DNA of 55,350 nt from an uncultured Anaerolineales bacterium (GTDB taxonomy: Bacteria; Chloroflexota; Anaerolineae; B4-G1; SLSP01). Location of the stretch: NCBI GenBank assembly GCA_964388385.1, contig CAYMAQ010000003.1, forward strand, positions 1 to 55,350, written 5' to 3'. This document shows positions 1 through 55,350 of this stretch, one piece after another. Below the pieces are notes generated by a model. That model did no database searches, was not told where the DNA came from, and saw nothing but the letters and a program-made list of their open reading frames with translations. The translations under genes and the position numbers were made by a program. How positions within the stretch are numbered: the stretch's first letter is position 1; every line of letters begins with the position of its first letter.

Positions 1-28
1 TTCGTTTTCAGGAACGATATCCGGGTCC

Positions 29-922
29 TCAAGCAAACCCCAAGCGCACTTTGATCCCTTGCCAGGTTTGGATCAACGCTCGGGTCACCAGGCCGTCCTT
101 GTAAGCTGTGACCGGATATCCCTGCACCATCGCCTCCGTGACCACCGTATCAAACGGCAACCGGGCCGCAATCGTGATATCCTCTTCCTCACAGAACCGC
201 TCAATCTCCTCCGTCCGCGCCTTGCTCAGATCAGCTTTATTGATCACAACCATCGCCGGAACGTCAAAGTGCCGGGCCAACTGCAGGATCCGGGTTAAAT
301 CATGAACCCCGGAATAGGTCGGCTCGACAACCAACAGCGCCAAGCTCGCTCCAGAGGAAGCAGAGATAACCGGGCATCCGATCCCGGGCGGCCCGTCCAC
401 GAGAACCAACGGGCGGTTGTCATCCAAGGCCCGTAAACGCGCCTGTTGCTTAACCAACGTCACCAACTTACCCGAATTTTCTCCACCCGCAAAAAGATGC
501 GCGTGGTAAAGTGGGCCAAAGGGGGTATCGGATAGAAACCATTGACCGGTGACGGGCTCCTCCATCGTGATCGCCCCAACCGGACACCGATAACTGCACG
601 CGGCGCAGCCTTCACAAGCGATGGCATCAACGTGATAGGAAGCACCGGGAATGATCGCGTCAAACCGGCAAGCAGTCTCACACTCACCACATCCGATGCA
701 GAGCGCTGAGTCGATGGCTGCGAGCAACCCACTCGCAAAGTCATGACGTTCACACTCTCTGGATTGCAGCACCAATTCTAAATTGGATGCATCCACATCG
801 GCGTCTGCCAGCACCGTTGACATCTCACGACTAGCCAAATGCGCCAGCGCCGCCGTAACGCTCGTTTTACCGGTGCCGCCTTTCCCACTGAGTACAACGA
901 GTTGAGCAGGATTGTCAGCCAT
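29..922 (-). CDS. MinD/ParA-superfamily P-loop ATPase with inserted 2x[4Fe-4S] ferredoxin module
   Basis: 297-aa ORF. Walker A GKGGTGKTS near the N-terminus. Ferredoxin cysteine motifs CIGCGECETAC and CEGCAACSYRCP. The start overlaps the stop of the upstream paralog by 8 nt. Confidence 0.85.
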   Translation of the reverse strand: MADNPAQLVVLSGKGGTGKTSVTAALAHLASREMSTVLADADVDASNLELVLQSRECERHDFASGLLAAIDSALCIGCGECETACRFDAIIPGASYHVDAIACEGCAACSYRCPVGAITMEEPVTGQWFLSDTPFGPLYHAHLFAGGENSGKLVTLVKQQARLRALDDNRPLVLVDGPPGIGCPVISASSGASLALLVVEPTYSGVHDLTRILQLARHFDVPAMVVINKADLSKARTEEIERFCEEEDITIAARLPFDTVVTEAMVQGYPVTAYKDGLVTRALIQTWQGIKVRLGFA

Positions 923-1811
923 CAGCCATCCCCTCCGCCACCATCCGATTAATCCGACGATAAAGCTCGATAAAGGAGTCTCGATAGTCGGGCAAAGCTT
1001 CCATCAGAGAAATGCCGTCCGCGTAGGCCTCGGCAATGCGCCGATCCATGGGAATTCGCATAAGGATAGGAATGTCCTCCTCTTCACAAAATCGATCAAC
1101 ACCCGCATCACCGATCCCATCACGGTTAACGACAACCCCTACCGGCAGATTGAGCTCCTCAGTCGCAAGCTCGACGGCAATGCGGAGGTCGTGGAGACCA
1201 AAAGGTGTGGGTTCCGTGACCAACAACGCAAAATCGGCTCCCCGCAAAGTCTCCACCACCGGGCATGCGTTACCCGGTGGCGCATCCAGGATCACCACCC
1301 CCTGATCCTCGTCGTTGAGAACCCGCTGTTTCAACTGGCGGATAATTGGCGTTGCCATCGCCTCTCCCACATTGAGTTCGCCCTGCCCGAACAGGATAGG
1401 CGTTCCAGGGATAGTCCCCCAACTTATAATGCCCGTCGGATTGAGAACCTCGCGAATCGCCCCCTCCGGGCAGTTCGTCGTACAACTACCGCATCCGTGG
1501 CACAACTGTGGAAAGACCAACACCTGCTTACCCAACACGGCGATCGCATGATACGCGCAGACCTCACCACACGTGCCGCAGTAAGTACAACGCTCGAGAT
1601 CGACCTCAGGCGTCAAGAGCCCCACCTCCTCTTCGTGCTCGAGGGCGGGCTTGAGAAAAATGGCAGCGTTCGGCTCCTCGACATCGCAATCTAAAAACTG
1701 CACGGGAACAGGTTGCCCAAGACGGGAGGACGTAGCGATCGATAGGGCGAGATTCACCGCTACCGTCGTCTTTCCCGTACCCCCTTTACCGCTTGCAATA
1801 GCAATATGCAT
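915..1811 (-). CDS. MinD/ParA-superfamily P-loop ATPase with inserted 2x[4Fe-4S] ferredoxin module (paralog)
   Basis: 298-aa ORF. Walker A SGKGGTGKTT. Cysteine motifs CTYCGTCGEVC and CHGCGSCTTNCP. Same architecture as 29..922. Confidence 0.85.
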   Translation of the reverse strand: MHIAIASGKGGTGKTTVAVNLALSIATSSRLGQPVPVQFLDCDVEEPNAAIFLKPALEHEEEVGLLTPEVDLERCTYCGTCGEVCAYHAIAVLGKQVLVFPQLCHGCGSCTTNCPEGAIREVLNPTGIISWGTIPGTPILFGQGELNVGEAMATPIIRQLKQRVLNDEDQGVVILDAPPGNACPVVETLRGADFALLVTEPTPFGLHDLRIAVELATEELNLPVGVVVNRDGIGDAGVDRFCEEEDIPILMRIPMDRRIAEAYADGISLMEALPDYRDSFIELYRRINRMVAEGMADG

Positions 1812-1821
1812 GATATAGCCC

Positions 1822-2664
1822 CTACTCTATTTTGATTGTCACGGAGTGCCCGGCCCCACCCTCTCGAACGATGGAGGAATCGAACGTTTCTGCCACATCC
1901 TCCATAAAGGATTCACCGGAACAATGACCTAACCACACAACCTGGAGAGCATGCATATCTCTGAGACAATGGAGGGTTTGTTTGCGGGTCGCCGAATCAG
2001 CGTTGACCATATGGACCCCTCCTGCGATGCCAACAATGGACGGAAAAAGCCGGGTCCGCACTTTCTGGAGTGTATTGAGCAGACCGGCGTGGCAGCACCC
2101 ACAAACGACAAACCCACGCTCCTCCCCGAGGTCCAGGGCTAAAGACAGGTCGTCTTCATAGGGGTCCGCGATCGGCTTGCCGTTCCGAAGCACGTGATGA
2201 CGAAAGCTTCGCCCCTCCGGCTTCGGCCTAAGCTCAATTTCTCCCGTGGTCCAGATACGGTCGACGACTTCCACGGATCCATCGTCGAGACGTAAATCGA
2301 CCGCATCCGCTAGGGCAGCGCGCTCAATGGCAGGCCCCCGACGGACCAACCCCTTCGCGTCCTCACTGTATCGCACGCTAAAGATGCTTGGATGAGCGTA
2401 GACCGGTGTCGACGCCGGCAGAAGCGGGAGGAGCGCCCCTAGCCCTCCGGTGTGATCATCGTGCCCGTGACTTAAAACGACGGCGTCTAGATCGGAAGGG
2501 TCGAGTTCCAGCGCCTGCAAATTGTGGAGCAAAACCTCCCCACTCCCGCCCGTATCGAACAACACATGCCCGCCTTCCGTCTCGATCCACATCGCAAAGC
2601 CGTGTTCCGAGCGCAGCGGAGGTTGAGCCGTGTCGTCAACCACCCAGGTCAATGTAATCATCAT
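1822..2664 (-). CDS. MBL-fold metallo-hydrolase
   Basis: HxHxDH motif SHGHDDHTGG. The ORF-track start at 2676 is TTG; I chose the ATG at 2664, which is preceded by GAGGG, so the start is uncertain by 4 codons. Confidence 0.8.
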   Translation of the reverse strand: MMITLTWVVDDTAQPPLRSEHGFAMWIETEGGHVLFDTGGSGEVLLHNLQALELDPSDLDAVVLSHGHDDHTGGLGALLPLLPASTPVYAHPSIFSVRYSEDAKGLVRRGPAIERAALADAVDLRLDDGSVEVVDRIWTTGEIELRPKPEGRSFRHHVLRNGKPIADPYEDDLSLALDLGEERGFVVCGCCHAGLLNTLQKVRTRLFPSIVGIAGGVHMVNADSATRKQTLHCLRDMHALQVVWLGHCSGESFMEDVAETFDSSIVREGGAGHSVTIKIE

Positions 2665-2672
2665 CCGCCCTC

Positions 2673-3176
2673 TCAACTTTCAGAGTGTTCCACGTCATCC
2701 AACCGGGAACCGGCAGATGCAACTTGCTCGCGCAGGGATGCTACCTCCTCACGCAACCGACGAATCTCACCCCGCGTCTCTCCCTCTTCCACGTGAGCGT
2801 GCGTATGGGTACCTTCTCCCCCGCTGTCCTCCCGACATGGCGTCGCTTGGGTCAATTGACCGCCCACAACCATCTCAACTGCCCGACGTATGGTCCCTAC
2901 CGCGCCCGAGTAGGCGTCAATCTTCATCTGATCAAAGAGATCGATCGCCCGACGCCCCATACCCCCAGCCACCATCACCTGGGCACCTTGTTGCTGAATA
3001 AAATAGGGTACCCTACCCGGCTGGTGCTTGTTGAAATAGGGATTTGCCAGCACGTTGACGTCGACGACGGCGTGACCCTTGACATCGACCAGAGCATAAA
3101 AAGGACATCGCCCGAAGTGATGAGCGACGAGACCATCCAGCCCGTGCTCATCCTGAGCAGCAATCACAATCCGCAT
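2673..3176 (-). CDS. NifB/NifX-type (FeMo-cofactor-biosynthesis-like) domain protein with C-terminal coiled-coil tail
   Basis: MRIVIAAQDEHGLDGLVAHHFGRCPFYALVDV... matches the small NifX/NafY-like domain pattern. C-terminal heptad segment EIRRLREEVASLREQVAS. The first 51 codons of the ORF-track call (GTG at 3329) lie inside repeat copy A and were trimmed to the ATG at 3176. Confidence 0.75.
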   Translation of the reverse strand: MRIVIAAQDEHGLDGLVAHHFGRCPFYALVDVKGHAVVDVNVLANPYFNKHQPGRVPYFIQQQGAQVMVAGGMGRRAIDLFDQMKIDAYSGAVGTIRRAVEMVVGGQLTQATPCREDSGGEGTHTHAHVEEGETRGEIRRLREEVASLREQVASAGSRLDDVEHSES

Positions 3177-3309
3177 AATAAACGCCTCCTGTTTTCCATA
3201 GTATATCGGCTTCGTGATGCAAACAATTGATGAGAAACCGATGATAAAGTCACCTACGAACTGACCCGACAACGCGCCGGGGCCCTCCTTCCGGAGAGCC
3301 CCGGAGTTA

Positions 3310-3403
3310 CAGATCCGGACATAAAACACTAAACTTTTCTGTGATACCCATGCAAACGCAGAAAAGCTTTAGTCATTGATGATCAGATCCATAATCCACA
3401 TAC
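3310..3403. repeat. Intergenic repeat family, copy A (hairpin 3334-3341 / 3359-3366)
   Basis: Aligns directly with 13448-13541, 23573-23650 and 41082-41165. Begins CAGATCCGGACATAAAACAC, has a central stem CTTTTCTG/CAGAAAAG, and ends in the tail TGATGATCAGATCCATAA. Confidence 0.8.
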
Positions 3404-3410
3404 AAAGAGT

Positions 3411-3608
3411 CTACTTCTTGATCAAAGTCGTACCGCACTTCGGACACGTCAAGCGATAGCACGGCTCGCCGACCTGATGGGGTTTACTATAATCGCAATT
3501 CGGGCAGACGCACATACCGCCGGGACCCGAACCCGGTTGGTTACCGCCACCGCGACCACGCCCACCGCCACCTTGTCCCCCGCTGCCACCTCGTCCAAAT
3601 CTTCCCAT
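3411..3608 (-). CDS. Small Gly/Arg-rich zinc-ribbon protein
   Basis: 65 aa counted from the ATG preceded by GGAGG. G/R-rich N-terminus (GRGGSGGQGGGGRGRGGG) followed by CxCPxC...CPxC (CVCPNCDY...CPKCG). Confidence 0.6.
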   Translation of the reverse strand: MGRFGRGGSGGQGGGGRGRGGGNQPGSGPGGMCVCPNCDYSKPHQVGEPCYRLTCPKCGTTLIKK

Positions 3609-3636
3609 CGTGAGACCTCCTCTGAACCTATCCGGC

Positions 3637-3969
3637 TTACGCGCCGCCCCGATGCCTGCGCCGTCGTCGACCATCTTGTCTGGACGATCCCCGACGGTCT
3701 ATGTCCCCGCGACCAGACACTGCCTCCGAGGATGTAGAACCCGAGGATGAAAGCACCCCTACAGGGGTACTGGACTCCTGCAAAAACCGGAGCGCTAAAC
3801 GGCCTAAACTCGTCAAAAGATCGAGGCCTTTGGCCACAATCTCCGTTGTCCGCACTTTATCGACCGGGCGGGTCGTGGATACCGACCGCGATCTAACATC
3901 GATGATCTCATCGGGTTCGAGCACCTCAACCGCGCCCTCTTGCACCCGTTCAATGTCACTTTGGGTCAT
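3637..3969 (-). CDS. Hypothetical protein
   Basis: ORF on the same strand as the cluster, with its ATG preceded by GGAGGG. No recognisable motif; Arg-rich C-terminus. A competing plus-strand ORF (3701..4009) looks less protein-like. Confidence 0.35.
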   Translation of the reverse strand: MTQSDIERVQEGAVEVLEPDEIIDVRSRSVSTTRPVDKVRTTEIVAKGLDLLTSLGRLALRFLQESSTPVGVLSSSGSTSSEAVSGRGDIDRRGSSRQDGRRRRRHRGGA

Positions 3970-4023
3970 CAGATCACCCTCCTCTCCTGACACCAACCTA
4001 CCCCTTTGACGTAGCGCCCAAAT

Positions 4024-4599
4024 CTAACCGGTGAGTCGATCAACTTTATCCAATAGAGAGGCCACGGCTTCACGCAGCTCACTGACTTCTGCCTTGAGCG
4101 CAGCTAACTCTTCCTCAGGGGTTTCTTCTTCACCCGGGGTCGTATCCGACCCCACGGTTGAAGGGGCCGCACTTCCCATTGCAGACGGGGCCACCGCTTG
4201 CCGATCCAAACCAACTGTCGACCTACCTGAGCCGCGGCCCATTCCCATATGAGCGGGGCCGGTGGCATCCCCCATCTCGGCAAGGGTTCCGGCCTCTAAG
4301 GCATCTACGGCTTCCTGAACCGACATACCAGAAGCCCGGTAAAGCTGCACGCCGGCAGCGTCGAGCACCTGATAAGCATTAGGGCCGAGGTGACCGGAGA
4401 TAATGGCATCGGCTCCCTGCTCAACCACATATTGAGCCGCTTGAATCCCGGCCCCACTGCCGCTCATTGTGGCCTGGTTCTCCTGAGCCTCAACGGCCCC
4501 GGATTCCGTGTCTACAAAGACATAATAATTGCATCGTCCAAACCGAGAATCAACTTGAGAATCCGCCGTTGGCTCGATTGCACTGACCGCGATTTTCAT
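4024..4599 (-). CDS. NifB/NifX-type domain protein with Gly-rich linker and C-terminal coiled coil
   Basis: MKIAVSA...SRFGRCNYYVFVDTESG... NifX-like domain, then GMGRGSGR and EELAALKAEVSELREAVASLLDKV. GGAGG ribosome-binding site. Confidence 0.75.
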   Translation of the reverse strand: MKIAVSAIEPTADSQVDSRFGRCNYYVFVDTESGAVEAQENQATMSGSGAGIQAAQYVVEQGADAIISGHLGPNAYQVLDAAGVQLYRASGMSVQEAVDALEAGTLAEMGDATGPAHMGMGRGSGRSTVGLDRQAVAPSAMGSAAPSTVGSDTTPGEEETPEEELAALKAEVSELREAVASLLDKVDRLTG

Positions 4600-4679
4600 C
4601 GACTATAACCTCCTGTATATGAACGTAGTAGAAACGAAAGCTGACGCTTTAGATTGCGCGCGACAAGGGAAAGAATCGC

Positions 4680-5057
4680 CTACAGATCCCGATGAGCATC
4701 CAAGAATGCGCCCAACATACTCCGCAGTTCCTCAATCTCTACGGACCAATCGGCCAGGGCTTCCCGCCCCTCGTCCGTGATTTCGAAAACCTTACGCGGC
4801 GGCCCCTGAGCGCTATCCATATCCCAATCGGGCTCAATCCATCCCTGATCTTCCATATTCTGAAGTGCACGATACACTGTCTGTGGAGGTAATCCGGCGA
4901 TCCCAAACTCGGTCGATAGGCGCTCCGCCAGTTTGTATCCATGGGAAGGTTCCTGAGCCAACAATAACAACAACATGGGCTCGACAATCCGCATCCGGCG
5001 GCCCCAACGACGCTTGGGCCCCTGTCCGTGTCTCCAACCACCTCGACCTCTAGGCAT
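4680..5057 (-). CDS. PadR-family transcriptional regulator
   Basis: LLLLLAQEPSHGYKLAERL...TVYRALQNMEDQGWIE winged-helix signature of PadR. GGAGG ribosome-binding site. Confidence 0.85.
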   Translation of the reverse strand: MPRGRGGWRHGQGPKRRWGRRMRIVEPMLLLLLAQEPSHGYKLAERLSTEFGIAGLPPQTVYRALQNMEDQGWIEPDWDMDSAQGPPRKVFEITDEGREALADWSVEIEELRSMLGAFLDAHRDL

Positions 5058-5077
5058 TTTGATAACCTCCTGCTATG

Positions 5078-5106
5078 ATTGTATCGTATTATTCACATTA
5101 CGTCAA
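5078..5106 (-). promoter_or_regulatory. Sigma70-like promoter for the PadR-headed cluster
   Basis: On the minus strand: TTGACG, 17-nt spacer, TACAAT. It lies about 20 nt upstream of the padR ribosome-binding site. Confidence 0.5.
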
Positions 5107-5136
5107 TAGTGCTGCAAACCCAACCTCGAAATCCGT

Positions 5137-6999
5137 ATGAACCCCACACATGGATCCTATCACAAATCGCATCTATGCTTGTCTGTGCTTGCTAGAATTC
5201 TCACAACCTCTATAATGCGCGCCATGATGACAAAACGACATCTTGGACTCTTCGCAATTGCACTCGGTATTGGCGGCGACATCGCCCTGCTCATCATTGG
5301 ACGGCTCGGCGGTGGCGCCTGGACCGGCGTCGGGCCACTTGAAAGCGCAATGTTGATCGGCGGCGTGGCGCTTGCCCTCCTCGGATTGCCGCTGATCCGG
5401 CAGGCAAGCAGACCGGCAGCCGGGCCAGAGCCCCATCGATCCTCAGATCCTCAACCCGATTGGGCGTGGCCCGACCGTATCCTGGCCGGAATAGCCTTGC
5501 TTGCCTTCATCTTCTACCTCGCCGTTTTCGTTACCTACACCATCGACCTCTTTCGGTGGCCTTACGACTATGATCAGGGTGAGAGCTTAGAGCTGTACGA
5601 CGCCGTGCTTCACAGCCGGGGGGAATGGCCCTATCGCGACAGCAGCACCTATCCTTTCTATGCTTCTAACTACCCACCGGTCTTTCACCTCCTGAACGTC
5701 CTGGTCTTTCCGTTCCTGGGTAAGCAGCTGCTTTCGGGACGGGTGCTGTCATTCACTATCACGCTGCTAACCGCGACCGTGATTGGCCTCACCGTTCGCC
5801 GTCGCACCGGTGGGTTCTTCTTTCCTCTGATCTCGGGACTGGCCTATCCCGCCTCCAATTTCGTCTACCATCTGGGTCCCCTTTGTCGCCAGCATCTTAC
5901 GATGGTCTTTCTGGAAACGCTCTGCATCTATTTTATTGCGGTCTCGGATGACGAAAAACACGGCACCCGAAATACAATCATCGGATTGACGTGTCTTTTG
6001 CTGGCCGGGTATTCAAAGCAATTGGCCGTCTTCACGTCAGGTGCCGTGTTCGGATACCTGATCCTCCGTGATCCACGAAAGGGCTTCCGTTGGCTTTTCG
6101 CCTTTGGTATCGTTTTTGGCGCGGTCTTCCTGGCGATCAATTGGGCAACCGACGGATACTGGTGGATCAACACGATCGCAGCCAACGTTAATGCATACTT
6201 GGTTCCCCAGCTCATCGGCCTGACGAGAACCTGGTCGCGAATCCATGCCCTCTTTATCCTTATGGCGGTAGCTCTGACCTTTTATGAGGTTTACATCGAG
6301 CGAATCTCAATCTATTCGCTGTGGTTCGTCACCTCTATAGGCACGGGACTGATGTCTGGAAAGTGGGGAGCCGGTGAGGCCTACTGGGTGACCTCGGTAG
6401 CTGCGGCAATCATCCTATGTGGTTTTGCGCTTTCTCGATCTCGTCAATGGTTGATCAAGAATAACAAGGCTTGGTCACGCTGGGCAGCAGCTGTGTTGCC
6501 GCTGCTCTATCTGGTCCAGGCAACTCTTATGATCCATATGCCGACCGAAGGTCCTGTCTGGGGCACCGTTGCCGGAGTGCTGGGCATCAAAGGGCAGTCA
6601 TCCTATGCGGACTATGCCTACTACGATTCGGTGGGTTATACACAGGTCGGACATCGAATGAAGCCCCGGGACTACCGTGGTGGAGAGAAAATTATGGCCT
6701 ACGTCCGCGAGACAGAAGGTCCGATTCTGAGCGAAGAAGCAGCCTTTACAATGCTGGCGGGCAAACAGGTCGTGACCAATCCTACACAGTTATTGAATCT
6801 CTACAACAACGATTTATTGAACACAGAGAACCTGGAGGCGATGATCCGAGATCAGGCGTTCGAGTTAGTCGTGATGCGCGCCCAATTCTATCCTCCGCCG
6901 GTCCTCGCCGCGATCGGTCAGCATTACGGCCTTGTCGAACACGTACCGATGAATGGATTCACCTACATCATTATGAAACCCCTGAGCGAATCCCCGTAG
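5137..6999 (+). CDS. Polytopic membrane protein, GT-C-fold (ArnT/PMT-like) glycosyltransferase candidate
   Basis: 620-aa ORF with many hydrophobic helices, an early acidic loop (YDYDQGESLELYD) and a soluble C-terminal domain. No clear ribosome-binding site, so the start is uncertain (alternative ATG at 5215). Confidence 0.55.
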   Translation: MNPTHGSYHKSHLCLSVLARILTTSIMRAMMTKRHLGLFAIALGIGGDIALLIIGRLGGGAWTGVGPLESAMLIGGVALALLGLPLIRQASRPAAGPEPHRSSDPQPDWAWPDRILAGIALLAFIFYLAVFVTYTIDLFRWPYDYDQGESLELYDAVLHSRGEWPYRDSSTYPFYASNYPPVFHLLNVLVFPFLGKQLLSGRVLSFTITLLTATVIGLTVRRRTGGFFFPLISGLAYPASNFVYHLGPLCRQHLTMVFLETLCIYFIAVSDDEKHGTRNTIIGLTCLLLAGYSKQLAVFTSGAVFGYLILRDPRKGFRWLFAFGIVFGAVFLAINWATDGYWWINTIAANVNAYLVPQLIGLTRTWSRIHALFILMAVALTFYEVYIERISIYSLWFVTSIGTGLMSGKWGAGEAYWVTSVAAAIILCGFALSRSRQWLIKNNKAWSRWAAAVLPLLYLVQATLMIHMPTEGPVWGTVAGVLGIKGQSSYADYAYYDSVGYTQVGHRMKPRDYRGGEKIMAYVRETEGPILSEEAAFTMLAGKQVVTNPTQLLNLYNNDLLNTENLEAMIRDQAFELVVMRAQFYPPPVLAAIGQHYGLVEHVPMNGFTYIIMKPLSESP

Positions 7000-7124
7000 T
7001 ATCCCCACGGCAAGCCGAGTTTACCCGTCTTGTCGTCTAATAATCTCCCTCAAGAATACAGGGCATCCCATCTATTCGTTCCCACTTTGCACACACCCGA
7101 CCCCAGGACCATCAAAAGTGGGTA

Positions 7125-7145
7125 TATACTCGTTTTTGTCAGGCC
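7125..7145 (+). repeat. 21-nt copy of the tRNA-Glu promoter -10/leader segment
   Basis: TATACTCGTTTTTGTCAGGCC matches 17245-17265 (TATACTCCTTTTTGTCAGGCC) at 20 of 21 positions. Both copies are preceded by GTGG. Confidence 0.7.
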
Positions 7146-8551
7146 TAAGGAGCCTCATCGGACTCGGCGGCATGCTCTGCTGCGTAATCTGCACCCAGAA
7201 TGACGACCACGTCGTACTGAGCTGTAGGATTCTCCCCATTCACCACGGCCGATGGCGGTAGATCAAGCAAACGGAGAATTTGCTCGGCAGTGACAGGTTT
7301 CGCCCGATTCATAATGATCAGAGACGTATCATAATCCTGTCGATCTGCGTTCGCATAAGCCTGAATGGACATCCCATGGGCTTCCATATACTCCTGGGTT
7401 GCATAAGCCAATCCGGGTGCCAAGGTACCATTGAGCACCGAGACCGTGGCGTTCTCCTCCTCAATCGTCTGAAGATCGCCGTTGGAGACGCGCAGGCCAA
7501 AGACATCATCCCGGACTTCCCGGATTTTGTCCCGCAAGGGAATCAGAATCTGCATGTCATCGGGCGTTGTCTTCGGGAGCGTACACGTCTCATCGATCAC
7601 ACGGAACTGAATGTCATCAGGATCAACCTGGGTCGCCAAATTGGCCAACGCGACAATCTCGTCGAGCTGCAGATCTGGATCGACCTTTACCGAGCCCTCA
7701 ACACTCGACCAGATCTCCGGAGCGCGCGATGCCATCTGCGTAAGCGCTCCGACATCGGTCACCTGCTCCAAGATAGCCTGGACAACCTGCTGCTGCCTGC
7801 GAGCTCGGTCGAAGTCCCCGCCTGATGTATGGCGAACGCGGGCATACTTGAGCGCCATCTCCCCATAGAAATGGTGCGAGCCTGCTTCGATACGCAGTCG
7901 CTCGCAGCCGTAATCGGGAGTAGGATAACAGGCGTCATCGATAGTCTCAGGCACCTCGATATCGATCCCGCCGATCAAATCCACCATATCGACAAAAGCC
8001 TGGAAATTGATCCGCCCGTAATAGTCGATCTTCACACCCAGATTGTACTCCACAGTCTCCACCGACAGCGCAGGCCCACCACCGGGATGATTGTACGCGT
8101 CGCCCAAAGCGTGAGCCGTGTTGATGCGATTCTCGGTGTAACCCGGAATCGGTACCCACAGATCGCGCGGGATCGAAAGCACCCCCGCCTCCTGGGTAAC
8201 CGGATCCAGCGTCGCCAGGATGATCGTGTCCGTGCGCCAGAAATCCTCGGTCTGTGCCCGCTCATCGATGCCAAGAATGAGAACGGTCACGCGGTCGGTG
8301 CCGGTCCATACCGGCAAGGTTTCACCTTCGACCCGCTCAACGTTCGAGCTCTCTTCAGTTTGCGTTTTCTGAATCGTAAAATCCGGCAAAATATCTGAAT
8401 TTGCGACTTCCGAACGGACACGGGAGAAAACAACATAACCGGCGGAACCCGTCACAATGAGATAAATCAAAACGATCCCAACCTGAATGAGTGTCCGGTA
8501 AGGGATAGTCCGGGTCCGGGTCCGAGTCAAACCATCGACCTGGGAAGTCAT
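7145..8551 (-). CDS. LCP (LytR-CpsA-Psr) family protein
   Basis: N-terminal TM helix. VLILGIDER...RTDTIILATLDP...GVLSIPRDLWVPIPGY...RINTAHALG. Confidence 0.85.
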   Translation of the reverse strand: MTSQVDGLTRTRTRTIPYRTLIQVGIVLIYLIVTGSAGYVVFSRVRSEVANSDILPDFTIQKTQTEESSNVERVEGETLPVWTGTDRVTVLILGIDERAQTEDFWRTDTIILATLDPVTQEAGVLSIPRDLWVPIPGYTENRINTAHALGDAYNHPGGGPALSVETVEYNLGVKIDYYGRINFQAFVDMVDLIGGIDIEVPETIDDACYPTPDYGCERLRIEAGSHHFYGEMALKYARVRHTSGGDFDRARRQQQVVQAILEQVTDVGALTQMASRAPEIWSSVEGSVKVDPDLQLDEIVALANLATQVDPDDIQFRVIDETCTLPKTTPDDMQILIPLRDKIREVRDDVFGLRVSNGDLQTIEEENATVSVLNGTLAPGLAYATQEYMEAHGMSIQAYANADRQDYDTSLIIMNRAKPVTAEQILRLLDLPPSAVVNGENPTAQYDVVVILGADYAAEHAAESDEAP

Positions 8552-8603
8552 ATCAGAAACAACTCCTCAACCTCTTTTCTCAAGCGCCAGCCTGATCCCA
8601 ACT

Positions 8604-10001
8604 TTAACGATCCGGAGGGCCCTCATAATCATCCCCCAACACGATCGCGATATCATAATCGACCGCAGGATCTGATCGCTTGACGACGACGGTAGGGACC
8701 AAATCCAAGGACTTCAGGATCCTCGATAACGTCGCTGGTTTGTCGTGATAGGCAATAACCAGAGTGCTGGCATAATTCTGACGATCTGCATTGGCAACCT
8801 GGACCACATCGATACCCTCCTGCTCGAGATAGGTAGCCGTATTGCCCGCCAGTCCGGATCGTTCAGTGCCATTGAGTACAGCCACCGTCGCAATTTCAAC
8901 AGTCGGCGTCGGTAGCACCTCCGGTGTCTTCTCCTCCGGGGCCTCAATCGTTGGCTCCGAACGGAAGACATAATCACGCACCCCGCGCATCTTGTCGCGC
9001 AGCGGAACCAGTACCTGACCGCCCTCAGGTGTCACCCAGGATTGCGTACACGACTGATCGATCACGCCAAATCGAATAGTCTCCTGATCCACGGAAACGG
9101 CTATGTTCGCCAATGCAAGAATTTGATCCAATGCCAAATCCGTCTCAACCGAGCGTTTGAGAGTGTCATAGAGTTCCGGTGCTCCGCGAGCAAGATCTGG
9201 CAGCATCTCGTAGGAGGTAAGACGATCGAGGATTGCCATCATCACCTTCTGTTGGCGGTGCGCCCGATCAAAGTCGCTGCTGCCGTGCCGTGTCCTTGCA
9301 TACTTGAGCGCCATCTCCCCATTGAAATGATGCCAGCCTTGCTCGATATACAGTGGGTCGTAGCCATAGTGATGATCGGGATACGTAGGATCATCGATAA
9401 CCTTCTCAACGTAGATATCGACCCCACCAATCTGATCGACAAACGTTACGAACGCCTCAAAATTAACACGGATATAATAATCGACGGGCACACCCAAGTT
9501 ATACTCAATGGTCTCTACAGCCAGAGCGGGACCACCACCGGGATGATCATAAAGACCACCCAGAAAGTGTGCAGCGTTGATACGACGGTCCCCGTAGCCC
9601 GGTATGGGAACCCAAAGATCCCGGGGGATCGAGAGGACACCAGCCTGCTTGGTCTGTGGGTCCAGGGTCAACAGAATAATCGTATCTGTCCGCCAGGGCC
9701 CGGTCTCCTGGCTTCGTTCGTCCACACCGAGAAGAAGCACCGTAATCCGTTCCTCACCCACCCAGATAGGGAGGAGCTGCCCAAACGCGTAATCCACATT
9801 CTCGCTTGGCTCGCCTTTTTCCTCTCCAGCAGATACAACACCGGATCGGCTCAGATCACCTTTGAACCAGTTGAAGCCCAGGAAAGCAACGCCGCCTACG
9901 ATTGTCAAAAGGATAAAGATCAACACTCCCGTCGCGATCACAGGCAGCAAGCGCTTATGTCGACGTGCCGGATGCTTATTCACCATAGTGTATGATCCCA
10001 A
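8604..10001 (-). CDS. LCP (LytR-CpsA-Psr) family protein (tandem paralog)
   Basis: Same motif set (LLLGVDER, RTDTIILLTLDP, GVLSIPRDLWVPIPGY, RINAAHFLG). Colinear with 7145..8551. Confidence 0.85.
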   Translation of the reverse strand: MGSYTMVNKHPARRHKRLLPVIATGVLIFILLTIVGGVAFLGFNWFKGDLSRSGVVSAGEEKGEPSENVDYAFGQLLPIWVGEERITVLLLGVDERSQETGPWRTDTIILLTLDPQTKQAGVLSIPRDLWVPIPGYGDRRINAAHFLGGLYDHPGGGPALAVETIEYNLGVPVDYYIRVNFEAFVTFVDQIGGVDIYVEKVIDDPTYPDHHYGYDPLYIEQGWHHFNGEMALKYARTRHGSSDFDRAHRQQKVMMAILDRLTSYEMLPDLARGAPELYDTLKRSVETDLALDQILALANIAVSVDQETIRFGVIDQSCTQSWVTPEGGQVLVPLRDKMRGVRDYVFRSEPTIEAPEEKTPEVLPTPTVEIATVAVLNGTERSGLAGNTATYLEQEGIDVVQVANADRQNYASTLVIAYHDKPATLSRILKSLDLVPTVVVKRSDPAVDYDIAIVLGDDYEGPPDR

Positions 10002-10079
10002 TTCCTTATAACTAACGGTTGACCGGTCACAAATTCACTCATACGGAGTCAATTATACCATGCCAAACCGAGAAGAAAT

Positions 10080-11255
10080 TTATCCCTTTTCCGGAACTCT
10101 ATCCATCAAAGCCATCATCGATGCTTCCCAACGATCAATCGCAGACTCGAGGTCGTATTGAGTCTTAACAAAAGCTCGCCCAGCCTGTCCGATCCGCTCC
10201 CTCGTGCTTGAATCCTTGAGTAGGGAGAGAACCGCGTCAGCAAAAGGCTGGGGATGATCCGCAATAATAAGATGCTCACCCGGTACGGCGCGGAGACCGT
10301 GATTACAGACGGTGGTAGCCACAACCGGCACCCCCATCGCCATCGCATCCATCACTTTTTGAAGTAGTCCCCCCGCCACTAGCAGGGGAGAGACAAAGAT
10401 CGTCGCCGCACGATACCACGAAGCCAGGTCTTCCACAAATCCCGTCACCGTCACACCCTCCCCGGATCGGGCTCGTAACGCATCCGGTGGATTGGAACCG
10501 ACGACAATAAAACGAGCATCGGGTTCTGATTCATGAATCAGAGGCCAAATCCTATCCAAGAACCAGGTCACGCCAGCGATGTTGTGAGCGCGCGACATCG
10601 CCCCCACAAATAACAGATTCGGTCCATCCTCTATGGCTGGGGTGACGTCTCTTTCTGGGCTCAATTCCGGCGTCAGGGGCACCATGAGAAGGCGCGAGGG
10701 CTCAACAAAGGGCGCCAGCAGCGCGCGATCTCCCTCGGAGATCGCCAGCGTCAGATCATAATGCCTGCAAAGCCAGGGCTCAAATCGCCGAAAAAACCGG
10801 TGACGGCTCACATCTATCAATCGGCCGAGCCCTCTGGCTCGCAGCAAACGCTGCTCTTGAAGATACCAATTGACATCCTGAGTCCGGTACGAGTTCGGCG
10901 GTCGATCGAGTCCCAGAAGAATCGCAGCCGTCTGGGTCGTCTCCACGTGCAGGAAATCAGGATCCACCTCTCTCAACGTCCGTTTCACTGCGCGTCGAAA
11001 CGCCGCGTAACTCAGTGACACAGCGAAGGGTTGAAGCTCTCGTCGCGAATGATGATGCCGAACGGTCACCACACGTTCACAAATAGCGTCAACACTCGGA
11101 AGGTGACGGCGTTCTTCCTTCCGAATGCGCGACACCAACGTAAGCTTGTGACCGCGCCGGTGAAGCGACGCCATCAATTTGAAAAGCGACTCCCCCCCGG
11201 CGTGTCCGACCGAGGGGGCAGGAAATTGTTTGTACGCGATCAGAATATGCGCCAT
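10080..11255 (-). CDS. Glycosyltransferase family 4 (GT-B, group 1)
   Basis: 391 aa. The C-terminal half carries the GT1/GT4-type nucleotide-sugar-binding pattern (FVSPLLVAGGLLQKVMDAMAMGVPVVAT). Confidence 0.75.
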   Translation of the reverse strand: MAHILIAYKQFPAPSVGHAGGESLFKLMASLHRRGHKLTLVSRIRKEERRHLPSVDAICERVVTVRHHHSRRELQPFAVSLSYAAFRRAVKRTLREVDPDFLHVETTQTAAILLGLDRPPNSYRTQDVNWYLQEQRLLRARGLGRLIDVSRHRFFRRFEPWLCRHYDLTLAISEGDRALLAPFVEPSRLLMVPLTPELSPERDVTPAIEDGPNLLFVGAMSRAHNIAGVTWFLDRIWPLIHESEPDARFIVVGSNPPDALRARSGEGVTVTGFVEDLASWYRAATIFVSPLLVAGGLLQKVMDAMAMGVPVVATTVCNHGLRAVPGEHLIIADHPQPFADAVLSLLKDSSTRERIGQAGRAFVKTQYDLESAIDRWEASMMALMDRVPEKG

Positions 11256-11317
11256 AGAAAACCAGGGACCTCTCAGATCGGAGAGAGTTCTGTGATCTCG
11301 ATCAAGGTAGGCTACAC

Positions 11318-12967
11318 TTACACTGGCAGGGACTGAACGATAATCTCCGGACGGTTCTTGGCCTCCTGATAGAAGAAATCAGAGAGAGACCGCTCCACCA
11401 CCCTCTCCGCGGTTTCCATCGGGGTGCCGGGACTGACCCCCCGCATCGCACCATAGAGAACCTCCAGTGCCTCCGGAACCATCCGCGCCATCACCTCCTC
11501 AGCGACGATTGCGTGACCGGTGATGCGCGGCGTGCCCACAAACCGACCCTCATCCTCATCATACATAAACGCGACAGTGCAGACCCCGGTATTGGCGAGT
11601 TCCTCACGGCGGTTGATCACGTCGTCCCCAAGAGACTCACCCACCCAACTCCCATCCACAAAGATATAGCCGCCGGGTATCCGTTCGCCGATCTCCATCG
11701 TATCATCGGTAAACCGAAGGACGTACCCATTTTCCACGGCTGCGATGTTCTTGTCGGGCACACCCACCTCGCGGGCAAGCACGGCGTGCAGTTTGAGATG
11801 TCGCAACTCCCCATGGATCGGTACGAAGAACTTGGGGCGCAGAATGCTGATTAACGTTTTCTGCTCCTCCTGACTCGCATGTCCGGAAACGTGCACGGGA
11901 GCCACCGGATGATAAATCACGTTCGCGCCCCGTTGGAAAAGCCGGTTGATGACCTCATGGACCGCCTCTTCATTGCCGGGAATAGTATGGGATGAGAGCA
12001 CAATCGTATCGCCCGGTACCACACGTAGCCACGAGTGGCGCCCTTTCGCCAGCCGACCCATAATCGAGCGGGGTTCACCCTGGGAACCGGTCGCAATGAT
12101 CGTCACCTTGTCCGGCGGCAACTGATTGATCTCACCCAGCGAAACCATCAGATCCGAGGGCACGTCGAGATATCCCAGGCGCCGCGCCATCCTCACGTTC
12201 TTGACCATAGACGTACCGGCGACCGCCACCTTCCGACCCGCTGCCTGCGCAGTATCCATCACCTGCTGAATACGGGAGATCAGCGAAGCGAAGGTCGCCA
12301 CAATCACGCGTCCCTTGGCAGGTCGAAAGACATCGCTCAAGGTCGCGTTGAGCGACTGCTCGGAGAGCGTAGTCCCCGGATGATCGGCGTTGGTGCTGTC
12401 CGAAAGTAACGCTAACACGCCTCGCTGGCTAAACTCCGCCAGTTTCGCGATATCGGTAGGCCATTCATCCACCGGGGTATGATCAAACTTGAAGTCACCG
12501 CTGTGCACAATCAACCCGTGGGGCGTGGTAATCCCCAAACCCACAGTGTCCGGGATACTGTGACAGACGTGATACGGCTCGACCGTGAAAGGTCCCAGAT
12601 GAATCTCATCGCCCGGCTGAAGGGTCTGTAACTTCACCCGTTTGAGGAGATCCTGGCGCAGGTTGACCTCGATCAGACCCCGCGTCAATCGTGTCGCATA
12701 AACCGGCGCGTTGAAATCCTCGAGAAAATGGCGCAGCGCTCCGATGTGATCCATATGCCCGTGGGTGATGACAATCCCCCGGATACGATCCTCTTTGCCT
12801 TCCAGGTAACGATAGTCGGGAATGATGTAGTCCACGCCGGGCATATCCCCCTCCGGGAACATCATTCCACAATCAATGATCATGATGTTGCGCCCATACT
12901 CCAGGGCCATCATATTCTTACCGACTTCCCCCAATCCGCCCAGGGGAATGATTTGCAGCTTCTCCAT
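11318..12967 (-). CDS. rnj: Ribonuclease J
   Basis: 549 aa. KLQIIPLGGLGEVGKNM N-terminus, HGHMDHIG beta-lactamase motif, beta-CASP-length architecture. Confidence 0.9.
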   Translation of the reverse strand: MEKLQIIPLGGLGEVGKNMMALEYGRNIMIIDCGMMFPEGDMPGVDYIIPDYRYLEGKEDRIRGIVITHGHMDHIGALRHFLEDFNAPVYATRLTRGLIEVNLRQDLLKRVKLQTLQPGDEIHLGPFTVEPYHVCHSIPDTVGLGITTPHGLIVHSGDFKFDHTPVDEWPTDIAKLAEFSQRGVLALLSDSTNADHPGTTLSEQSLNATLSDVFRPAKGRVIVATFASLISRIQQVMDTAQAAGRKVAVAGTSMVKNVRMARRLGYLDVPSDLMVSLGEINQLPPDKVTIIATGSQGEPRSIMGRLAKGRHSWLRVVPGDTIVLSSHTIPGNEEAVHEVINRLFQRGANVIYHPVAPVHVSGHASQEEQKTLISILRPKFFVPIHGELRHLKLHAVLAREVGVPDKNIAAVENGYVLRFTDDTMEIGERIPGGYIFVDGSWVGESLGDDVINRREELANTGVCTVAFMYDEDEGRFVGTPRITGHAIVAEEVMARMVPEALEVLYGAMRGVSPGTPMETAERVVERSLSDFFYQEAKNRPEIIVQSLPV

Positions 12968-13155
12968 AATCCTACTTTCAGTATTTTGATAACAGAACGA
13001 TCACAAAACGCGCTACCGTTGAATCTGTAGCGTGGGTGGCAGTTAGAATTTGGAGATATCGTAACATATTGCAGGTGACTGTCAAACTATTAACCGTCCT
13101 GCGGAAGCTGCATCTCATTCCTGTCGTTAGCAGCGGATGACCCGTGCCTACTCAG

Positions 13156-13410
13156 TCACTGAGAGCCCGAGTTATCTTGTGATTCGGTAGGGATGTCGGG
13201 GGCGGGGGCGGTCAAGACCTGCACTGAATCGGTCCGTTCATCCAGAAACCGATAAAGCGCTGGCAGATCGGCAAACCCCCGCCGTTCGGTGCTATACGGA
13301 TCTTCCAGCACAACCCGCCAGACCGAGCCCTCTGCAGTCTCCACCCGCCACAACCGTATCAGATAAGCCAGATACGGGGATACCATTGGCGCGTCCTCCT
13401 GTTTATCCAT
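13156..13410 (-). CDS. Small hypothetical protein
   Basis: 84 aa counted from the ATG preceded by AAGGAGG. The upstream 19 codons of the ORF-track call lie in repeat copy B. No recognised domain. Confidence 0.5.
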   Translation of the reverse strand: MDKQEDAPMVSPYLAYLIRLWRVETAEGSVWRVVLEDPYSTERRGFADLPALYRFLDERTDSVQVLTAPAPDIPTESQDNSGSQ

Positions 13411-13447
13411 AAAGGCCTCCTTACGATCGAGAGCGAAACGCGACCGG

Positions 13448-13541
13448 CAGATCCGAACACAAATCACTAAACGTTTCCGTGATACCTATGACAACGCAGA
13501 AGCGCTTGAGTTGTTCATGATCAGACCCATAACACACATAA
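13448..13541. repeat. Intergenic repeat family, copy B (hairpin 13472-13479 / 13497-13504)
   Basis: CAGATCCGAACACAAATCAC..CGTTTCCG[loop]CAGAAGCG..TCATGATCAGACCCATAA. Colinear with copy A. Confidence 0.8.
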
Positions 13542-13657
13542 CGTTACGATGCCATACTGATAGCCATATCCACACCCACCGCCAAAGAGCAGCAAAAAAT
13601 CTGCCACAGAAAAGATACCTCAGTCTACAAGATGACCGTAGTGAAAACGTAGAGTAA

Positions 13658-13686
13658 TTGAGAATCCGACCGGGCTGTGCTATAGT
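13658..13686 (+). promoter_or_regulatory. Sigma70-like promoter upstream of the SARP-STAND regulator
   Basis: TTGAGA, 17-nt spacer, TATAGT. It lies about 120 nt upstream of the ATG at 13807. Confidence 0.5.
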
Positions 13687-13806
13687 AAGGATAAAGACAC
13701 GTCTAAAATCAGTTAGACGAAGCGGAATCGACCGATCACGTGCATATCTGGCCGAGGGACGCAAACGTGACAGAGTCACCGATCATCCAAGAGCTGCGAG
13801 GAGCAG

Positions 13807-16800
13807 ATGGACGCGAACATCAAGATGTTCTTGCTGGGACCCTTCCGGGCAGAACGCGCCGGGAAGACATTGACAGACTTCAAATCCAACAAGGTCCGTG
13901 CGCTGCTGGCTTACCTTGCTGTCGAACACCAGCATGCGCACCATCGTGACGTGCTGGCGGATCTCCTCTGGCCCCACTCATCCAACAGTTCTGCCTTGGC
14001 CCTCCTGCGTGATGCGCTCTCCAACATCCGCTTGCTCCTCGATGACCGAGAAGCGGAGACCCCTTGCATCGACATCGTCGAGGATACGCTGCAATTTCAC
14101 CACCACGAGGACACTTGGTTGGACATCGTTGAATTTACAGCGCTGACGGACACCAACGCCGACGCGAGAATTTTGAAGCGCGCTGTGGCGCTCTGTCGGG
14201 GAGAGTTCATGGAAGGCTTCTCCCTCTCGGACAACCTCGACTTCGAAGCATGGCTGCTGCGCCAACGTGAGGGATATCGCCACGCTATCCAACAGACCCT
14301 ATACAAACTCACTACGCATCACTTACAGGATGATAACTACCCAGCGGCACAGGCGACCGCCCGGCACCAAGTACAGCTCGATGCCTACGCTGAGGAAGCG
14401 CACCGACAGCTGCTGCGGGCACTCGCGCTGGATGGACAGCGCAACCAGGCCCTGACGCATTACGCCGACTACTGTGACTTGCTAGACAAGGAGATCGGCG
14501 TCAATCCGGACATCCGCACGACCGCCCTTTATCAACGCATTTGTGATCACCGGTTGAGTCCGGGGCAAATGACCGGTTACACCGATTCCGCCAGCCCAGC
14601 ACCCGATGCTTTTGCCGATATGCCCCCCTTCGTAGGTCGTGAAGCGGAACTGGCTCGGCTCGAAGAGAATATGTGGGAGGCACAGCGCGGGCAGGGACAG
14701 GTGCTGCTGATCACGGGTGAGGCAGGCAGCGGAAAAACGTCGCTGATTCAGACCTTCATCCGACGCTGTGTCGCGGGGACGCCGGGTACCGTCGCCGTCT
14801 GGGGCGCGAGTAACGCACAGGTGGGCGATGGCGATCCTTATCTCCCCTTCCGTGAGATGCTACGTTTATTGACCGGTGACTTTGACGTACAGACGCTGCC
14901 TGGCAGTCTTACGCCCGCGCTGGCTCAGCAACTGGAAGCACTGACCCCCACGGTCACTGTGGCCCTGCAGAGGTTCGGACCGGATCTACTCAATAGTCTC
15001 TTACCCACAGACAAGGAGCTCGTACCTCCCACTAACCGGACTGGACCCCGAACGCCGCCGCTGCCGGCAGCGCTCTGCGATCAAATCGAGCGCGTCTTTC
15101 ACGCCGTCGCTCGACGCTGCACCCTTGTGTTAGTTATCGACGATCTGCACTGGGTCGACAGCGGCACCCTCAACCTGCTGGCGCACCTCGGTAGACGCTT
15201 GCGCGGTAGCCGCATTTTGCTCCTCCTCAGCTATCGGACCGCCGATGCCACCCCCACGCTGACCCGGACTCTCTATGAATTGCAGCGGTACTGGGGTGAT
15301 ATCACCTTGGATCTGGACCACATCGCCGGACGTGACTTCGTCGACGCAGTTTTGGATAGCACACCGAACGCGCTCGACCCAACCTTCCGGGAGCAGTTGT
15401 ACCGGCAGACCAACGGTCATGCGCTGTTCACGGTTGCGCTGATCCAACAACTGCAGACAGAAGGCACATTGGCACGCAACGCTGCCGGAGAGTGGACGGT
15501 GCCGGAAAAGCTGGATTGGCACTACCTGCCGCCTCAGGTGGAAGCTGTGATCGCCGCACGGATAGCCAAGTTACCGGAGGAGACACAAACACTGCTGACG
15601 GTGGCTAGCGTGGAGGGCGAGACCTTTACCGCCGAAGTGGTTGCCCGGGCGCTAGGGCTCCCCTCCGACACCGTGCAACGTGCCTTGAGTGGACCGTTGC
15701 TCACGGTGCATTTGGTCGCGGCACAGGGCCTGGAGCGCGCTGGAAGCCAACGCATCGCGCGATATCGCTTCCATCATAGCCTCTTCCAACAGTATCTCTA
15801 CGATCGGCTCGACCCGGTGCAGCATGCCCGATATCACGAGGCGGTAGGTCGCGCCCTAGAGACCCTCTACGCTGACCAACCAGAGGCAGCGATGCGCTTG
15901 GCCTATCACTTCGAAGCAGCAGGATTGCTTGAAGAGGCCGTGGCCTATCTAGCGCGGGCCGGCAGATACGCCTATCGGCTCTCGGCCCCGGCGGAGGCGA
16001 TCAACCTCTACCGCCGCGGCCTGGCGCTGCTGGAACAGCTGCCGGAATCCGATGCCCGCGACCGACAGGAGTTAGCCTTACAGATGGGGCTCAATATGCC
16101 ATTGTTCGCCGCGCAGGGCTGGGGCGCACCGGAACGGGTCACCGCCCTGAATCGCGCCTACACGCTGGCTCGCCGCCTGGATGCGACGCCCCAGATGTTG
16201 CCTGTCCTGCGCGCGCTGGCCGACGTGAACACGGCCCGGGCCAAGCACCGGCAAGCACTGACCTACGCAGAGCGGCTCTCGGCATTGAACCGACAGGTTG
16301 GCGACGACGTGTATGAAGTGCTGAGCCATCGTATCATAGGCATCTCGCATTTCTTCCTGGGGCACTATCAGGAAGCCCGCATGTATCTGGAAAAGGGCAT
16401 CGCTTGTTACGATGCATTGCTACAAACAACGTCCGATCCGGCGGCGCTCCCGGATATCGAAGAGACGGTCTTCCTGTGGGCGTGGCTGCCGCTTGTCCTC
16501 TTCGCACTCGGTTATCCTGAACAAGCGATCGTGTGCAGCCGCCAAGCCCTGGAGCGCGTCCGGGACAACGGTCACGTCCATGCCCGAGCCAAGATGCTGA
16601 CGGTGGCAGGTGCAACGTTTTCTGCCACCATTCGGCAGCCGCAAGCCGCACTTCGTTATGCTGACGAGTTACTGACGCTGGCTACGGATTACCATCTACC
16701 GGCGTTTAAGGGCTGGGCTGTCTTTTACCGGGGCTGGAGCCGTGCAGCACTGGGACAAAAACCCGAGGGACTGGCGGAGATGGTAACGGGATGGGAGCAG

Positions 16801-17226
16801 TTGCGCGCGACGGGTACCGAAGCCAGCCTCGCGTACCTCTTCACGTTGTTGACCGAGGTATATGCCGAGGCCGACGACCCCCGACGCAGCGCTGAGGTCC
16901 TGACGCGGGCATTTCATTTGGCGGAAGAGGCTGACGCGCACGCCTACCTGGCGGAGATATACCGGATGCAAGGCAAACATTGTATGGCAGCGGGCGAGGA
17001 AGCCGAGCCCTGGTTCCTCAAAGCCATCGACATAGCACAAAGGCAAGGCGCTAAGCTATGGGAACTACGGGCCACAGTCAGTCTGGCCCATCTATGGCGG
17101 GATCAGGGGCGCGAAAAAGAAGCCTACGAACAGCTTTCCGCTGTCTATGATTGGTTTACCGAAGGCTTTGATAGGCCCGATCTGGTCAGGGCCAAATCCC
17201 TTTTAAACGCGCTCGAGTGGAGTTGA
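13807..17226 (+). CDS. SARP/BTAD-family transcriptional regulator fused to AAA/STAND ATPase and TPR repeats
   Basis: N-terminal OmpR-type winged helix (FLLGPFRAERAGKTL...KVRALLAYLAV), a BTAD region, the P-loop ITGEAGSGKTSL and a long TPR-like C-terminus. 1139 aa. Confidence 0.85.
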   Translation: MDANIKMFLLGPFRAERAGKTLTDFKSNKVRALLAYLAVEHQHAHHRDVLADLLWPHSSNSSALALLRDALSNIRLLLDDREAETPCIDIVEDTLQFHHHEDTWLDIVEFTALTDTNADARILKRAVALCRGEFMEGFSLSDNLDFEAWLLRQREGYRHAIQQTLYKLTTHHLQDDNYPAAQATARHQVQLDAYAEEAHRQLLRALALDGQRNQALTHYADYCDLLDKEIGVNPDIRTTALYQRICDHRLSPGQMTGYTDSASPAPDAFADMPPFVGREAELARLEENMWEAQRGQGQVLLITGEAGSGKTSLIQTFIRRCVAGTPGTVAVWGASNAQVGDGDPYLPFREMLRLLTGDFDVQTLPGSLTPALAQQLEALTPTVTVALQRFGPDLLNSLLPTDKELVPPTNRTGPRTPPLPAALCDQIERVFHAVARRCTLVLVIDDLHWVDSGTLNLLAHLGRRLRGSRILLLLSYRTADATPTLTRTLYELQRYWGDITLDLDHIAGRDFVDAVLDSTPNALDPTFREQLYRQTNGHALFTVALIQQLQTEGTLARNAAGEWTVPEKLDWHYLPPQVEAVIAARIAKLPEETQTLLTVASVEGETFTAEVVARALGLPSDTVQRALSGPLLTVHLVAAQGLERAGSQRIARYRFHHSLFQQYLYDRLDPVQHARYHEAVGRALETLYADQPEAAMRLAYHFEAAGLLEEAVAYLARAGRYAYRLSAPAEAINLYRRGLALLEQLPESDARDRQELALQMGLNMPLFAAQGWGAPERVTALNRAYTLARRLDATPQMLPVLRALADVNTARAKHRQALTYAERLSALNRQVGDDVYEVLSHRIIGISHFFLGHYQEARMYLEKGIACYDALLQTTSDPAALPDIEETVFLWAWLPLVLFALGYPEQAIVCSRQALERVRDNGHVHARAKMLTVAGATFSATIRQPQAALRYADELLTLATDYHLPAFKGWAVFYRGWSRAALGQKPEGLAEMVTGWEQLRATGTEASLAYLFTLLTEVYAEADDPRRSAEVLTRAFHLAEEADAHAYLAEIYRMQGKHCMAAGEEAEPWFLKAIDIAQRQGAKLWELRATVSLAHLWRDQGREKEAYEQLSAVYDWFTEGFDRPDLVRAKSLLNALEWS

Positions 17227-17250
17227 CACATTCTTACGACGTGGTATACT
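17223..17250 (+). promoter_or_regulatory. Sigma70 promoter of tRNA-Glu
   Basis: TTGACA, 16-nt spacer, TATACT with an extended -10 TG (TGGTATACT). It ends 13 nt before the tRNA 5' end. The -35 element overlaps the stop codon of the regulator gene. Confidence 0.65.
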
Positions 17251-17262
17251 CCTTTTTGTCAG

Positions 17263-17337
17263 GCCCCCATCGTCTAGCCTGGTCTAGGACACAGGCCTTT
17301 CAAGCCTGGTACATGGGTTCGAATCCCGTTGGGGGTA
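17263..17337 (+). tRNA. tRNA-Glu (anticodon UUC)
   Basis: GCCCCCATCGTCTAG... cloverleaf. Anticodon loop CTTTCAA, T-loop GGTTCGAATCC, 7-bp acceptor stem. CCA is not encoded. Confidence 0.9.
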
Positions 17338-17344
17338 TGAGTTG

Positions 17345-17372
17345 AAAGCCCACCTTTCGGTGGGCTTTTTGC
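17345..17372 (+). terminator. Rho-independent terminator after tRNA-Glu
   Basis: AGCCCACC-TTTC-GGTGGGCT followed by a TTTTT run. It also lies just beyond the 3' end of the convergent nurA-like gene. Confidence 0.75.
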
Positions 17373-17391
17373 TTTGGGGCCCTGAGGAGCA

Positions 17392-18582
17392 TCACACCCG
17401 TCGTCCCACCTTACTCACAGCCTTGCGGCTGAACCGCAGCCCCAGACCCTGCTGCTCGGCGAACGCCTGGAACACGCGGTAGAATCGCTCGCGGTCCCGG
17501 AGTGTAATCACCGCCACAGCATCCGCGGTCTCCACCGCGTAGGGATAGCCGTTCCCCACCACACACTCGGCACGCACGATATCCACCACCCGATCCAGAA
17601 TCCCCACGTCCAACACCCACCGCGGGATGTCCAGCCGCACGGGCGGACGATCCGCCGTTGTCTGCAGGTAGACGAGAACGACGCGATCGTAGTATTTACG
17701 GCCCCCGACCGGCTCCAGGTCGTCGTTGCGCGCGCAGACCCATGCCGTGGAACGATCGCCCCATTGCATATGCCGGGAGCGCAAAATCGCCCCGTCGCTG
17801 ATCCGATCCGAGATCGACCGTCCGGTCAAAGCATCGAGCATTGAAACCAGATCGTTGGCATAGCTTGTGTCCACGTAGCCCACCAGCGGAATTCCGATAT
17901 CCTCCGAGGCATCCAACAACGAGAGGATAGCGCCAACGTACAATCGCTGTCGCGCGGGCTGCATCTGTTGCGCAAAGGAGAGAATCAGAGACCCATCGAA
18001 GAAACAGACCGGCCTTTCATCCAGGGGAGAGCCGCGGTAGCCCTCCATCAGGTCAATCAATCGCTCACATTCACCGGTGAACCGCCGTAAGTTAACCCGC
18101 CAATCGGGAAAGTCCATATTCCCAGCGTCCTCGTCGCTCAACTCATCCGGCGCGAGAACCTCGAAGACCAGATCCTTCACATAATCTGCACCCGGATCGT
18201 GGGGATTGATAAACCAGCCGATCTGGACGGCCCCCACCGGGATAGAAAGCGTCTTCGTGGGCGTAATCTGCGAGCCATCGACCGCAACGGTAGGGATGCC
18301 CAGTAACGTCTCCCGCGCCCAATCGCGGGCCTGCTGGTGGCTCTCCCAATCGTGAGCGAAGGGTACGACCAGGTCGGGATACGCATCGTGCTCGAAGGTA
18401 GGCTTGGCGCCCGGCCATACGACACCTGCCAGCGCAGCCTCGATCTCCTCACAACTCAACCCCTCCAAGGTTTCCAGAGCCGACTGATAGGCCAAGAGTA
18501 CATCCCGGATGCGAGCTTCGTACCCGGAAAAACGATCCGCTTTGGCGGCCAACGCCGCCAGTACCCGCTGCTGATGGAACAT
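17392..18582 (-). CDS. NurA-like nuclease (putative)
   Basis: 396 aa. Two DGS motifs typical of the NurA domain (TVAVDGSQI and CFFDGSLIL). The start lies 4 nt after the sbcC stop. Confidence 0.55.
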   Translation of the reverse strand: MFHQQRVLAALAAKADRFSGYEARIRDVLLAYQSALETLEGLSCEEIEAALAGVVWPGAKPTFEHDAYPDLVVPFAHDWESHQQARDWARETLLGIPTVAVDGSQITPTKTLSIPVGAVQIGWFINPHDPGADYVKDLVFEVLAPDELSDEDAGNMDFPDWRVNLRRFTGECERLIDLMEGYRGSPLDERPVCFFDGSLILSFAQQMQPARQRLYVGAILSLLDASEDIGIPLVGYVDTSYANDLVSMLDALTGRSISDRISDGAILRSRHMQWGDRSTAWVCARNDDLEPVGGRKYYDRVVLVYLQTTADRPPVRLDIPRWVLDVGILDRVVDIVRAECVVGNGYPYAVETADAVAVITLRDRERFYRVFQAFAEQQGLGLRFSRKAVSKVGRRV

Positions 18583-18585
18583 AGA

Positions 18586-21500
18586 TCAAACCTCCACGTG
18601 GCTGACACCGTCAACCTTGCGAACCCGAATGACGTGATCCGTGTCCTGCTCGAACGTGTCATCGTGGCTGATGACGAAAAGTTGGTTGAAGCCCTGGATC
18701 CCCAAGATTTGTTCCGCGAGATTATCGCGGCGGCGGTCGTCGAGATTGGCCGTCGGCTCGTCAAAGAAAGCGACACCAACCGTCGAAATCTCCTGAAGGA
18801 GCGCCAGCCGGACTGCCAGCGCAGCTGCCATCTGCTCTCCCCCGGATAGCTGTTGGAAGGAGCGCTCGCGCCCGCTCTGCTTGAGGATGATGTCGTAATC
18901 CTCGGTCCAACGAAGCCGCGTCGTATAATCCTGCATAATCTCACGATAGAGACGATCCGCACGCAGAGAGATGACATCGACCAGACGTCGAGTGATCACC
19001 GGGCCCGCCTCCCGAAGCACGCCGCGCAGATAGCCCAGGAGGTTCTGTAAAGCTTGCAGGGTATTCCGTTCATTCTCGGCGTCTTCCATCTCCGAAGCGA
19101 GGGCCTGCAGGCGATCAATCTCCACTTCTATCTCTGCTAGCCGGCCCCGACGCTGTTGAACGCGTTCCTTCAATGCGGCGAGGCTCTCCCTGAGATCCCC
19201 TCGCATATCGCTGGCTGTAGCGTGAGCTTCGGGATCGTAGGCTGCACGGACGCCCTCTTGAGCATCTCGAGTCGCTTCGAGCGCCTTCTTTGCCTCAGAG
19301 AGATCGGATTTCACACTCCGATACGTCTCTCGGTAATCCTCCAGGGCCTCCGACTGCCGAAGGTGTGCCACATAGCGGCGATGATCCTCCTCATACTGAT
19401 TTAAAGCCGACCGCTCTGCCTCGATACGCGCATCCACGTCACTGTATGCCTCCAACTCATCTTCTAACGTCGATACCTGGGTCTTCGAAGCCCTCAGACG
19501 GGACTCAACCTCGTCCCTGGCATGGATGACGTCCGGGCGGCGCTCTGCAGTATCGCGGGCCCGCTGATAGTCCCGCCGGGGATCGCCCAGGGACTCTAGC
19601 TGTCCGTTGAGTTGGACGACCCGATCCGGAGCGTCACTCAAGTCCGTCACGACCTCACGTTGTGCCTCCACAACTGAAGCTTGGACGGTGATACGTTCAT
19701 GCAACTGATCCAGCTCGGCAGGTCGGGGAAGGGCACCAAGCCGCGAATCGCGAGCCACCACTTCATCTTGGAGTGCAGTCCGAAGTTCTGTCTTGATATC
19801 CAACGCTTCCTGTAGCTCCGCAGCTGCGCTCTTGATATCCTCACATTGTGAGGCAAGCCGGGAAACCGTCCCACGCGTCTCCTCCACGGAAGTTCGATGG
19901 GACTCCACGTCGGTTTTCTGCACGATAATCCGCTCAACAAGCTCCTCGGCTTCTTTCGACCTGGGTAAGGTCTGAAGATCGACCTCCAGGTCGCGGATCT
20001 CTGCGAGCGTGTCGCGCCGTTTCCTCTCCAAAGCGTCACGCTCGGACTTGAGATCGTCCAGGGCCTCCCGGCAACGCGCCAGTTGGGAGCCATACGTGGC
20101 TAATAATTCCTCCCGATGTCCCGGCGTCAGTGTCTGACCACAGACAGGACATACCGCTTCCTCTTCAGCACCGGTCTTCAGCGCTGCAATGCGCGCCTCA
20201 GTCTGCTCGAATGTCGTGCGGTGGGCGGCTTGATCAGCCGTGATGGTCTCGATCTTGGCTCCCAACCTCTCCAGATCACCTCGCTGTTCGGAGAGTGCCT
20301 GCACGACTTCTCTGCGAGACTTGAGGCCCTCGTTGATCTCGGACTCCCGTTCGCGCAAAGCTTCTAAGGACTGCTCAGCATGCGCTAACGCTGCCCGCAT
20401 CTCCCTCAGCCGCACCTCAGCCGCCATCCGTTCGGAATTCAAACGCGCGTGTTCGGTCTCTTTCGAGCTCACTTCAGCCGCAAGATCCTCCCGGTCGGCT
20501 TCGACGTCAGCGAGATCTTCACGCAATTTCGAAAGTTCGCGCTCAACGGCTTCACGCTCCTGGATTTCTATCTCTAACCGCTCCATCTGAGACTCCAGCT
20601 GGGCGAGGCGTCGCTCCTCATCCTCGAATGAACGGCGGGCGTTTTCCAAGCGATCAGCCTGCAAGCGAGCCTTATCAAGGGCCTCCTCGAGTTCGGTCTG
20701 CCGCTCCACCTTGGGCTCCAATTGAACCGCCCTCTTCTGGGCAGCCTCGATGGCCTCAAGTTGCACGTTCAAATCCGCCAACCGCTGCGAGGTCAGGGCG
20801 AGGTCTTTCTCCAGGGCCCGCAGATTCTCCTGTAATCGGTCGCGCTCGGCTCGGTCGGATTCTAGAGCGGTGAGGGTATGCCGGGTCGATTCGTAGACTC
20901 GAAAGCCTTCTTGCGTCTCCTCGATGATGTCCCGAGCGGCCTCGGCCTCTGCCAAAGCCTTTGAGACATCCTCCTGACGACGTTTAAGTGCTTTGATTTC
21001 TACTTCCGCCTGAGAGACAACCTGGTTCAAAGCATCAAGCTCACTTTTGGCCTCATCAAAGATCGTGAGACGGGCGGTCACATCCTCGAGCTCCGCTGCT
21101 TGCTTCTCTCGCTGCTGCTCTTCCTTCTCAATCTCTGCCGACAACAACGCCGCCCGATGTCGAGCACCCGGAAGGGCCACGACCTGTCCCTGGAGCCCAG
21201 CGATAAGTTTCTCCTGCTCCGTGACCTGTAGTTCCAGCCATCGTTGGGGCTCGCGCAGCCCACTCCAGGCCTGCTCGTATTCATCAACGCGCAACAGAGG
21301 ATTGAACACATCCTTGCGCCGGCTTGGAGTCTCCAGAAAGGCAGCCGTCAGCAGTCCTTGAGGTACTCCGACCGCATCTCGAAAGAGCGTTGCCAGATCA
21401 GCGTTGGGCTCCATACCCAGGAAATCCTGGAGCCACAGCATCGTCTCCGCCTTTCCATCGGTCATCCGTTGAACGAGCTCGGGATCGTGGACGTAAAAAG

Positions 21501-21771
21501 CGCTGCGGCTGCCACACCGTCTAACGATTTCATATACACGACCATCACCCGCCTCCACGGCCACAGTAATCGTTGCGGTCTTCTCTCCTCTGCGGACGAA
21601 GTCCTCCTGGGTGACTGCCAGATGATCGAAAAGCACAAAGCCGATCGCCTCCAGGAGCGTGCTTTTACCTGAACCGTTCTGCCCGCAGATGGCATTCGTG
21701 CCGGACTTGAACGCGACGTCGGCCCGTTTGTAGCTCTTAACGTTTTCCAGTTCGACGCTTACGATCCGCAT
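18586..21771 (-). CDS. sbcC: SbcC/Rad50-family ATPase with zinc hook
   Basis: MRIVSVELENVKSY...GQNGSGKST Walker A, very long coiled coil with a central CPVC hook, C-terminal LSGGE signature and Walker B (FFDEPT). I chose the ATG at 21771 (2 nt after the sbcD stop) over the ORF-track start at 21825. Confidence 0.85.
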   Translation of the reverse strand: MRIVSVELENVKSYKRADVAFKSGTNAICGQNGSGKSTLLEAIGFVLFDHLAVTQEDFVRRGEKTATITVAVEAGDGRVYEIVRRCGSRSAFYVHDPELVQRMTDGKAETMLWLQDFLGMEPNADLATLFRDAVGVPQGLLTAAFLETPSRRKDVFNPLLRVDEYEQAWSGLREPQRWLELQVTEQEKLIAGLQGQVVALPGARHRAALLSAEIEKEEQQREKQAAELEDVTARLTIFDEAKSELDALNQVVSQAEVEIKALKRRQEDVSKALAEAEAARDIIEETQEGFRVYESTRHTLTALESDRAERDRLQENLRALEKDLALTSQRLADLNVQLEAIEAAQKRAVQLEPKVERQTELEEALDKARLQADRLENARRSFEDEERRLAQLESQMERLEIEIQEREAVERELSKLREDLADVEADREDLAAEVSSKETEHARLNSERMAAEVRLREMRAALAHAEQSLEALRERESEINEGLKSRREVVQALSEQRGDLERLGAKIETITADQAAHRTTFEQTEARIAALKTGAEEEAVCPVCGQTLTPGHREELLATYGSQLARCREALDDLKSERDALERKRRDTLAEIRDLEVDLQTLPRSKEAEELVERIIVQKTDVESHRTSVEETRGTVSRLASQCEDIKSAAAELQEALDIKTELRTALQDEVVARDSRLGALPRPAELDQLHERITVQASVVEAQREVVTDLSDAPDRVVQLNGQLESLGDPRRDYQRARDTAERRPDVIHARDEVESRLRASKTQVSTLEDELEAYSDVDARIEAERSALNQYEEDHRRYVAHLRQSEALEDYRETYRSVKSDLSEAKKALEATRDAQEGVRAAYDPEAHATASDMRGDLRESLAALKERVQQRRGRLAEIEVEIDRLQALASEMEDAENERNTLQALQNLLGYLRGVLREAGPVITRRLVDVISLRADRLYREIMQDYTTRLRWTEDYDIILKQSGRERSFQQLSGGEQMAAALAVRLALLQEISTVGVAFFDEPTANLDDRRRDNLAEQILGIQGFNQLFVISHDDTFEQDTDHVIRVRKVDGVSHVEV

Positions 21772-21772
21772 C

Positions 21773-23062
21773 TTAGGCACCCTCCTGCATGTCAGCATCC
21801 TTTGGGGTACCGTTGACTTCCTCACGGAGGTGACGGAGATGATCTACCACGGCCTCCGGCGCACCTCCTGCCAGCACGAGATCCTTGAGTCGTCGAGCAC
21901 CTGCCGTCCACGCTTCCGCATCTACGCGATACCGTTGGTCGCGCTCGATGAGCTGTTGGATGACCGAATGCTCCAGCTCTGTCCGGCTGGTCTCTGCTTC
22001 AACGTCGATTTCGAAATCAGCAGGTGTGACCTGACTCTGTACGCGAACCGTGAGGGGCTTCCAGGCCCTTTCTACCCTGGCTTGAATCTTGTTCAGATCG
22101 AGCTCGTACCGGTTAAAGGGAAGAATCCCTATCAGTAACACCTCCACGACCGGAGCAGGCTCAGGCTGAATCTCCGCATCCTTTCGAGCGATGAGAATAT
22201 CCACCTGGTCGTAGACGGCTTGAGGCGAGGTAAGCGCATCAACCTCCACCGTCAGACGGTGAAAGGGGCGCCGCTCAGGCACAAAACGTTGATGATGATG
22301 AGGAGGATCAACCCCTGGATTGACGTCGACAAAGTAGGCACCCCGATTGGGCCACGTCATCGCCTCCTGGATGCTGCAAGCCTCAGGAGCTCCCGGATTG
22401 AAGATCCAATTATCGATTTGATAGGGTTTATGAATGTGCCCCAGGGCGACGTAATCGACGACATCCCGAAGCGACGCAAGGTCGCTCATTCGGAGGCTTC
22501 CCATATGAGCCAGTTGACCTTCCAGGCCGGCGTGCATCATCAAAATTGTATATTTCACACCGGAAGCATCTACAGAGGGTAACGCCTCGGTAAACGTGGT
22601 TAGGACCCTGGAGGTCGAAGCGCCATAATACTTGATCCCATAGACACGCAAACCCTCCACGACGTCCGTATAGCTTCCCCCGCCCTCACCGTGGGGTGTC
22701 AGCACGGCTCGCCCGTCTTCAAAAGCGGGGTTGAGCAACCGCAGATATCCCATCGCGTCGAGGAACTCGAGCCATGAATACTGGTCGCGGTAATAGGCTT
22801 TCTCGTGATTCCCTTCGACCGCCAGGACCGGTACCCCCGCATCGCGCAGTGTTTCAAATCCAGCGACCGCGACCCGCATCGCCAGGGGATTGACGGTACG
22901 CTTGTGAAAGAGATCACCGGCTAGCAGGACGAAATCGACCTCACGCCTCAAGGCTTCACCAATGAGATTGATAAACACTTTGCTAAAGTCGTCAAATCGC
23001 TCGCCCAGTCCGTACTGCTGGTAACCCAGATGAATGTCAGCAATGTGCAAAAATCGCGTCAT
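21773..23062 (-). CDS. sbcD: SbcD/Mre11-family nuclease
   Basis: FLHIADIHLG, DFVLLAGDLFH and GNHE phosphoesterase motifs. ATG at 23062 preceded by GAGGAG (the ORF-track TTG start is at 23074). Confidence 0.85.
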   Translation of the reverse strand: MTRFLHIADIHLGYQQYGLGERFDDFSKVFINLIGEALRREVDFVLLAGDLFHKRTVNPLAMRVAVAGFETLRDAGVPVLAVEGNHEKAYYRDQYSWLEFLDAMGYLRLLNPAFEDGRAVLTPHGEGGGSYTDVVEGLRVYGIKYYGASTSRVLTTFTEALPSVDASGVKYTILMMHAGLEGQLAHMGSLRMSDLASLRDVVDYVALGHIHKPYQIDNWIFNPGAPEACSIQEAMTWPNRGAYFVDVNPGVDPPHHHQRFVPERRPFHRLTVEVDALTSPQAVYDQVDILIARKDAEIQPEPAPVVEVLLIGILPFNRYELDLNKIQARVERAWKPLTVRVQSQVTPADFEIDVEAETSRTELEHSVIQQLIERDQRYRVDAEAWTAGARRLKDLVLAGGAPEAVVDHLRHLREEVNGTPKDADMQEGA

Positions 23063-23328
23063 CTCACTCCTCAAAAATCCCGCTCCAATTGAACACTACC
23101 ACGTCAAGGATAATCCGACCCAAGCCGGCATAATCTCTGACAGGCCTATGGGATCGATTAGCCAACGCTTAACGGTCTCGTAACAAACAATTTCGTTGCA
23201 GAAACTTGTTTTCTTAACACATTTGTTATGAACACAACTGACACGGACCCGTAACTTCGATTTGAGAGGATCATAGTATAGTAAGAATGCGTTCATTTCA
23301 ACGACCTGGACTTGAAAAGGGGGCATGT

Positions 23329-23568
23329 ATGCAAACCCATACCAACGCCCGGGTGACCTTTGTCACGCCCAGCCATGCCATCGCCCTTGCCAATGCTATC
23401 TATTCGCTTGACGAACCCTGGCGCACCCGTTTCATCGACCTGATTAGCAAACGCGTCCCAGCCACCATGACTACAACACCTTCGCCGGAAGAGATCGCCG
23501 GTTGGCTGCAGAATCGAGTACTCTATCGTGACATGCGGACGTTATTCCGTGCCTGGACGCACCAGTGA
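23329..23568 (+). CDS. Small hypothetical protein
   Basis: 79 aa counted from the ATG preceded by AAGGGGG. No recognisable motif. Confidence 0.35.
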   Translation: MQTHTNARVTFVTPSHAIALANAIYSLDEPWRTRFIDLISKRVPATMTTTPSPEEIAGWLQNRVLYRDMRTLFRAWTHQ

Positions 23569-23572
23569 ACGA

Positions 23573-23650
23573 CAGATCCGGACATGAAATGTTTCCGTGA
23601 TGACCATGGGAATGCGGAAGCTCTTGAATTATCCATGACCAAATCCATAA
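23573..23650. repeat. Intergenic repeat family, copy C (shortened; hairpin 23591-23597 / 23615-23621)
   Basis: CAGATCCGGACATGAAAT-GTTTCCG[loop]CGGAAGC..CCATGACCAAATCCATAAAAGGC. About 7 nt shorter than copies A and E between the 5' box and the stem. Confidence 0.75.
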
Positions 23651-23662
23651 AAGGCGAGGGTA

Positions 23663-25216
23663 TTATTGTCCGGAGACTCGAATAGGCGAACTCCAACCCC
23701 ATTGCCGGTTGACCTGACGCACGCGAAGGTAGTAGACGTCATCGCGTCCTACGCTCGGCTGCTGGTCCTCGAAAGCATCACACCAGTCCAGTTCCGACCA
23801 CTGCGGCAGACGATGGAACCGGTAAGCCGGGGAGTCGATCTCCCCTAATCGGCCGGCGAGGGCGCCTTGCACCAGCCGAGTAACCGGAATCTCCAGCGAC
23901 CGCTCGTTGAGCTCCGCCAGGATATAGGCTTCGGAGGGGACCTCAACCTCCAAGCACATACCTTGGGTAGCGGGCGTCCGATTGTTCGGATTGCCGAATG
24001 TCGTTGTATGGAATTGAACACCGCGCGGACCATCCGGTTCCCAATGTGAGAAGTAGACGCGGTCGGGAGCGTTGGATCCCAGCTCCGTGGGCGAGACAAC
24101 TTCCCCACCCCTGAACCGAGGCTCCACCGAGAGCAAACGTCCTGCGGAAAGGCCGAGTTTTGCCTCCCAATCTGCCCGGACCCCTCGCGCACCCCACCCC
24201 AGCTCGAGCATGAGCTTGGTGCGACGAGGCTCCGTGAATGCAGACGTCGGCAGATCGGAAGCAGAGAAACGGCGGAGCAGATTGCCATTTTTGATCACGT
24301 CCACGGCATCCAGGGGTGCTCCCCCGACGATCCGAAAGTCAATACTTCGGCGTTGGGTGGGGGGTAACACAGACCCCATAGGCTGCCCGTTGATCGCAAA
24401 CTGGATAGCCATACGATCACCGGTCAACGCGTACGTCCGCCGCGCCTGGATCGCATCCCAAATCGCCGCCCGGGTCTTCGAGCGAGCCCACAAACCGGTA
24501 CGCCCATGCCCGTAGCTGCCGGGGTGCCCGCTGTGATGATCGGTCGACCCGACGACCCCAAAGGTGTGGCCCTGTGCGAGTCCATACTGCATTGTGCTAT
24601 GGTGATCCGAAGGGCCCATCGAGTGTAGGTAAGGCCTGGGAACTTCGTCGGCCTCACTACAGCCATGCATGGAGATGATCTCCACAATGGGAGCGAATTC
24701 CGGATCGAATGTCTTCCAATTCAAGCCGCGCTGACCCTGCAAATACCCAATGTGATGGGGAAACGCGATGACGCCAACGCCCTGCTCTCGTAACGATCGC
24801 ATTTGATCGTGAAGTGAGTCCAGCCCGTCGGCGCTCAGAATATCGCCGTGATCCCCTTGATAGAGGATGGTCCGGTCGCCGTCGGCCCCGCTGTGCATCT
24901 CAAAACTGAGAAACGTGATGAACTCACCCGGATCGTTGAACGCCGCCGTGGTCGCTTGAACCGCGTCCCAGCGCTCACGTAACCGAGCGAACCCCTCGAT
25001 GTGAAAAGCCCGGATATAGTCAATATCGGGATTAGGTCCAGGCATATCGGGCCAGAGAGCGTGCCCGGTGACCGAACAGAAATCCAGTTGTTCTCTGGCA
25101 TTCAGAAAAGCATCCTCAAGGGTCCCATGGCCATAAGAGATACCGCAATGGTTGTGAAGATCCCCGTACAGGGGTTGAAACTCTCGATAAACATCCAAAT
25201 CCCGATCCCTCGTCAT
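23663..25216 (-). CDS. PHP/CehA-like metal-dependent hydrolase (DUF3604-like)
   Basis: 517 aa. YGDLHNHCGISYGHG N-terminal histidine cluster and further His-rich motifs (HHIGY, TDHHSGHPG). Confidence 0.55.
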   Translation of the reverse strand: MTRDRDLDVYREFQPLYGDLHNHCGISYGHGTLEDAFLNAREQLDFCSVTGHALWPDMPGPNPDIDYIRAFHIEGFARLRERWDAVQATTAAFNDPGEFITFLSFEMHSGADGDRTILYQGDHGDILSADGLDSLHDQMRSLREQGVGVIAFPHHIGYLQGQRGLNWKTFDPEFAPIVEIISMHGCSEADEVPRPYLHSMGPSDHHSTMQYGLAQGHTFGVVGSTDHHSGHPGSYGHGRTGLWARSKTRAAIWDAIQARRTYALTGDRMAIQFAINGQPMGSVLPPTQRRSIDFRIVGGAPLDAVDVIKNGNLLRRFSASDLPTSAFTEPRRTKLMLELGWGARGVRADWEAKLGLSAGRLLSVEPRFRGGEVVSPTELGSNAPDRVYFSHWEPDGPRGVQFHTTTFGNPNNRTPATQGMCLEVEVPSEAYILAELNERSLEIPVTRLVQGALAGRLGEIDSPAYRFHRLPQWSELDWCDAFEDQQPSVGRDDVYYLRVRQVNRQWGWSSPIRVSGQ

Positions 25217-25425
25217 CTGTCACCTCGTTAGGGTTAGAACTGATCCATACAATCATTCACCGCAGACCCGAGTATAGGTGAGATTGAGACCAGGTCAAAA
25301 AGCGCCCGGTTACCCATAATCTCCCTGCTGAAGGATCATAGGACGCCCCCCGACTCAATGAAAAAGGACTGGACATGCGGGGTGGCATCAGGTATACTTG
25401 CCTTACGTACGATGAGAAGGAGAGT

Positions 25426-26568
25426 GATATGTCATTACCATCGCTAAACATAGGCAGTTGGCTGGGGCCAATATTCGGCTTTGTGGTCGGCCTCATCCCA
25501 CTGATCCTGATTCACGAATTGGGTCATTTTTTGATGGCCAAGATTATGGGTGTCTGGGCGCGGGAGTTCGGAATTGGGTACCCACCCCGGATTACTAAGC
25601 TATTCAAACTAGGCGAGACTGTCTTCACGCTTAACTGGATTCCCTTTGGGGGGTTTGTCCGGCTGGAAGGCGAATCACCGGGTGCCCAAAAAGAGGATAA
25701 GAAGGAAGAAGACGCCCCGAGGTCGCCGGAGGCAGAGAAGCATAGCCTCTATAATAAATCTCCTTGGAAACGCATCCTCATTTTTCTTGGGGGGCCGATT
25801 TCTAACGTGTTGACTGCTTGGCTGATTGCGATTCTTATCTTTACCAGCGGCATCCCCAAAATGCAAGTGGTGATCGAGGAAGTCGCGTCCAATTCACCGG
25901 CGGCAAATGCAAACGTGCAGTCGGGCGATGTCATTGTGTCCATCAATGACCGGGAAGTTGAGACATTGGACGACGTCTCGGAGGAGACAGCAGAGTCCCT
26001 GGACGAACCTACGACACTCACGCTTCGGCGCAACGGGGAAGAGGTTCAAGTTGAACTGGTCCCCCGGGCCGACCCGCCGGAAGGTCAGGGAGCGATGGGG
26101 GTCTTGATTGCAGGTCAAGAGATATCGGGGACGTTGGAACATTATTCCATTGGTGAATCCCTGGTCTATGGTAGCCGTTACTTTGGCAACGTTATGGGTA
26201 TGACCGTGATGCTTCCCATCACCATCTTCCAGAGAGATATACCATTGGAGCAAGCCCGTCCCGTCGGAGTTGTTGGAATTAGTCGCATCGCCGAGTATTC
26301 CGTTAACCAGAGCATTGAGCGTAGTGCGCTTTATCCATTCCTGAATATGATCGTGCTGTTGAGTGTCAGTCTTGGGATCTTCAATCTGCTCCCAATCCCG
26401 GCGCTCGATGGCGGTCGGATACTTTTCTCACTGATTGAAGCCTTGCGAGGCAAAGCACTCACGCCGGAGGTCGAGGAGCGTATCCATACGATCACATTCT
26501 TGCTGTTGATCGCACTCTTTATCTTTATCACCGCTCTGGACATATTGAAGCCTATCTCTTTACCCTGA
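25426..26568 (+). CDS. RseP/RasP-type site-2 protease (M50 family) with PDZ domain
   Basis: HELGHFLMAK zinc motif in the first TM region, a central PDZ-like segment (SPAANANVQSGDVIVSINDREV) and the C-terminal NLLPIPALDGG motif. ATG preceded by GAAGGAG. Confidence 0.85.
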   Translation, partial: DMSLPSLNIGSWLGPIFGFVVGLIPLILIHELGHFLMAKIMGVWAREFGIGYPPRITKLFKLGETVFTLNWIPFGGFVRLEGESPGAQKEDKKEEDAPRSPEAEKHSLYNKSPWKRILIFLGGPISNVLTAWLIAILIFTSGIPKMQVVIEEVASNSPAANANVQSGDVIVSINDREVETLDDVSEETAESLDEPTTLTLRRNGEEVQVELVPRADPPEGQGAMGVLIAGQEISGTLEHYSIGESLVYGSRYFGNVMGMTVMLPITIFQRDIPLEQARPVGVVGISRIAEYSVNQSIERSALYPFLNMIVLLSVSLGIFNLLPIPALDGGRILFSLIEALRGKALTPEVEERIHTITFLLLIALFIFITALDILKPISLP

Positions 26569-26640
26569 AACCGCTGATAGGGAGAGGAAGCCCCGCTCAC
26601 AATTCAATAGCTCAACCGAGGTGAACAGTTAACAAGCACT

Positions 26641-27657
26641 ATGGATAAGATAACCCAAGAGATTTACGAAGAATATCGAGAGGACAAGACGACACTTTGG
26701 AGAGCCTTGGAGGAACGTCGTGAAGTCCCTCAACAGGAGGACTTGAAATACCTGTCGGGGCTTCTCAACGGCGATATCCAGCGCTTTCGGACGTCTTGGA
26801 AGGCTTTAGCAGAGAAAGTACGTCGCGATCTCATCCGGCGCCTTCATGAACTCGCCGAGGAGGATTTCGCAATGGACTTCTCGGCCATTTTCCGCATCGC
26901 ACTCAAAGATGAAGATGCGCTTGTGCGCGCCATCGCTATTACCGGGCTCGAAGAAATCGATGACCTGCGTCTCGTGCGTGAATTCTCACACCTGTTGCGT
27001 CACGACCCCTCAAGCCTGGTGCGAACGGCAGCGGCTCGGGGTATGGCCCGGTTCGTTCTTTTAGGGGAACTGCAGAAGATCAACCGCTCGCCCTTTCAAG
27101 CCGCGATCTCTGCGTTGATCGAAGCTTATCGTGATACCTGCGAAGAACTGCAGGTCCGTCGGAGCGCAGTGGAGGCTATGGCCTACACAGGGACGCGTGA
27201 CGTCCCGAAGATCATTCAGGAGGCTTACGAGCATCAAAATCAAGATATGCGAATCAGTGCCGTCCTTGCGATGGGTCGCAGTGCGGATTCCCGATGGGCC
27301 GACATTGTGATGTCCGAACTCCGGAATTCCACCCCGAAGATGCGTTTTGAGGCCATTCGTGCGTGCGGCGAACTGCAATTGAGGGAAGCTGCCCAGGACA
27401 TCATCGAACTCACCGATGACGTTGATCTCGAAATCAAGGTGATATCTCTGTGGTCTCTTGGTCAGATTGGCGGACGGAGAGCGCGCAATACGCTGGAACG
27501 TCACATAGACTCTGACAACACGGTGGTGCAGGAAGCGGCTCAGGCAGCACTCAATGAGCTCGAGTTCCTTTATGGAGACCTTACGGCATTTCTTGGCCCA
27601 CCCGAGGAGTTCAGCGGAGAGAGTGACGTCGCTTGGGATGAGCCCGATCGCCCATAA
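26641..27657 (+). CDS. HEAT-repeat protein
   Basis: Repeated D..VR..A...L helical units (DALVRAIAITGLEE, SSLVRTAAARGMARF, MRISAVLAMGR, MRFEAIRACGEL). Confidence 0.7.
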   Translation: MDKITQEIYEEYREDKTTLWRALEERREVPQQEDLKYLSGLLNGDIQRFRTSWKALAEKVRRDLIRRLHELAEEDFAMDFSAIFRIALKDEDALVRAIAITGLEEIDDLRLVREFSHLLRHDPSSLVRTAAARGMARFVLLGELQKINRSPFQAAISALIEAYRDTCEELQVRRSAVEAMAYTGTRDVPKIIQEAYEHQNQDMRISAVLAMGRSADSRWADIVMSELRNSTPKMRFEAIRACGELQLREAAQDIIELTDDVDLEIKVISLWSLGQIGGRRARNTLERHIDSDNTVVQEAAQAALNELEFLYGDLTAFLGPPEEFSGESDVAWDEPDRP

Positions 27658-27708
27658 AGTGAAGACGTCAACCCAGCAAGAGATGCCCATCAATAGGGTA
27701 AGGACCCA

Positions 27709-28980
27709 TTGACAATGCCGAGCGCCAAAGGATCAAAGGCCTTGACGATGCATCGAATCATCCGCGCAATGACCGTGATCTCGGTTTTAGGAACAATCGT
27801 TGTAGCTTGGAACATTCCCATCAGCGCAGAAGATTCTTTACAGCCCTCACACAGCTATGCATTCGGACAAAGTGCGACATTTACCCTGCAACTCATACCG
27901 GACCCCGAAACTGCCGATGCAACGCTTTTCATAGATATTAATGGCAAAGATCTGCGAGGATACGAAGGTGTGGTGGAAGGTAGCGCAATTGAGTATCGGC
28001 GTGATTTGGCAGCCTCGCCATTCCCTCCTTTTGCGGAGATCACGTATTGGTGGCAGCTTGATTCACCCCATACCCCACTTCGCGAAACAGAGCCCCTCAC
28101 GTTCCGCTACGTCGACAATCGTTACGCCTGGCAGAGCCTTAGTCGGGACAGATTGACCGTTCATTGGATCTCAGGTGGAATTGAGACGATGGCTTCCGCA
28201 TTGGATGTGGGAAGTCAGGCACTTGCCGAACTCCATCATGCTATCCGACCAACGAAATCCGATGACCTTCACATTTACATTTATCCATCACACTCAGAGC
28301 TCCGCTCGGCTATGCAACTCGCAGGGCATACCTGGGCAGGAGGGATCACCTATCCGGAATTAAACGTAATTCTGATCGCGATTCCCGCGACGGACGAGGC
28401 AGTCGTGAAAATGAGACGCGCCATCCCCCATGAGCTAACCCATCAGATGCTCTATCATCGTATGGGGGCGCAGGGCTATCAAAACCTGCCTGCCTGGTTG
28501 AATGAAGGACTGGCGACCAATTTTGAACAGAGCCCCAATGCGACTTACGCACTCGCACTGGAAGAGTCTCAAGTTTTCTTTCCCTTGGACTCACTCTGCG
28601 CGCCTTTCCCGGACGACAAAAACAAAGTTCGCCTCGCCTATGCTCAGAGCCAGAGCGTTGTGAGCTATCTCCGAGAGGTCTACGGTTGGTCAACCTTACG
28701 TGATTTGCTCGATGTCTATGCTGACGGGGTTGGCTGCGAAACAGGTGTCATCAGGATACTCAACCTCGATCTGGAACAATTGGACCGACGTTGGAGCCAA
28801 TGGCTGAAGGGTGATGCTCCTACGCTTGAGTCAGATCCGCCAGCCTGGAAATCTGTGTGGACCCGTATCCAGACTTGGACGGAGCCTACAATCGAAGCCG
28901 CCGGACCGTGGCTTGTGTTTGCCGGTTTTCTTTTGATACCAGGCGCCCTTACGCTCGTCTCTTCACGGCGAGAACGATAG
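27709..28980 (+). CDS. Membrane-anchored zinc metallopeptidase (peptidase MA-like)
   Basis: HELTHQM zincin motif with a downstream E (NEGLATNFE). N-terminal signal/TM segment and C-terminal TM segment. The start is uncertain (TTG at 27709, ATG at 27715 or 27748). Confidence 0.6.
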   Translation: MTMPSAKGSKALTMHRIIRAMTVISVLGTIVVAWNIPISAEDSLQPSHSYAFGQSATFTLQLIPDPETADATLFIDINGKDLRGYEGVVEGSAIEYRRDLAASPFPPFAEITYWWQLDSPHTPLRETEPLTFRYVDNRYAWQSLSRDRLTVHWISGGIETMASALDVGSQALAELHHAIRPTKSDDLHIYIYPSHSELRSAMQLAGHTWAGGITYPELNVILIAIPATDEAVVKMRRAIPHELTHQMLYHRMGAQGYQNLPAWLNEGLATNFEQSPNATYALALEESQVFFPLDSLCAPFPDDKNKVRLAYAQSQSVVSYLREVYGWSTLRDLLDVYADGVGCETGVIRILNLDLEQLDRRWSQWLKGDAPTLESDPPAWKSVWTRIQTWTEPTIEAAGPWLVFAGFLLIPGALTLVSSRRER

Positions 28981-29091
28981 GATTTCACCAACGGCAGGGA
29001 ACAACAAAGCCGGGACATAGATCGTTCCTCGCAAAGTACCTCACTTCCTCACCCCACCCCACTTGTATGAAACACACATTTTGATGAATCA

Positions 29092-29100
29092 TGATATAAT
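29092..29100 (+). promoter_or_regulatory. Extended -10 promoter element upstream of the Hsp70-like gene
   Basis: TGATATAAT in an AT-rich gap. No convincing -35 element. Confidence 0.35.
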
Positions 29101-29154
29101 ATTCCTTTGTGTCTCGCAAGCCCCCATCCAAAAACAGAGAAAAAAGGAGGAACG

Positions 29155-30966
29155 ATGCGCATTGGGATTGACTTTGGCACGACCAATTCCTCAGTCGCTT
29201 ACTTCGATGGTGCCAATCTGCATCCTATTAAGCTCGATTCCGAGAACGAAAACCCGAACGTCCTCCCCTCATTGATCTGGATCGATCGAGAATACGAAAC
29301 CGAGCTCGGCTCTTCTGCCGCGACCGAATATCTGGAAAAAGAGACCGGTCGCAGAATTGTCTGGTCCCGTCGTGAGATCGGTGCCGTAGAGATCATCGTA
29401 GCTGGCGCTGGTTCCAGCCCGATTCATTATTGGCATGATGTGAACATCGTCACCGATATCAACGCCAACGGGCGCCTTATTCAGTCGATCAAGACAGCCT
29501 TACGGGATCCCCGGTATGAGGGAACGATGATATTCGATCGTTATTACACCATCGATGAGCTTATCGCGATGGTGCTAAAGACGATGAAATCCCGGGCTGA
29601 GGCTCAACTCCAAGCGACCTGCAATGACGTCGTCCTCGGCAGGCCAGTTCGCTTCTCCGATGACCCGACCATCACCCAACGAGCCGAGGAGATCCTATAC
29701 CGCGCAGCACTCTTTGCCGGTTTTAAGAATGTCAAGTTCCAAATGGAACCAATTGCGGCCGCGCACCTCTATCATCGACAAGCGGCTCGCCGCGAAATTG
29801 CCCTCATCTTCGATTTCGGAGGGGGAACGCTGGATCTCACAGTGATCGAAGTGGGAGGTCGTGAGCAACCGCGCGTGATCGCAACCCGCGGCGTTTTGGT
29901 CGGTGGGGACGACTTGGACCGGCGGATTATGATCTCGCTGCTGGATCACTTCGGGCGGGGCACCAAAGTCGATGGCGGTGTGGATTTCCCCCCAGAGTAT
30001 CTGGATCAGCTCGAGAGCTGGCAGTCGATGCCGGAACTCTCTCGCCCCGAACCCCTGAGCAAGATAAGACACTATCAGAAAAGTAGCGACAACTCCCAAG
30101 CGATGCGTGCCCTGGAGACACTTGTCACCCAGAACGTAGGATTCAAACTCTTTCGCGAGATCGAGAGAACGAAGAAGCAATTGACCTCAGACATCATGGC
30201 ACCGCTCAAGTTCAAGCACCAATATATCGACATTAATAAGCGCTTGCTGAGGCGCGACTTCGAGGTGATGATCAAACCTGAGTTGGCGCAAGTTACGGTC
30301 GATGTCCATAAAGTCCTCGATGAGGCGGGTCTGAGTCCGGATGATGTGGATATCGTTCTACGAACCGGTGGAACATCGTTGGTCCCGGCCTTCGTCTCTG
30401 TGCTTTCAGATATTTTCGGTTACGACAAAATTCGCGAGATGGATCCCCTGACCTCGGTGGTGGGCGGCATGGCTGTCGTAGCCCACGAGAACGGCGGCAT
30501 CGCCCCCAATTATGCATACCGATACGAAAATCCCCTCCGTGATATCCGCGTTACCAGTGGTCGCCGTTACGAGCTCGCGATCTTCCGTGCCCGAATGACC
30601 TGCTATACCGACCGTGACTATCAAATCATTAACTTGCCATTGGCCCTAAGCGGGCTTCATGGCATTCGCAGCGCGGACCTCGACTACGATTCAGAGGCGC
30701 ACCGGCTTTTGCGATTTAAACTGACTCGTCCCTCAAAAGTCTACATTATTTATCAGGCGAAAGCAGATCATCTCCCTTACTGGCTGCGTGGCTTCGAGCG
30801 TGAGAGAAATTTGCAGGTCGATATCCAGACACCCGGTGGGCTTTACCCATTTTTTGTCTACGCGCGTGATTTTCCTGCGGGTTCCTTTGCCATTGGCGGC
30901 GCCAGGGCTAAAGGATACGCAGGTAATGTCTTTCTTAACTATTTGATGGCGGTCAAATCCCATTGA
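29155..30966 (+). CDS. Hsp70/actin-fold ATPase with non-canonical C-terminal domain
   Basis: MRIGIDFGTTNSSVAYF phosphate-1 motif, FDFGGGTLD phosphate-2 motif, LRTGGTSLVP adenosine motif. The last ~150 aa do not resemble a DnaK substrate-binding domain. AAGGAGG ribosome-binding site. Confidence 0.75.
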   Translation: MRIGIDFGTTNSSVAYFDGANLHPIKLDSENENPNVLPSLIWIDREYETELGSSAATEYLEKETGRRIVWSRREIGAVEIIVAGAGSSPIHYWHDVNIVTDINANGRLIQSIKTALRDPRYEGTMIFDRYYTIDELIAMVLKTMKSRAEAQLQATCNDVVLGRPVRFSDDPTITQRAEEILYRAALFAGFKNVKFQMEPIAAAHLYHRQAARREIALIFDFGGGTLDLTVIEVGGREQPRVIATRGVLVGGDDLDRRIMISLLDHFGRGTKVDGGVDFPPEYLDQLESWQSMPELSRPEPLSKIRHYQKSSDNSQAMRALETLVTQNVGFKLFREIERTKKQLTSDIMAPLKFKHQYIDINKRLLRRDFEVMIKPELAQVTVDVHKVLDEAGLSPDDVDIVLRTGGTSLVPAFVSVLSDIFGYDKIREMDPLTSVVGGMAVVAHENGGIAPNYAYRYENPLRDIRVTSGRRYELAIFRARMTCYTDRDYQIINLPLALSGLHGIRSADLDYDSEAHRLLRFKLTRPSKVYIIYQAKADHLPYWLRGFERERNLQVDIQTPGGLYPFFVYARDFPAGSFAIGGARAKGYAGNVFLNYLMAVKSH

Positions 30967-31094
30967 GTGGATGAGAAGAGGCGTTTTACTTTTGGCCTGA
31001 AATACCATTTCGGGGCGGCTTCTGAGTCAGACAAAAGAACTTTGACGGCGTGACTTGGCATCTCCGGTGACGACCCTCGAACCCGTAACCAGAT

Positions 31095-31123
31095 TTGTGT
31101 TTCTCTAGATGAAGTTCTATAAT
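31095..31123 (+). promoter_or_regulatory. Sigma70-like promoter giving a ~200-nt leader
   Basis: TTGTGT, 17-nt spacer, TATAAT. Confidence 0.45.
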
Positions 31124-31329
31124 AATAGTGTGAGGGTAGCGGAGAGCAGGGAAACCTTCACATCCCAGGAAACTTGGACGATCTGGATAGCTTCGAAATC
31201 CTGCATCGCCCCCCTCGGCGCCGAGAGGTTTAGTCTGGTATCGGACGCGATCTACCTGGGCATCGACGTGGACCTCGAACGATGAGCGTGGTGTTATTCT
31301 GGAGAAGTCTATTGCGAAAGGAGAGGACG

Positions 31330-32415
31330 ATGGCTGTAATGACTGAGACCAATGTCGAGGAAGCCTCCACCGAAGAAGAAGAGAGGATCGATCATCAAGA
31401 AACCGAAGCGGCACCGGAGTCGGAGCGCTCAGAGGTGCCGATCTCAACCCCTGAAGAGGATTTAAGCGTCCAAATCGATCTCAACCGTGCGGACGAGGAG
31501 GAGCTACAACAGCTGCCCGGTGTGGGTCCGAAATTGGCATCAGATATCATCGCATACCGGGAGGCGAATGGCCCTTTCCTTAAGCCCGAAGATGTCACGG
31601 ACGTACCTGGTATCGGCTCGGTTGGATACGATGAGTGGGCCGAACGATTGACCGCGACGCTTCCCGAATCAGAACTCGGCAAGGATGTCCCGCCTCCCCC
31701 CATTCCAGAGGTCGAAGGGGAGACCATAATCGGGGAAGAAGAGAGCACCAGACTCAAATCCGACATAGAGGAACCCCTTACCTCTCCTGTCGAAGAACCG
31801 CCTCAGCCGGAGATCCCGGAGGATGAGCTCTCGGAAGTTGAGGAGGAACAACCGGAAAAGGAACCCTTACCTGCAGGCGAAGAGGAGAAAGAGGAGAAGC
31901 GAGGCAAAACATCCCCCAACTGGTTGTGGACAGCCCTACGCGGCGGTGTGCTTGGCTTGATCTTCAGCCTTATCGTGATGGCTGGCATCAATCAGACCTT
32001 GGACTATGCGTCCAGCCGGGATATGGACGTGTTACGTCGTGATCTCACCAATCTATCGAGCGACCTGGACACACTGGAGAGTGATCTTCAAGATGTCCAG
32101 AACCAGATCAACGAACTCGCGGATCTGACGACTCGAATGGAGCAGGCTGAGGCGGACTTGACTACGTTGAGAAGCACATCCGAGAGGCTCACTGAACAGA
32201 CACAGGTTATGAGCGAGGACTTGGAGTCCGTTCAGACAGAGGTCAACGGGCTCACAAACGATATGGATGAGGTCAAGTCTCAGACTGAGACGACGATGAA
32301 TTTCTTTGAGGAATTGGGCCGCTTGCTTCAAGAGATGCTCGGGAACCTCGAGCCGGAAGCAAAATTGATCATTCCCTCAGTTCCATCTTTAGCACAGTCT
32401 CAAGGGGGGGTGTAA
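31330..32415 (+). CDS. ComEA-like helix-hairpin-helix protein with acidic linker, TM helix and coiled coil
   Basis: DLNRADEEELQQLPGVGPKLASDIIAYREANGPF (ComEA HhH pattern), a Glu-rich region, the TM helix LGLIFSLIVMAG, then heptad repeats. ATG preceded by AAGGAGAGG. Confidence 0.65.
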   Translation: MAVMTETNVEEASTEEEERIDHQETEAAPESERSEVPISTPEEDLSVQIDLNRADEEELQQLPGVGPKLASDIIAYREANGPFLKPEDVTDVPGIGSVGYDEWAERLTATLPESELGKDVPPPPIPEVEGETIIGEEESTRLKSDIEEPLTSPVEEPPQPEIPEDELSEVEEEQPEKEPLPAGEEEKEEKRGKTSPNWLWTALRGGVLGLIFSLIVMAGINQTLDYASSRDMDVLRRDLTNLSSDLDTLESDLQDVQNQINELADLTTRMEQAEADLTTLRSTSERLTEQTQVMSEDLESVQTEVNGLTNDMDEVKSQTETTMNFFEELGRLLQEMLGNLEPEAKLIIPSVPSLAQSQGGV

Positions 32416-32416
32416 G

Positions 32417-33352
32417 ATGTCTCAGACATCCCCACAGAATCGATCGTCAAGACCGAATACCTTTGTGACTGTGTTGAAGGTGCTGTTTCGACTCATCATC
32501 GTGATACTTTTTGGCGTGCTCATCGGTGCCGGGCTTTACTATGGCGTGCCTTGGGTATATCGCAACCTCATCCAGCCCGTTCAGAACAACACCGCCGAGA
32601 TTCAATCCCTTCAGTCTGAGCTGGATCGAGTCCAAACCCAGTTACAGGAACAGGCCTCCGATCAGAAAGATCGGGCAGACGCCTTGGACGACAGAGTAGA
32701 GAGACTGCAGGGGACGACAGAGGCCCATGCCCAGGCGCTTGACACGGCGGAGGCGCAACTGTCCACCCTCGAACCTGGCTTGGAGTCAGTCTCTCAGACA
32801 CTCAATGATCAAGGTGTCACGATAAGCGAACTCAGCGAGGAACAAGCTGCGGTTTTGGAACGCCTCGACGACCAAGAGGAAGAACTGGCACAACAGGAGG
32901 TAGCATTGGATGCGTTGGAGACAGATCTGACCACCCAGCTCGCTGAACTCAACGTCGCCTACCAAGATGTGCTTTCCACCACCGAGCCCCTGGTGCAGCG
33001 TCTGGCGTGGCTGCAGATCGCCCAGGACCTTCTGAAGGTTCGCATTATGCTGCTGGAGAACAATCCCGGCGTGGCTGTTGACACGATCAATATCGCACTC
33101 GAGCATCTCAACGCAGCAGTAGCTCTTGAACCGGACATAGCTCCCACGGCAACCGATCTGCGAGACAGAATGACGACGTTGAGTACGCTGATCGAGGAGC
33201 GATCCTTCCGGGTCACGCCAACGCTTGAGGCTCTGTGGGTCGACGTAATCAGCAGAGTGCTCCCTGAGGCGCCGACGTTCTCGACACCCACCCCCACAAG
33301 CACACCCTTTGTCACGCCAACACCGACACCCACGCCTGCTCCCGAAGGATGA
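32417..33352 (+). CDS. Membrane-anchored coiled-coil protein with Thr/Pro-rich tail
   Basis: N-terminal TM helix (IIVILFGVLIGAGLYYGV), a long heptad region and a C-terminal TPTPTSTPFVTPTPTPTP tail. The start lies 2 nt after the upstream stop. Confidence 0.6.
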   Translation: MSQTSPQNRSSRPNTFVTVLKVLFRLIIVILFGVLIGAGLYYGVPWVYRNLIQPVQNNTAEIQSLQSELDRVQTQLQEQASDQKDRADALDDRVERLQGTTEAHAQALDTAEAQLSTLEPGLESVSQTLNDQGVTISELSEEQAAVLERLDDQEEELAQQEVALDALETDLTTQLAELNVAYQDVLSTTEPLVQRLAWLQIAQDLLKVRIMLLENNPGVAVDTINIALEHLNAAVALEPDIAPTATDLRDRMTTLSTLIEERSFRVTPTLEALWVDVISRVLPEAPTFSTPTPTSTPFVTPTPTPTPAPEG

Positions 33353-33399
33353 GCGATCACCTTATCGGCGGATACATAGATGCCGGTATCGCATCAACG

Positions 33400-33440
33400 C
33401 TCCAATCTGTGACGGGGAGCGTCCCGTTCACAGATTGGAG
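33400..33440 (+). other. Long near-perfect hairpin (17 bp, one bulge)
   Basis: CTCCAATCTGTGACGGG-GAGCGT-CCCGTTCACAGATTGGAG. No U-tract on either strand. Confidence 0.6.
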
Positions 33441-33476
33441 CCCGGGATGCATAAGCATCAAGTTCCGCTTGGTCAA

Positions 33477-33500
33477 GTTGATGACCCGATCCATAAAAGC
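33477..33500. repeat. Possible diverged copy (D) of the 3' tail of the intergenic repeat family
   Basis: GTTGATGACCCGATCCATAAAAGC compared with copy A ATTGATGATCAGATCCATAATCC and copy C CCATGACCAAATCCATAAAAGGC. Confidence 0.45.
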
Positions 33501-33538
33501 AAGAGACGATAGGTCATGAAATTGACGAAAACTTACCA

Positions 33539-34018
33539 ATGATCCACTTACCCGGAACCTTGACCATCATAGCCGTCGGCAAACTCAGAACGCCGCATTG
33601 GCTGGAAGCTCAGATGGACTATATGGAGCGTCTCCAACGTTACATCACCGTTCAACTCGTTGAAGTCCGCGATATCGTAGGGAAAGGCGCACCGGACCAC
33701 GTGGCGATTCAGGAAGAGGGAGACCTATTGCTGGAAGCGGCTTCTGAAGCTCACCGGATGATTGCGCTGGACGAAAAAGGAAAACATGCCACCAGTGTTG
33801 GGTTCTCTCGTTATCTTAGGCGGCGCCTGGAAATCTACGGGCATCTGGCTTTTCTGATCGGCGGGCCGGTCGGACTCTCTGACGGGGCAAAGGAAAAGAG
33901 TGATGAACATTTGGCCCTCTCAATGATGACCCTTCCGCACGAACTGGCCCGCATCCTCCTGCTGGAACAGCTCTACCGCGCGATGACAATCCTGAGCGGT
34001 CAATCATATCACAAATAG
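33539..34018 (+). CDS. rlmH: 23S rRNA (pseudouridine1915-N3)-methyltransferase RlmH
   Basis: 159 aa, SPOUT pattern. IIAVGKL..., LAFLIGGPVGLS, MTLPHELARILLLEQLYRA. Confidence 0.85.
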   Translation: MIHLPGTLTIIAVGKLRTPHWLEAQMDYMERLQRYITVQLVEVRDIVGKGAPDHVAIQEEGDLLLEAASEAHRMIALDEKGKHATSVGFSRYLRRRLEIYGHLAFLIGGPVGLSDGAKEKSDEHLALSMMTLPHELARILLLEQLYRAMTILSGQSYHK

Positions 34019-34089
34019 CCTGACCCCCTGAGACAAACGATCCCTGCACCTACCACCTTTCTACTGGACGACACCCAAGGAGATAACCT

Positions 34090-35319
34090 GTGAGCACTGA
34101 GAGTCAAATCATCATCGGTTCAGAACGCATCGGTGGCAAGTTAACGCCCCGTGAACGCTTCCTGAGGACAATGCATTATCAGACAGTCGACCGGCTTCCC
34201 CATATGGAATTCGGATATTGGGCCAGTGTCAAAGAGCGCTGGCTGCGTGAAGGACACATGCCGAACGATCTACCCCGCAACGCGGATGGAGAGATCCACC
34301 ATCACGCAGTCGAAACGTGGTTTGGCTGCGAGCACCGGACTGGCGTCAGTCCGCGCATCGGGGCCGGTCCACATCGGCCTGTTAAGATTCTGGAGGAGCG
34401 TAACGGTAAAGTCATCTATCGAGATGGGCTCGGCGTGCTCTGTGAGGAAGTCAAAGAAGGCATCCGCAGCATCCCCCACTTCCTGGAGTTCCCTGTGAAG
34501 GACCGCCGAACCTGGGCCAACTTCCGCGACGAGTTCCTGGACATTGACGCCGATTGGCGGGGGCAATCCCAGGAGGAGATCGAGGAAAAAGCCGGAGCGC
34601 TTCGCAAAAGCACTCAGCCTGTCGGCATCGGGTTCGGATCATTCATTGGTAAGATCCGCGATTGGGTCGGATTTGAGAACCTGGCCTATATGTCTCACGA
34701 TGACCCCGAGTTACTCGAGGAGATGGTCGCCCACGTCACAGCCCTCAAGTTACGCTATCTTCCCCCACTTCTCGATGCGATTGCCTTCGACTTTGCAAGT
34801 GGATGGGAGGACATCGCGTTCAACAGCGGTCCCCTGTTGAGCCCCCAAGTCTTCAAAAACACTATTATGCCGCATATGAAACCGGTGATGGAATGCCTGA
34901 GGGAGCACGGGATAGACATTATCTTTACCGACTGCGATGGCAACGTCAATCACCTCATTCCTTTATGGCTCGACGTAGGGCTCAATTGTGCTTTCCCACT
35001 GGAAGTCCGGGCGAACAATGATATCGTGGCCTTACGCAGAAAATACGGGCGGGAACTCTTGGTCATCGGCGGATTCGATAAGTTCCCCTTACTCGACTCG
35101 AAGGAAGCCATCCTGAATGAATTCCGTCGTCTGGAACCTGTAGTACAAGATGGCGGATTCATCCCGCACATCGACCACCGGTGCCCCGATGGCGTTGACT
35201 ACGGGCTGTACCGCTACTACATTCGGGAAAAATGTGCATTTCTGGGAATGTCTGAGGAGGAGATCTCGCAAATCCCAGCCTTCCGTGAGTCAATCTCACC
35301 TGCTGACCAGGAGGCGTGA
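34090..35319 (+). CDS. Uroporphyrinogen decarboxylase (URO-D) family protein
   Basis: GTG start after AAGGAG. C-terminal-half pattern W.DIAFNSGPLLSPQVF...IIFTDCDGNV...GLNCAFPLE, typical of URO-D/MtaA-like TIM barrels. Confidence 0.7.
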   Translation: MSTESQIIIGSERIGGKLTPRERFLRTMHYQTVDRLPHMEFGYWASVKERWLREGHMPNDLPRNADGEIHHHAVETWFGCEHRTGVSPRIGAGPHRPVKILEERNGKVIYRDGLGVLCEEVKEGIRSIPHFLEFPVKDRRTWANFRDEFLDIDADWRGQSQEEIEEKAGALRKSTQPVGIGFGSFIGKIRDWVGFENLAYMSHDDPELLEEMVAHVTALKLRYLPPLLDAIAFDFASGWEDIAFNSGPLLSPQVFKNTIMPHMKPVMECLREHGIDIIFTDCDGNVNHLIPLWLDVGLNCAFPLEVRANNDIVALRRKYGRELLVIGGFDKFPLLDSKEAILNEFRRLEPVVQDGGFIPHIDHRCPDGVDYGLYRYYIREKCAFLGMSEEEISQIPAFRESISPADQEA

Positions 35320-36116
35320 TGTTCTATTTTCTCTCCAAATTTCTCCCCCTTGTGGTCTATCCCGTGGGATCGACGTGCCTGTTGCTGATCGTCGCACTCT
35401 TTCTAAGCCATCATCCGATCTGGCGGACCCGGTTGCTGATTGTCGCTCTGCTCGTGATCTGGCTGAGCGGCAATCGCATCGTCAGCATGGCCCTGCAGCG
35501 CTCGCTGGAGAGTCGCCATCCCCCGATAAGCGACCCTGTACAAGCGGATGCCATCGTCGTCCTTGGTAGCGGCACCCGCGAGGGTGCCGCACCCCGCCCC
35601 ACCTCAGAGGTCGGTGAGGCGGGCGACCGGGTTATCTACGCTTCCCATCTCTACCATACCGGTGCAGCGCCTCTGATCGTCGTGTCGGGGAGTCACGCAC
35701 CCTATACGAACCCCGGAGGACAATCTGGAGCTGAGGTAATGAAAACCTTTTTAGACCTCCTTCACGTGCCATCCGAAGCTGTTCTCACCGAAACTCAGTC
35801 CAAAAACACCTACGAAAACGCAGTTGAGACCGTGTCGCTGCTGAGAGATCGGGGCGTCGAGCATATCATTCTCGTTACCTCGGCGACCCACATGCCACGA
35901 TCGTATGCGATCTTTCGACAGTTCGAGGATCTGAAGGTGACCCCTGCACCCACGGATTTCCAGGTGACCGATTCCGATTGGCGATACTACACACAGCTCA
36001 ACCTTGGCGTTCAGTTGATGAATCTGCTGCCTCAGGCCGATAGCATCCTGGCGACCACAATCGTACTCAAGGAGTACATTGGAATCGTGATCTATCACCT
36101 TCAGGGATGGCTGTAA
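35316..36116 (+). CDS. YdcF/DUF218 family protein
   Basis: DAIVVLGSG and LVTSATHMPRS motifs with N-terminal TM helices. 4-nt overlap with the upstream gene. Confidence 0.75.
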   Translation: MMFYFLSKFLPLVVYPVGSTCLLLIVALFLSHHPIWRTRLLIVALLVIWLSGNRIVSMALQRSLESRHPPISDPVQADAIVVLGSGTREGAAPRPTSEVGEAGDRVIYASHLYHTGAAPLIVVSGSHAPYTNPGGQSGAEVMKTFLDLLHVPSEAVLTETQSKNTYENAVETVSLLRDRGVEHIILVTSATHMPRSYAIFRQFEDLKVTPAPTDFQVTDSDWRYYTQLNLGVQLMNLLPQADSILATTIVLKEYIGIVIYHLQGWL

Positions 36117-36230
36117 CCGACCGGAAGTTTGTGTTATCGTGCCCGGCGTGATATCCTAGGAACGTAGTGGATGAATAACCTGACAGGATAACAGTAACGA
36201 TCACAATTCACCAACCGGCCGTTCTGATAA

Positions 36231-37397
36231 TTGATCAGGTTCGACAAATTCCGTGAACATCAGATCGACAAGACAGGAGGCAGACGCTTGATCCCCATCT
36301 ATGAGAGTCCGTTCGAAGTCGACGTTACGCCTGATTGGGAGGCCTTCCGGGATTGTATCCTCCGCAAAGGCACGCCTAACCGGGTTCATCATATCGAGTT
36401 GTTCCTCGATCGAGAGGTACAGGATGAAATCTGTGAACGCTATCACCTTCTGGATGATCTCGACATCGAGGATCAGGCTTTCCCCTACCAACGTATGATC
36501 CGCATCCAGCGGTTCTTAGGCTACGATTACGTCCGCCAGGGCGTGGATGACTTGTATATCCCGCTCAATCGTCTGCTGACCGAGGATACCGCCGAATTGA
36601 CCCGGGAAACCGGACGAAGCTACATCGACGAGTCCAAAGGCCCCATCACGAACTGGGAGGAATTCGAGCGATACCCGTGGCCCGACCCTGATGACGTGAC
36701 CACAAAGGGGCTGGAGTGGTACGAAAAGCATCTACCGGACGATATGTGCGTCATCGGAAGTGGCGGGTTTGCACATTTCGCCGAGTACCTGACGTGGCTG
36801 ATGGGCTACGAAACCCTCTGCTTCGCCCTCTTTGATCAGCGTGACCTGGTCCGCGCCATCGCTGACAAGCTGATGGATCTATTCACCGCGATGCTGGACC
36901 GCATCCTTGAGTTCGAGCGGGTGACCATCGTCTGGGGCAGCGATGATATGGGATTCAAAACTGGTCCGATGATCAGCCCCGATGACCTCCGTGAGTTCGT
37001 CCTCCCAGGCCACAAAAAGATGGCGGAAATGTCTCACCTCAGCGGCAGACCCTATATCCTACACGCCTGCGGCAACCTCTTCTCGATCTATAACGACCTC
37101 ATCGAGGACGTTAAAATCGATGGTAAACATTCATTTGAGGATACGATCGAGGACGTGCGAAACCTGAAGCTGACCTACGGACAGCGCATGGCCTTGCTTG
37201 GCGGTATCGACGTGGACTTTCTCTGCCGTGCCGACGAGGATGCCATCCGGGCTCGGGTTCGCGATACGCTCGAGATATGTATGCCCGGAGGGGGATATTG
37301 CCTGGGGACCGGCAACAGCGTCGCGAACTACATACCGTTGGAAAACTACCTTGCTATGGTCGATGAGGGGCGATCCTATCGACCTGCCGGGTCGTGA
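36231..37397 (+). CDS. Uroporphyrinogen decarboxylase (URO-D) family protein (second copy)
   Basis: WGSDDMGFKTGPMISPDDLREF...YILHACGNL...IDGKHSFED. The start is uncertain: TTG at 36231, or TTG at 36288 preceded by GGAGG. Confidence 0.7.
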   Translation: MIRFDKFREHQIDKTGGRRLIPIYESPFEVDVTPDWEAFRDCILRKGTPNRVHHIELFLDREVQDEICERYHLLDDLDIEDQAFPYQRMIRIQRFLGYDYVRQGVDDLYIPLNRLLTEDTAELTRETGRSYIDESKGPITNWEEFERYPWPDPDDVTTKGLEWYEKHLPDDMCVIGSGGFAHFAEYLTWLMGYETLCFALFDQRDLVRAIADKLMDLFTAMLDRILEFERVTIVWGSDDMGFKTGPMISPDDLREFVLPGHKKMAEMSHLSGRPYILHACGNLFSIYNDLIEDVKIDGKHSFEDTIEDVRNLKLTYGQRMALLGGIDVDFLCRADEDAIRARVRDTLEICMPGGGYCLGTGNSVANYIPLENYLAMVDEGRSYRPAGS

Positions 37398-37458
37398 AAG
37401 ATTGATCAAAAAAAATCAACCCCATACTTACAAGCTCTATACTCACAGGGAGATAGCA

Positions 37459-37860
37459 ATGATTATCGGACACGCGCATACCTGCTTTACAGTTTCGGAT
37501 CTGGAACGATCCATCGAATTCTACAGCGAAAAGCTGGGTTTGGAAGAGGCGTTTGACTTCAGACATGAGGACGGAAAGCGATATGGGATCTACCTCTACC
37601 TGGGGGATCGTAATTTCATCGAGCTGTTCGAGGGCGAGGTGGGAGAACCGAAAGAGGGCCAGTCCTTCCGCCACATTTGTTTGGAAGTGGATGATATCGA
37701 AGAGACAGTTGCCGATCTCGAGGCGCAGGGCGTCGAGGTCAGTGCGCCCAAGTTGGGACGGGATCAGAGCTGGCAGGCCTGGATCACCGATCCGGACGGC
37801 AATCGTATCGAGCTGCACCAGTACACGCCGGAGAGCTGGCAGGCACCCAGCCTAAGTTGA
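37459..37860 (+). CDS. VOC/glyoxalase-family protein
   Basis: 133 aa. IGHAHTCFTVSDLERSIEFYSEKLGL...FRHICLEVDDIEE...ITDPDGNRIEL. Confidence 0.8.
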   Translation: MIIGHAHTCFTVSDLERSIEFYSEKLGLEEAFDFRHEDGKRYGIYLYLGDRNFIELFEGEVGEPKEGQSFRHICLEVDDIEETVADLEAQGVEVSAPKLGRDQSWQAWITDPDGNRIELHQYTPESWQAPSLS

Positions 37861-37906
37861 AGCACGTGGGCCCGCAATAAACCCTCTGATCACAAAGGAG
37901 AAACCT

Positions 37907-39868
37907 ATGCACGAACTCTACAAGCCGCGGTTCCGACCGCTGCCGTTAGGGAGCGTCCATCCCACGGGTTGGCTTAAAAATCAGCTGCGCATCCAGGCCG
38001 AGGGGATAAGTGGGCATTTGGATGAGTTCTGGCCCGATGTCCGGGACAGCCAATGGTTCGAGGGAGATGCCGAAGCCTGGGAGCGCGCGCCTTACTGGCT
38101 CGATGGAATCATCCCGCTGGCTTACACCCTTGACGATCCGGCCCTCAAAGAGAAGGTCAGACGATACATGGACCTCATCATCGAGCACCAACAAGATGAC
38201 GGTTGGCTGGGCCCGCGGACGATGATTGCGGCGTCGGGACAATCCGCGCAGCCCCGTTATGACCTCTGGGGACAGATACTCGCCACCAAGGTGCTGATGC
38301 AGTATACAGAAGCTACGGGGGACGAGCGGGGGACGACCGCGCTGGCGCGCCTGCTTCGTGGCATCGATCGAACGCTGGATCGAACACCGCTCTTCAACTG
38401 GGGGCAGTTCCGCTGGTTCGAAGCCCTGCTGGCAATCTTTTGGCTGTACGAAAAGCAGGGAGGCATTTGGCTGCTTGATCTGGCGGCAAAGCTCCACGCC
38501 CAGGGCTTTGACTGGGGAGCTTTCTTCTCATCGCCCGCCGGGTGGCCCGCGGCTGCCCCTACTCCGAAGGGACGCTGGAACTATATGAGCCACGTCGTCA
38601 ACAATGCGATGGCGCCGAAGGCGCACGCGCTTTGGTGGCGCCTCAGCGGAGACGAACAGGATCGAGCAGCGGTCTATGAGATACTCAAAAAGCTCCATTC
38701 TCACCATGGGATGGTCACTGGCGTGGTCACTGGGGACGAATGCCTGGTTGGCAAGAACCCCATCCATGGAACCGAGCTTTGTTCGGTCGTGGAACTGGCT
38801 TACTCGCTTGAGGTTCTCGTCTCGATCTTGGGTGATCCGATCTTCGCCGATCAATTGGAGAGGGTGATTTTCAACGCGCTGCCGGCGACCTTCTCACCGG
38901 ATATGTGGTCTCACCAGTACGACCAACAGGTCAATCAGGTGGAATGCAGCATTCGCGATGACCGCATCTGGAGCACCAACGGTCCCGAGTCCAACATCTT
39001 CGGCGTAGAGCCAAACTACGGCTGCTGTACGGCCAATCTGAGCCAGGGATGGCCTAAGTTCGCCGCCCATCTCTGGATGGTTATGGAGGGCGTGGGGAGG
39101 GAGAACGAAGGTCTGGCAGCCACGGCCTACGCACCTTCGACTGCCGAGACGATGATTCAGGGGGTTCCCGTAAGCGCAGAGATCGACACCGAGTACCCAT
39201 TCCGCGACGAAATACGTGTCCACGTCGACACCAAAACCCCGGTACGTTTCCCACTTCTACTGCGGGTTCCGGAATGGAGCAAAGATCCTATAATCCGACG
39301 AGCGGATGGCTCGGAAACCCCGTTGAATCCGGGTTCGTTCCATCGGATCGAACGCACGTGGAAGGGAAAATCGGAACTCATTCTCCGCTTCCCAATGCCG
39401 ACCTACTATTGGCGCGGATTCAGAAACGCAACCGCGGTGCATCGGGGACCGTTGGTATACGCACTCAAAGTCGGGGAGCGATGGGAGCGAGTTCACGAAG
39501 ACGAGCCCTACCGCGAGTTACCTCACGGCGACTGGGAGGTCTACCCGACCACACCTTGGAACTACGCTTTGGTACCGGATGAGACCACCGCAAAGCTTGA
39601 CCTGATATTCGAGACCCATCCAATGGGTGACTGTCCCTTCTCTCCTGAGGGCGCACCGGTCACAGCGCGGGTTAAAGCACGCCGGTTGCCCGATTGGCAA
39701 ATCGAGCACGGATCGACCGACGAGACCCCAATGAGCCCGGTCTCCTCGGAAGAGCCGGCGGAGACAGTAACCCTCATCCCTTACGGCTGCACGAACTTGC
39801 GCATTACCGAGTTCCCAACCACGGATATCGTCATCAAGGACAGGAAAGGAGCGCCTGATGGATCGTGA
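37907..39868 (+). CDS. Glycoside hydrolase family 127-like (beta-L-arabinofuranosidase/DUF1680)
   Basis: 653 aa. The N-terminal GWLKNQL pattern and EPNYGCCTANLSQGWPKF cysteine motif are typical of GH127. Confidence 0.7.
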   Translation: MHELYKPRFRPLPLGSVHPTGWLKNQLRIQAEGISGHLDEFWPDVRDSQWFEGDAEAWERAPYWLDGIIPLAYTLDDPALKEKVRRYMDLIIEHQQDDGWLGPRTMIAASGQSAQPRYDLWGQILATKVLMQYTEATGDERGTTALARLLRGIDRTLDRTPLFNWGQFRWFEALLAIFWLYEKQGGIWLLDLAAKLHAQGFDWGAFFSSPAGWPAAAPTPKGRWNYMSHVVNNAMAPKAHALWWRLSGDEQDRAAVYEILKKLHSHHGMVTGVVTGDECLVGKNPIHGTELCSVVELAYSLEVLVSILGDPIFADQLERVIFNALPATFSPDMWSHQYDQQVNQVECSIRDDRIWSTNGPESNIFGVEPNYGCCTANLSQGWPKFAAHLWMVMEGVGRENEGLAATAYAPSTAETMIQGVPVSAEIDTEYPFRDEIRVHVDTKTPVRFPLLLRVPEWSKDPIIRRADGSETPLNPGSFHRIERTWKGKSELILRFPMPTYYWRGFRNATAVHRGPLVYALKVGERWERVHEDEPYRELPHGDWEVYPTTPWNYALVPDETTAKLDLIFETHPMGDCPFSPEGAPVTARVKARRLPDWQIEHGSTDETPMSPVSSEEPAETVTLIPYGCTNLRITEFPTTDIVIKDRKGAPDGS

Positions 39869-41069
39869 AACCTGGCGAGAAACGGTGGGGATGTTGCCGG
39901 TCTTCGATACCCACACGCATCTGAATAAGCCCGGCGTTCCGATTCCAGCTCAGAGTTTCTGGGATATCGCTCACTATTTCTGGTTTCAACAGGAGCTGAG
40001 GTCGGTGGGGTATCCCTCCAACGCACCCGAGCTTCCCGAAGAGACCCGGATCGATGCCTTCGTAGAAGCCTTTAACGCCGTACGTAACACGGCGTGGCAT
40101 CTCATCGTGCGTCGCATCTGCAAAAACCTCTACGATGTGCCGCTGACCGATCAGAAGGGACGCGCTACGCCGGACCACGTTCGGGACGTCGATGCTGCCA
40201 TCCGGGCATCTTCGCAGCAGCCAGGATGGTCCAAGTCGGTGATCGACCGACTTGGGATCCGACGTATCACCGTGAACAACATTGCCGACAGCAAATTTCC
40301 CAGGTTACCCGGAGTCGGCGTCTCGGTACCCACTTGGGACGAGCTACAGACGTGGTCTGACAAACTTATGAAATCTACACGTCCGGAGTGGGTACTCAAG
40401 GAAGCGCAAGCAGCTATCGAGGCCACAATCTCTCGCCTCAAGGATCAGGGAATCCGAGGCATGCGGGTGGATGCTGACATCTTCGAAGCCCAGGGGAAAG
40501 CAGCCGTCAATCTGCACAATCCGCCGCACACTACGCCGCTTGAGCAGTGGCAGGCAGAGGCACTCCTCATCCACCGCCTCCTCGATCTCCTTGGTGATTA
40601 CGGTATGTTTGCGCAGTTCTTCCTTGGCATTGAGCGGGACGTCACCCCCCATACCGCGATGGCGGTCAACGATCCAAGGCGAATCATCAATCTCTATCCT
40701 CTTTTCGAAGTCCATCCTTGCGACTTCGAGTTGGTGGTAGGTGCACCGCAGAACAATATGGACACCGCCCAGGCCGCCCGGATTTATCCGAACGTCTATG
40801 CCGGCGGGCTCTGGTGGTACAATTTCCGTAACAGCACATACCGACAGACGATGCAAGTACGTTTGGAAGCGGTGCCGGCAGGCAAAAGCGCCCTGGTCGC
40901 GTCGGACGCTCGGTGCATCGAATGGTGCTATGGGAAAATTCTCCTGGTCAAGCGGTTACTGGCAGACTTCCTCTATGATCAGATGGACCGAGGATGGATT
41001 AATGAGACGGATGCGCTGTGGGTTGCGCGCGAATGGCTCCACGATGCGGCGGCTCGCCGGTATATCTGA
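39858..41069 (+). CDS. Amidohydrolase-fold protein (uronate-isomerase-like)
   Basis: FDTHTHL metal-binding start of a TIM-barrel amidohydrolase. 11-nt overlap with the GH127 gene. The precise family is uncertain. Confidence 0.5.
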   Translation: MDRETWRETVGMLPVFDTHTHLNKPGVPIPAQSFWDIAHYFWFQQELRSVGYPSNAPELPEETRIDAFVEAFNAVRNTAWHLIVRRICKNLYDVPLTDQKGRATPDHVRDVDAAIRASSQQPGWSKSVIDRLGIRRITVNNIADSKFPRLPGVGVSVPTWDELQTWSDKLMKSTRPEWVLKEAQAAIEATISRLKDQGIRGMRVDADIFEAQGKAAVNLHNPPHTTPLEQWQAEALLIHRLLDLLGDYGMFAQFFLGIERDVTPHTAMAVNDPRRIINLYPLFEVHPCDFELVVGAPQNNMDTAQAARIYPNVYAGGLWWYNFRNSTYRQTMQVRLEAVPAGKSALVASDARCIEWCYGKILLVKRLLADFLYDQMDRGWINETDALWVAREWLHDAAARRYI

Positions 41070-41081
41070 ATCCTGCAGCTT

Positions 41082-41165
41082 GAGATCCAGACATAAAACA
41101 CCGAGCTTTTCACAATGGTCGCAGAAACGCGGAAAAGCCTGAACGAGCGATGATCCAATCCACAC
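41082..41165. repeat. Intergenic repeat family, copy E (hairpin 41105-41111 / 41132-41138)
   Basis: GAGATCCAGACATAAAACAC (18 of 20 identical to copy A), then GCTTTTC[loop]GAAAAGC, then GATGATCCAATCCACAC. Confidence 0.8.
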
Positions 41166-41216
41166 CCGGGTGCGGTGCATACCGGCGATACGCCCGGTAT
41201 CATGGGCAGATCAATG

Positions 41217-42278
41217 TCAGTGCGGATGCTGTGTCTCTGACTCACCGGTGACCACGGCCCGAAAAAGATGGCACTCCCACAGCCTTTGTGCGGCATCCAG
41301 GTCGATGACCTCCCAGGGCATGCAGAGGACCTTAAACGTCTCGGGATCGTAGGCAGCGTGACGGGCAATCCATCGTCCAGGGGGTGGGCCTGCCAGTGTC
41401 CAGAGCGGTTCCAGATTCATCTCCACCTTCTGAAACAACGCCGGATGCGCTAACAGGGTCCTCAACAGCCCGAAGAGTCCAGGCGGGCCCTCCGGCAGCG
41501 GCGGATCGACGAGGGGAACCAGTGTGTCAATAGGAACCGGCTTGTCCGTATATGCAAACAATCCACGCGCTAAGGTTACGACCTGGGTTTCACTCAGCGA
41601 AGGCGAGAGCGCCCGCAGATACCACAAAGCGTGAAGATGCAGAAACCGATCATCCGCCAACAAAGCGGAGAGCACCTGCTCGGCGAGTGTGTCGCCATAA
41701 CGCCACAGCACATAGTCGACCTGTTGTTCCTCCTCATCACTTTTGAAAAGAGCATCGAGGTCGCCCGTTGAGACCTGTCTGCCAACGGCATCGGTCGGTT
41801 CACCCTTACGATACGTGCGCAGTTCCGAAAGCCCATCGATCGATACGGTGAACACCTCGCCCTCGACGCGGGTGATGACCCCGATCTGTGGGACGTACGT
41901 TCGCCCGAGGGCCGGACTGGGTATAGCAAAAATGGCGCGATCTCCGGCTCCCCACGTCTCGGCCGGATCCCAGAATCGGACGGATGGCGTATCCCTTCGG
42001 ACGCGGACTGAGGCGTCACCCGTCAGTTGCGGACCTGATCGAAGTCGAGAGCGAATGAGCTCCCGAACCAGGGCTGTGAGCGTACATGCCTCTTTTTCTG
42101 AACGGATGAACACGGCAAGGCGCGAAAGGTCCGGTCGGGTCACACTGAAGAATTGAGTCCAATAGCGGTGATAGAAGAGCGTATTGTGCCGAAAACGACC
42201 TAACGCCATCTTCCGGGAAGGCCTGCTGTCCCGCTCTTCCGGCCTAAGAGCATCGAGCCCAGGACTGAAAGGCCACAT
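41217..42278 (-). CDS. Partner protein S1 of the methyltransferase-like module (unknown family)
   Basis: 353 aa counted from the ATG at 42278, which is 10 nt after the P1 stop and preceded by GAGGAG. The ORF-track TTG start at 42317 would overlap P1 by 29 nt. Paralog of 45726..46685: shared TLTAL.R..IR.RLR.G, VRFWDP..W..GD.A.F, W(Y/F)LR(A/S)L, Q(V/L)VTLAR, YDP.T..V(L/I)C. Confidence 0.7.
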   Translation of the reverse strand: MWPFSPGLDALRPEERDSRPSRKMALGRFRHNTLFYHRYWTQFFSVTRPDLSRLAVFIRSEKEACTLTALVRELIRSRLRSGPQLTGDASVRVRRDTPSVRFWDPAETWGAGDRAIFAIPSPALGRTYVPQIGVITRVEGEVFTVSIDGLSELRTYRKGEPTDAVGRQVSTGDLDALFKSDEEEQQVDYVLWRYGDTLAEQVLSALLADDRFLHLHALWYLRALSPSLSETQVVTLARGLFAYTDKPVPIDTLVPLVDPPLPEGPPGLFGLLRTLLAHPALFQKVEMNLEPLWTLAGPPPGRWIARHAAYDPETFKVLCMPWEVIDLDAAQRLWECHLFRAVVTGESETQHPH

Positions 42279-42288
42279 ATCTCCTCGC

Positions 42289-45200
42289 CTAGACACTATC
42301 AACCGGGAGAGATCCAACGCCCCGCTCCGCCACCATTGACCTATGGGTGAGAACGCAAGACGTTTTACCGCCCCGTTTTGCCGTCAGTTTTCGCGCCATC
42401 TTCACATAAACCGCATAGGGATCGCGAAAGGGCTGATCTTCCGAACCTGGCACGAATCGAGCGGCCCTGCTTAGTTCTCGTTCAGAGATCTTGGGCACCT
42501 GACCGATCACGGCATCGAATCCCGGATCATCGGCCCAGGTTCGATGCTCGAGGTCGATAAAAGCATCGATAAACATCAACGACCAATGAAAACAAGCCCC
42601 GGAAGCCTGAGAGCGCGCCAACAGCGCTTGCATTTCATCATCGAGAACGGCCTCGCCTTGGAGAACCTGCAGCAAAGAGCCCCACCACCGATCGAGCAAG
42701 TTCTTGGCTTCACCGTCACCTAAGACAGCTTGAACGTGCACGTCCAAATACTGTCGATAGGGACGTAAAATCTGCTCGGCGCGCTCAAATTGCTTCATAC
42801 TCCAGCGGACGTCCAAAGCCGAGGTATTGACCCGATCGACAACGGAATACATCGTACTCGCACCCTCGAATAACCGTGCCATCTCCAGAGGCGCTTGCTC
42901 CAGGGCGCGAAGTGAATCCAGGTCCGTACCGATCAAACTGTTTCCCATTCGAAGCCGGTGATTGAAAAAGACAAAAGGCGCACCCTTCACAAAGGTCCTT
43001 AGCCAAAGGCCGACCTGCGTCAGGTCGATCGCGACCGGGTCGCGGTCCACTCCGTAGATGCAGTGCTGGGCGATAAGCCGCCGCATAACAGCCACATCAC
43101 TAAGGAAGTATGCCTCGATGTCGATACCTTGTCGACCAAGTTCACCCGCCACGTCATGCCGAACCCGCTCGAATAGACGATGCAGCGGGTTCCAACGCCA
43201 CGGCACGTCGGGATGTTCATCGTGATAGGCTTGCATCTGCTGGATGACGCCATCGGTAATCACATCCAACGCACTGAGTAAAAACGTCCCGGTTCCCATC
43301 GCGGGGTCCAAGACCCGCAGCCCAAGCAGCGCATCACAGGCCGCACGGGAAACCGTTTCGAGTGACGCCTGCACCTCAGCGCGATCCCTTGCATCAAGCG
43401 TCCGCTGCAGCCTGCGGCGCAAGGTGACCACCCGATCCATCGCCCTGGCAAACTGCGCACCGCGATGCTCGAGTAAGGGCTTAAGAACCTGAGCGGCGAC
43501 ATCCGTAGCCACATAGTCCGGGATGCCCACTCGCCCGTGACCGCTGGCATCAGAGGCTGAATCGATGAACATAACCTCACCGCTGGCAGCGTCGATCACC
43601 CGGAGATCGATATCCAGCAGAGGCGCGAGAACAGCGCTCAGTTCGTATGCACTGAAACTCGCGTAATCGACATCGCGCTGAAGCGTATCCAATACCTCTG
43701 CTAGCACAGCGTCGCTCAGGCGATGTTCGGCGATAAACGCATGCTCGGAATAAGCCTCGGGATCAAAGAAGACGGGGCCGTACTGCGGAAGATTTTTCAA
43801 CGCGTCCCCGGCGTTCACACGATGCAGCATTGAGAGCAGAATGTCATAGTGCGGCGTCGTATAGAGTCCGACGCTTGGCGGGATACCTCCCTCAACGCAG
43901 ACATCCACCCAAGACAGCAAAGACTTGAGACTGTGCGGTCGGTATTCCGGGTCATCAACAGGCAGAAGGAACCTGGCTTCGGCCACAAAGAGGAATAGAA
44001 TCCGGGCCAAAAGGGACAAACTGGCGCGCTTAATGAACTGCAGGCTTTCCGCATCCTCGTCGGAGATATCAAGTCGCCGATTGCGATAGGCCACAAATCC
44101 GCCGGCGATTGCCGGAAAGACCTTTTGGGCAATACACGTGCGCAGGTAGACCCGACTCTCCTGTTTTCGCGCGGGTGAGGACTCATAGAGGCGATCGAGA
44201 AAACTCCCACCCTCCCCGTCAACGACAAAAGCATCGCGCCTAAAGAGCATCCACCATTGACGAAGTAACACCCACTGAGAAGGGGTCAGGGAGTCGCACT
44301 CGCTCAACCGCTCAAACAGAGGACCGAGGTCCACTTCATGAAATTCCGTAACGATACTGTTCGCTCGGCGGGTGAACAGCCGCCACTTTCTTCCATTGGT
44401 CAGGATCCCCCACGACACATGATGGCGCATTAACGCGCGAACGATCTGATAGCTGGGCGTTGACATTTCATCCTTCAGACTATCCGGATGCCGCCACCAG
44501 CGGGACTCGGGGGACGAGTGTGCATCCAGTGAGCCTGACCAAGCTGCGGTCTGAACTAGAGCAAGGCCCCAGCCGGAAACGGAGCACGGACCGCCTCGCT
44601 GCGTATAGAGAGCCGCACAAGCGGCTTGATCTCGACAGAGTATGTGCTGCTTCGGCTGAGCCGTACGCGATCGCCGGGCTGGCACCTGGGAATCCAGAAC
44701 CGATAACGGGACCGAAGACCACCCTAATGCCGTCAACAAGGGCTGAACCAGCGCGGTTTCGGTCCTCTGGTCATCCCATTCATGCCCCTGGCTTCGCGCT
44801 CGAGACCACAGGGCGCGAATAGCCTTATAAATGATATTGAGATCCGCATCCCAATCCGGGTCGCGTTTCAGCTTACGTTGCAGATATTGATTGGGAAAAA
44901 GAGCACCGGGCTGGAGCAAAACACCCTCGCGGGACGTCTGGTCCTCAGAGAGCTTGGTAAGCCGGTGAATGGGAATCTGCCCCTGATCGAACAGGGAATC
45001 CAACAATATCGCCAGCGCAGCATCCAGTACGTCTGGACTCATCGGGGGGAAGAATTCGCGCAAACATCCGTACTCCCCCCCCTGATGGTAAAGCATAATA
45101 AACCGGGGGTCGGCAGCTAGGGACTGACGGACTCGCGGAAGAAAGGATGCTTCTTGAACTTCGAAGAGTGTATCGACAACCTGCTCACTGACCATCGCAG

Positions 45201-45534
45201 GAGAAAGGGTAGTAGGGGCGCGATCGATTTCAGCAGCGACACGGACATTTTCGCCTCCTTTCAACCTGAGAGTTAGGATTTTGAAGTTTCCCTGGACGAC
45301 ATTTTGGGCGTTTTGAGCGTTTACGACATCGCCCACGAGGCCGTTGAATCGCAAGCGCGTACCAGGAGGATATTGCCCGCCGGGTGCGAAGACAGGCGTC
45401 CCATTGTCAGTTGTCAAATAAGATCGTATCGCTTCGCGGGCCAGGTTCGCCAATGACACCGGGGCTTCCTGTTCGCGAATCAAATCAGCAAGTCGATCGA
45501 GATTGATATCTTGAATGGGAATCCGTTGAGACAC
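42289..45534 (-). CDS. P1: Eco57I/PglX-like (COG1002-type) gamma-class N6-adenine DNA methyltransferase homolog; catalytic tetrapeptide degenerate, no C-terminal TRD
   Basis: 1081 aa, GTG start after GGAGG. Ordered motifs: ALVQPLLTALGW; WGILTNGRKWRLF (44374-44412); LFLFVAEARFLLP; SAM motif I VLDPAMGTGTFL (43279-43314); IYGVDRDPVAIDL (43021-43059); RMGNSLIG; FHWSLMF...GFDAVIGQVPK (42490-42519). Confidence 0.8.
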   Translation of the reverse strand: MSQRIPIQDINLDRLADLIREQEAPVSLANLAREAIRSYLTTDNGTPVFAPGGQYPPGTRLRFNGLVGDVVNAQNAQNVVQGNFKILTLRLKGGENVRVAAEIDRAPTTLSPAMVSEQVVDTLFEVQEASFLPRVRQSLAADPRFIMLYHQGGEYGCLREFFPPMSPDVLDAALAILLDSLFDQGQIPIHRLTKLSEDQTSREGVLLQPGALFPNQYLQRKLKRDPDWDADLNIIYKAIRALWSRARSQGHEWDDQRTETALVQPLLTALGWSSVPLSVLDSQVPARRSRTAQPKQHILCRDQAACAALYTQRGGPCSVSGWGLALVQTAAWSGSLDAHSSPESRWWRHPDSLKDEMSTPSYQIVRALMRHHVSWGILTNGRKWRLFTRRANSIVTEFHEVDLGPLFERLSECDSLTPSQWVLLRQWWMLFRRDAFVVDGEGGSFLDRLYESSPARKQESRVYLRTCIAQKVFPAIAGGFVAYRNRRLDISDEDAESLQFIKRASLSLLARILFLFVAEARFLLPVDDPEYRPHSLKSLLSWVDVCVEGGIPPSVGLYTTPHYDILLSMLHRVNAGDALKNLPQYGPVFFDPEAYSEHAFIAEHRLSDAVLAEVLDTLQRDVDYASFSAYELSAVLAPLLDIDLRVIDAASGEVMFIDSASDASGHGRVGIPDYVATDVAAQVLKPLLEHRGAQFARAMDRVVTLRRRLQRTLDARDRAEVQASLETVSRAACDALLGLRVLDPAMGTGTFLLSALDVITDGVIQQMQAYHDEHPDVPWRWNPLHRLFERVRHDVAGELGRQGIDIEAYFLSDVAVMRRLIAQHCIYGVDRDPVAIDLTQVGLWLRTFVKGAPFVFFNHRLRMGNSLIGTDLDSLRALEQAPLEMARLFEGASTMYSVVDRVNTSALDVRWSMKQFERAEQILRPYRQYLDVHVQAVLGDGEAKNLLDRWWGSLLQVLQGEAVLDDEMQALLARSQASGACFHWSLMFIDAFIDLEHRTWADDPGFDAVIGQVPKISERELSRAARFVPGSEDQPFRDPYAVYVKMARKLTAKRGGKTSCVLTHRSMVAERGVGSLPVDSV

Positions 45535-45725
45535 CTATCCTCCAAAGATGGTAAAATAGATCGTAGACCGGAGGTCCATCATGCTGAGAGCGCACCCAGA
45601 AGTCCAAACAACTGGGCACTCTGCCCTTAGTATAGGGTGGAATGAATCAACGGGGATTAAATTCAGGTTACGGGGCGGTTACATTCAGCTAGAAGTAAAC
45701 GATCTCGAATCCCAAACAGAATCCA

Positions 45726-46685
45726 TCAAGGCGATCCATAGACTGCGGTCGCTAGCAGGCCCAACTGCCAGAGCAGCTCGACCTGGTTTGAGTTCAGATG
45801 ATCGCCGTTTTCGCAGATGACCTCATACGTCCGGGGATCGTAAACCGCGAACTTGGCCTCGTAATTCCCAGGGGGTGGGGATACGAGAACCCAACGAGTA
45901 TAGCGCCCGGCTTCAACGCGAGAGAATAGGCCGGGACGCTCTGACATAGCCAAGCCAAACCCAAACGATGTAGGCGGATCGTCAGCCTCGGTTAACGGCA
46001 TCAGACTGAGAAGTTCAGATAGCCGCACGCCGTCCGATGACTCGATTAGCAGCGTGCGCGCCAGAGTCACAAGCTGTGCTTCGTTGGGATACTTGACCAG
46101 CGATCGCAGAAACCAACGCCCTTCCCACTCAACAAATCGCCCATCCGAGCGCAGGGCAGCCAGAAGCCCTCCTATAATGTGAGGACCGTGCTGGAAAAGC
46201 ATATGATCGATCCGGGCTCGTTCGCTTCGAGATTGTCCGAGGCGGGCAATATAACGGTCTAAGGAGGCGCGCCATCTCGTGATCTCCGCATTGTCATGAC
46301 GGGCGGGCATTCCCCACATACGGGGCATCTCCTCCCCATCAATCTGAGCGATTAACGCCGTATCCATAACCCTTGCAACTTGACCGGCACGCGGCTCCTG
46401 TCTCAGTACACCGTGCCGCGTGTAGGTAACCGGAAAGACGGCCCAATCCCCGGGATGCCAGGCCTTCAAAGGGTCCCAGAACCGAACCACTCCCTCATCA
46501 GGAATCGGAATGAGATGACCCGACTCTTGCCCATATCGCAGACGGCCCCGAATCCAACGCCTTGCCAGGGCAGTGAGTGTGAATGCCTCACCTGCCTTGC
46601 GCATACGTCGAACGAAACGTTCGAGATCCACCTCAAAGACTCGAAATATCGTCCGATTCCGGGGAGACCTCAACGGAATGTTCAT
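45726..46685 (-). CDS. Partner protein S2 of the methyltransferase-like module (unknown family)
   Basis: 319 aa. Its ATG overlaps the P2 stop as ATGA (46682-46685). Paralog of S1. Confidence 0.75.
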   Translation of the reverse strand: MNIPLRSPRNRTIFRVFEVDLERFVRRMRKAGEAFTLTALARRWIRGRLRYGQESGHLIPIPDEGVVRFWDPLKAWHPGDWAVFPVTYTRHGVLRQEPRAGQVARVMDTALIAQIDGEEMPRMWGMPARHDNAEITRWRASLDRYIARLGQSRSERARIDHMLFQHGPHIIGGLLAALRSDGRFVEWEGRWFLRSLVKYPNEAQLVTLARTLLIESSDGVRLSELLSLMPLTEADDPPTSFGFGLAMSERPGLFSRVEAGRYTRWVLVSPPPGNYEAKFAVYDPRTYEVICENGDHLNSNQVELLWQLGLLATAVYGSP

Positions 46686-49600
46686 CGTCCTATGCTCCTG
46701 AGATGCTCGGGGGTCATCACCAGAGCGATACGCCCACCGGGAGAACGTACGAGCTGGTGCGCTAGTCTCTCAAAGAGGCCTGAACGATCCGCTGCCGATG
46801 GATGCACATCATCCGATCTCGAAACGGACAGAGACCCCACATGACGACCATGCTCAGGTCCAATCGTTGGAGGGCTGCCGATGACGACGTCAAATCCCGG
46901 GCGCACACCGTTCTCTGCGTGCCTGGGATCGTGGAAAACCTCCGGGAATACCAGATCCCAATGGATGAAGCCCTCTTGGATGCTCAGTTCCTCAGCACGG
47001 ATCAAGGCCCGATTCCACGCCGTCGGCCTTGATTCAACCGGTTGGTCGAGGAACCGCACAACATCAGACGCTCTTTGCAACAATCGAGTGACGTCCTCAT
47101 TTCCAACAAACTGGCTTAACCAGAGATCAAGAGCTGCCCTCTCCAGAGGCAGGGACTCTCTAGGGTCATCCAACCGTGAAATCCGTGCCCCCAATGAGGA
47201 AACCCCACCCATCATATCAAGATCGTGCTTTGATGGGAAGTCCAAATCCTGCAGACGTCCACCGAGAAGACTGTTACCCCGGCACAGGTGGCTCCCAAAT
47301 TGCATCTCCCCCCCTCCTCTCGCAAAGGCCCACAGGGAGAGATTAGCTTTTGCCAGGCTCACCGCGATCGGATCGATATCGACGCCATAGATGCACATCT
47401 TGGCGACCCGAGAGGCAATGAGGGCCAAGTCGTCGGGCCAACCGGGACGGAGGTTTAAGCCCAGACTCGACATTCGATGGCGAACGCGGTGCCGATCCGC
47501 AACCAGAGCCCGCAAAATCGGGTTCCAGGATTCAGGAAAATCGGGATGGGTTCGACAATAAGTTTGATACTGCGCAACCGCCCAATCGGTAATGACGTCC
47601 GCCGCTGCAATGAGAAAATGACCAGCCCCCATAGCCGGATCCAGGATCCGCACTCCCAGCAGCGCTTGCTCGGCAAGGTCTTCCGCTTTCGCAATGCGGG
47701 CCTGGACCGCAGGAGACTCACGATCCAAACGCCCTTCGCTCGTGCTCTGCTGCAGACGCATCAACTGATCCATGGCCTTCTCAAAATCCAGCGCCCGGGC
47801 CGAAAGAATCGGTCCTAACGCATCTTCGACAGTGGAGATAACCACGTAATCAGCCGTCGACTTTTCCGCGATTGCCCTTGGCTCGGTATGATTATCGAAC
47901 CAGGTGACTTCCCCGAGTGCGGCGTCGACGACCCACAATGCATTCTGTAGGAGTTCCCCACCGACCATACAGAGATGGCGCAAATCCATAGCAGCAAACA
48001 CGCTCTCGACCTCGCCCTCCACTGACAAAGTGTGTAGAACTTGGGCGATCACGTGGTCGCTCAATCGATGCCGTTCCAAAAAGGCGTGACTGGGCTCGGT
48101 TGCACCGAACAAGCCTCCCTCAATGCGTAAAAGCCCCAGCTCTGGAGCCCCATGGTCGAGTCGACGGAAAAGAGAACACACAGCATCATAACGCGGCGTG
48201 TTCGCTATCGAGGCGCTGAGCGGCGCACCACGGCGAATCATGTGCTCAGCCCAGTGTGCCAACGTCGTTAAACTCGAGGCGCGATAAGCCGCGTTATCCA
48301 TAGGAAGCAGGCGGCGAGTCTCTGCGTAGAGAACAACCAGTAATTTATAGACCATCGACAAACTCGCCCGTCCCACTTCCTGAAGAGAAGCGTCATTCTC
48401 TTCTCGTACAGAGAGTACTTGGTGACGATAGGCGACAAATCCCCCCGCGATCTTCGGCAGCACACGGTCCAAAACCAGATCCCGCAGTCGCTTTACCTTT
48501 CGCCTCGTCCTGCTCGCGAACGTTTCCTGGAGTATTTCGATGAGCGCTCGCCCCTCCGGAGTGCGCACATAGGTATCCCTTCGACACAACAACCACCAGC
48601 GTTGAAAAGCCCTCCACGCTTCTTGGGAAATTTCCCCCGTGGATGCCATCTGATCGATAACCGGGGTCAGGTCAACCTCATAAAACTCCGCGGCGGTGCT
48701 GCCGATGTCGGGATTTCCCCATCGGCGACTGTACAAACGCCATCGCCTTCCATCAGTGACCCCACCCCATCGCACGTCACCCAACGTCAAATCGGCGATA
48801 GTGTTCAGGGCAAGTTCGTCAAACTCGTGAGAAGCCTCTCCAGGATCCGTATTGAAAGAAAGCCCGGTGTTCAAAACCATGGGCGCAGACAGATTATCGG
48901 TTTTTCCATCCTGGAGAGAGTGCCGCAGGGCTTGCTGCTGCTCATCACTGATGCACAGAGCCCACCGGGCATAAACATCTCCACGATTTCGATCGCAACC
49001 TGTGGAATCGGGATCCGTGATTTTTTGCAGACGGAGAGGTTGCCAGCCCAAAGCATCGAGTAGGGGTTGGACAAAGCACGTCTGGATGTCTTCCGGGAGG
49101 CACGCACTCTCCGAGTTCGACGCTGGCTGCCACAGTGAGCAAAACGTAGACAGCATAGACCGAGCCCTTTTCTCCCAATCCAGATGCTCGGACCATAGTT
49201 CCTCGAGGCTATCATCGGGGAGGAAATGAAGCGGACGGATCTGCGGAACCGTTGCGAGATGCGACATAGAATCCGGAGGGACTGCAGGAGACGCGGGGAA
49301 CGTGTCGGGATCGAGGTCGCGAATATCCGAAAGGTTGAGCCAGGGTGCCTCTTCCCGCAGGGCGTCTCCGTGCGTAGCAAGCACACCGTGGACCAGAGAG
49401 TCTGGAACCGCAAAACTCAGATCTCCGTCAGGATTTGGCGTCGAAAATGGCGCCGGGGATTGCGTCGCAACACACCGCCGAGATCCATCCCGCATCTCGA
49501 GATCAACGACAGCGAACCCACCTTGCCTGGGGTTCCCCCCCTCACGAACCTCCACAACGCGGGCCACATCCCCATCGATACCCACCCAATCACCAGCTTC

Positions 49601-49750
49601 AAACCGGCTTTCAGGTTGGAAAGGTCGGAGATTGCCTGGAATAGGAGCGTGCTGACGCACGTGATCCCACAGGATCTGTCGAACCGTTTTGAGAGGATCG
49701 GTTGCAGGATCGCATCGCTGTAAAGCTTGTATCAGGAACTCGGAATCCAT
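46682..49750 (-). CDS. P2: Eco57I/PglX-like (COG1002-type) N6-adenine DNA methyltransferase homolog; motif IV is SPPT, no C-terminal TRD
   Basis: 1022 aa. FVQPLLDALGW; WGGVTDGRRWRLY; LVVLYAETRRLLP; motif I ILDPAMGAGHFL (47612-47647); IYGVDIDPIAVSL; CRGNSLLG; FIHWDLVFPEVF...GFDVVIGSPPT (SPPT at 46865-46876). Colinear with P1. Confidence 0.8.
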   Translation of the reverse strand: MDSEFLIQALQRCDPATDPLKTVRQILWDHVRQHAPIPGNLRPFQPESRFEAGDWVGIDGDVARVVEVREGGNPRQGGFAVVDLEMRDGSRRCVATQSPAPFSTPNPDGDLSFAVPDSLVHGVLATHGDALREEAPWLNLSDIRDLDPDTFPASPAVPPDSMSHLATVPQIRPLHFLPDDSLEELWSEHLDWEKRARSMLSTFCSLWQPASNSESACLPEDIQTCFVQPLLDALGWQPLRLQKITDPDSTGCDRNRGDVYARWALCISDEQQQALRHSLQDGKTDNLSAPMVLNTGLSFNTDPGEASHEFDELALNTIADLTLGDVRWGGVTDGRRWRLYSRRWGNPDIGSTAAEFYEVDLTPVIDQMASTGEISQEAWRAFQRWWLLCRRDTYVRTPEGRALIEILQETFASRTRRKVKRLRDLVLDRVLPKIAGGFVAYRHQVLSVREENDASLQEVGRASLSMVYKLLVVLYAETRRLLPMDNAAYRASSLTTLAHWAEHMIRRGAPLSASIANTPRYDAVCSLFRRLDHGAPELGLLRIEGGLFGATEPSHAFLERHRLSDHVIAQVLHTLSVEGEVESVFAAMDLRHLCMVGGELLQNALWVVDAALGEVTWFDNHTEPRAIAEKSTADYVVISTVEDALGPILSARALDFEKAMDQLMRLQQSTSEGRLDRESPAVQARIAKAEDLAEQALLGVRILDPAMGAGHFLIAAADVITDWAVAQYQTYCRTHPDFPESWNPILRALVADRHRVRHRMSSLGLNLRPGWPDDLALIASRVAKMCIYGVDIDPIAVSLAKANLSLWAFARGGGEMQFGSHLCRGNSLLGGRLQDLDFPSKHDLDMMGGVSSLGARISRLDDPRESLPLERAALDLWLSQFVGNEDVTRLLQRASDVVRFLDQPVESRPTAWNRALIRAEELSIQEGFIHWDLVFPEVFHDPRHAENGVRPGFDVVIGSPPTIGPEHGRHVGSLSVSRSDDVHPSAADRSGLFERLAHQLVRSPGGRIALVMTPEHLRSIGR

Positions 49751-49837
49751 CGTAACCCTATGGGATTGAGAGAAGAAGGAAACCTGCTTGAATGACGACT
49801 GCCATCAGGATCGGGAACCCACACTTCGTTGAGTGCG

Positions 49838-49866
49838 AGTATACCATTGCTTATCAAAGCCGCAAA
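49838..49866 (-). promoter_or_regulatory. Candidate extended -10 promoter for the P2-S2(-P1-S1) genes
   Basis: On the minus strand: TTTGCG, 17-nt spacer, TATACT with an upstream TG (TGGTATACT, the same extended -10 as the tRNA promoter). About 85 nt upstream of the P2 ATG. Confidence 0.35.
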
Positions 49867-49919
49867 TTTGGGTGGCCCGGAGTCGGTCTCGTAGACAAAA
49901 AGATATCCAGCAGACGGAG

Positions 49920-51122
49920 TTAATCTTCCGTTTCTGCGCTCTGCCGTGTTTCCTCCTCGGGGGGCTTCGCAAAACGTCGCTCCTCAAAGCTGATCGTCCC
50001 GTTATTGACGTGAATGATCGCCATGGATTTGATGGGATTGTGCATTTCATCGAAAGTCAGCCACCCAGATACCGTATCAAAAGAGGACGTCTCGAGGATC
50101 TGGCTCACACCGTAAGGATCAGGATAACCTGCAGCCTCAACAGCCGCAAAGAGCACGTTAGCCGTGTCGTAAGCCAGCGTAGCCAATGTATCCGGGGGAA
50201 CAAGATAGCGGGTCTCATACAGGGAAGACCATGTTGCGACGACCGATCGCGGCTCCGAAACGAAATAATGAACCGGAAAATAGCTGTCGTCAACGGCGCT
50301 CACGTCCAGGACGGGGGACTCCCATCCATCGCTGCCCACAATCGGTTGGAACATTCCAAAGGTCCGCGCCTGAGGCACCAATCTGTTGATCACAGAATAA
50401 TAACCGGGCAGATAAAGTACGTCAGGATCGGCTTCACGTATCGGCTCCAAGACATCATAGAACTGCGAGGCATTCTGATCGTAAGTCTCTCGTGCGATCA
50501 CCTCGCCACCCTCGCCCTCGAAAGCTCCCCTGAAAGCAGCAACCAGCGCCGAGCCATAGCCCCCTTGTTCCGCATAGAGAATACCAGCCGTCTCCGCGCC
50601 CAACGTGTCCGCGGCGAACTTGGCAGCGATGACACCCTGGTCGGGATCGGTGACCGGTATCCTGAAGACCAAGGGGCGTAAGGAGCCCGCGGCATCCTCG
50701 GTCAAATCGGCATCCACTGAGGCGGGACTTATCTGCAGAACCCCGGCCTCTGAGGCAATTTGTGCGACACCTTCGGAGGCGTCCGCGCAAACAGCGCCGA
50801 TAATAAACAACATCCCCTCGTCATTGATGACCGACTGCGCCGCAGATCGAGCGGTCTGATAATCACATGCGCTGTCTTCCAGGACAACCCGTACCGGCTG
50901 GCCTAATACTCCCCCACGCTCGTTCTGAGCTTCAACCGCGAGCAAAATCCCATTTCGCACCGACTGTCCGAGACTGCCGTATGGATCGCCGAAAGGTGCA
51001 ATGACCGCAAACTCGAAAGCACTGGTTTGCGGCTCGCCCCCAAACAATCCGCAGGCAGACAGAGTCCATACAAATAGACAGAGAACCAGCACAGCGACCC
51101 GTGTAGAGCATCTCGAGTGCAA
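49920..51122 (-). CDS. Branched-chain amino-acid ABC transporter substrate-binding lipoprotein (LivJ/K-like)
   Basis: Periplasmic-binding-protein type I pattern. I chose the TTG start at 51122, 6 nt after GGGAGG, which gives the lipoprotein signal MHSRCSTRVAVLVLCLFVWTLSAC. The ORF-track start at 51182 abuts a terminator. Confidence 0.75.
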   Translation of the reverse strand: MHSRCSTRVAVLVLCLFVWTLSACGLFGGEPQTSAFEFAVIAPFGDPYGSLGQSVRNGILLAVEAQNERGGVLGQPVRVVLEDSACDYQTARSAAQSVINDEGMLFIIGAVCADASEGVAQIASEAGVLQISPASVDADLTEDAAGSLRPLVFRIPVTDPDQGVIAAKFAADTLGAETAGILYAEQGGYGSALVAAFRGAFEGEGGEVIARETYDQNASQFYDVLEPIREADPDVLYLPGYYSVINRLVPQARTFGMFQPIVGSDGWESPVLDVSAVDDSYFPVHYFVSEPRSVVATWSSLYETRYLVPPDTLATLAYDTANVLFAAVEAAGYPDPYGVSQILETSSFDTVSGWLTFDEMHNPIKSMAIIHVNNGTISFEERRFAKPPEEETRQSAETED

Positions 51123-51189
51123 AATCAACCTCCCTGGGTCTCGATCAAAAACTTCCAAGAGCGAGTGTGAATGACAAAGCAAAGGACCT

Positions 51190-51227
51190 CAAAAGAAAAG
51201 AGCGGGAGGATCAGAAACCCTCCCGCC
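51190..51227 (-). terminator. Intrinsic terminator/attenuator between livF and the binding-protein gene
   Basis: On the minus strand: GCGGGAGG-loop-CCTCCCGC followed by CTTTTCTTTT. Confidence 0.6.
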
Positions 51228-51248
51228 AGAATCAATCCCCCAATACCG

Positions 51249-51959
51249 TTAACCGCCGAGATAAGCAGCCTGGACACTTGTGTTTTCGGCAAGCTCCTTT
51301 GCAGTTCCCTCCAGTTTGATGGCACCCGTCTCCAGAACATAACCGCGATTGGCCACAGATAACGCCATATGCGCGTTCTGCTCGACCAGAAGGATGGTCA
51401 CGCCTTCCTGGTTAATCTCTTCGATAATATCGAAGATCTCTTCAACCAGGATGGGCGCCAACCCCATGGAAGGCTCGTCCATCAACAAAAGCTTAGGTTT
51501 GGCCATCAGCGCGCGGCCCACTGCCAGCATCTGTTGCTCGCCGCCAGAGAGGGTGCCCCCTGTCTGTTCGAGCCGCTCCTTCATCCGGGGAAACAACTGG
51601 AACACATAATCCAGCGATGCCCGTATCTCGTCAGGATCGTTACGTGTATAAGCACCCATATCCAGGTTTTCACGGACGGTCAACGGCGAGAAAATCCGGC
51701 GCCCTTCGGGAACTTGAATGACGCCCTTGCGCACAATGCTGCTCGCTTCAGCACCGGCAATATCTTCACCATCGTAGAAAATCGAACCGCGATCGACCGG
51801 AAGTAGCCCCGAAATGGTGCGCAGCGTTGTCGACTTACCGGCCCCGTTGGCCCCAATCAGGGTGACGACTTCTCCCTCATCCACGTGAAACGAAATCCCA
51901 TGGAGAGCCCGAATGGCCCCGTATGAGACATAAAGATCGTTAACTTCTAACAACGCCAT
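51249..51959 (-). CDS. livF: Branched-chain amino-acid ABC transporter ATP-binding protein LivF
   Basis: 236 aa. GANGAGKST Walker A, LSGGEQQML signature, LLMDEPS Walker B. Confidence 0.85.
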   Translation of the reverse strand: MALLEVNDLYVSYGAIRALHGISFHVDEGEVVTLIGANGAGKSTTLRTISGLLPVDRGSIFYDGEDIAGAEASSIVRKGVIQVPEGRRIFSPLTVRENLDMGAYTRNDPDEIRASLDYVFQLFPRMKERLEQTGGTLSGGEQQMLAVGRALMAKPKLLLMDEPSMGLAPILVEEIFDIIEEINQEGVTILLVEQNAHMALSVANRGYVLETGAIKLEGTAKELAENTSVQAAYLGG

Positions 51960-51993
51960 AGATCATCCTCTCGTTCGGCGCCCATCACAGGGA

Positions 51994-52812
51994 TTATATC
52001 GCCTGCGCGTGGCGTCCCAGATAAGCCTCCACCACCTGCGGGTCCGTACGCACCTTATCAGGCACGCCGCGGGCGATGACCTCCCCAAAATCCATCACCG
52101 TGATCCATTCACAGATGTTCATCACCAACCGCATCCGGTGCTCCACCAATAACACGGTCAAATCAAACCGGTTGCGGATGAAGTGAATAAGATCCATCAG
52201 TTCGTCGATCTCCTGCGGGTTCATACCAGCCGCTGGCTCATCAAGGATCAGGAGTTCGGGCCGGGCCGCCAGGGCCCGCGCGATCTCTAATCTTCGCTGT
52301 AAACCGTAAGGCAAGCTGCCGGCGATCTCGTTCTGACGGGATTCCAGGCCGAAAATGGACAGGAAATCCTGGGCGCGTTCGGTCATCTCCGCTTCCTTTT
52401 CCTGGAAACGACGCGTATGCAGGACCGAATCCAGCAAGCTGTAACCCGCGTGAGGATGATAGGCGATCCTCACGTTGTCCAACACCGTCAGATCCGAGAA
52501 AAGACGGATATTCTGGAATGTCCTTGCAATCCCCATCTGGATAATCTCGTGAGATGCCAGGTCCACGAGCCCAACCCCCTTATAGCGGATGTTACCCTCA
52601 CTGGGATGATAGACACCGGTAATAAGATTGAACACCGTCGTCTTACCTGCCCCATTGGGCCCGATCAAGCCGACCAGCTCCCCCTCGCGCAGAGTCAGAT
52701 CGAAATCGTGGACAGCCCTCAATCGTCCAAAGAAATGGGTGACGTCGTCAACCCTTAGCACAACCGGTCGTGATTCGACGCCAGGCGACAGGCTTTCAGG
52801 TCGCCCATTCAT
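51994..52812 (-). CDS. livG: Branched-chain amino-acid ABC transporter ATP-binding protein LivG
   Basis: 272 aa. GPNGAGKTT Walker A, LPYGLQRRLEIARAL signature variant, LILDEPAAG Walker B. 4-nt overlap with livM. Confidence 0.85.
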   Translation of the reverse strand: MNGRPESLSPGVESRPVVLRVDDVTHFFGRLRAVHDFDLTLREGELVGLIGPNGAGKTTVFNLITGVYHPSEGNIRYKGVGLVDLASHEIIQMGIARTFQNIRLFSDLTVLDNVRIAYHPHAGYSLLDSVLHTRRFQEKEAEMTERAQDFLSIFGLESRQNEIAGSLPYGLQRRLEIARALAARPELLILDEPAAGMNPQEIDELMDLIHFIRNRFDLTVLLVEHRMRLVMNICEWITVMDFGEVIARGVPDKVRTDPQVVEAYLGRHAQAI

Positions 52813-54134
52813 ACCGCCACCTCCCCTACGTCGGCCGAGCCCTCACCGGACTGGGACCCGACAGTGATCTCCGTCGACTTGTCCCGCTTCAGATCTGTCC
52901 GATCCTCGTCACCACCAAGAAGTGCGGGAATCTTCTGACGCAGATAAGCCATCTCCTGACGGCCCATAAGGCCCTCAGGGCGTAGCAACATCATAACCAG
53001 AAGAACCAGGGGGTAGACGACAAATCGCCACGTTTCAAACCCTGCAGGCAGATAGAGGCGCAACAATCCCTCGAGCAGCAAAATCCAGAAGAAGCCTGTG
53101 ATCAGTGTACCGGTCATACTTCCAAGGCCACCAAAGACCACGATGATCAAGGGATTGAAGGATTGGATAAAATTAAACGATCCAGGATGCAAGAAAGCCA
53201 GGTCGTGAGCCCGAATCCCGCCAGCCAGACCGGCAAAAACACTGCCGATGACGAAGGCCAGAACTTTGGAGTTTGCCACATCGATCCCCACCAGCTCCGC
53301 TGCCCGCTCGTCCTCCCGCACCGAGACGATCGATCGTCCGGTGCTGGAATGAAGGAGATTGCGCATCACAACGATGATGAGCATCAACGAGAAAAAGACC
53401 CAGGGCCAGGTCGTCCATTGGGGAATCCCAATCATCCCGCGGGCCCCCTTCATCTCCGGAAAAGGCAGGATTGTATCCGTGTTATCCAACAAAACCTTGA
53501 CGATGATCGTGAAACCCAATGTGGCGATGCCGAAGTAGTCGGATCCCAATTCCAGTACCGGAATGCCGAAAATGAAGCTCGCAATCCCGGCGGTCGACGC
53601 GCCGCCCAGTAATGCAATGAAGAAGACGATCGGCCTTGAGATGGGTTCGGGCAGGCCGCCCAGCCCACGCCCGATGACCGGCGAAAGAACCGGCGAAAGG
53701 AAACGCACCGCGATCCAGAAGGCCGACACGGTCGCGATCAGATAGAAGGTGAATTTGGTCATCACGTTGACCCGAAAGTAACCTCGCAGGAAGTGCCCCA
53801 CCAGGATATAGAGACCAAGGGCCAGGAGTGAGCCGAAAAGAACCACTACCAGGCCAGAGGGGTCATCGTGGGTCCATCGCCACGTGACATCGGCGGCTGT
53901 ATAGGCCCCAATTGCATAGAAAGCGTACTGCCCCAATGAAAACTGACCGTTGAACCCGTAAATCAGGTTCAGACCCAGGGCCACCATTGTGATCGCCGCG
54001 CCCCAGAAGAGAATCCCTCGCCAGAAATTGTTGAGAAAGCCCAAACTCAGGAGCAGCTGAACCACAACAAAGATAGCGAGTGCGCCTGCAAAGAAGGCGA
54101 CGCTCGGTTTGCGTAATTGTTTGAATATCTTCAT
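52809..54134 (-). CDS. livM: Branched-chain amino-acid ABC transporter permease LivM
   Basis: 441-aa polytopic protein. GQFSLGQYAFYAIGAY motif typical of LivM. Confidence 0.8.
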   Translation of the reverse strand: MKIFKQLRKPSVAFFAGALAIFVVVQLLLSLGFLNNFWRGILFWGAAITMVALGLNLIYGFNGQFSLGQYAFYAIGAYTAADVTWRWTHDDPSGLVVVLFGSLLALGLYILVGHFLRGYFRVNVMTKFTFYLIATVSAFWIAVRFLSPVLSPVIGRGLGGLPEPISRPIVFFIALLGGASTAGIASFIFGIPVLELGSDYFGIATLGFTIIVKVLLDNTDTILPFPEMKGARGMIGIPQWTTWPWVFFSLMLIIVVMRNLLHSSTGRSIVSVREDERAAELVGIDVANSKVLAFVIGSVFAGLAGGIRAHDLAFLHPGSFNFIQSFNPLIIVVFGGLGSMTGTLITGFFWILLLEGLLRLYLPAGFETWRFVVYPLVLLVMMLLRPEGLMGRQEMAYLRQKIPALLGGDEDRTDLKRDKSTEITVGSQSGEGSADVGEVAV

Positions 54135-54142
54135 ACCTCCAC

Positions 54143-55327
54143 CTACACCTTCTCTGCCGGCGGCTCACCAAAAATACCTTGCGGCCACACCAAAAGCACG
54201 ATGATTAAGAGGGAAAAAGCGATAGCGTCCCGCATCGGCGTCGAGATAAAGCCGGCGGCGAGCACCTCGGTCTGTCCCATAATGAGCGAACCCACAAACG
54301 CCCCCGGAATGCTGCCAATCCCTCCGATCACCGCTGCGACGAACGCCTTAAGTCCCGGGATGATGCCCATCAAGTGATGAACCTGTTTGTAGGCAGTCGC
54401 ATAGAGCACACCAGCCGCGCCGGCCAGCCCACCTCCCAACGCAAAAGTCGAGGCGATCACTAAGTCCACATTGATCCCCATCAATCGCGCGGCAGGCTTA
54501 TCATAGGCCGCTGCCCGCATCGCCTTGCCCAGGCGTGTGCTGCTGACCACATACTGGAGCAGTACCTGCAGCAAAATCGATGCGCTCATAATCACCAGCG
54601 TCACATTGGAGGCTGAGAGATCCCAAACTTTCCCCCCGGTCTCGATCTGTAAGCCGGCTAACGTCAGCACGACCCCCAGAAACCCACCGAATTGCAGGCC
54701 GAAGAGTAAAAGTGGATGGCGGGCCCGTGCTTGCGCGCGGGGATCACCCCGGCGACCCCGAATGTAGAATACAACGTAGAGCAACAGCGAGACCGCAAAA
54801 ACGCTCCACATCACCATCATCAACAGAGGTGAGACGGTCCCCGCCGTATAGACTTCGACCTCGAAAGGCCGGGGATACGTGATGTAGTTGTTGGTATACG
54901 AGAACGGCAGCGCCCCAAAATACTCGAGAAAGAAAGAGACACCGACGGCGGTAATCAGGGACGCGATCCTCGGCTTGTTGCGCAATGGGCGGTAAGCAAA
55001 TCGCTCGATCACGACGGCTAGCGCACCGGAAATCACCATAGCCATACCGATAACGGTCACGGTGCCCACGATCACAGCCAACCTCTCGGGAACCCCGGGT
55101 GCGACCCAGGTCAGCCAGCGGTGCACTCCCAGCGTGCCGATCGTGTAAAAACTTGTGAACGCTCCAATCATAAAGATATCGCCGTGGGCAAAGTTGATCA
55201 ACTTCACGATCCCGTAAATCATTGTATAACCCAGGGCAATCAGGGCGTAGATAAAGCCTAACTGCAATCCGTTTAAGACCTGTTGAACGAAAACGCTTGG
55301 ATTCTGCCAAAGCGCCCGACCGAGCAC
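54143..55327 (-). CDS. livH: Branched-chain amino-acid ABC transporter permease LivH
   Basis: QQVLNGLQLGFIYALIALGYTMIYG N-terminal signature. GTG start at 55327, but the frame stays open to the window edge, so the start is uncertain. Confidence 0.75.
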   Translation of the reverse strand: MLGRALWQNPSVFVQQVLNGLQLGFIYALIALGYTMIYGIVKLINFAHGDIFMIGAFTSFYTIGTLGVHRWLTWVAPGVPERLAVIVGTVTVIGMAMVISGALAVVIERFAYRPLRNKPRIASLITAVGVSFFLEYFGALPFSYTNNYITYPRPFEVEVYTAGTVSPLLMMVMWSVFAVSLLLYVVFYIRGRRGDPRAQARARHPLLLFGLQFGGFLGVVLTLAGLQIETGGKVWDLSASNVTLVIMSASILLQVLLQYVVSSTRLGKAMRAAAYDKPAARLMGINVDLVIASTFALGGGLAGAAGVLYATAYKQVHHLMGIIPGLKAFVAAVIGGIGSIPGAFVGSLIMGQTEVLAAGFISTPMRDAIAFSLLIIVLLVWPQGIFGEPPAEKV

Positions 55328-55350
55328 AAAGAGAATCAGCAGACCTCCCA

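Follow-up and report, generated by a model that had tools for sequence, protein, structure and literature searches.

A short intergenic repeat of Anaerolineae genomes, probably a new family of bacterial MITEs

Four short intergenic segments in the DNA analysed here are probably copies of a non-autonomous transposable element, an ~82-bp bacterial MITE of an Anaerolineae lineage; we give this reading a probability of about 0.78. The window, that is the whole stretch under study, comprises 55,350 nt of an uncultured Anaerolineales bacterium (Chloroflexota; Anaerolineae) and corresponds to positions 1-55,350 of contig CAYMAQ010000003.1 (GCA_964388385.1). A preliminary description of the segments had proposed a multicopy sRNA, a REP/MITE-like element or a protein-binding terminator module, and it is the MITE half of the second proposal that the observations favour. 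The element occurs in several copies, its ends are terminal inverted repeats (TIRs) flanked by TA, its sites are filled in one genome and empty in another, it exists in two sizes, and it can form a long hairpin. Together with the small size and the A+T richness, these features led us to file it as a new MITE family of Anaerolineae. The kind of MITE is ordinary; this family has not been described before. In practical terms, the element provides a defined small mobile repeat for Anaerolineae, a mostly uncultured group known only from MAGs; it can serve as a marker of variation between strains, and intergenic regions that contain it may be misassembled or misannotated. The biological value is modest.

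Copies in the window and in other genomes

The four window copies lie at 3310-3391, 13448-13529, 23573-23647 and 41082-41162 (copies A, B, C and E) and share one orientation. The segments aligned end to end in the preliminary description began at 3310, 13448, 23573 and 41082, and these starts agree exactly with the element boundaries derived here; its end for copy A, at 3403, overshoots by about 10 nt, the core ending at 3391 and the flanking TA at 3393. The 5' box AGATCCRRACAY that it had singled out occurs exactly four times in the window, always on the plus strand, and the tail motif SATGAYCMRAYCCAYA exactly five times, in the four copies and at 33480. When up to two mismatches are allowed, the tail motif has 7 matches against 1.8 expected, a count reached by none of 100 shuffles. 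Direct reading likewise confirmed the 18 of the first 20 nt common to A and E, the repetition of CAGATCC in A (3310 and 3385), and the quoted stems and distances to stop codons. Mean column identity among the four copies is 68% with the flanks and 78% after trimming, pairwise identity ranges from 54 to 80%, and the G+C content of the copies is 37-48% versus 56% for the window. The only shared reading frame has in-frame stops in three of the four window copies. A leader peptide or small ORF in the frame shared on the minus strand (MDLI(I/M)N...) was rejected, as the frame stops at different places in A, B and E and is shifted in C and E.

Copy A, including its flanks, spans 3308-3393 on the minus strand (core 3310-3391, 82 nt). 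It has TA on both sides (3308-3309 and 3392-3393), scored 105 and 102.6 bits with the two covariance models described below and folds with z = -4.28. It lies between two minus-strand genes, 3411-3674 and a Nitro_FeMo-Co gene starting below 3290. The first of these (L027:19446-19643 in a relative) encodes a small glycine-rich protein with a C-terminal CxxC...CxxC motif. It has a Nitro_FeMo-Co gene on either side, is retained by all relatives and gave no Pfam match. A 218-aa ORF at 2673-3329 (minus strand) has its GTG start inside copy A, its Nitro_FeMo-Co domain begins only at residue 65, and its counterparts in relatives are 165-199 aa long. The N-terminal extension is probably an artefact of the inserted element, which in this way accounts for spurious ORFs. 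Copy B (13446-13531, minus strand, core 13448-13529) has TA only at 13530-13531, scored 97.2 and 87.9 bits and folds with z = -2.84. Copy C (23571-23649, minus strand, core 23573-23647, 75 nt) is without 7 nt of the inner stem, has TA only at 23648-23649, scored 87.7 and 73.2 bits (z = -0.61) and lies between convergent genes. The most diverged copy, E (41080-41164, minus strand, core 41082-41162), has no TA flanks, scored 85.8 and 61.7 bits (z = +0.65) and also has convergent genes on its two sides. It borders a variable island, similar to restriction-modification or defence genes, that begins right after it (41217-49750, minus strand). The island contains two very large ORFs with weak matches to Eco57I-type methylases (42289-45534 and 46682-49750), together with partner genes; the block 45726-49750 is replaced by a ~215-aa gene in the related locus L085 and differs in L084.

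Loci from other MAGs and metagenome contigs were fetched for comparison and carry L-numbers. A covariance model (R1) was built from the four window copies only, and a second model from eight copies. R1 recovered the four copies in the window at E <= 1e-14, in agreement with the eight-copy model, and neither model had any other match in the rest of the window above the significance of E = 5. The preliminary description had proposed scanning related genomes with such a model, and R1 does find independent copies there: copies that it had never seen scored 73-88 bits, with E of about 1e-11 to 1e-14. A pattern scan of genome contigs, with one genome per species, returned 26 loci. Three of these are real, L011, L013 and L015, all in Anaerolineae or Anaerolineales MAGs, with R1 scores of 79-88 bits; the other 23 are chance matches, the number expected from the information content of the pattern. 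The matches L006, L014 and L019 were among those taken as chance, the covariance model scores supporting L011, L013 and L015 instead. A strict three-block pattern had no match in the metagenome scan, and a looser one gave 40 loci, in which the covariance model recognised a single real copy, L040 (73 bits, metagenome contig). Three pattern scans of the viral collection (IMG/VR) yielded chance or coding matches only; the viral matches to ATGGATCTGATCATCAA are a common ORF start encoding MDLII and not copies of the element. BLAST searches of PLSDB plasmids and of a phage collection gave no match to the element.

A further copy was found at L027:9817-9963, in the close relative GCA_034437735.1. 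At 147 nt (core ~143 bp) it is a longer variant with an internal insert of ~60 nt, whereas the cores of the short copies measure 75-82 bp. Nine independent copies from five sources were thus available, four in the window together with L011, L013, L015, L040 and the L027 variant; the sample is small. Going by the names of the MAGs and of the RNase J homologues, all sources belong to Anaerolineae. The long variant was also seen twice in L028 (positions 1-10000 of an ENA ERZ922773 contig), along with a BTAD regulator and a NurA fragment, each likewise present twice; this contig carries an inverted duplication with its mirror around position 5140, which is most likely an assembly artefact.

The next same-strand match of R1 in the window after the four copies is marginal (33427-33500, E = 5.7). 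A remnant copy of the element at 33427-33495 (minus strand, copy D) is doubtful. It contains the exact tail motif and a TIR-like sequence, TATGGATCGGGTCATCAA, at 33478-33495, with 16 of 18 TIR positions matching, and a stretch of ~35 nt is similar to the element's 5' half. The two models, however, gave it E-values of only 5.7 and 5.5, a 3' TIR is not recognisable in it, and its TIR is absent from L079. A 2.7-kb composite element bounded by 30821 and 33495 was rejected, the match at 30821 having a mismatch and lying inside an HSP70-like ORF. Overlapping copy D, at 33396-33436, is a strong hairpin (CTCCAATCTGTGACGGGG...CCCGTTCACAGATTGGAG) downstream of the gene at 32417-33352, one arm of which resembles the 3' TIR of the element. 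Since this hairpin is conserved in L079 with compensatory changes (CTCCGGTCTGTGGCGGG...), it is probably the real terminator of that gene.

Ends, target sites and insertion polymorphism

Read on the minus strand, the copies start with TGG(A/G)TCTG(G/A)TCAT and finish with ATGTC(C/T)GGATCTN. These ends form imperfect TIRs, TGGATCTGGTCAT and ATGTCCGGATCT, both of which contain GATC. When ATGTCCGGATCTA is reverse-complemented, it agrees with TGGATCTGGTCAT at 10 of 13 positions, or at 13 of 20 when the comparison is extended. In copy A, the 5' TIR (3379-3391, minus strand) reads TGGATCTGATCAT and pairs with the 3' TIR at 3310-3322, which reads ATGTCCGGATCTG and is the plus-strand 5' box CAGATCCGGACAT of the preliminary description. 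The GGATCT core is self-complementary if G-U pairs are allowed, which explains why the box had appeared to be repeated in the tail. The anatomy is 5'-TGGATCTGGTCAT ... ATGTCCGGATCTN-3' on the minus strand of the window, enclosing an A/T-rich inner hairpin with a conserved loop and bordered by TA on each side. The dinucleotide TA stands immediately outside the ends at 13 of the 18 flank positions (background 0.030, binomial P about 1e-16), and on both sides in five of the nine copies (A, L011, L013, L015 and L027).

MITEs mobilised by IS630/Tc1-mariner elements have a strict TA target that is duplicated on insertion (2 bp) and TIRs like those of an IS630-family element. From the TA flanks we infer an enzyme of this kind: a transposase encoded elsewhere in the genome, most likely a TA-targeting DDE enzyme of the IS630/Tc1-mariner type acting in trans, would bind both ends of the element, move it into intergenic TA sites and duplicate the TA. 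Against this stands the failure to find a parent: the window, ~780 kb of compared loci, IMG/VR, PLSDB and the phage collection yielded neither an IS nor a transposase with matching ends, a weak negative in that loci and collections were covered rather than whole host genomes. Solo or distant TIR pairs and transposase domains were likewise absent from the window and the compared loci. Many accepted bacterial MITEs are without a known parent (PMC2229807).

Syntenic loci of relatives were fetched via homologues of RNase J, DUF3604 and GH127. RNase J is encoded at 11318-12967 (minus strand) and has its closest named homologues in Anaerolineae MAGs; the RNase J of L027 is 97% and that of L070 94% identical to the window's, and L077 and L078 are contigs of the same strain as the window. 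Site A is filled in the window and empty in L027 and L070, with flanks that align on both sides of a clean gap. Copy B is absent from L027 and L070 together with the adjacent 84-aa ORF. Copies identical to A and B are present in L077 and L078. At site C, a whole ~590-nt segment of the window is replaced by a 64-nt gap in L079, and site E is filled in the window and empty in L084 and L085. Conversely, a copy in the 5'UTR of the RNase J gene (rnj), downstream of a conserved promoter-like sequence, is present in L027, whereas the window, L070, L071 and L105 lack the element there. The syntenic region of relatives with a 79% identical RNase J has no copy, and among all the relatives compared no copy is conserved at an orthologous site. 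This polymorphism is the decisive evidence. With sites A, B, C and E empty or absent in relatives and the rnj site filled in L027 only, gains or losses of the element keep pace with the divergence of strains; it is mobile or variably present, and is not a conserved gene, RNA gene or regulatory site.

The promoter and leader regions of the RNase J gene were compared at 12968-13100 (minus strand) of the window, L027:9730-10000, L105:3400-3656 and L071:170-347. The promoter-like sequence TTGAC(A/T)GTCACCTGCA(A/T)T(A/C)TGTTA(C/G)GATAT is conserved across the relatives. The leader itself is an insertion hot spot: L027 has the MITE there, while L071 and L105 have inserts of ~60-130 nt that are unrelated to it.

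At the two well-aligned sites, site A and the rnj 5'UTR, the filled allele is longer than the empty one by exactly the element and a further 2 bp. The predicted pre-insertion sequence of the rnj site, GGGGCGTTTAGTCATCGGTTTG, matches L070 at 20 of 22 positions with zero indels. These comparisons are consistent with a TA target duplication at insertion. The empty alleles of the relatives, however, read TT at the rnj site and CA at site A, not TA, so that a TA duplication is indistinguishable from an element that carries one terminal TA itself. The latter arrangement, target plus terminal TA, would fit single-stranded DNA mobility. In that case a Y1 transposase of the HUH class (IS200/IS605 or RAYT type) would recognise a REPIN/PATE-like hairpin on one strand and insert it next to a short TTA target, which is not duplicated; the left flank reads TTA in seven of the nine copies. 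TA on both sides is nevertheless the classical signature of bacterial MITEs (PMC2229807), and the ends, as inverted repeats, form one helix together instead of two separate subterminal hairpins. Nor was a Y1 transposase found among the proteins scanned from the window and the tested loci.

The low identity of the copies within one genome (54-80%) speaks against a MITE, being unlike a recent burst from one master copy. Copy A is 84-85% identical to copies in other MAGs, which it resembles more than it does B, C or E; nevertheless, relatives with 94-97% RNase J identity have neither A nor B. Either several old sub-lineages must be active in parallel, or the element must move between genomes.

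Copies B and C adjoin strain-specific small genes, and an integron attC site had been considered for this reason. Integron attC sites carry RYYYAAC ... GTTRRRY core sites at their ends and occur in tandem cassette arrays, usually near intI. The ends of the element are without R'/R'' cores, a GTTAAGY being internal and in only four copies; the copies lie 10-17 kb apart among housekeeping genes with neither array nor integrase, and at site A and in the L027 leader nothing but the element has been inserted, cleanly. The attC candidate was therefore rejected. The small gene at site B, 13156-13410 (minus strand), directly downstream of copy B, encodes 84 aa (MDKQEDAPMVSPYLAYLIRLWRVE...), has a good ribosome-binding site (TAAGGAGG) and no Pfam match; a relative of 93% identity has a different small ORF in its place (L074:26-250). 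The strain-specific ~590-nt segment that holds copy C (23075-23662) lies between the DUF3604 gene and an Mre11-like (Metallophos) gene, which are only 64 nt apart in L079, and includes a 93-aa ORF (23287-23568, plus strand), also with no Pfam match. Beside it, at 17392-23074 (minus strand), is a DNA-end-processing cluster that is conserved in relatives and encodes NurA, a 1079-aa Rad50/SbcC-like ATPase with a zinc hook, and the Mre11-like phosphoesterase; a tRNA gene (17263-17337, plus strand) adjoins it.

Folding, strand and transcription

Six of the nine copies fold far better than their dinucleotide shuffles (z = -2.8 to -5.3). Copies C and E fold no better than shuffles; both are the most diverged and are without intact TA flanks. 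The proposed pairs are paired in 85.5% of cells, a figure that drops to 26-49% if the 3' partners are shifted by 1-3 columns, which shows that the palindrome is real. In copy A, the inner hairpin (3334-3366, minus strand) has the plus-strand arms CTTTTCTG (3334-3341) and CAGAAAAG (3359-3366) around a conserved 17-nt loop region. The hairpin had been called covarying, which is an overstatement: both-sided changes do exist in 5 pairs among the nine copies, but 79 of 500 shuffles did as well or better, and the covariation score was matched or beaten by 30 of 500, so that covariation is not above the shuffle controls. Non-significant covariation of this sort is what ancestry from an inverted repeat gives without selection on structure. 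The inner stem is A/U-rich and the loop measures 13-17 nt; conservation is higher in the internal loop region, CATGGGT(A/G)TCAC, than in the inner stem, and this region could be a candidate subterminal binding site.

Under the MITE reading, the inverted-repeat ends would cause a read-through transcript to fold into a long stem-loop as a by-product, and this stem-loop may secondarily alter the stability or processing of the host mRNA. A more direct role was considered as an intrinsic or protein-dependent terminator module common to several genes. Copies C and E do lie between convergent genes, a few nt after stop codons, and the minus strand has a T-rich stretch after the inner stem. An intrinsic terminator has a G+C-rich stem and a short loop with a U tract directly after it. 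No terminator-like site was detected in any of the four window copies, and an A/U-rich stem with a loop of at least 13 nt is of another build. Termination would moreover be harmful where copies lie in the rnj 5'UTR or inside operons (site A, and L013 upstream of rplL). The relatives that are empty at site E retain only a conserved G+C-rich hairpin of their own, which the window also keeps beside copy E. We thus consider the terminator module of the preliminary description very improbable indeed.

The two strands are not equivalent. In the outer helix, 131 of 144 cells (91%) can pair on the minus strand but 102 of 144 (71%) on the plus strand, the minus-strand fold is the more stable in all eight short copies, and most TIR mismatches are wobble-compatible on the minus strand only. 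The preliminary description had taken the plus strand as the RNA strand on account of a single T-G pair; this is contradicted by the better overall pairing of the minus strand. The co-orientation it had reported holds for all four window copies, with a two-sided probability of only 0.125, and the GC skew of the region is uniformly negative. Five contexts are informative on transcription, and in each of them the neighbouring gene or genes have the better-pairing strand as their sense strand (two-sided P about 0.06): copy A lies between two minus-strand genes, the core of copy B ends 37 nt upstream of the start (13410) of the small ORF 13156-13410, the L027 copy is part of the rnj leader, the L015 copy separates two co-directional genes, and the L013 copy is directly upstream of rplL. 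The rplL product was confirmed as L7/L12 by Pfam, and the open frame upstream of the L013 copy, which runs off the start of the locus, is presumably rplJ. Uniform orientation and sense-strand bias are suggestive only. The insertions in the RNase J leader and upstream of rplL indicate that such elements are tolerated within highly expressed transcription units.

A strand and orientation bias is not predicted by plain double-strand cut-and-paste and so counts against a MITE, and the asymmetry keeps two other explanations in play at low probability. The better pairing and more stable fold of the minus strand, together with the co-orientation and the uniform skew, would suit the single-stranded mobility introduced above. 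Part of the asymmetry, however, comes from the G-U self-complementarity of GGATCT, and the ends carry neither the GTAG/CGTC head nor the 20-40 bp palindrome of a REP; we regard this explanation as improbable. The second explanation is a functional RNA module, that is a cis stabiliser, processing site or regulator, or a multicopy sRNA, selected for its RNA structure on the minus strand. The G+U-rich strand being the sense strand in five of five contexts would fit it, as would the one-sided changes in the outer helix, which mostly keep G-U pairs on the minus strand, the few compensatory pairs and the conserved loop. Five contexts yield only P of about 0.06, however, and zero copies are conserved at orthologous sites, covariation stays within the controls, C and E no longer fold better than shuffles, and the host genes are functionally unrelated. 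No promoter consensus was found in the copies. Rfam 15 at the gathering threshold matched only the tRNA at 17263-17337 in the window, with no family for the element, and in E-value mode copies A and B gave only matches of <=16 bits and E > 1. Its proposal of a multicopy sRNA, if conserved, does not agree with copies that differ from strain to strain and lie inside operons and 5'UTRs. An RNA module appears, at best, equally improbable.

More tentatively, and with the odds well against it, the family may be strand-specific, either through single-stranded DNA transposition via a hairpin of the G+T-rich strand or through survival of copies only where that strand is transcribed and the stem-loop acts on the host mRNA. 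If true, this would explain the uniform orientation, the five of five sense-strand contexts and the TIR mismatches that are compatible with wobble only. Action on mRNA, if true, would mean that the transcript is processed or stabilised, the copies in the RNase J leader and upstream of rplL being examples. A bias of this sort, if genome-wide, would be a handle on how such elements are mobilised or selected, a question that is open for most bacterial MITEs.

Comparison with known small repeats

Bacterial MITEs are shorter than 200 bp and A+T-rich, with TIRs, TA termini, a target duplication and long stem-loops, and variants may differ by an internal ~50 bp (PMC2229807). All cores of the element are below the ~300 bp taken here as the upper size for a MITE. 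PMC3733652 and PMC2817692 describe REPs as palindromes of 20-40 bp that have a GTAG or CGTC head and occur in association with a RAYT gene. REPs are mobilised by RAYT transposases. Both REPs or REPINs and the element are hairpin-forming intergenic repeats for which a strand-specific structure is plausible, but neither such heads nor a RAYT gene were seen here: the ends read TGGATC and GGATCT, without GTAG or CGTC, no Y1 transposase was found among the proteins scanned, and the copies are not 20-40 bp palindromes. REP proper, the other half of the REP/MITE proposal, was therefore rejected.

The ERIC or IRU sequences of enterobacteria are likewise intergenic imperfect palindromes with TA termini (PMC2229807). 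They are transcribed within mRNAs, and their orientation relative to the gene can matter (PMC2229807). ERIC, however, has a length of 127 bp, and different species largely share it at orthologous sites, whereas the copies described here are strain-specific. RUP of Streptococcus pneumoniae resembles the element in its ~100 bp, short TIRs (9 bp in RUP), insertion at TA and intergenic location (PMC2229807). Its proposed mobilisation in trans by IS630-Spn1, a TA-targeting IS630/Tc1-type element, is the mechanism that we consider most likely here (PMC2229807). RUP differs in having a known parent IS with matching TIRs; none was found here.

The Correia or NEMIS elements of Neisseria resemble the Anaerolineae element in being small non-coding repeats with TIRs and terminal TA, with sites filled or empty between strains, and with a long stem-loop if co-transcribed (PMC2229807). 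They differ in that there is no sequence similarity, the TIRs measure ~13 bp and are imperfect here versus 24-26 bp in Correia, no IHF site or promoter was identified here, and the host phylum here is Chloroflexota. As in Correia, there are two size classes set apart by an internal block of ~50-60 bp, 107 and 155 bp in Neisseria and ~82 and 143 bp in Anaerolineae (PMC2229807).

What the first reader, a model, noticed from the sequence alone, without database searches (positions are those of the whole stretch)
41217..49750. Tandemly duplicated two-gene module: giant methyltransferase-like protein plus an unassignable partner, with no other R-M/BREX components
Two consecutive minus-strand gene pairs, P2-S2 (49750 to 45726) and P1-S1 (45534 to 41217), have the same architecture. 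Each has a >1000-aa protein carrying the ordered Eco57I/PglX-type motif set, followed immediately by a 320-350-aa protein. The P2/S2 junction is an ATGA overlap at 46682-46685; the P1/S1 junction is a 10-nt gap or a 29-nt overlap, depending on the S1 start. P1 and P2 are colinear but clearly diverged. S1 and S2 share several blocks (TLTAL.R..IR.RLR.G; VRFWDP..W..GD.A.F; W(Y/F)LR(A/S)L; Q(V/L)VTLAR; YDP.T..V(L/I)C), yet I cannot place them in any family I know. The window contains no PglZ, BrxC/BrxL, helicase, specificity subunit or stand-alone nuclease. The flanks are sugar-catabolism genes and a liv ABC operon. A duplicated, diverging pair of pseudo-enzyme-like proteins with dedicated partners is what I would expect of an uncharacterised DNA-sensing, defence or epigenetic-reader system rather than a classical R-M system.
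Basis: partly seen in the sequence, partly recalled or inferred. Interest (0 to 1): 0.88.

Follow-up and report, generated by a model that had tools for sequence, protein, structure and literature searches.

The report
Dead restriction-enzyme pairs with winged-helix partners
An Anaerolineae chromosome carries two ancient tandem copies of a gene pair, each made of a restriction-modification enzyme relative that has lost its active-site motifs and its DNA-recognition domain plus an unannotated, probably DNA-binding partner; what the pair does is unknown.

Summary
P2-S2 (49750-45726) and P1-S1 (45534-41217), all on the minus strand, are real paralogous pairs: P1/P2 are 29% identical (E 6e-117) and S1/S2 32% (E 4e-43). 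One correction: S1 starts at 42278 and is 353 aa.

P derives from solitary active type IIG enzymes (34-39% identity). Every P homologue examined lacks the PD..ExK nuclease motif, MTase motif X (YYTP), a canonical motif IV (QVPK and SPPT here) and the whole C-terminal recognition domain. Motif I is kept in almost all of them.

S is not the missing C-terminal half and has no Pfam, NCBIfam or PADLOC family. Its confident model (pLDDT 93) shows winged helices and a small beta-barrel. Its first ~200 aa are homologous to a ~190-aa N-terminal extension found only in P (hhalign 98%).

The order liv operon-P2-S2-P1-S1-GH127 recurs in every sufficiently long relative locus, all from Anaerolineae MAGs or metagenomes. 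The cassette is therefore vertically inherited, not a variable island. It evolves much faster than its neighbours (P1 ~41% against LivF ~82%).

Distant S relatives sit in R-M, helicase and DISARM-like loci.

Most likely this is a non-catalytic P:S DNA-binding or DNA-sensing complex exapted from a defence system. Its output is unknown.

The parts
46682..49750 (-). P2: 1022-aa degenerate type IIG/PglX-like protein
   Evidence: ORF. Pfam Eco57I 1.3e-7; PADLOC DrmMI 2.9e-25 and type IIG 1.2e-22 as partial matches. 29% identical to P1 over the full length.
45726..46685 (-). S2: 319-aa partner with winged helices and a small beta-barrel; basic (pI 9.5)
   Evidence: ORF. No Pfam, NCBIfam or PADLOC family. 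AF2 pLDDT 93, pTM 0.88. Only winged-helix domain-level fold matches. pI values.
42289..45534 (-). P1: 1081-aa degenerate type IIG/PglX-like protein
   Evidence: ORF with GTG start and SD. PADLOC DrmMI 1.7e-44. 34% identical to the active type IIG P0053 over residues 207-1033. AF2 model pLDDT 83; best fold matches PglX/BrxX and MmeI.
41217..42278 (-). S1: 353-aa partner, paralogue of S2 (start revised to ATG 42278)
   Evidence: 32% identical to S2, E 4e-43. Start supported by the SD and by the orthologue N-terminus.
45013..45522 (-). P1 N-terminal module (aa 5-174): helices, beta-barrel, long helix and beta-hairpin; homologous to the first ~200 aa of S; followed by a low-confidence linker (aa 175-207)
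   Evidence: hhalign of the P1 N-terminus profile against the S family: 98.1%, E 1.2e-13. Single-sequence comparison: 85%, E 6e-6. Absent from active relatives, which begin at P1 residue ~190-212. pLDDT below 50 for 175-207.
49301..49750 (-). P2 N-terminal module (aa 1-150), same module as in P1 and S
   Evidence: hhalign of the P2 N-terminus profile against the S family: 94.7%, E 5.6e-8. P1 N-terminus against P2 N-terminus: 99.6%.
46059..46646 (-). S2 residues 14-209: the module shared with the P N-termini (Arg-rich helix 37-51; VRFWDP..W..GD barrel; RFVEWEGRWFLR hairpin)
   Evidence: hhalign alignment ranges. Secondary structure. Invariant residues.
43279..43311 (-). P1 MTase motif I, LDPAMGTGTFL (retained)
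   Evidence: Alignment of 50 homologues. Coordinates.
42484..42504 (-). P1 degenerate motif IV, GQVPKIS, in place of GNPPY
43507..43530 (-). P1 degenerate motif X, VGIPDYVA, in place of the invariant GSYYTPDY
44539..44658 (-). P1 degenerate PD-(D/E)XK region: QPKQHILC replaces RPDYAL and LVQTAAW replaces IAEAKYW
47612..47644 (-). P2 MTase motif I, LDPAMGAGHFL (retained)
46859..46879 (-). P2 degenerate motif IV, GSPPTIG (no aromatic residue)
47840..47860 (-). P2 degenerate motif X, STADYVV
48857..48982 (-). P2 degenerate nuclease-motif region (GDVYARWAL ... PMVLNTGLS; no ExK)
46682..46685 (-). ATGA overlap of the P2 stop and the S2 start (translational coupling)
   Evidence: Sequence read directly.
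42279..42291 (-). P1 stop codon (42289-42291) followed by the 10-nt spacer (42279-42288) before the S1 start; the spacer carries GAGGAG
   Evidence: Sequence read directly.
45535..45725 (-). 191-nt spacer between the two pairs; no promoter-like hit on the coding strand and no operator shared with the region upstream of P2

Best explanation
The cassette encodes two paralogous, co-translated P:S protein pairs. Together they most likely form a non-enzymatic nucleic-acid-binding or sensing complex descended from a type IIG-centred defence system.

Shown:
- P keeps the fold order of a type IIG/PglX-like enzyme: a nuclease-like domain, a helical connector and the N-terminal part of a gamma-class Rossmann domain.
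- Every P homologue examined lacks the PD..ExK nuclease residues, MTase motif X (YYTP), a canonical motif IV, the end of the MTase domain and the whole target-recognition domain.
- P has gained an N-terminal module on a ~35-residue low-confidence linker. This module is homologous to the first ~200 residues of S.
- S is a compactly predicted protein with winged helices and a beta-barrel. Two of its segments are strongly basic.

Inferred:
- S replaces the lost recognition domain as the DNA-binding part.
- The shared module couples S to P, or lets both engage the same ligand.
- The two pairs act together as a hetero-oligomer, with P1-S1 as the minimal unit.
- P contributes a scaffold or ligand pocket (the motif I region is among its best conserved parts) but performs no methylation or cleavage.
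- The output is binding-based: either a roadblock, regulator or chromosome 'reader', or a sensor for effectors encoded elsewhere.

I cannot decide between a retained immune role and a domesticated host role. I lean slightly towards domestication, because the locus is strictly syntenic and carries no effector.
For: Paralogy and coupling:
-.
- P-to-S spacing of -31 to +22 nt in orthologous loci, against 77-191 nt between pairs.

Descent from active type IIG enzymes:
- 34-39% identity to 1316-1443-aa proteins carrying N6_Mtase, Eco57I, TaqI_C and MmeI_Mtase domains.
- Best fold matches are PglX/BrxX (E 7.5e-6) and MmeI.

Loss of function motifs:
- RPD..AEAK, GSYYTPDY and NPPY are invariant in the 12 full-length active relatives that align across these motifs (P0045-P0056).
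- The first two are lost in all ~35 P1-type and 7 P2-type sequences.
- Motif IV drifts (N/S/T/A/Q/R, then PP or VP, then W/H/L/R/T/A/S/K...).
- P ends ~50 residues after motif IV, whereas P0053 continues for ~500 more.

S is not the missing half.

Shared module: hhalign 98.1% (E 1.2e-13) for P1 and 94.7% for P2.

S model and charge:
- pLDDT 93.
- pI 11.65 for residues 1-66 and 11.3 for residues 129-196 of S2.
- Invariant arginines on helix 37-51.

Selection:
- Complete P ORFs of 989-1129 codons and the fixed order P2-S2-P1-S1 are kept in lineages whose LivF is only ~82% identical.
- The N-module (56%) and the motif I half of the Rossmann domain (58%) are the best conserved parts of P1.

Defence ancestry:
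- Distant S homologues lie beside an active P-related giant MTase plus Mrr_N, UvrD and an RNaseT-DinG-DpdF helicase (L011).
- Others lie in UvrD-S-helicase loci (L014, L025) or beside a type III R-M system (L026).
- The S module is also fused to a coiled-coil protein directly upstream of DrmA, DrmB and DrmC (L013).
Against: - No P:S contact, DNA binding or ligand binding was tested. Everything beyond the anatomy is inference.
- S1 is acidic overall (pI 5.9), so basic charge is not a general property of the S proteins.
- Fold searches gave no match better than E 0.04 for S, so 'winged helix' rests on domain-level similarity and the secondary-structure pattern.
- Motif X is lost, so SAM binding is doubtful even though motif I is kept.
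- Some P1 orthologues still have NPPW.
- The cassette carries no effector, and P2 has decayed in one sublineage. Weak or lineage-specific function is therefore possible.
Confidence: 0.45

Rival explanations
1. The cassette is still a stand-alone anti-phage or anti-plasmid system. The dead P proteins and S act as sensors of foreign DNA, or as decoys for phage anti-restriction proteins. The effectors are encoded elsewhere in the genome, or defence works by binding alone.
For: - All detectable relatives of both parts are defence-type. P's best PADLOC models are DrmMI and type IIG.
- Distant S homologues sit with UvrD, DinG/DpdF-like helicases, Mrr_N and type III R-M, and the S module sits at the DrmE position of a DrmABC locus.
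- P/S evolve about twice as fast as their neighbours (P1 38-42%, P2 32-34% against LivF/G 80-86%). One pair has been lost in one sublineage. Both patterns are typical of conflict genes.
- The top structural match is PglX, including its Ocr-bound form.
Against: - No effector, helicase, nuclease or toxin is in the cassette or its conserved flanks.
- Strict synteny holds across lineages.
- No relatives were found in the phage, plasmid or viral-contig collections.
- Without a working methyltransferase the cassette has no way of its own to mark self DNA.
Confidence: 0.28
2. This is an active two-subunit R-M enzyme of the type IIB/BcgI-BsaXI kind. P is the combined nuclease-methyltransferase subunit and S is a novel separate specificity subunit.
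For: - The layout of a large RM-like gene followed by a ~320-350-aa gene mimics BcgI and BsaXI. RM.BsaXI appears among the PDB profile and fold matches.
- P lacks a TRD, so an external specificity factor is plausible.
- Some P1 orthologues keep NPPW.
Against: - In the window, P1 has QVPK and P2 has SPPT at motif IV.
- Motif X (YYTP) and the nuclease PD/ExK residues are lost in all family members.
- The orthologues that keep NPPW have lost the motif II aspartate (GVA/GVS).
- P ends before the last part of the MTase domain.
- S has no Methylase_S/HsdS signal, and its fold search returned no specificity-subunit structure.
Confidence: 0.07
3. The cassette is an eroding remnant with no present function: an old type IIG system on its way to loss.
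For: - Catalytic motifs and the TRD are gone.
- Divergence is fast.
- P2 is fragmented and S2 truncated to ~214 aa in the L001-L003 lineage.
Against: - Uninterrupted ORFs are kept in about 35 clusters at 90% identity, at 37-74% identity to P1.
- Gene order and tight P-S coupling are retained.
- Conservation is uneven, with 56-58% in the N-module and motif I region.
- The inactivating changes are shared by P1 and P2, so they predate a duplication that was itself retained.
Confidence: 0.08
4. The cassette is a ligand-sensing regulator tied to the adjacent liv amino-acid transport operon, using the remnant SAM pocket and the winged helices of S.
For: - The cassette always lies directly downstream of, and on the same strand as, the liv operon.
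- The motif I region is the best conserved part of P.
- S has winged-helix-like domains.
Against: - Synteny is equally conserved on the other flank (unknown 403 aa, GH127, URO-D), so adjacency to liv is not specific.
- Motif X is lost.
- No shared operator-like sequence was found upstream of the two pairs.
- No regulator of >1000 aa of this kind is known to me.
Confidence: 0.07

Closest known systems
Single-chain type IIG/IIL R-M enzymes (Eco57I/MmeI family)
   Same: - Same domain order: PD-(D/E)XK-like domain, helical connector, gamma-class N6-adenine MTase domain.
- 34-39% identity over ~830-870 residues to active 1316-1443-aa members.
- MmeI is among the fold matches.
- Motif I and the WGILTNGxxWRL block are conserved.
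   Different: - The nuclease PD/ExK residues, motif X (YYTP) and motif IV (NPPY) are lost.
- The protein is truncated ~50 residues after motif IV, so it has no TaqI_C-type recognition domain.
- It has an extra ~190-aa N-terminal module that is absent from all active relatives.
- It is always followed by an S gene, whereas the active relative P0053 is solitary.
BREX methyltransferase PglX/BrxX
   Same: - Best structural matches for the P1 model (8q56 E 7.5e-6, 8c45, 9ewz).
- A large gamma-class MTase-like protein. PglX's dependence on partner proteins is from my own knowledge.
   Different: - NCBIfam BREX MTase models score 16-27 bits against cut-offs of 400-900.
- No PglZ, BrxC, BrxL, BrxA or BrxB is in the window.
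- Catalytic motifs and the TRD are lost.
DISARM (DrmMI, and the DrmE position)
   Same: - The best PADLOC hit of P1 is a DrmMI model (1.7e-44, partial).
- The S module occurs at the N-terminus of a 1308-aa coiled-coil protein directly upstream of DrmA (2.6e-64), DrmB (6.6e-32), DrmC (1.2e-20) and a Dam-type MTase in L013.
   Different: - No DrmA, DrmB, DrmC or DrmD is in the window.
- The matches to DrmMI cover only part of the model.
- P0177 does not match any PADLOC DrmE model.
Two-subunit type IIB enzymes (BcgI, BsaXI: RM subunit plus S subunit)
   Same: - The gene layout: a large RM-like protein followed by a ~320-350-aa partner.
- RM.BsaXI appears among the profile and fold matches.
- The partner could functionally supply DNA recognition.
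   Different: - S shows no HsdS/Methylase_S similarity in sequence, and its fold search returned no specificity-subunit structure.
- P is catalytically degenerate.
Prokaryotic winged-helix / HARE-HTH DNA-modification sensors (e.g. the DpnI-type wH domains described in PMC11037411)
   Same: - S is predicted to contain winged-helix-like units, two of them very basic.
- Distant S-module proteins carry a Pfam HARE-HTH domain elsewhere in the chain (P0226, 6.7e-7).
- The genomic company is R-M or defence genes.
   Different: - Only 1 of 66 S-family members touches the HARE-HTH model, at E 0.084.
- No significant fold match was found.
- No evidence that S reads a modification.
Dead methyltransferase paralogues acting as cofactors (e.g. 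eukaryotic DNMT3L; from my own knowledge)
   Same: An MTase fold kept under selection after loss of its catalytic motifs, working through protein-protein or nucleic-acid contacts.
   Different: Analogy only: unrelated lineage, different MTase class, and no active partner MTase has been identified here.

Membership tests
Type IIG R-M enzyme (Eco57I/MmeI-like) | PD-(D/E)XK catalytic residues in the N-terminal nuclease domain | tested here: not met
   Active relatives have RPDYAL...AEAKYW. P1 has QPKQHIL...VQTAAW and P2 has no ExK. The motif is lost in all P1- and P2-type orthologues.
Type IIG R-M enzyme (Eco57I/MmeI-like) | Gamma-class MTase motif X ((F/Y)YTP) | tested here: not met
   GSYYTPDY is invariant in the active relatives. 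P1 has VGIPDY and P2 has STADY. The motif is lost in every P-type sequence.
Type IIG R-M enzyme (Eco57I/MmeI-like) | MTase motif I (DPxxGxGxFL) | tested here: met
   LDPAMGTGTFL in P1 and LDPAMGAGHFL in P2, conserved in nearly all orthologues.
Type IIG R-M enzyme (Eco57I/MmeI-like) | Catalytic motif IV, (N/D)PP(Y/F/W) | tested here: not met
   P1 has QVPK and P2 has SPPT. Orthologues are variable; a subset keeps NPPW but has lost the motif II aspartate.
Type IIG R-M enzyme (Eco57I/MmeI-like) | C-terminal target-recognition domain (TaqI_C-like) | tested here: not met
   P1 aligns to P0053 only up to P0053 residue 858 of 1354 and then ends. No TaqI_C hit in P or S. S is unrelated to the P0053 C-terminus.
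Type IIG R-M enzyme (Eco57I/MmeI-like) | Pfam Eco57I (PF07669) above the gathering score | tested here: inconclusive
   P2 scores 32.3 bits against a cut-off of 25.3 (passes). P1 scores 23.0 bits (fails).
BREX | PglX scoring above the NCBIfam BREX MTase cut-offs | tested here: not met
   Best scores are 27.1 bits (cut-off 900) and 25.6 bits (cut-off 500).
BREX | PglZ and BrxC (plus BrxL/A/B) in the locus | tested here: not met
   Pfam scans of 34 of the window's larger ORFs found none. None is in the orthologous loci either.
DISARM | DrmA helicase, DrmB (DUF1998) and DrmC next to the methyltransferase | tested here: not met
   Absent from the window and from the orthologous loci. Present only in the unrelated locus L013, which carries an S-module fusion.
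Type I / type IIB specificity subunit (HsdS, Methylase_S) | Sequence or fold similarity of S to HsdS-type TRDs | tested here: not met
   No Pfam hit at E <= 1 for S2 and none relevant for S1. 0 of 66 family members hit Methylase_S. The Foldseek PDB list contains no specificity-subunit structure.
HARE-HTH (PF05066) | Match to the Pfam model | tested here: not met
   1 of 66 S-family members at E 0.084. S1 and S2 have no hit. The ...D.RF....W.L... hairpin resemblance is from memory only.
Defence-island gene (generic) | Variable genomic neighbourhood, association with mobile elements, patchy distribution | tested here: not met
   Same flanks in all loci long enough to show them. GC of the cassette region is within the window's range. 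No relatives in the plasmid, phage or viral collections.
Functional protein-coding genes (versus pseudogenes) | Intact ORFs and conserved order across diverged lineages | tested here: met
   About 35 P1-type clusters, mostly 1058-1129 aa, at 37-74% identity to P1. The four-gene order is kept while LivF is ~82% identical. Exception: P2 has decayed in L001-L003.

The most novel reading that the evidence does not exclude
A restriction-modification or defence enzyme was inactivated in both activities, stripped of its recognition domain and fused to a new winged-helix/barrel module. It was then duplicated together with a free-standing copy of that module and fixed for a long time in the chromosome of an Anaerolineae lineage. 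The result would be a non-catalytic DNA 'reader' complex: a bacterial counterpart of dead-methyltransferase cofactors. On this reading the unannotated S family is a general DNA-sensing adaptor shared with several still-uncharacterised helicase-based defence systems (UvrD-S-RNaseT/DinG/DpdF loci and DISARM-like loci).
Probability: 0.3. Interest if true: 0.8.

Novelty: new variant of a known kind. Interest (0 to 1): 0.6.

Why it matters
If P:S is a working non-catalytic complex, it would be a clear case of long-term exaptation of an R-M/defence enzyme in bacteria. It would also show what the type IIG/PglX scaffold can do without chemistry, which bears on the still unclear non-cleaving mechanisms of BREX- and DISARM-type systems. 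Independently of the function here, the S family is unannotated: 174 cluster representatives (one per 50%-identity cluster) match the S profile, none of the sequences scanned matches a Pfam, NCBIfam or PADLOC model, and every source name seen is 'hypothetical protein'. Its repeated placement next to UvrD, giant RNaseT-DinG-DpdF helicases, type III R-M and DrmABC marks it as a candidate shared sensor or adaptor of several undescribed defence systems. Those systems could be tested directly.

Tried and rejected
- Split-gene hypothesis: rejected. The S profile against the full-length active relative P0053 gives hhalign probability 0.5%, and P0053 is solitary.
- Family assignment of S: Pfam, NCBIfam and PADLOC on S1 and S2, Pfam on all 66 family members and a profile search of PDB sequences found nothing significant.
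- Fold assignment of S: Foldseek against PDB and BFVD found nothing below E 0.04, only winged-helix-sized local matches. Domain-wise searches were not possible because the structure jobs were exhausted.
- Wider locus harvest: the genome contigs and metagenome contigs pattern scans returned only 2 and 7 loci because the back-translated patterns are narrow. The A3 alignment was too diverse to seed a scan. A true prevalence across Anaerolineae could therefore not be measured.
- Mobile origin: no S relative in viral contigs, phage records or plasmid records.
- Regulatory signals: promoter and terminator scans were no better than shuffled sequence. No shared operator was found between the two upstream spacers. 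No Rfam family lies near the cassette.
- Literature: searches on DISARM/DrmE, inactive type IIG and HARE-HTH found no description of this cassette or of the S family.
- L014 (568 aa) and L015 (747 aa) neighbours: they show no direct match to the S HMM. The link runs only through their homologues that matched the S profile weakly. The idea that 'a partner with its own S module precedes S' is suggestive outside the P-S case, not established.
- dN/dS: not attempted. The available orthologues are 60-74% identical or less, so synonymous sites would be saturated.

Full report
**1. The observation**

The four minus-strand ORFs exist as described.
- P2: 46682..49750, 1022 aa.
- S2: 45726..46685, 319 aa.
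- P1: 42289..45534, 1081 aa. It has a GTG start with GGAGG 5 nt upstream.
- S1: ends at 41217.

P1 and P2 align end to end at 29% identity, E 6e-117. The ATGA overlap of the P2 stop and the S2 start was read directly.

For S1 I prefer the ATG at 42278, which gives 353 aa and a 10-nt gap after the P1 stop. GAGGAG lies immediately upstream. The resulting N-terminus MWPFSPG matches the MRPFKPE of the 353-aa orthologue in L001.

The flanks are a liv-type ABC operon on one side and an unknown 403-aa gene, GH127 and URO-D genes on the other. Pfam scans of 34 of the window's larger ORFs found ordinary chromosomal genes. None is PglZ, BrxC/L, a helicase or HsdS. The only tRNA is at 17263-17337. GC content over the cassette (0.53-0.59) lies within the window's range.

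**2. What P is**

Pfam sees only a weak Eco57I domain: P2 scores 32.3 bits and P1 23.0 bits against a cut-off of 25.3. PADLOC's best models are DrmMI and type IIG enzymes, matched in part. NCBIfam BREX PglX models score far below their cut-offs.

A database search with P1 found two kinds of relatives.
- About 35 clusters, mostly 1058-1129 aa, at 37-74% identity. Every one that carries a source organism name comes from an 'Anaerolineae bacterium' MAG.
- Proteins of 1316-1443 aa at 34-39% identity that carry N6_Mtase, Eco57I, MmeI_Mtase and TaqI_C domains.

The pairwise alignment with one of the long proteins, P0053 (1354 aa), is informative.
- P0053 starts at P1 residue 207.
- It has RPDYAL...AEAKYW (a PD-ExK nuclease motif), GSYYTPDY (motif X), DPAMGSGHFL (motif I) and GNPPY (motif IV).
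- It continues for about 500 residues beyond the point where P1 stops.

In alignments of 50 homologues, plus P2 orthologues taken from related loci:
- The nuclease motif and motif X are invariant in the 12 full-length active relatives that align across these motifs (P0045-P0056), and are lost in every P1-type and P2-type sequence.
- Motif I is kept in nearly all of them.
- Motif IV drifts. The window clade of P1 has QVPK/E. Other P1 orthologues have N/S/T/A followed by PP and then W/H/L/R. P2-type sequences have SPPT, SPPA, NPPV or RPPS.
- The P1 orthologues that keep NPPW have replaced the motif II aspartate (GVA or GVS instead of GVD).

P1 and P2 share the same truncation point, the same lost motifs and the same N-terminal extension (P1 N-terminus against P2 N-terminus: hhalign 99.6%). 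Inactivation therefore preceded the duplication. P2 has simply diverged faster since.

The AF2 model of P1 has pLDDT 83 and pTM 0.77. It best matches PglX/BrxX (E 7.5e-6), then MmeI, CamA and BsaXI. A profile search of PDB sequences gives TaqI, BsaXI and PglX. Plasmid-borne relatives are annotated type IIG enzymes, and all begin at P1 residue ~190-212.

P is thus a type IIG/PglX-like protein that has lost the conserved nuclease and methyltransferase motifs and has no target-recognition domain.

**3. What S is**

S1 and S2 have no significant hit in Pfam, NCBIfam or PADLOC. The same holds for the 66 family members scanned individually and for a profile search of PDB sequences.

S is not the missing C-terminal half of a type IIG enzyme. 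The S profile against P0053 gives hhalign probability 0.5%.

An exhaustive profile search found 174 representatives at E <= 1e-3, 70 of them below 1e-30 and most of them 310-410 aa long. The few that carry a source name are 'hypothetical protein [Anaerolineae bacterium]'.

With a 66-sequence alignment, AF2 gives a confident compact model of S2: pLDDT 93, pTM 0.88. Its elements in order are:
- three helices and a strand (residues 8-69);
- a four-stranded barrel (81-125);
- a long helical hairpin running into a beta-hairpin (132-193);
- a second helix/beta-hairpin unit (202-267);
- a small C-terminal element.

Foldseek found nothing significant. Only winged-helix-sized local matches appeared, such as Fur, LOTUS, Rpc34 and SelB. 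In the P1 model the equivalent barrel matches EF-P domain I and a chromodomain locally. Residues 1-66 and 129-196 of S2 have pI 11.65 and 11.3. S1 is acidic overall.

**4. The link between P and S**

The ~190-residue N-terminal extension is what distinguishes P from its active relatives. It is homologous to the first ~200 residues of S.
- P1 N-terminus profile against the S family: hhalign 98.1%, E 1.2e-13, 157 columns.
- P2 N-terminus profile against the S family: 94.7%, E 5.6e-8.
- Single P1 sequence against the S profile: 85%.

In the P1 model this module is joined to the body by residues 175-207, which have pLDDT below 50. Among 29 P1 orthologues, the N-module (56% mean identity) and the motif I half of the Rossmann domain (58%) are the best conserved regions.

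**5. Genomic behaviour**

Every related locus long enough to show it has the order liv operon, P2, S2, P1, S1. Most then continue with the unknown ~403-aa gene and GH127.
- Full cassettes: L004, L007, L008, L010 (where the P1 match falls in two pieces), L020.
- L028 holds S2-P1-S1 and a P2 cut off by the contig end.
- Partial views: L005, L006, L018, L019, L021-L023.

Best-hit scores assign each gene to the same positional type, so the duplication is older than these lineages. P-to-S spacing is -31 to +22 nt, whereas the pairs are 77-191 nt apart.

In L001-L003 (an Anaerolineae MAG), P2 is broken into fragments and S2 is cut to 214 aa, while P1-S1 are intact. P1-S1 is therefore the minimal unit.

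Against the more distant loci, the neighbours and the cassette diverge at different rates.

| Gene | Identity to the window's copy |
|---|---|
| LivF/LivG | 80-86% |
| LivM | 75-78% |
| GH127 | 63-67% |
| P1 | 38-42% |
| S1 | 37-39% |
| S2 | 36-42% |
| P2 | 32-34% |

The cassette is fixed in place but evolves fast. No S relative was found in viral contigs, phage records or plasmid records.

**6. Relatives in other contexts**

More distant S homologues lie in defence-type neighbourhoods.
- L011: a protein of more than 2301 aa, then Mrr_N, a UvrD/GajB-like helicase, the S-like gene, and a 1864-aa RNaseT-DinG-DpdF-like helicase. The core of the giant protein is 36% identical to P1 207-1016 and keeps RPDYAL, DPAMGSGHFL and NPPY.
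- L025: UvrD, S-like, RNaseT...
- L014: 568-aa and 279-aa genes, S-like, and the same 1883-aa helicase.
- L026: type III Mod and Res, two small genes, S-like, PC4, and SocA/Panacea further on.
- L015: a 747-aa unknown protein overlapping an S-like gene.

The S module alone forms the N-terminus of a 1308-aa coiled-coil protein (P0177). That gene lies directly upstream of DrmA (2.6e-64), DrmB (6.6e-32), DrmC (1.2e-20) and a Dam-type MTase. The module also occurs in 520-740-aa proteins, some of which carry a HARE-HTH domain.

The 568-aa and 747-aa neighbours in L014 and L015 belong to that 520-740-aa group by BLAST. They do not hit the S HMM directly. The recurring pattern 'a protein with an S module followed by S' is therefore suggestive rather than proven outside the P-S case.

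The active close relative P0053 has no S neighbour.

**7. Interpretation**

Shown: the anatomy, the loss of motifs, the shared module, the ancient retained duplication, the synteny, the fast evolution, and the defence-type company of distant relatives.

Inferred:
- P and S form a complex, based on the tight gene coupling and the shared module.
- S supplies nucleic-acid binding in place of the lost recognition domain, based on its basic winged-helix-like units.
- P acts as a non-catalytic scaffold or ligand pocket.
- The two pairs work together.

The output is unknown. Strict synteny, the absence of any effector and the absence of a self-marking activity favour a domesticated host role such as a reader, regulator or roadblock. 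Ancestry, fast evolution and the loss of one pair in a sublineage favour a continuing conflict role with effectors encoded elsewhere.

I give 0.45 to the non-catalytic binding-complex model as stated. The rivals are listed separately:
- a stand-alone defence sensor or decoy;
- an active type IIB-like enzyme with S as a specificity subunit (disfavoured by the motif losses);
- neutral decay (disfavoured by about 35 intact orthologue clusters and uneven conservation);
- a liv-linked regulator (disfavoured because the other flank is equally conserved).

**8. Novelty and verdict**

Nothing in the libraries or in the literature I could search describes this cassette or the S family. P fails the defining tests for an active type IIG enzyme. 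The locus fails those for BREX and DISARM.

I class it as a new variant of a known kind: a catalytically degenerate, TRD-less type IIG derivative with a new partner family.

The finding is real and moderately to highly interesting. The more transferable result may be the S family itself, as a candidate adaptor or sensor in several uncharacterised helicase-based systems.

Noticed in passing
L011:1-14550; L025:2-4141; L014:293-9503: Recurrent arrangement UvrD-like helicase, S-like protein (~330 aa), then a giant (~1860-1880 aa) RNaseT/DEDDh + DinG + DpdF-like helicase fusion. In L011 it is preceded by an active type IIG-like protein of more than 2301 aa and an Mrr_N protein. It looks like an undescribed multi-gene defence system in which the S family is a core part.
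   Followed up: partly
L013:8001-19099: A 1308-aa protein (S-like N-terminal module plus a long coiled coil) sits directly upstream of DrmA, DrmB, DrmC and a Dam-type methyltransferase, that is at the DrmE position of a DISARM-like locus. It matches no PADLOC DrmE model.
   Followed up: partly
L001:7727-10645 (also L002, L003, L009): In a sister Anaerolineae lineage P2 is a pseudogene (fragments, with an internal ~270-aa stretch missing). S2 is reduced to ~214 aa and lacks the N-terminal helices and barrel. P1-S1 stay intact. Three different 90% clusters (P0006, P0007, P0008) share the ~214-aa form, so the truncated S2 may itself be maintained.
   Followed up: partly
L026:127-8561: An S-like protein lies just downstream of a type III R-M pair (N6_N4_Mtase Mod, ResIII+RE_endonuc Res) and two unknown small genes. 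A PC4-like ssDNA-binding protein follows it directly, and a SocA/Panacea gene lies two genes further on.
   Followed up: no
window 17392-23074 (-): NurA (396 aa), Rad50/SbcC-like with a zinc hook (1079 aa) and an Mre11-like phosphoesterase (433 aa) form a cluster with no HerA-type ATPase recognised next to it. tRNA-Glu lies at 17263-17337.
   Followed up: no
window 13807-17226 (+): A 1139-aa BTAD + AAA_16 (STAND-type) + TPR protein: a large AfsR/LuxR-like signalling ATPase.
   Followed up: no
window 39858-41069 (+): A 403-aa protein with no Pfam family, overlapping the end of the GH127 gene. It is conserved (67-75% identity) as the immediate neighbour of S1 in related loci (L001, L008, L028).
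   Followed up: no
window 29107-33352 (+): An atypical 619-aa Hsp70/MreB-like ATPase is followed by a helix-hairpin-helix (HHH_3) protein with a coiled coil (377 aa) and another coiled-coil protein (311 aa). They may form an unusual module.
   Followed up: no
window 29-1811 (-), 2673-4599 (-) and 7145-10001 (-): Several tandem paralogue pairs elsewhere in the window: two ParA/CbiA-4Fe-4S proteins, two Nitro_FeMo-Co domain proteins and two LytR_cpsA_psr proteins.
   Followed up: no
L010:11114-14547: The P1 orthologue of Anaerolineae MAG E05-002 matches in two pieces separated by ~285 nt that have no counterpart in P1. This could be an insertion, a masked stretch or a disruption.
   Followed up: no

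Follow-up and report, generated by a model that had tools for sequence, protein, structure and literature searches.

P1, a protein encoded in a 55,350 nucleotide window (the whole stretch of DNA that was analysed) from an uncultured Anaerolineales bacterium, probably descends from a single-chain restriction–modification enzyme of the Type IIG/IIL (MmeI/PglX-like) kind and has been exapted to a non-catalytic role. The preliminary description of this DNA had presented P1 as a catalytically dead but otherwise intact Eco57I/PglX-type methyltransferase. The first part of that reading held: motif IV and the FPEVF box have been lost, the site of the motif IV aromatic residue is free to vary and the chain ends after strand β5, so that a catalytically dead P1 is well supported by the alignments and the predicted structure. 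The second part did not, as the nuclease is also dead, the C-terminal third has been lost and P1 cannot be classed as a PglX. The loss of motif IV is the final step of a family-wide inactivation. The positions of the features discussed are given in Table 1.

Table 1. Features of the P2-S2-P1-S1 cassette, in positions of the window
Feature	Positions	Strand	Remarks
P1, truncated, predicted triple-inactivated Type IIG/PglX-like protein	42289-45534	minus	1081 aa; ORF and translation
N-terminal module of P1: winged helix, SH3/KOW-like barrel, second winged helix	44980-45534	minus	185 aa
Nuclease-like domain of P1, dead PD-(D/E)xK site	44539-44655	minus	PKQHILC for RPDYALF, ALVQTAAW for AIAEAKYW
Motif I of P1, VLDPAMGTGTFL (SAM glycine loop), intact	43279-43314	minus	DPAMGTGTFL; alignment
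Motif II of P1, IYGVDRD, acidic residue present	43039-43059	minus	alignment
Motif III of P1, MGNSLIG (β3), intact	42928-42948	minus	alignment and AF2 model
FHWSLMFIDAF, degenerate FHWxLxFPEVF box of P1	42559-42591	minus	alignment to relatives
FDAVIGQVPK of P1	42490-42519	minus	FDaviGNPPY in relatives
QVPK in place of motif IV (NPPY)	42490-42501	minus	aa 1012-1015 of P1
GGKTSCVLT, strand β5, last strand of P1	42346-42372	minus	C-terminus 18 aa further; alignment, HMM, AF2 model
S1, partner protein	41217-42278	minus	~353 aa from ATG at 42278; AGGAGA RBS upstream
P2, paralog of P1 (29% identity)	46682-49750	minus	motif I/II and FPEVF intact
Motif IV of P2, SPPT, without aromatic residue	46865-46876	minus	alignment
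S2, paralog of S1 (32% identity)	45726-46685	minus	start overlaps P2 stop by 4 nt

The translation of P1 contains GACFHWSLMFIDAFIDLEHRTWADDPGFDAVIGQVPKISERE. The replacement of NPPY by QVPK described earlier was confirmed in both coordinates and register. In a MAFFT alignment of 60 homologs QVPK lined up with GNPPY/W and FIDAF with FPEVF, in agreement with the earlier claim that the FPEVF box is destroyed, and a profile HMM of 62 full-length relatives aligned 'FDAVIGQVPKI' to the consensus 'FDaviGNPPYv' with the highest posterior probability. A regular expression scan of P1, P2, S1 and S2 for [DNSQ]PP[YFWH] gave no match, and thus no canonical NPPY or DPPY lies elsewhere in P1. Five orthologs (P0002-P0006, 62-74% identical to P1) contained GQVPE, GQVPE, GQVPR, GQIPV and GQVPA in this region, accompanied by F(L/I)DA(F/Y), so that GQ(V/I)Px is kept in 6/6 members of this QVP clade. 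The presence of the altered motif in five independent orthologs indicates that QVPK is neither a chance substitution nor a sequencing error. The fourth residue of the motif, which is normally aromatic, varied across the clade as K/E/E/R/V/A. The Pfam Eco57I profile (PF07669) scored 23.0 bits against P1, under the gathering threshold of 25.3, while P2 passed with 32.3 bits. The best PADLOC matches of P1 were DrmMI (1.7e-44), which was limited to residues 732-1023, and the Type IIG REase-MTase (2.9e-33).

Motif I of P1 was found to be intact, as had been described previously. With motifs I-III all intact in the window, SAM binding by P1 is plausible on sequence grounds, but the requisite motifs are unevenly conserved across the clade: motif I of P0004 reads DPSMRTG, with RTG instead of GTG, and motif III is altered in P0003 (GQGL) and P0006 (GEGL). 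The acidic residue of motif II, which P1 possesses, is missing from the non-QVP P1 orthologs. The AF2 model of P1 (pLDDT 84.8) contained only five Rossmann strands, at residues 741-743, 826-830, 861-863, 1008-1012 and 1057-1061, and lacked both β6/β7 and a target-recognition domain (TRD); the complete class I Rossmann sheet (β1-β7, motifs V-VIII) was not present in either the model or the alignment. P1 covered positions 3-922 of the 1396-position profile of its full-length relatives, and all truncated family proteins stop approximately 15 residues past β5. Pfam and profile comparison gave no match to TaqI_C or the MmeI TRD in P1, and a phmmer search of P1 against PDB sequences returned 0 matches. 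When the model was compared using Foldseek, the closest structures were PglX/BrxX and MmeI.

The nuclease-like domain of P1 differs from that of the full-length relatives by the changes RPD to KQH and AEAK to VQTA. In the alignment the nuclease D/E/K residues were present in the full-length relatives and missing in every truncated member. The N-terminal module shows the reverse distribution, being absent from the full-length relatives and carried by all truncated family members. It holds an invariant DPRF..LY...FFPPMSPDVLD block and ranked as the most conserved part of P1, followed by β1-β3, with the segment comprising the box, β4 and β5 among the lowest. An hhalign comparison identified the S proteins as homologs of the module (probability 97.7%, E 1.6e-12).

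S1 starts 10 nucleotides after the P1 stop. Neither S1 nor S2 gave matches in Pfam, NCBIfam or PADLOC, and a Foldseek search of the S1 model against the PDB gave nothing at E<0.001, with only partial resemblance to a Fur-like winged helix and a Tudor/PWWP barrel. Proteins with an S-like module bore uninformative automatic names, and Pfam returned only coiled-coil noise for them. The aromatic residue of motif IV was missing from P2 in all 16 of the sequences examined.

The P1 family consists of proteins of ~1060-1090 residues, seen only in Anaerolineae-type Chloroflexota, with every member lacking the PD-(D/E)xK residues, β6/β7 and the target-recognition domain. An intact P1 ORF was present in 15 species-level genomes, and the order P2-S2-P1-S1 was syntenic in 13/13 related loci holding the whole cassette. 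The closest full-length relatives (P0034-P0045, 1316-1443 residues, 34-39% identical to P1) are solitary enzymes that keep intact RPD...AEAK, DPAMGSGHFL, YGVDLN and GNPPY motifs.

Up to β5 the domain order of P1 is that of the Type IIG/IIL enzymes (MmeI, Eco57I family; PADLOC REase_MTase_IIG, DrmMI), with a nuclease-like domain, a long helical spacer and a γ-class methyltransferase core containing motifs I, II and III and the FHW...FPEVF...GNPPY block. Unlike these enzymes, P1 is without the nuclease D/E/K residues, motif IV, the FPEVF box, β6/β7 and the TRD/C-terminal third, and has the additional N-terminal module; it is also inherited vertically at a fixed chromosomal site, whereas Type IIG/IIL genes occupy variable or defence-island contexts. 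The best structural matches to the P1 model were the BREX proteins PglX/BrxX (PDB 8C45, 8Q56, 9EWZ; Foldseek E 6e-6 to 8e-5), which have the same N-domain/helical/methyltransferase layout at ~13% identity. PglX contains NPPY, a nine-stranded sheet, a TRD and a CTD (PMC11842806). The NCBIfam PglX profile scored 19.5 bits on P1 against a cut-off of 500. Assignment of P1 as a BREX PglX was ruled out, since brxA/B/C/pglZ/brxL are not found nearby and the full-length relatives are solitary. Assignment as DISARM DrmMI was ruled out by the same solitary relatives and by the lack of drmA/drmB/drmC/drmD (helicase, DUF1998, PLD) partners among the scanned window ORFs and the called genes of related loci.

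METTL14 (EPPL) is the pseudo-methyltransferase partner in the METTL3-METTL14 m6A writer. P1 resembles it as a methyltransferase-fold paralog with a degenerate (D/N)PP(Y/W) motif that would be selected as a non-catalytic scaffold beside a paralog, although the two are unrelated in lineage and substrate. Unlike METTL3-METTL14, both paralogs in the window (P1 with QVPK, P2 with SPPT) are truncated and without a canonical motif IV, so that no catalytic partner is evident.

Three other explanations for the state of P1 were considered. It is most improbable that P1 has remained active as a methyltransferase by means of a non-canonical catalytic loop, with S1 supplying target recognition and perhaps the missing strands in trans, as in a split enzyme of the Type I HsdM/HsdS or BcgI A/B kind. 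P1 and S1 are translationally adjacent and always found together, their divergence co-varies (partial r 0.74, with a neighbouring gene controlled for), motifs I-III are intact in the window and glutamine shares the amide side chain of asparagine. However, the would-be aromatic position is unconstrained in the orthologs, the first proline of motif IV is gone along with the FPEVF box, and β6/β7 and motif VIII are missing from P1. The S proteins do not have a methyltransferase-like fold, and S as the bearer of the lost C-terminal methyltransferase/TRD part was ruled out by an hhalign probability of 0.1%. In E. coli BrxX the loss of the aromatic residue alone (Y511A in NPPY) is enough to eliminate DNA binding, methylation and defence (PMC11842806).

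There is also little likelihood that P1 is a functionless relic, a recently inactivated restriction–modification gene drifting to loss. Stepwise erosion of the catalytic motifs over the family, pseudogenisation of P2-S2 in 2/4 QVP-clade genomes and a raised rate of P1 evolution on the stem of the clade are consistent with decay, but within the clade the rate is ordinary, synteny is kept in 15 species-level genomes and more than 20 residues of the N-module are invariant. Full-length P1 ORFs of ~1080 residues persist at 62-74% identity among orthologs and 35-45% across the class. The dN/dS of P1 was 0.11-0.15, like the 0.08-0.14 of neighbouring housekeeping genes, these being rough values with dS saturated (1.1-2.2); purifying selection at dN/dS ~0.1 indicates that P1 is not a pseudogene. 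A further possibility, itself unlikely, is that the ancestral cassette was a heteromeric methyltransferase like METTL3/METTL14, with a catalytic NPPW-type P1, a non-catalytic P2 and S proteins as specificity factors, and that activity was lost in the clade of the window with P1-S1 kept for a secondary non-catalytic role. In its favour, (N/S)PPW and FPExF are retained by most non-QVP P1 proteins but the aromatic residue by no P2, the divergence of P1 co-varies with that of P2 (partial r 0.80), and P2-S2 decay is confined to the clade whose P1 lost motif IV. Against this, the motif II acidic residue is missing in non-QVP P1, in approximately one third of these proteins the N position is occupied by A or T, or the aromatic position by L, R or H, and β6/β7 and the TRD are missing in all P1.

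Under the preferred explanation, exaptation of a Type IIG/IIL enzyme, the family ancestor would have lost the PD-(D/E)xK nuclease residues and everything beyond β5, including β6/β7 with motif VIII and the target-recognition domain, and would have acquired the N-terminal winged-helix/SH3-like module common to the small partner S. Along the stem leading to the sub-clade of the window, motif IV (NPPW to Q-V/I-P-x) and the FPEVF box would then have disappeared from P1 as well, so that canonical flipping and methylation of adenine would presumably no longer be possible for it. P1 appears to retain motifs I-III, the half of the fold associated with SAM binding, and probably works with S1, and ancestrally also with P2-S2, as a scaffold that binds nucleic acid or protein and whose conformation or binding may still respond to SAM; target recognition would be through the winged-helix/SH3 modules instead of a TRD. 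Since P1 is kept intact by selection within the cassette, it is likely to have some job other than restriction–methylation. More tentatively, P2-S2-P1-S1 might be a previously undescribed, vertically inherited Anaerolineae module built on a fully domesticated Type IIG restriction–modification enzyme. It would act as a nucleoprotein scaffold that senses SAM without catalysis, in a regulatory or chromosome-associated role and not in defence, and would find its target via the winged-helix/SH3 module shared with S. The decay of P2-S2 in the QVP clade could be a sign that the system as a whole is being lost.

Restriction–modification and BREX-type methyltransferases are usually mobile, fast-turnover defence genes. 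In P1 all three defining activities or domains appear to be gone, yet purifying selection has maintained the gene at a constant chromosomal position throughout a bacterial class, in a cassette of two paralogous pairs that each include a novel partner protein. A search of the literature on domesticated or inactive Type IIG methyltransferases found nothing relevant. If P1 binds SAM without methyl transfer it would be a bacterial methyltransferase-fold pseudoenzyme serving as a sensor or scaffold, and caution would be advised for annotation pipelines that apply the labels 'Eco57I-type methylase', 'Type IIG' or 'DrmMI' to genes of this kind. A natural comparator series is available, made up of full-length relatives that look active, truncated proteins of the NPPW type and those of the QVP type.

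A promoter and terminator scan of positions 41000-50100 gave counts that matched shuffled expectation. At locus L022 P2 and S2 were intact by tblastn, with P2 ended by the contig end. The genes around the cassette in the window give no hint of its function; they are metabolic, and include an ABC transporter, GH127 and URO-D.

Near its C-terminus the translated P1 reads GACFHWSLMFIDAFIDLEHRTWADDPGFDAVIGQVPKISERE. The positions of QVPK, of the surrounding FDAVIGQVPK, of the degenerate FPEVF-type box and of motif I were recomputed by coordinate arithmetic on the sequence (see table), and all agreed with the preliminary description, in which P1 was proposed to be a pseudo-methyltransferase with QVPK in place of motif IV and an intact SAM motif I. 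Alignment with the 60 best homologs using MAFFT placed QVPK in the GNPPY/GNPPW column block and FIDAF on FPE(V/L/I)F, and a profile HMM built from 62 full-length relatives aligned FDAVIGQVPKI, at the maximum posterior probability, with the consensus FDaviGNPPYv, confirming the register. A scan of P1, P2, S1 and S2 for the pattern [DNSQ]PP[YFWH] gave no match, so the condition that would have refuted the preliminary description, a canonical motif IV elsewhere in P1, did not hold. P1 does not contain the motif in the correct register. The Pfam Eco57I model aligned to residues 824–1068 with a score of 23.0 bits, below its gathering score of 25.3 bits.

Coordinates of the cassette, its motifs and other features of the window
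Feature	Position (nt)	Strand	Details
P2	46682-49750	minus	1022 aa, upstream of P1; 29% identity to P1 over full length
P2 motif IV	46865-46876	minus	GSPPT
S2	45726-46685	minus	upstream of P1
P1 ORF	42289-45534	minus	1081 codons
P1 motif I	43279-43314	minus	VLDPAMGTGTFL
P1 degenerate box	42559-42591	minus	FHWSLMFIDAF
P1 FDAVIGQVPK	42490-42519	minus	
P1 QVPK	42490-42501	minus	aa 1012-1015
S1	41217-42278	minus	downstream of P1
403-aa ORF	39858-41069	plus	overlaps GH127 gene end by 11 nt
NurA, SMC ATPase and Mre11-like genes	17392-23074	minus	consecutive
URO-D, DUF218, URO-D genes	34090-37397	plus	
Regulator-like protein	13807-17226	plus	1139 aa

A search of 5.8 billion proteins revealed five close orthologs of P1 (P0002–P0006, 62–74% identity, 1078–1091 aa). 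Their motif IV sequences are GQVPE, GQVPE, GQVPR, GQIPV and GQVPA and each has an F(L/I)DA(F/Y) box, so the replacement is fixed in a clade (the QVP clade) and is not private to the window. The aromatic residue at the fourth position of motif IV is required because its side chain stacks on the flipped adenine; in the QVP clade this position is variable (K/E/E/R/V/A). In Escherichia coli BrxX the substitution Y511A, at the same position, abolished DNA binding, methylation and defence (PMC11842806). It can be said with high confidence that P1 is unable to methylate adenine by the canonical mechanism.

The top PADLOC matches of P1 were DrmMI (1.7e-44) and a Type IIG REase-MTase (2.9e-33). A confident AlphaFold2 model (pLDDT 84.8, pTM 0.80, 61-sequence alignment) gave the BREX methyltransferase PglX/BrxX (8Q56, 8C45, 9EWZ; E 6e-6 to 8e-5) and MmeI (5HR4) as best PDB matches. 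The nearest full-length relatives (P0034–P0045, 34–39% identity, 1316–1443 aa) are encoded by solitary genes in variable contexts and contain the nuclease residues RPD...A(I/V)AE(A/V)KYW, motif I DPAMGSGHFL, motif II YGVDLN, FPEVF, GNPPY and TaqI_C/MmeI-type C-terminal domains. P1 belongs instead to a truncated family with about 30 other proteins (P0001–P0033, 1025–1129 aa). The preliminary description was correct on the loss of motif IV but missed three family-wide differences from these relatives, in the nuclease, the C-terminus and the N-terminal module. None of the members retains the D, E and K of the nuclease; P1 has PKQHILC for RPDYALF and ALVQTAAW for AIAEAKYW. All members end about 15 residues past the GGRTxxVLSREWL strand, and P1 spans positions 3–922 of the 1396-position profile of the full-length relatives. 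The P1 model contains only five Rossmann strands (741–743, 826–830, 861–863, 1008–1012 and 1057–1061), hence P1 lacks β6/β7, which include motif VIII, as well as the target-recognition domain (TRD). All members also begin with some 185 additional residues, folded as a winged helix, an SH3/KOW-like barrel and a second winged helix. This N-terminal module contains the densest invariant block of the family (DPRF..LY...E...LR..FP.MSP.VLD.A.A..LD) and is absent from full-length relatives except P0046. The latter (1370 aa, from a 4376-bp metagenome contig and cut by the contig end) has the wHTH/SH3 module at residues 3–190, followed by an insert of about 600 aa and a Type IIG part with the intact nuclease motif RPDYALF...AIAEAKYW; it is possibly an intermediate, in which case the module may have been gained before inactivation.

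P1 descends from Type IIG/IIL (MmeI/Eco57I/PglX-like) proteins but lacks the motif IV, complete fold, nuclease and TRD of those enzymes, falls below the Pfam and NCBIfam thresholds of their families and is without their partner genes; no BREX or DISARM partner genes were found among the scanned ORFs of the window or the called genes of related loci. It works most like an MTase-fold pseudoenzyme, and no description of such a family was found in the literature searched.

Comparison across the cassette revealed different patterns of erosion. The 16 P2 sequences have a mostly intact motif I, YGVD at motif II, a box of FPEVF (FPDVF or FPRVF in four), and (S/N/R)PP followed by A/T/S/V/L/P at motif IV. 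The missing aromatic in 16/16 makes P2 look like a second, differently degenerate pseudo-methyltransferase. P1 proteins outside the QVP clade have an intact motif I, an FPExF box and a drifting motif IV, (N/S/T/A)PP(W/H/Y/R/L); they have lost the motif II acid, the NPPW type included (for example at loci L002, L003 and L008–L021), with FGV(A/S/G/T) for YGVD. Within the clade motif II is kept as YGV(D/E), and motif I is intact in 5/6, P0004 having RTG for GTG. The acid was lost in one branch and retained in its sister; erosion has thus struck different catalytic or cofactor residues independently from branch to branch, as expected if selection for methyl transfer ended when the family was truncated. 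QVPK is the most advanced state of this erosion. With motifs I–III intact in the window and β1–β3 conserved, P1 may still bind SAM; confidence is moderate, since the GxG loop and motif III differ among members of the clade.

Nei-Gojobori estimates, rough because dS was saturated, gave a dN/dS of 0.11–0.15 for P1 against three orthologs, 0.17–0.18 for S1 and 0.08–0.14 for the neighbouring GH127 and 403-aa genes. The most conserved parts of P1 are N-module residues 111–185 (identity 0.74 within and 0.61 between clades) and β1–β3 (0.70 and 0.49), and the least conserved structured parts are the β3–β4 insert and the box-β4–β5 segment (0.55, and 0.27–0.32). At a GH127 identity of about 0.65, P1 pairs outside the clade are 45–58% identical and pairs across its boundary only 35–45%. 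Together with the ordinary rates within the clade, this indicates that P1 accelerated on the clade stem before purifying selection resumed, a pattern that points to a functional shift rather than decay. S1 has the same stem acceleration. With GH127 controlled, P1 divergence co-varied with S1 (partial r 0.74) and P2 (partial r 0.80), which is only suggestive, as there were nine genomes and the pairs are non-independent.

The family was present in 15 of 185,579 species-representative genomes scanned, all Anaerolineae, Thermoflexales or 'Chloroflexia' MAGs. The order P2-S2-P1-S1 was found in 13/13 loci with the whole cassette; the remaining loci were cut by a contig end or had a decayed P2-S2, with the retained genes in the same order. 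A branched-chain amino-acid ABC transporter and a GH127 glycosidase mostly flank the cassette, including in the window, indicating that it is inherited vertically at a constant place in the chromosome and is not a defence island. In the QVP clade, tblastn showed intact P2 and S2 in L022 (genome of P0002; P2 cut only by the contig end), a 95-aa P2 remnant with a frameshifted S2 in L023 (P0005, about 8580–9790), and, in L001 6839–9769 (= L007 4809–7739; P0004), P2 in three pieces with residues 499–796 deleted and S2 without its first 66 residues. Both genes are intact in the window. P2-S2 are therefore pseudogenes in 2/4 clade genomes, where P1-S1 is intact, and the 13 non-QVP loci with sufficient flanks showed no comparable decay, indicating that P2-S2 became dispensable where P1 lost motif IV and that P1-S1 stayed under selection.

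The ATG at 42278, 10 nt past the P1 stop and preceded by AGGAGA, is the most likely start of S1. S1 and S2 are 32% identical, and hhalign identified the N-module of P as a homolog of their family (probability 97.7%, E 1.6e-12). No family was found for S in Pfam, NCBIfam or PADLOC, nor a significant fold match in the PDB. The S-family profile matched 249 representative proteins (E<1e-3; among them P0163, P0216, P0225–P0232 and P0235–P0272), including stand-alone proteins of about 250–280 aa, others of 520–570 aa and coiled-coil proteins (about 1300 aa) with the module N-terminal; none has a Pfam domain or informative name.

Together with S1, P1 probably serves as a binding scaffold without catalytic activity, whose target would be recognised by the winged-helix/SH3 modules; confidence in this reading is low to moderate. 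P1 could instead be one part of a split, still-active enzyme; S as carrier of the missing C-terminal part was ruled out (hhalign probability 0.1%), and a split enzyme is very improbable. The eroded motifs might mark a decaying relic, which is highly unlikely: purifying selection acts on the truncated family, which is conserved and syntenic, and P1 is not a pseudogene. The paired P proteins could derive from a heteromer of METTL3/14 type that was ancestrally active and became inactive in the window's clade; this is unlikely, given the motif II losses outside the clade, and as regards the window's P1 it is compatible with the non-catalytic scaffold. For automated annotation P1 is a warning, and specialists in restriction-modification, defence and pseudoenzymes may find it moderately interesting.

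Several other features of the window were recorded. The 403-aa ORF matched no Pfam or NCBIfam family; its position is conserved in related loci, with 75–80% identity within the clade. The NurA nuclease, Rad50/SbcC-like SMC ATPase with zinc hook (1079 aa) and Mre11-like metallophosphatase form a cluster of archaeal-style DNA-end-resection genes. The regulator-like protein contains BTAD, AAA_16 ATPase and TPR domains, and the DUF218 gene lies between two URO-D-family (uroporphyrinogen decarboxylase-like) genes, a layout shared by related loci.

Follow-up and report, generated by a model that had tools for sequence, protein, structure and literature searches.

Restriction-modification enzymes are as a rule mobile and quick to be gained and lost, and it is their catalytic motifs that define them. 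The chemistry at motif IV falls to an asparagine, which forms a hydrogen bond with the target amino group, and to an aromatic residue, which stacks on the flipped base. Inactive paralogs are known as subunits of methyltransferase complexes, examples being METTL14 (EPPL) beside METTL3 (DPPW), and DNMT3L. Among the single-chain type IIG and IIL enzymes (MmeI, BpuSI, DrdV, TspGWI; PF07669 with TaqI_C, PF12950), the N473A substitution leaves TspGWI deficient in both methylation and cleavage (PMC3968444). BrxX (PglX) of the BREX system is partner-dependent and has no methyltransferase activity alone in vitro, and the Y511A change in its NPPY motif abolishes DNA binding, methylation, and defense (bioRxiv 10.1101/2024.04.12.589305).

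The window considered here is a 55,350-nt stretch of DNA from an uncultured Anaerolineales bacterium. It includes a 1022-aa ORF, P2 (46682..49750, minus strand), which on the evidence of its motifs, predicted fold, and orthologs has probably lost its catalytic activity while being maintained by selection. Truncated within its methyltransferase domain, it derives from a restriction-modification enzyme of the single-chain, type IIG / DrmMI-like kind. The P2 family was not found described in the literature on DrmMI-type proteins, pseudoenzyme DNA methyltransferases, and Anaerolineae Eco57I proteins.

Motif IV and the methyltransferase domain of P2

The P2 translation (46682-49750, minus strand) includes FIHWDLVFPEVFHDPRHAENGVRPGFDVVIGSPPT. 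The plus strand at 46865-46876 reads cgttggagggct, with the reverse complement agc cct cca acg, so that motif IV is S959-P-P-T962 as given in the preliminary description; the longer span 46865-46894 encodes FDVVIGSPPT. In a 67-sequence alignment, SPPT shares a column with the GNPP[YWF] of full-length relatives. The two boxes leading into it had been called canonical, and both do fit the consensus of those relatives: GFDVVIG (residues 952-958; 46877..46897, minus), strand beta4 running into motif IV (model strand E955-958), corresponds to GFDaVIG, and FPEVF (residues 935-939; 46934..46948, minus) to EFPEVF, with F935 invariant in 67/67 sequences.

The motifs of the SAM pocket are also those expected of an active Eco57I-type methyltransferase. 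Motif I, the SAM-binding loop (ILDPAMGAG, residues 702-710; 47621..47647, minus), has the DPAxGxG pattern, its D704, P705, and G710 being invariant in the 67-sequence alignment. Motif II (YGVDIDP, residues 788-794; 47369..47389, minus) keeps the acidic D791 and is invariant in a seq­uence set of seven P2-clade members, as is motif III (GNSL, residues 825-828; 47267..47278, minus). At motif IV, where an active enzyme has (D/N/S)-P-P-(Y/F/W), P2 departs from the pattern; the aromatic residue is missing, as had been noticed, and the asparagine is missing too. The Pfam Eco57I profile (PF07669) matches P2 at 32.3 bits against a cut-off of 25.3, over profile positions 2-88 of 171 only. All six near-identical copies recovered from JGI, ENA, and Logan (P0156-P0161; four of 1022 aa, two as 789-aa calls) read SPPT, with 0-6 other residue differences and no frameshifts or internal stops. 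Because the defect is common to these six population copies and to 14 orthologs, an isolated mutation or a sequencing error is ruled out as its source.

Beyond motif IV little of the domain is left. The AF2 model of P2 (pLDDT 85.6, pTM 0.82) has strands beta1 to beta5, after which the chain stops. The final fold element is beta5, GGRIALVMTP (residues 1005-1014; 46709..46738, minus; model strand E1007-1010, last helix 1014-1019), and the C-terminus lies about 8-10 residues past it. Only 60 residues follow motif IV, compared with 408-594 in the full-length relatives, and in an alignment with the long relatives and CamA the segment absent from P2 comprises beta6, the motif VIII phenylalanine, beta7, and the target-recognition domain (TRD). 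Ending about 10 residues past beta5, P2 therefore lacks all of these; the catalytic fold is incomplete, with no beta6/beta7 and no motif VIII aromatic, and a TaqI_C-like TRD is missing. A Pfam search found no PF12950 (TaqI_C) match in P2, while the long relatives do match. The earlier characterization of the block as "otherwise well-preserved" is thus apt as far as motif IV plus one helix-strand unit and fails from there on, since the domain ends after beta5 and P2 is without beta6/beta7, motif VIII, the whole TRD, and the nuclease triad. Taken together, the motifs and the fold indicate that P2 is very probably not an amino-methyltransferase.

Other domains of P2

The lost nuclease triad belongs to a degenerate PD-(D/E)xK nuclease-like core at about residues 255-341 (48728..48988, minus), ending in a conserved TDGRRWRLY. 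The full-length relatives read RPDYALF...AIAEAKYW in these columns, where P2 has ARWALC...VLNTGLSF, so that PDY...EAK of the type IIG triad has become RWA...NTG. The triad (D...ExK) is present in the long relatives and gone from both short clades, that of P2 and that of its paralog P1.

The N-terminal extension (about residues 1-180; 49211..49750, minus) is made up of helices and a barrel of SH3/KOW-like type, in which NPRQG is invariant. The extension is missing from full-length relatives, the long ones having just 44-77 residues ahead of that point, and it is homologous to the small partner protein encoded next to P2 (hhalign probability 88.6 %, E 2.6e-6). Strands 55-97 resemble the EF-P/eIF5A N-domain (Foldseek prob 0.96-1.0, E 0.2-2, which is not significant search-wide). 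For the P2 model overall, the best Foldseek matches are BrxX/PglX, DrdV, and MmeI.

Orthologs, the P1 paralog, and the order of loss

Motif IV in 14 P2-position orthologs is SPPA in six, SPPT, GPPT, and RPPS in two each, and SPPS and NPPL in one each. An aromatic residue at position 4 occurs in 0/14 and asparagine at position 1 in 1/14, while all of more than 30 full-length relatives have NPP[YWF]. Within the P2 clade the two prolines (P960, P961) do not change, residue 959 varies among S/G/R/N, and residue 962 among T/A/S/L; about 100 columns of the seven-sequence alignment are invariant, whole motifs included. With no aromatic at position 4 in any of the 14, degeneracy of the motif is a fixed trait of the clade and not sporadic, which is what the proposed ortholog survey was to distinguish, and P2 is not an isolated mutant among orthologs carrying mostly NPPY. 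These motif IV states support the earlier suggestion that P2 is probably inactive. Motif I is altered in two members of the clade (DPATRGG and DPAVRGG), which makes universal retention of SAM binding less likely.

P1 (42289..45534, minus; 1081 aa) is a paralog with 29 % identity to P2 and QVPK at motif IV. Neighbor-joining recovers three monophyletic groups with 100/100 bootstraps each, namely the P1 clade, the P2 clade, and the two combined (P1+P2), and the sister group consists of full-length enzymes; P1 and P2 are sister clades with a single origin from a type IIG/DrmMI-like enzyme. The two align to the same truncation point, and they have in common the loss of the TRD, the loss of the nuclease triad, and the gain of the N-terminal extension. 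Given this monophyly and the shared losses and gain, the change of function most likely preceded the P1/P2 duplication, not the neofunctionalization after duplication that had been proposed.

The order in which motif IV was lost can also be read from the orthologs. Distant P1 orthologs have NPPW, SPPW, or TPPW, and QVPK is confined to the sub-lineage of the window; in distant lineages P1 with NPPW stands beside P2 with SPPA at one locus. Most of the NPPW-bearing P1 orthologs are without the motif II acidic residue (FGVA/FGVS). Judging from these states, the motif IV loss in P2 is ancient, predating the divergence of the sampled species, and the QVPK loss in P1 is recent, because distant P1 orthologs are still NPPW. 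The preliminary description had proposed a graded decay with P2 less decayed than P1. That order is reversed: the check on conservation of the two motifs found the P2 defect clade-wide and QVPK restricted to one sub-lineage, and the P2 clade lost its catalytic residues before the sampled species diverged.

Selection on P2

The dN/dS ratio (omega) of P2 is 0.22 (bootstrap 0.17-0.27) at a dS of about 0.3, which is unsaturated, and 0.19-0.24 in two deeper pairs; the overall range is 0.19-0.33 (for one flank pair NG86 values take the place of YN00). The gene is therefore under selection and not a pseudogene, in answer to a question raised in the preliminary description. The region of motifs I-III has the lowest omega in the protein (0.10-0.13), and the part from motif IV to the C-terminus has 0.27-0.31. 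The cassette to which P2 belongs is fast-evolving, with P2 dN/dS two to three times the value for flanking genes, and every other gene of the locus evolves more slowly than P2 (31-34 % identity, compared with 53-92 % for flanking proteins).

One metagenome-assembled genome (L059) has a frameshifted P2 missing residues 498-797 beside an intact P1 and P1 partner, which shows that loss of P2 is possible. Apart from this one, P2-position copies are open over all of the sequence on their contigs (13 orthologs, down to 31 % identity). The combination of catalytic residues gone in all orthologs and an ORF under purifying selection, with the L059 pseudogene as exception, is that of a pseudo-enzyme.

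The four-gene cassette

P2 belongs to a cassette of four genes, the others being its small partner, P1, and the partner of P1; at least 10 Anaerolineae assemblies have it at one and the same chromosomal site. The gene order is BCAA ABC transporter, then P2, partner, P1, partner, then (hyp403) and GH127. It is complete in L003, L005, L008, and L010, and in L059 as well, with its degraded P2; L001/L011, L002, L004/L006, L009, and L085-L087 are truncated by contig ends and have the same order as far as their sequence reaches. A mobile defense island is ruled out by this strict synteny with housekeeping flanks, and there is no break in the composition profile. In promoter and terminator scans of 41000-50200, counts equaled the shuffled expectation.

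The P2 partner (45726..46685, minus; 319 aa; AF2 pLDDT 79.9) has a start codon overlapping the P2 stop codon (ATGA), with AGGAG 11 nt upstream, and by coordinates the same 4-nt overlap occurs in L001-L004 and L086. The P1 partner (41217..42317, minus; 366 aa as listed) is its paralog, with 32 % identity. Pfam, NCBIfam, and PADLOC searches with the P2 partner gave no match. Its model has weak winged-helix and KOW/PWWP-like fold matches, none of them significant, and since the best (a Fur-type winged helix) has a Foldseek E of only 0.066, the winged-helix assignment is tentative. The family is small, with 173 representatives among 1.84 billion clusters, and is also homologous to the N-terminus of P0012. 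The partner was considered as a split-off C-terminal half or TRD of P2 and rejected as such: its HMM matches no C-terminal region, hhalign with the last 336-570 residues of the long relatives gives a probability of 0.14 %, and its model has no methyltransferase or TRD-like fold.

Possible roles of P2

That the genes of the cassette are adjacent, that P2 and its partner are translationally coupled, and that their combined size (1022 and 319 aa) is about that of full-length relatives (1350 aa) could suggest a split or trans-complemented enzyme, in which the partner or P1 supplies the missing fold and DNA recognition, P2 is the non-catalytic half, and P1 is active, as in METTL3-METTL14. Distant lineages that keep NPPW in P1 where P2 has SPPA would fit such an arrangement. 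It is nevertheless unlikely, since the hhalign result shows that the partner is not the lost C-terminus and it is homologous instead to the P2 N-terminal extension and the P0012 N-terminus; P1 is cut off at the same point as P2, and FGVA/FGVS replaces the acidic motif II in most of the P1 orthologs with NPPW. P1 in the window's own lineage reads QVPK, and so no subunit there has an intact motif IV. Somewhat more improbable is that P2 remains an enzyme of altered chemistry or substrate, its SAM pocket methylating something other than a flipped-base exocyclic amino group or serving another SAM-dependent reaction. Motifs I, II, and III and the motif IV Pro-Pro are (nearly) invariant in the clade, nowhere in the protein is constraint stronger than in the I-III region, and serine can occupy motif IV position 1 in N4-cytosine methyltransferases. 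However, the variation at positions 1 (S/G/R/N) and 4 (T/A/S/L) is unlike a new catalytic solution, the beta6/beta7 and motif VIII elements that help to build the substrate pocket of M.TaqI-type enzymes are absent along with the TRD, and two clade members have a changed motif I.

The high rate of change in P2, with 31-34 % identity against 53-85 % for its flanks and omega two to three times theirs, and its pseudogene in L059 might instead mark a slowly decaying, functionless relic, open only by linkage to its neighbors or by chance. This is very unlikely in view of the 13 orthologs open at divergences down to 31 % identity (L059 excepted), the upper bootstrap bound of 0.27 on an omega of 0.22 at unsaturated dS, the roughly 100 invariant columns, and the six near-identical copies, which differ by 0-6 substitutions and are free of frameshifts and internal stops.

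For P2 as a catalytically dead, selectively maintained protein, the following history can be proposed. In an ancestor of a group of Anaerolineae, the enzyme would have shed everything beyond beta5 (beta6/beta7, the motif VIII phenylalanine, the TRD) and the PD-(D/E)xK nuclease residues, acquired the N-terminal helix-plus-SH3/KOW-like module, and become linked to a small partner protein paralogous to the module. Duplication of this pair of genes would then have given P2 and its partner and P1 and its partner, the four genes staying at one chromosomal site ever since. In P2 both of the motif IV residues that do the chemistry, the asparagine and the aromatic, have been replaced, and these positions drift among small residues in orthologs; the structural Pro-Pro and SAM-pocket motifs I-III are fixed. 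P2 would no longer methylate or cut DNA; it is probably a scaffold, possibly still SAM-binding, translationally coupled to its partner, and the two probably join P1 and its partner in a complex associated with nucleic acid. A more specific and distinctly tentative suggestion, which we would not put at even odds, is that the whole cassette, comprising a pair of pseudo-methyltransferases and a pair of partners that are winged-helix/KOW-like, is what remains of a restriction-modification enzyme after domestication and fixation in the chromosome, a complex that neither cuts nor methylates and serves as a SAM-binding, DNA-associated reader or regulator in an Anaerolineae clade. If so, it would be a previously undescribed kind of exapted defense protein.

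P2 is without its nuclease triad and motif IV residues, its catalytic fold is incomplete, and its recognition domain is gone, yet it is under purifying selection, and its line has duplicated and been held at one chromosomal site across species in which P2 is only about 31 % identical. It thus appears to be a clean natural case of a defense enzyme turned non-catalytic protein, and its partner marks a small unannotated protein family. The label [quoted passage not shown] carried by relatives would wrongly imply an active methyltransferase here.

Comparison with known systems

The best PADLOC profile for P2 is DrmMI of class 1 DISARM (PDLC02643; E 2.9e-25, and 1.7e-44 for P1), followed by type IIG (E 1.2e-22), both as partial matches. 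The DrmMI match is in three stretches, the best over P2 residues 694-830, and the catalytic motif is absent from P2. No drmA, drmB, drmC, or drmD was found among ORFs at 13.8-55.3 kb or the called genes of syntenic loci; where DISARM would have a co-located drmA (helicase), drmB (DUF1998), and drmC/drmD, the neighbors here are a BCAA ABC transporter, GH127, and a hypothetical protein, identical in kind at all syntenic loci. The closest solved fold is that of BREX PglX/BrxX (9ewz, 8zek, 8q56, 8c45; Foldseek E 4e-4 to 1.5e-3), which unlike P2 has NPPY, a nine-stranded sheet, a TRD, and a CTD. NCBIfam PglX models score P2 at 14-27 bits with cut-offs of 400-900 (at best 27.1 bits against 900), and no brx genes were found among the ORFs at 13.8-55.3 kb. 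With no accessory genes and scores far under the family cut-offs, identity as DISARM or BREX was rejected.

The type IIG / IIL enzymes are closer in architecture. P2 has their domain order as far as it reaches, a PD-(D/E)xK-type fold, a helical connector, and a gamma-class methyltransferase, the last with motifs I, II, and III and the FPEVF/GFDxVIG lead-in, and its nearest full-length relatives (P0006-P0011; 34-35 % identity) have the type IIG / IIL architecture. Unlike these enzymes, it has no nuclease triad, no motif IV N/aromatic, and no beta6/beta7, motif VIII, or TRD; it carries an additional N-terminal module, has a partner gene of its own, and occupies a fixed chromosomal position, not a mobile defense island. 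METTL3/METTL14 belong to an unrelated family (MT-A70 as opposed to Eco57I type), and P1 and P2 differ from them in that both paralogs are truncated, both are without the motif in the window, and a heterodimer is purely putative; the likeness lies in the pairing of paralogs, one of them conserved in spite of a degenerate motif IV, with NPPW in P1 and SPPA in P2 in some lineages.

P2 and the four-gene cassette

P2, the probable pseudo-methyltransferase under study, is encoded at 46682..49750 on the minus strand (ATG start, 1022 aa; translation containing FIHWDLVFPEVFHDPRHAENGVRPGFDVVIGSPPT). Its motif IV is SPPT, as the preliminary description had it: nucleotides 46865-46876 (minus strand) translate to S959-P-P-T962. 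A read error is ruled out by six near-identical P2 copies from JGI, ENA and Logan sources that carry SPPT as well. The Pfam Eco57I domain scores 32.3 bits (cut-off 25.3), with only profile positions 2-88 of 171 matched. The top PADLOC models, DrmMI (E 2.9e-25) and type IIG restriction-modification (E 1.2e-22), are both partial, and NCBIfam PglX models score 14-27 bits (cut-offs 400-900).

The cassette consists of four genes on one strand: P2; a partner of 319 aa, whose ATG start overlaps the P2 stop (ATGA) and is preceded by AGGAG 11 nt upstream; the tandem paralog P1 (42289..45534, minus strand), which has 1081 aa and a full-length identity of 29% to P2; and a second partner of 366 aa, which shares 32% identity with the first. 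It is flanked on one side by a branched-chain amino-acid ABC transporter and on the other by a hypothetical protein and a GH127 glycosidase; genes of DISARM or BREX, or for a helicase or a nuclease, were not found near it. A 403-aa protein (39858-41069, plus strand), without a Pfam match, lies between cassette and GH127 in the syntenic loci holding it, at 62-80% identity. It is missing from three compared loci (L001, L002, L003), so it probably does not belong to the cassette.

Elsewhere in the window (17392-23074, minus strand), this bacterial genome has a DNA end-resection cluster of archaeal style, in which the genes for NurA nuclease (17392-18582), for a Rad50/SbcC-like SMC ATPase with zinc hook (18586-21825) and for a Mre11-like phosphoesterase (21773-23074) are consecutive. 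At 13807-17226 (plus strand), a protein of 1139 aa combines BTAD, AAA_16 (STAND-type ATPase) and TPR domains and probably acts as a large transcriptional regulator that transduces signals.

Motif IV in relatives

Relatives collected by homology searches and a scan of GTDB species genomes are of two kinds. Long relatives (about 1300-1800 aa; cyanobacteria, Poribacteria, Chloroflexota, haloarchaea and others) have Eco57I, N6_Mtase, MmeI_Mtase and usually TaqI_C domains, with NPP[YWF] as motif IV in all those read there. Short relatives (about 1000-1130 aa), found among named genomes only in Anaerolineae/Anaerolineales MAGs, fall into a P2 and a P1 clade. At the P2 position (L-numbers are loci, P-numbers of four digits homologous proteins) motif IV is SPPT in the window and L085, GPPT in P0002 and P0003, SPPA in P0005/L004, P0008/L002, L005, L007 and L008, SPPS in L009, RPPS in P0100 and P0101, and NPPL in L010. 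Both prolines are invariant and Asn occurs just once; a majority of NPPY was looked for, and not one of these orthologs has an aromatic residue. In distant lineages of the P1 clade, NPPW is present in 9 of 29 aligned proteins, the other states being NPPH, SPPW/Y, TPPW, APPW, APPR/L and SPPL, and Q[VI]Px is confined to the window's sub-lineage (P0054-P0059 among the 29, plus L059). Motif IV was thus lost ancestrally in the P2 clade and recently in P1, the reverse of the earlier view that P2 is the less decayed.

A truncated fold

Contrary to what had been supposed, the rest of the block is not well preserved either. In a 67-sequence alignment both short clades stop 41-68 residues past motif IV, about 10 residues beyond a strand "GGRxAxVxxP", whereas long relatives run on for 408-594 residues, via a "...LRxFL...ixDfG..vF..v....ilv" segment and a TRD. 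Profile alignment to CamA (8cxz) identifies the absent segment as beta6, the motif VIII phenylalanine and beta7, all of which P2 lacks together with the TRD. In its AlphaFold2 model (pLDDT 85.6, pTM 0.82), strands at 702-704, 787-791, 822-824, 955-958 and 1007-1010 are followed by one short helix and the chain end; Foldseek matches are BrxX/PglX (E 4e-4 to 1.5e-3), DrdV, MmeI, BsaXI and CamA.

M.TaqI-type enzymes hold the flipped adenine sandwiched between Tyr of motif IV and Phe of motif VIII; both residues are missing from P2. Among its relatives, BrxX Y511A loses DNA binding, methylation and defence (bioRxiv 10.1101/2024.04.12.589305), and TspGWI N473A is methylation- and cleavage-deficient (PMC3968444). 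The N-terminal nuclease-type domain of P2 appears to be dead too: where long relatives have RPDYALF...AIAEAKYW (D...ExK), the same columns read ARWALC...VLNTGLSF in P2 and QHILC...ALVQTAAW in P1, with TNGRxWRLY downstream still conserved.

Descent and selection

In a neighbor-joining tree (825 well-aligned columns), 100/100 bootstraps support monophyly of the P2 clade, of the P1 clade and of P1+P2 together. The sister of P1+P2 is a set of closely clustered full-length enzymes (P0006-11, P0088-96), and short-clade branches are much longer than others. Cassette order and neighbors are identical in every locus reaching them: L003, L005, L008, L010 and L059 have the full order from transporter to GH127, and L001/L011, L002, L004/L006, L009 and L085-L087, truncated by contig ends, agree over their extent. 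A mobile defence island was rejected for this reason. Identity across loci is 53-92% for the flanks, 31-34% for P2 and 37-42% for P1. Monophyly and conserved order therefore point to one truncation and exaptation, followed by one tandem duplication of the gene pair and, after that, vertical descent.

Motif I (DPAxGxG, P0100/P0101 excepted), motif II (YGVD), motif III (GNSL), the HW..FP.VF box, GFD and PP are invariant in the P2 clade. In P0100 and P0101, from Anaerolineae MAGs, motif I is DPATRGG or DPAVRGG, not DPAMGxG, and SAM binding may be eroding as well. Most P1-clade proteins keeping NPPW (among P0060-P0086) have lost the motif II Asp, with FGVA/FGVS in place of YGVD, whereas the window's P1 keeps motif II and has QVPK. 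To judge from these motifs, the cofactor or catalytic elements lost by each paralog differ between lineages, the pattern expected if selection on catalysis ceased once the C-terminal half was lost.

In codon alignments, P2 omega is 0.22 between L086 and L087 (bootstrap 0.17-0.27; dS 0.31) and 0.19 both for window and L085 and for L003 and L004; GH127 and the 403-aa protein in the flank give 0.08-0.11. Within P2, omega is lowest in the motif I-III region (0.10-0.13), looser from motif IV to the C-terminus (0.27-0.31), and loosest in the nuclease-like region and the N-terminal extension. These values make P2 a functional gene on which purifying selection is relaxed but clear. The closest GTDB representative, Anaerolineae bacterium F14_17 (DAOTTS010000058.1), has a broken P2 ortholog (L059:9992-12919), with a frameshift near residue 329 and residues 498-797 deleted, and its P2 partner is 66 residues short at the N-terminus; the P1 pair is intact (62% identity) and the flanks are 75-92% identical to the window. 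Barring an assembly artefact, this suggests that at least one lineage can do without the P2 pair.

The partner proteins

The partners have no match in Pfam, NCBIfam or PADLOC. Their profile does not match the C-terminal parts of long relatives (hhalign probability 0.14%), so P2 and partner were rejected as a split enzyme. The N-terminal extension of P1/P2 and the first half of the partner are homologous (hhalign 88.6%, E 2.6e-6); in the P2 model this extension contains a beta-barrel resembling the EF-P/eIF5A KOW/SH3-like domain. The partner profile also matches P0012 (E 1.7e-13) and P0013, both long proteins, at their N-termini. P0012 (1785 aa) fuses a partner-like domain to an Eco57I-type methyltransferase with NPPY and directly follows a 1810-aa RNase T-DEAD-DinG-RecQ helicase (L089:595-11387, Chloroflexi MAG JACNHM010000171.1); the module may stand here in an ancestral setting or in a parallel one. 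The partner model (pLDDT 79.9) has helices, a similar barrel and a helix-helix-helix-hairpin unit, with weak fold matches, all below significance, to winged-helix proteins (Fur, ArsR/SmtB, forkhead, LOTUS). The family (P0146-P0311) is very small, an exhaustive profile search having found only 173 representatives at E <= 1e-3 among 1.84 billion. Two of the distant members of 520-740 aa carry a HARE-HTH domain (P0260, P0270), and coiled coils occur in two proteins about 1300 aa long (P0223, P0296). A nucleic-acid-binding role would be plausible for the partner.

Possible roles and comparison with known systems

Methylation and cleavage of DNA have most likely both been lost in P2. Its conserved SAM-pocket half, its coupled translation with a partner that probably binds DNA, and its pairing with the P1 module suggest that P2 would serve a DNA-associated complex as a non-catalytic subunit, possibly one that binds SAM. 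Catalysis supplied in trans, or by P1 in a heteromer, would fit the pairing of the genes; with QVPK in the window's P1 and no C-terminal half in either clade or, by profile, in the partner, it is unlikely. Altered chemistry would account for the retained motifs I-III and seems still less probable in a chain ending before beta6. That P2 is a relic without function, as the broken L059 copy might suggest, is the most doubtful, given the omega values.

No published description of the P1/P2 family was found in the literature searched. By descent P2 belongs to the Eco57I/type IIG/DrmMI-like lineage, whose fold it shares as far as it reaches, but it differs from active Eco57I/type IIG members in motif IV, completeness of fold, TRD and nuclease triad, and from DISARM and BREX in gene context and model cut-offs. 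It would be a clear case of a domesticated restriction-modification enzyme. METTL14 and DNMT3L are inactive paralog subunits, and they provide the closest functional analogy for P2, whose own heteromer is putative.
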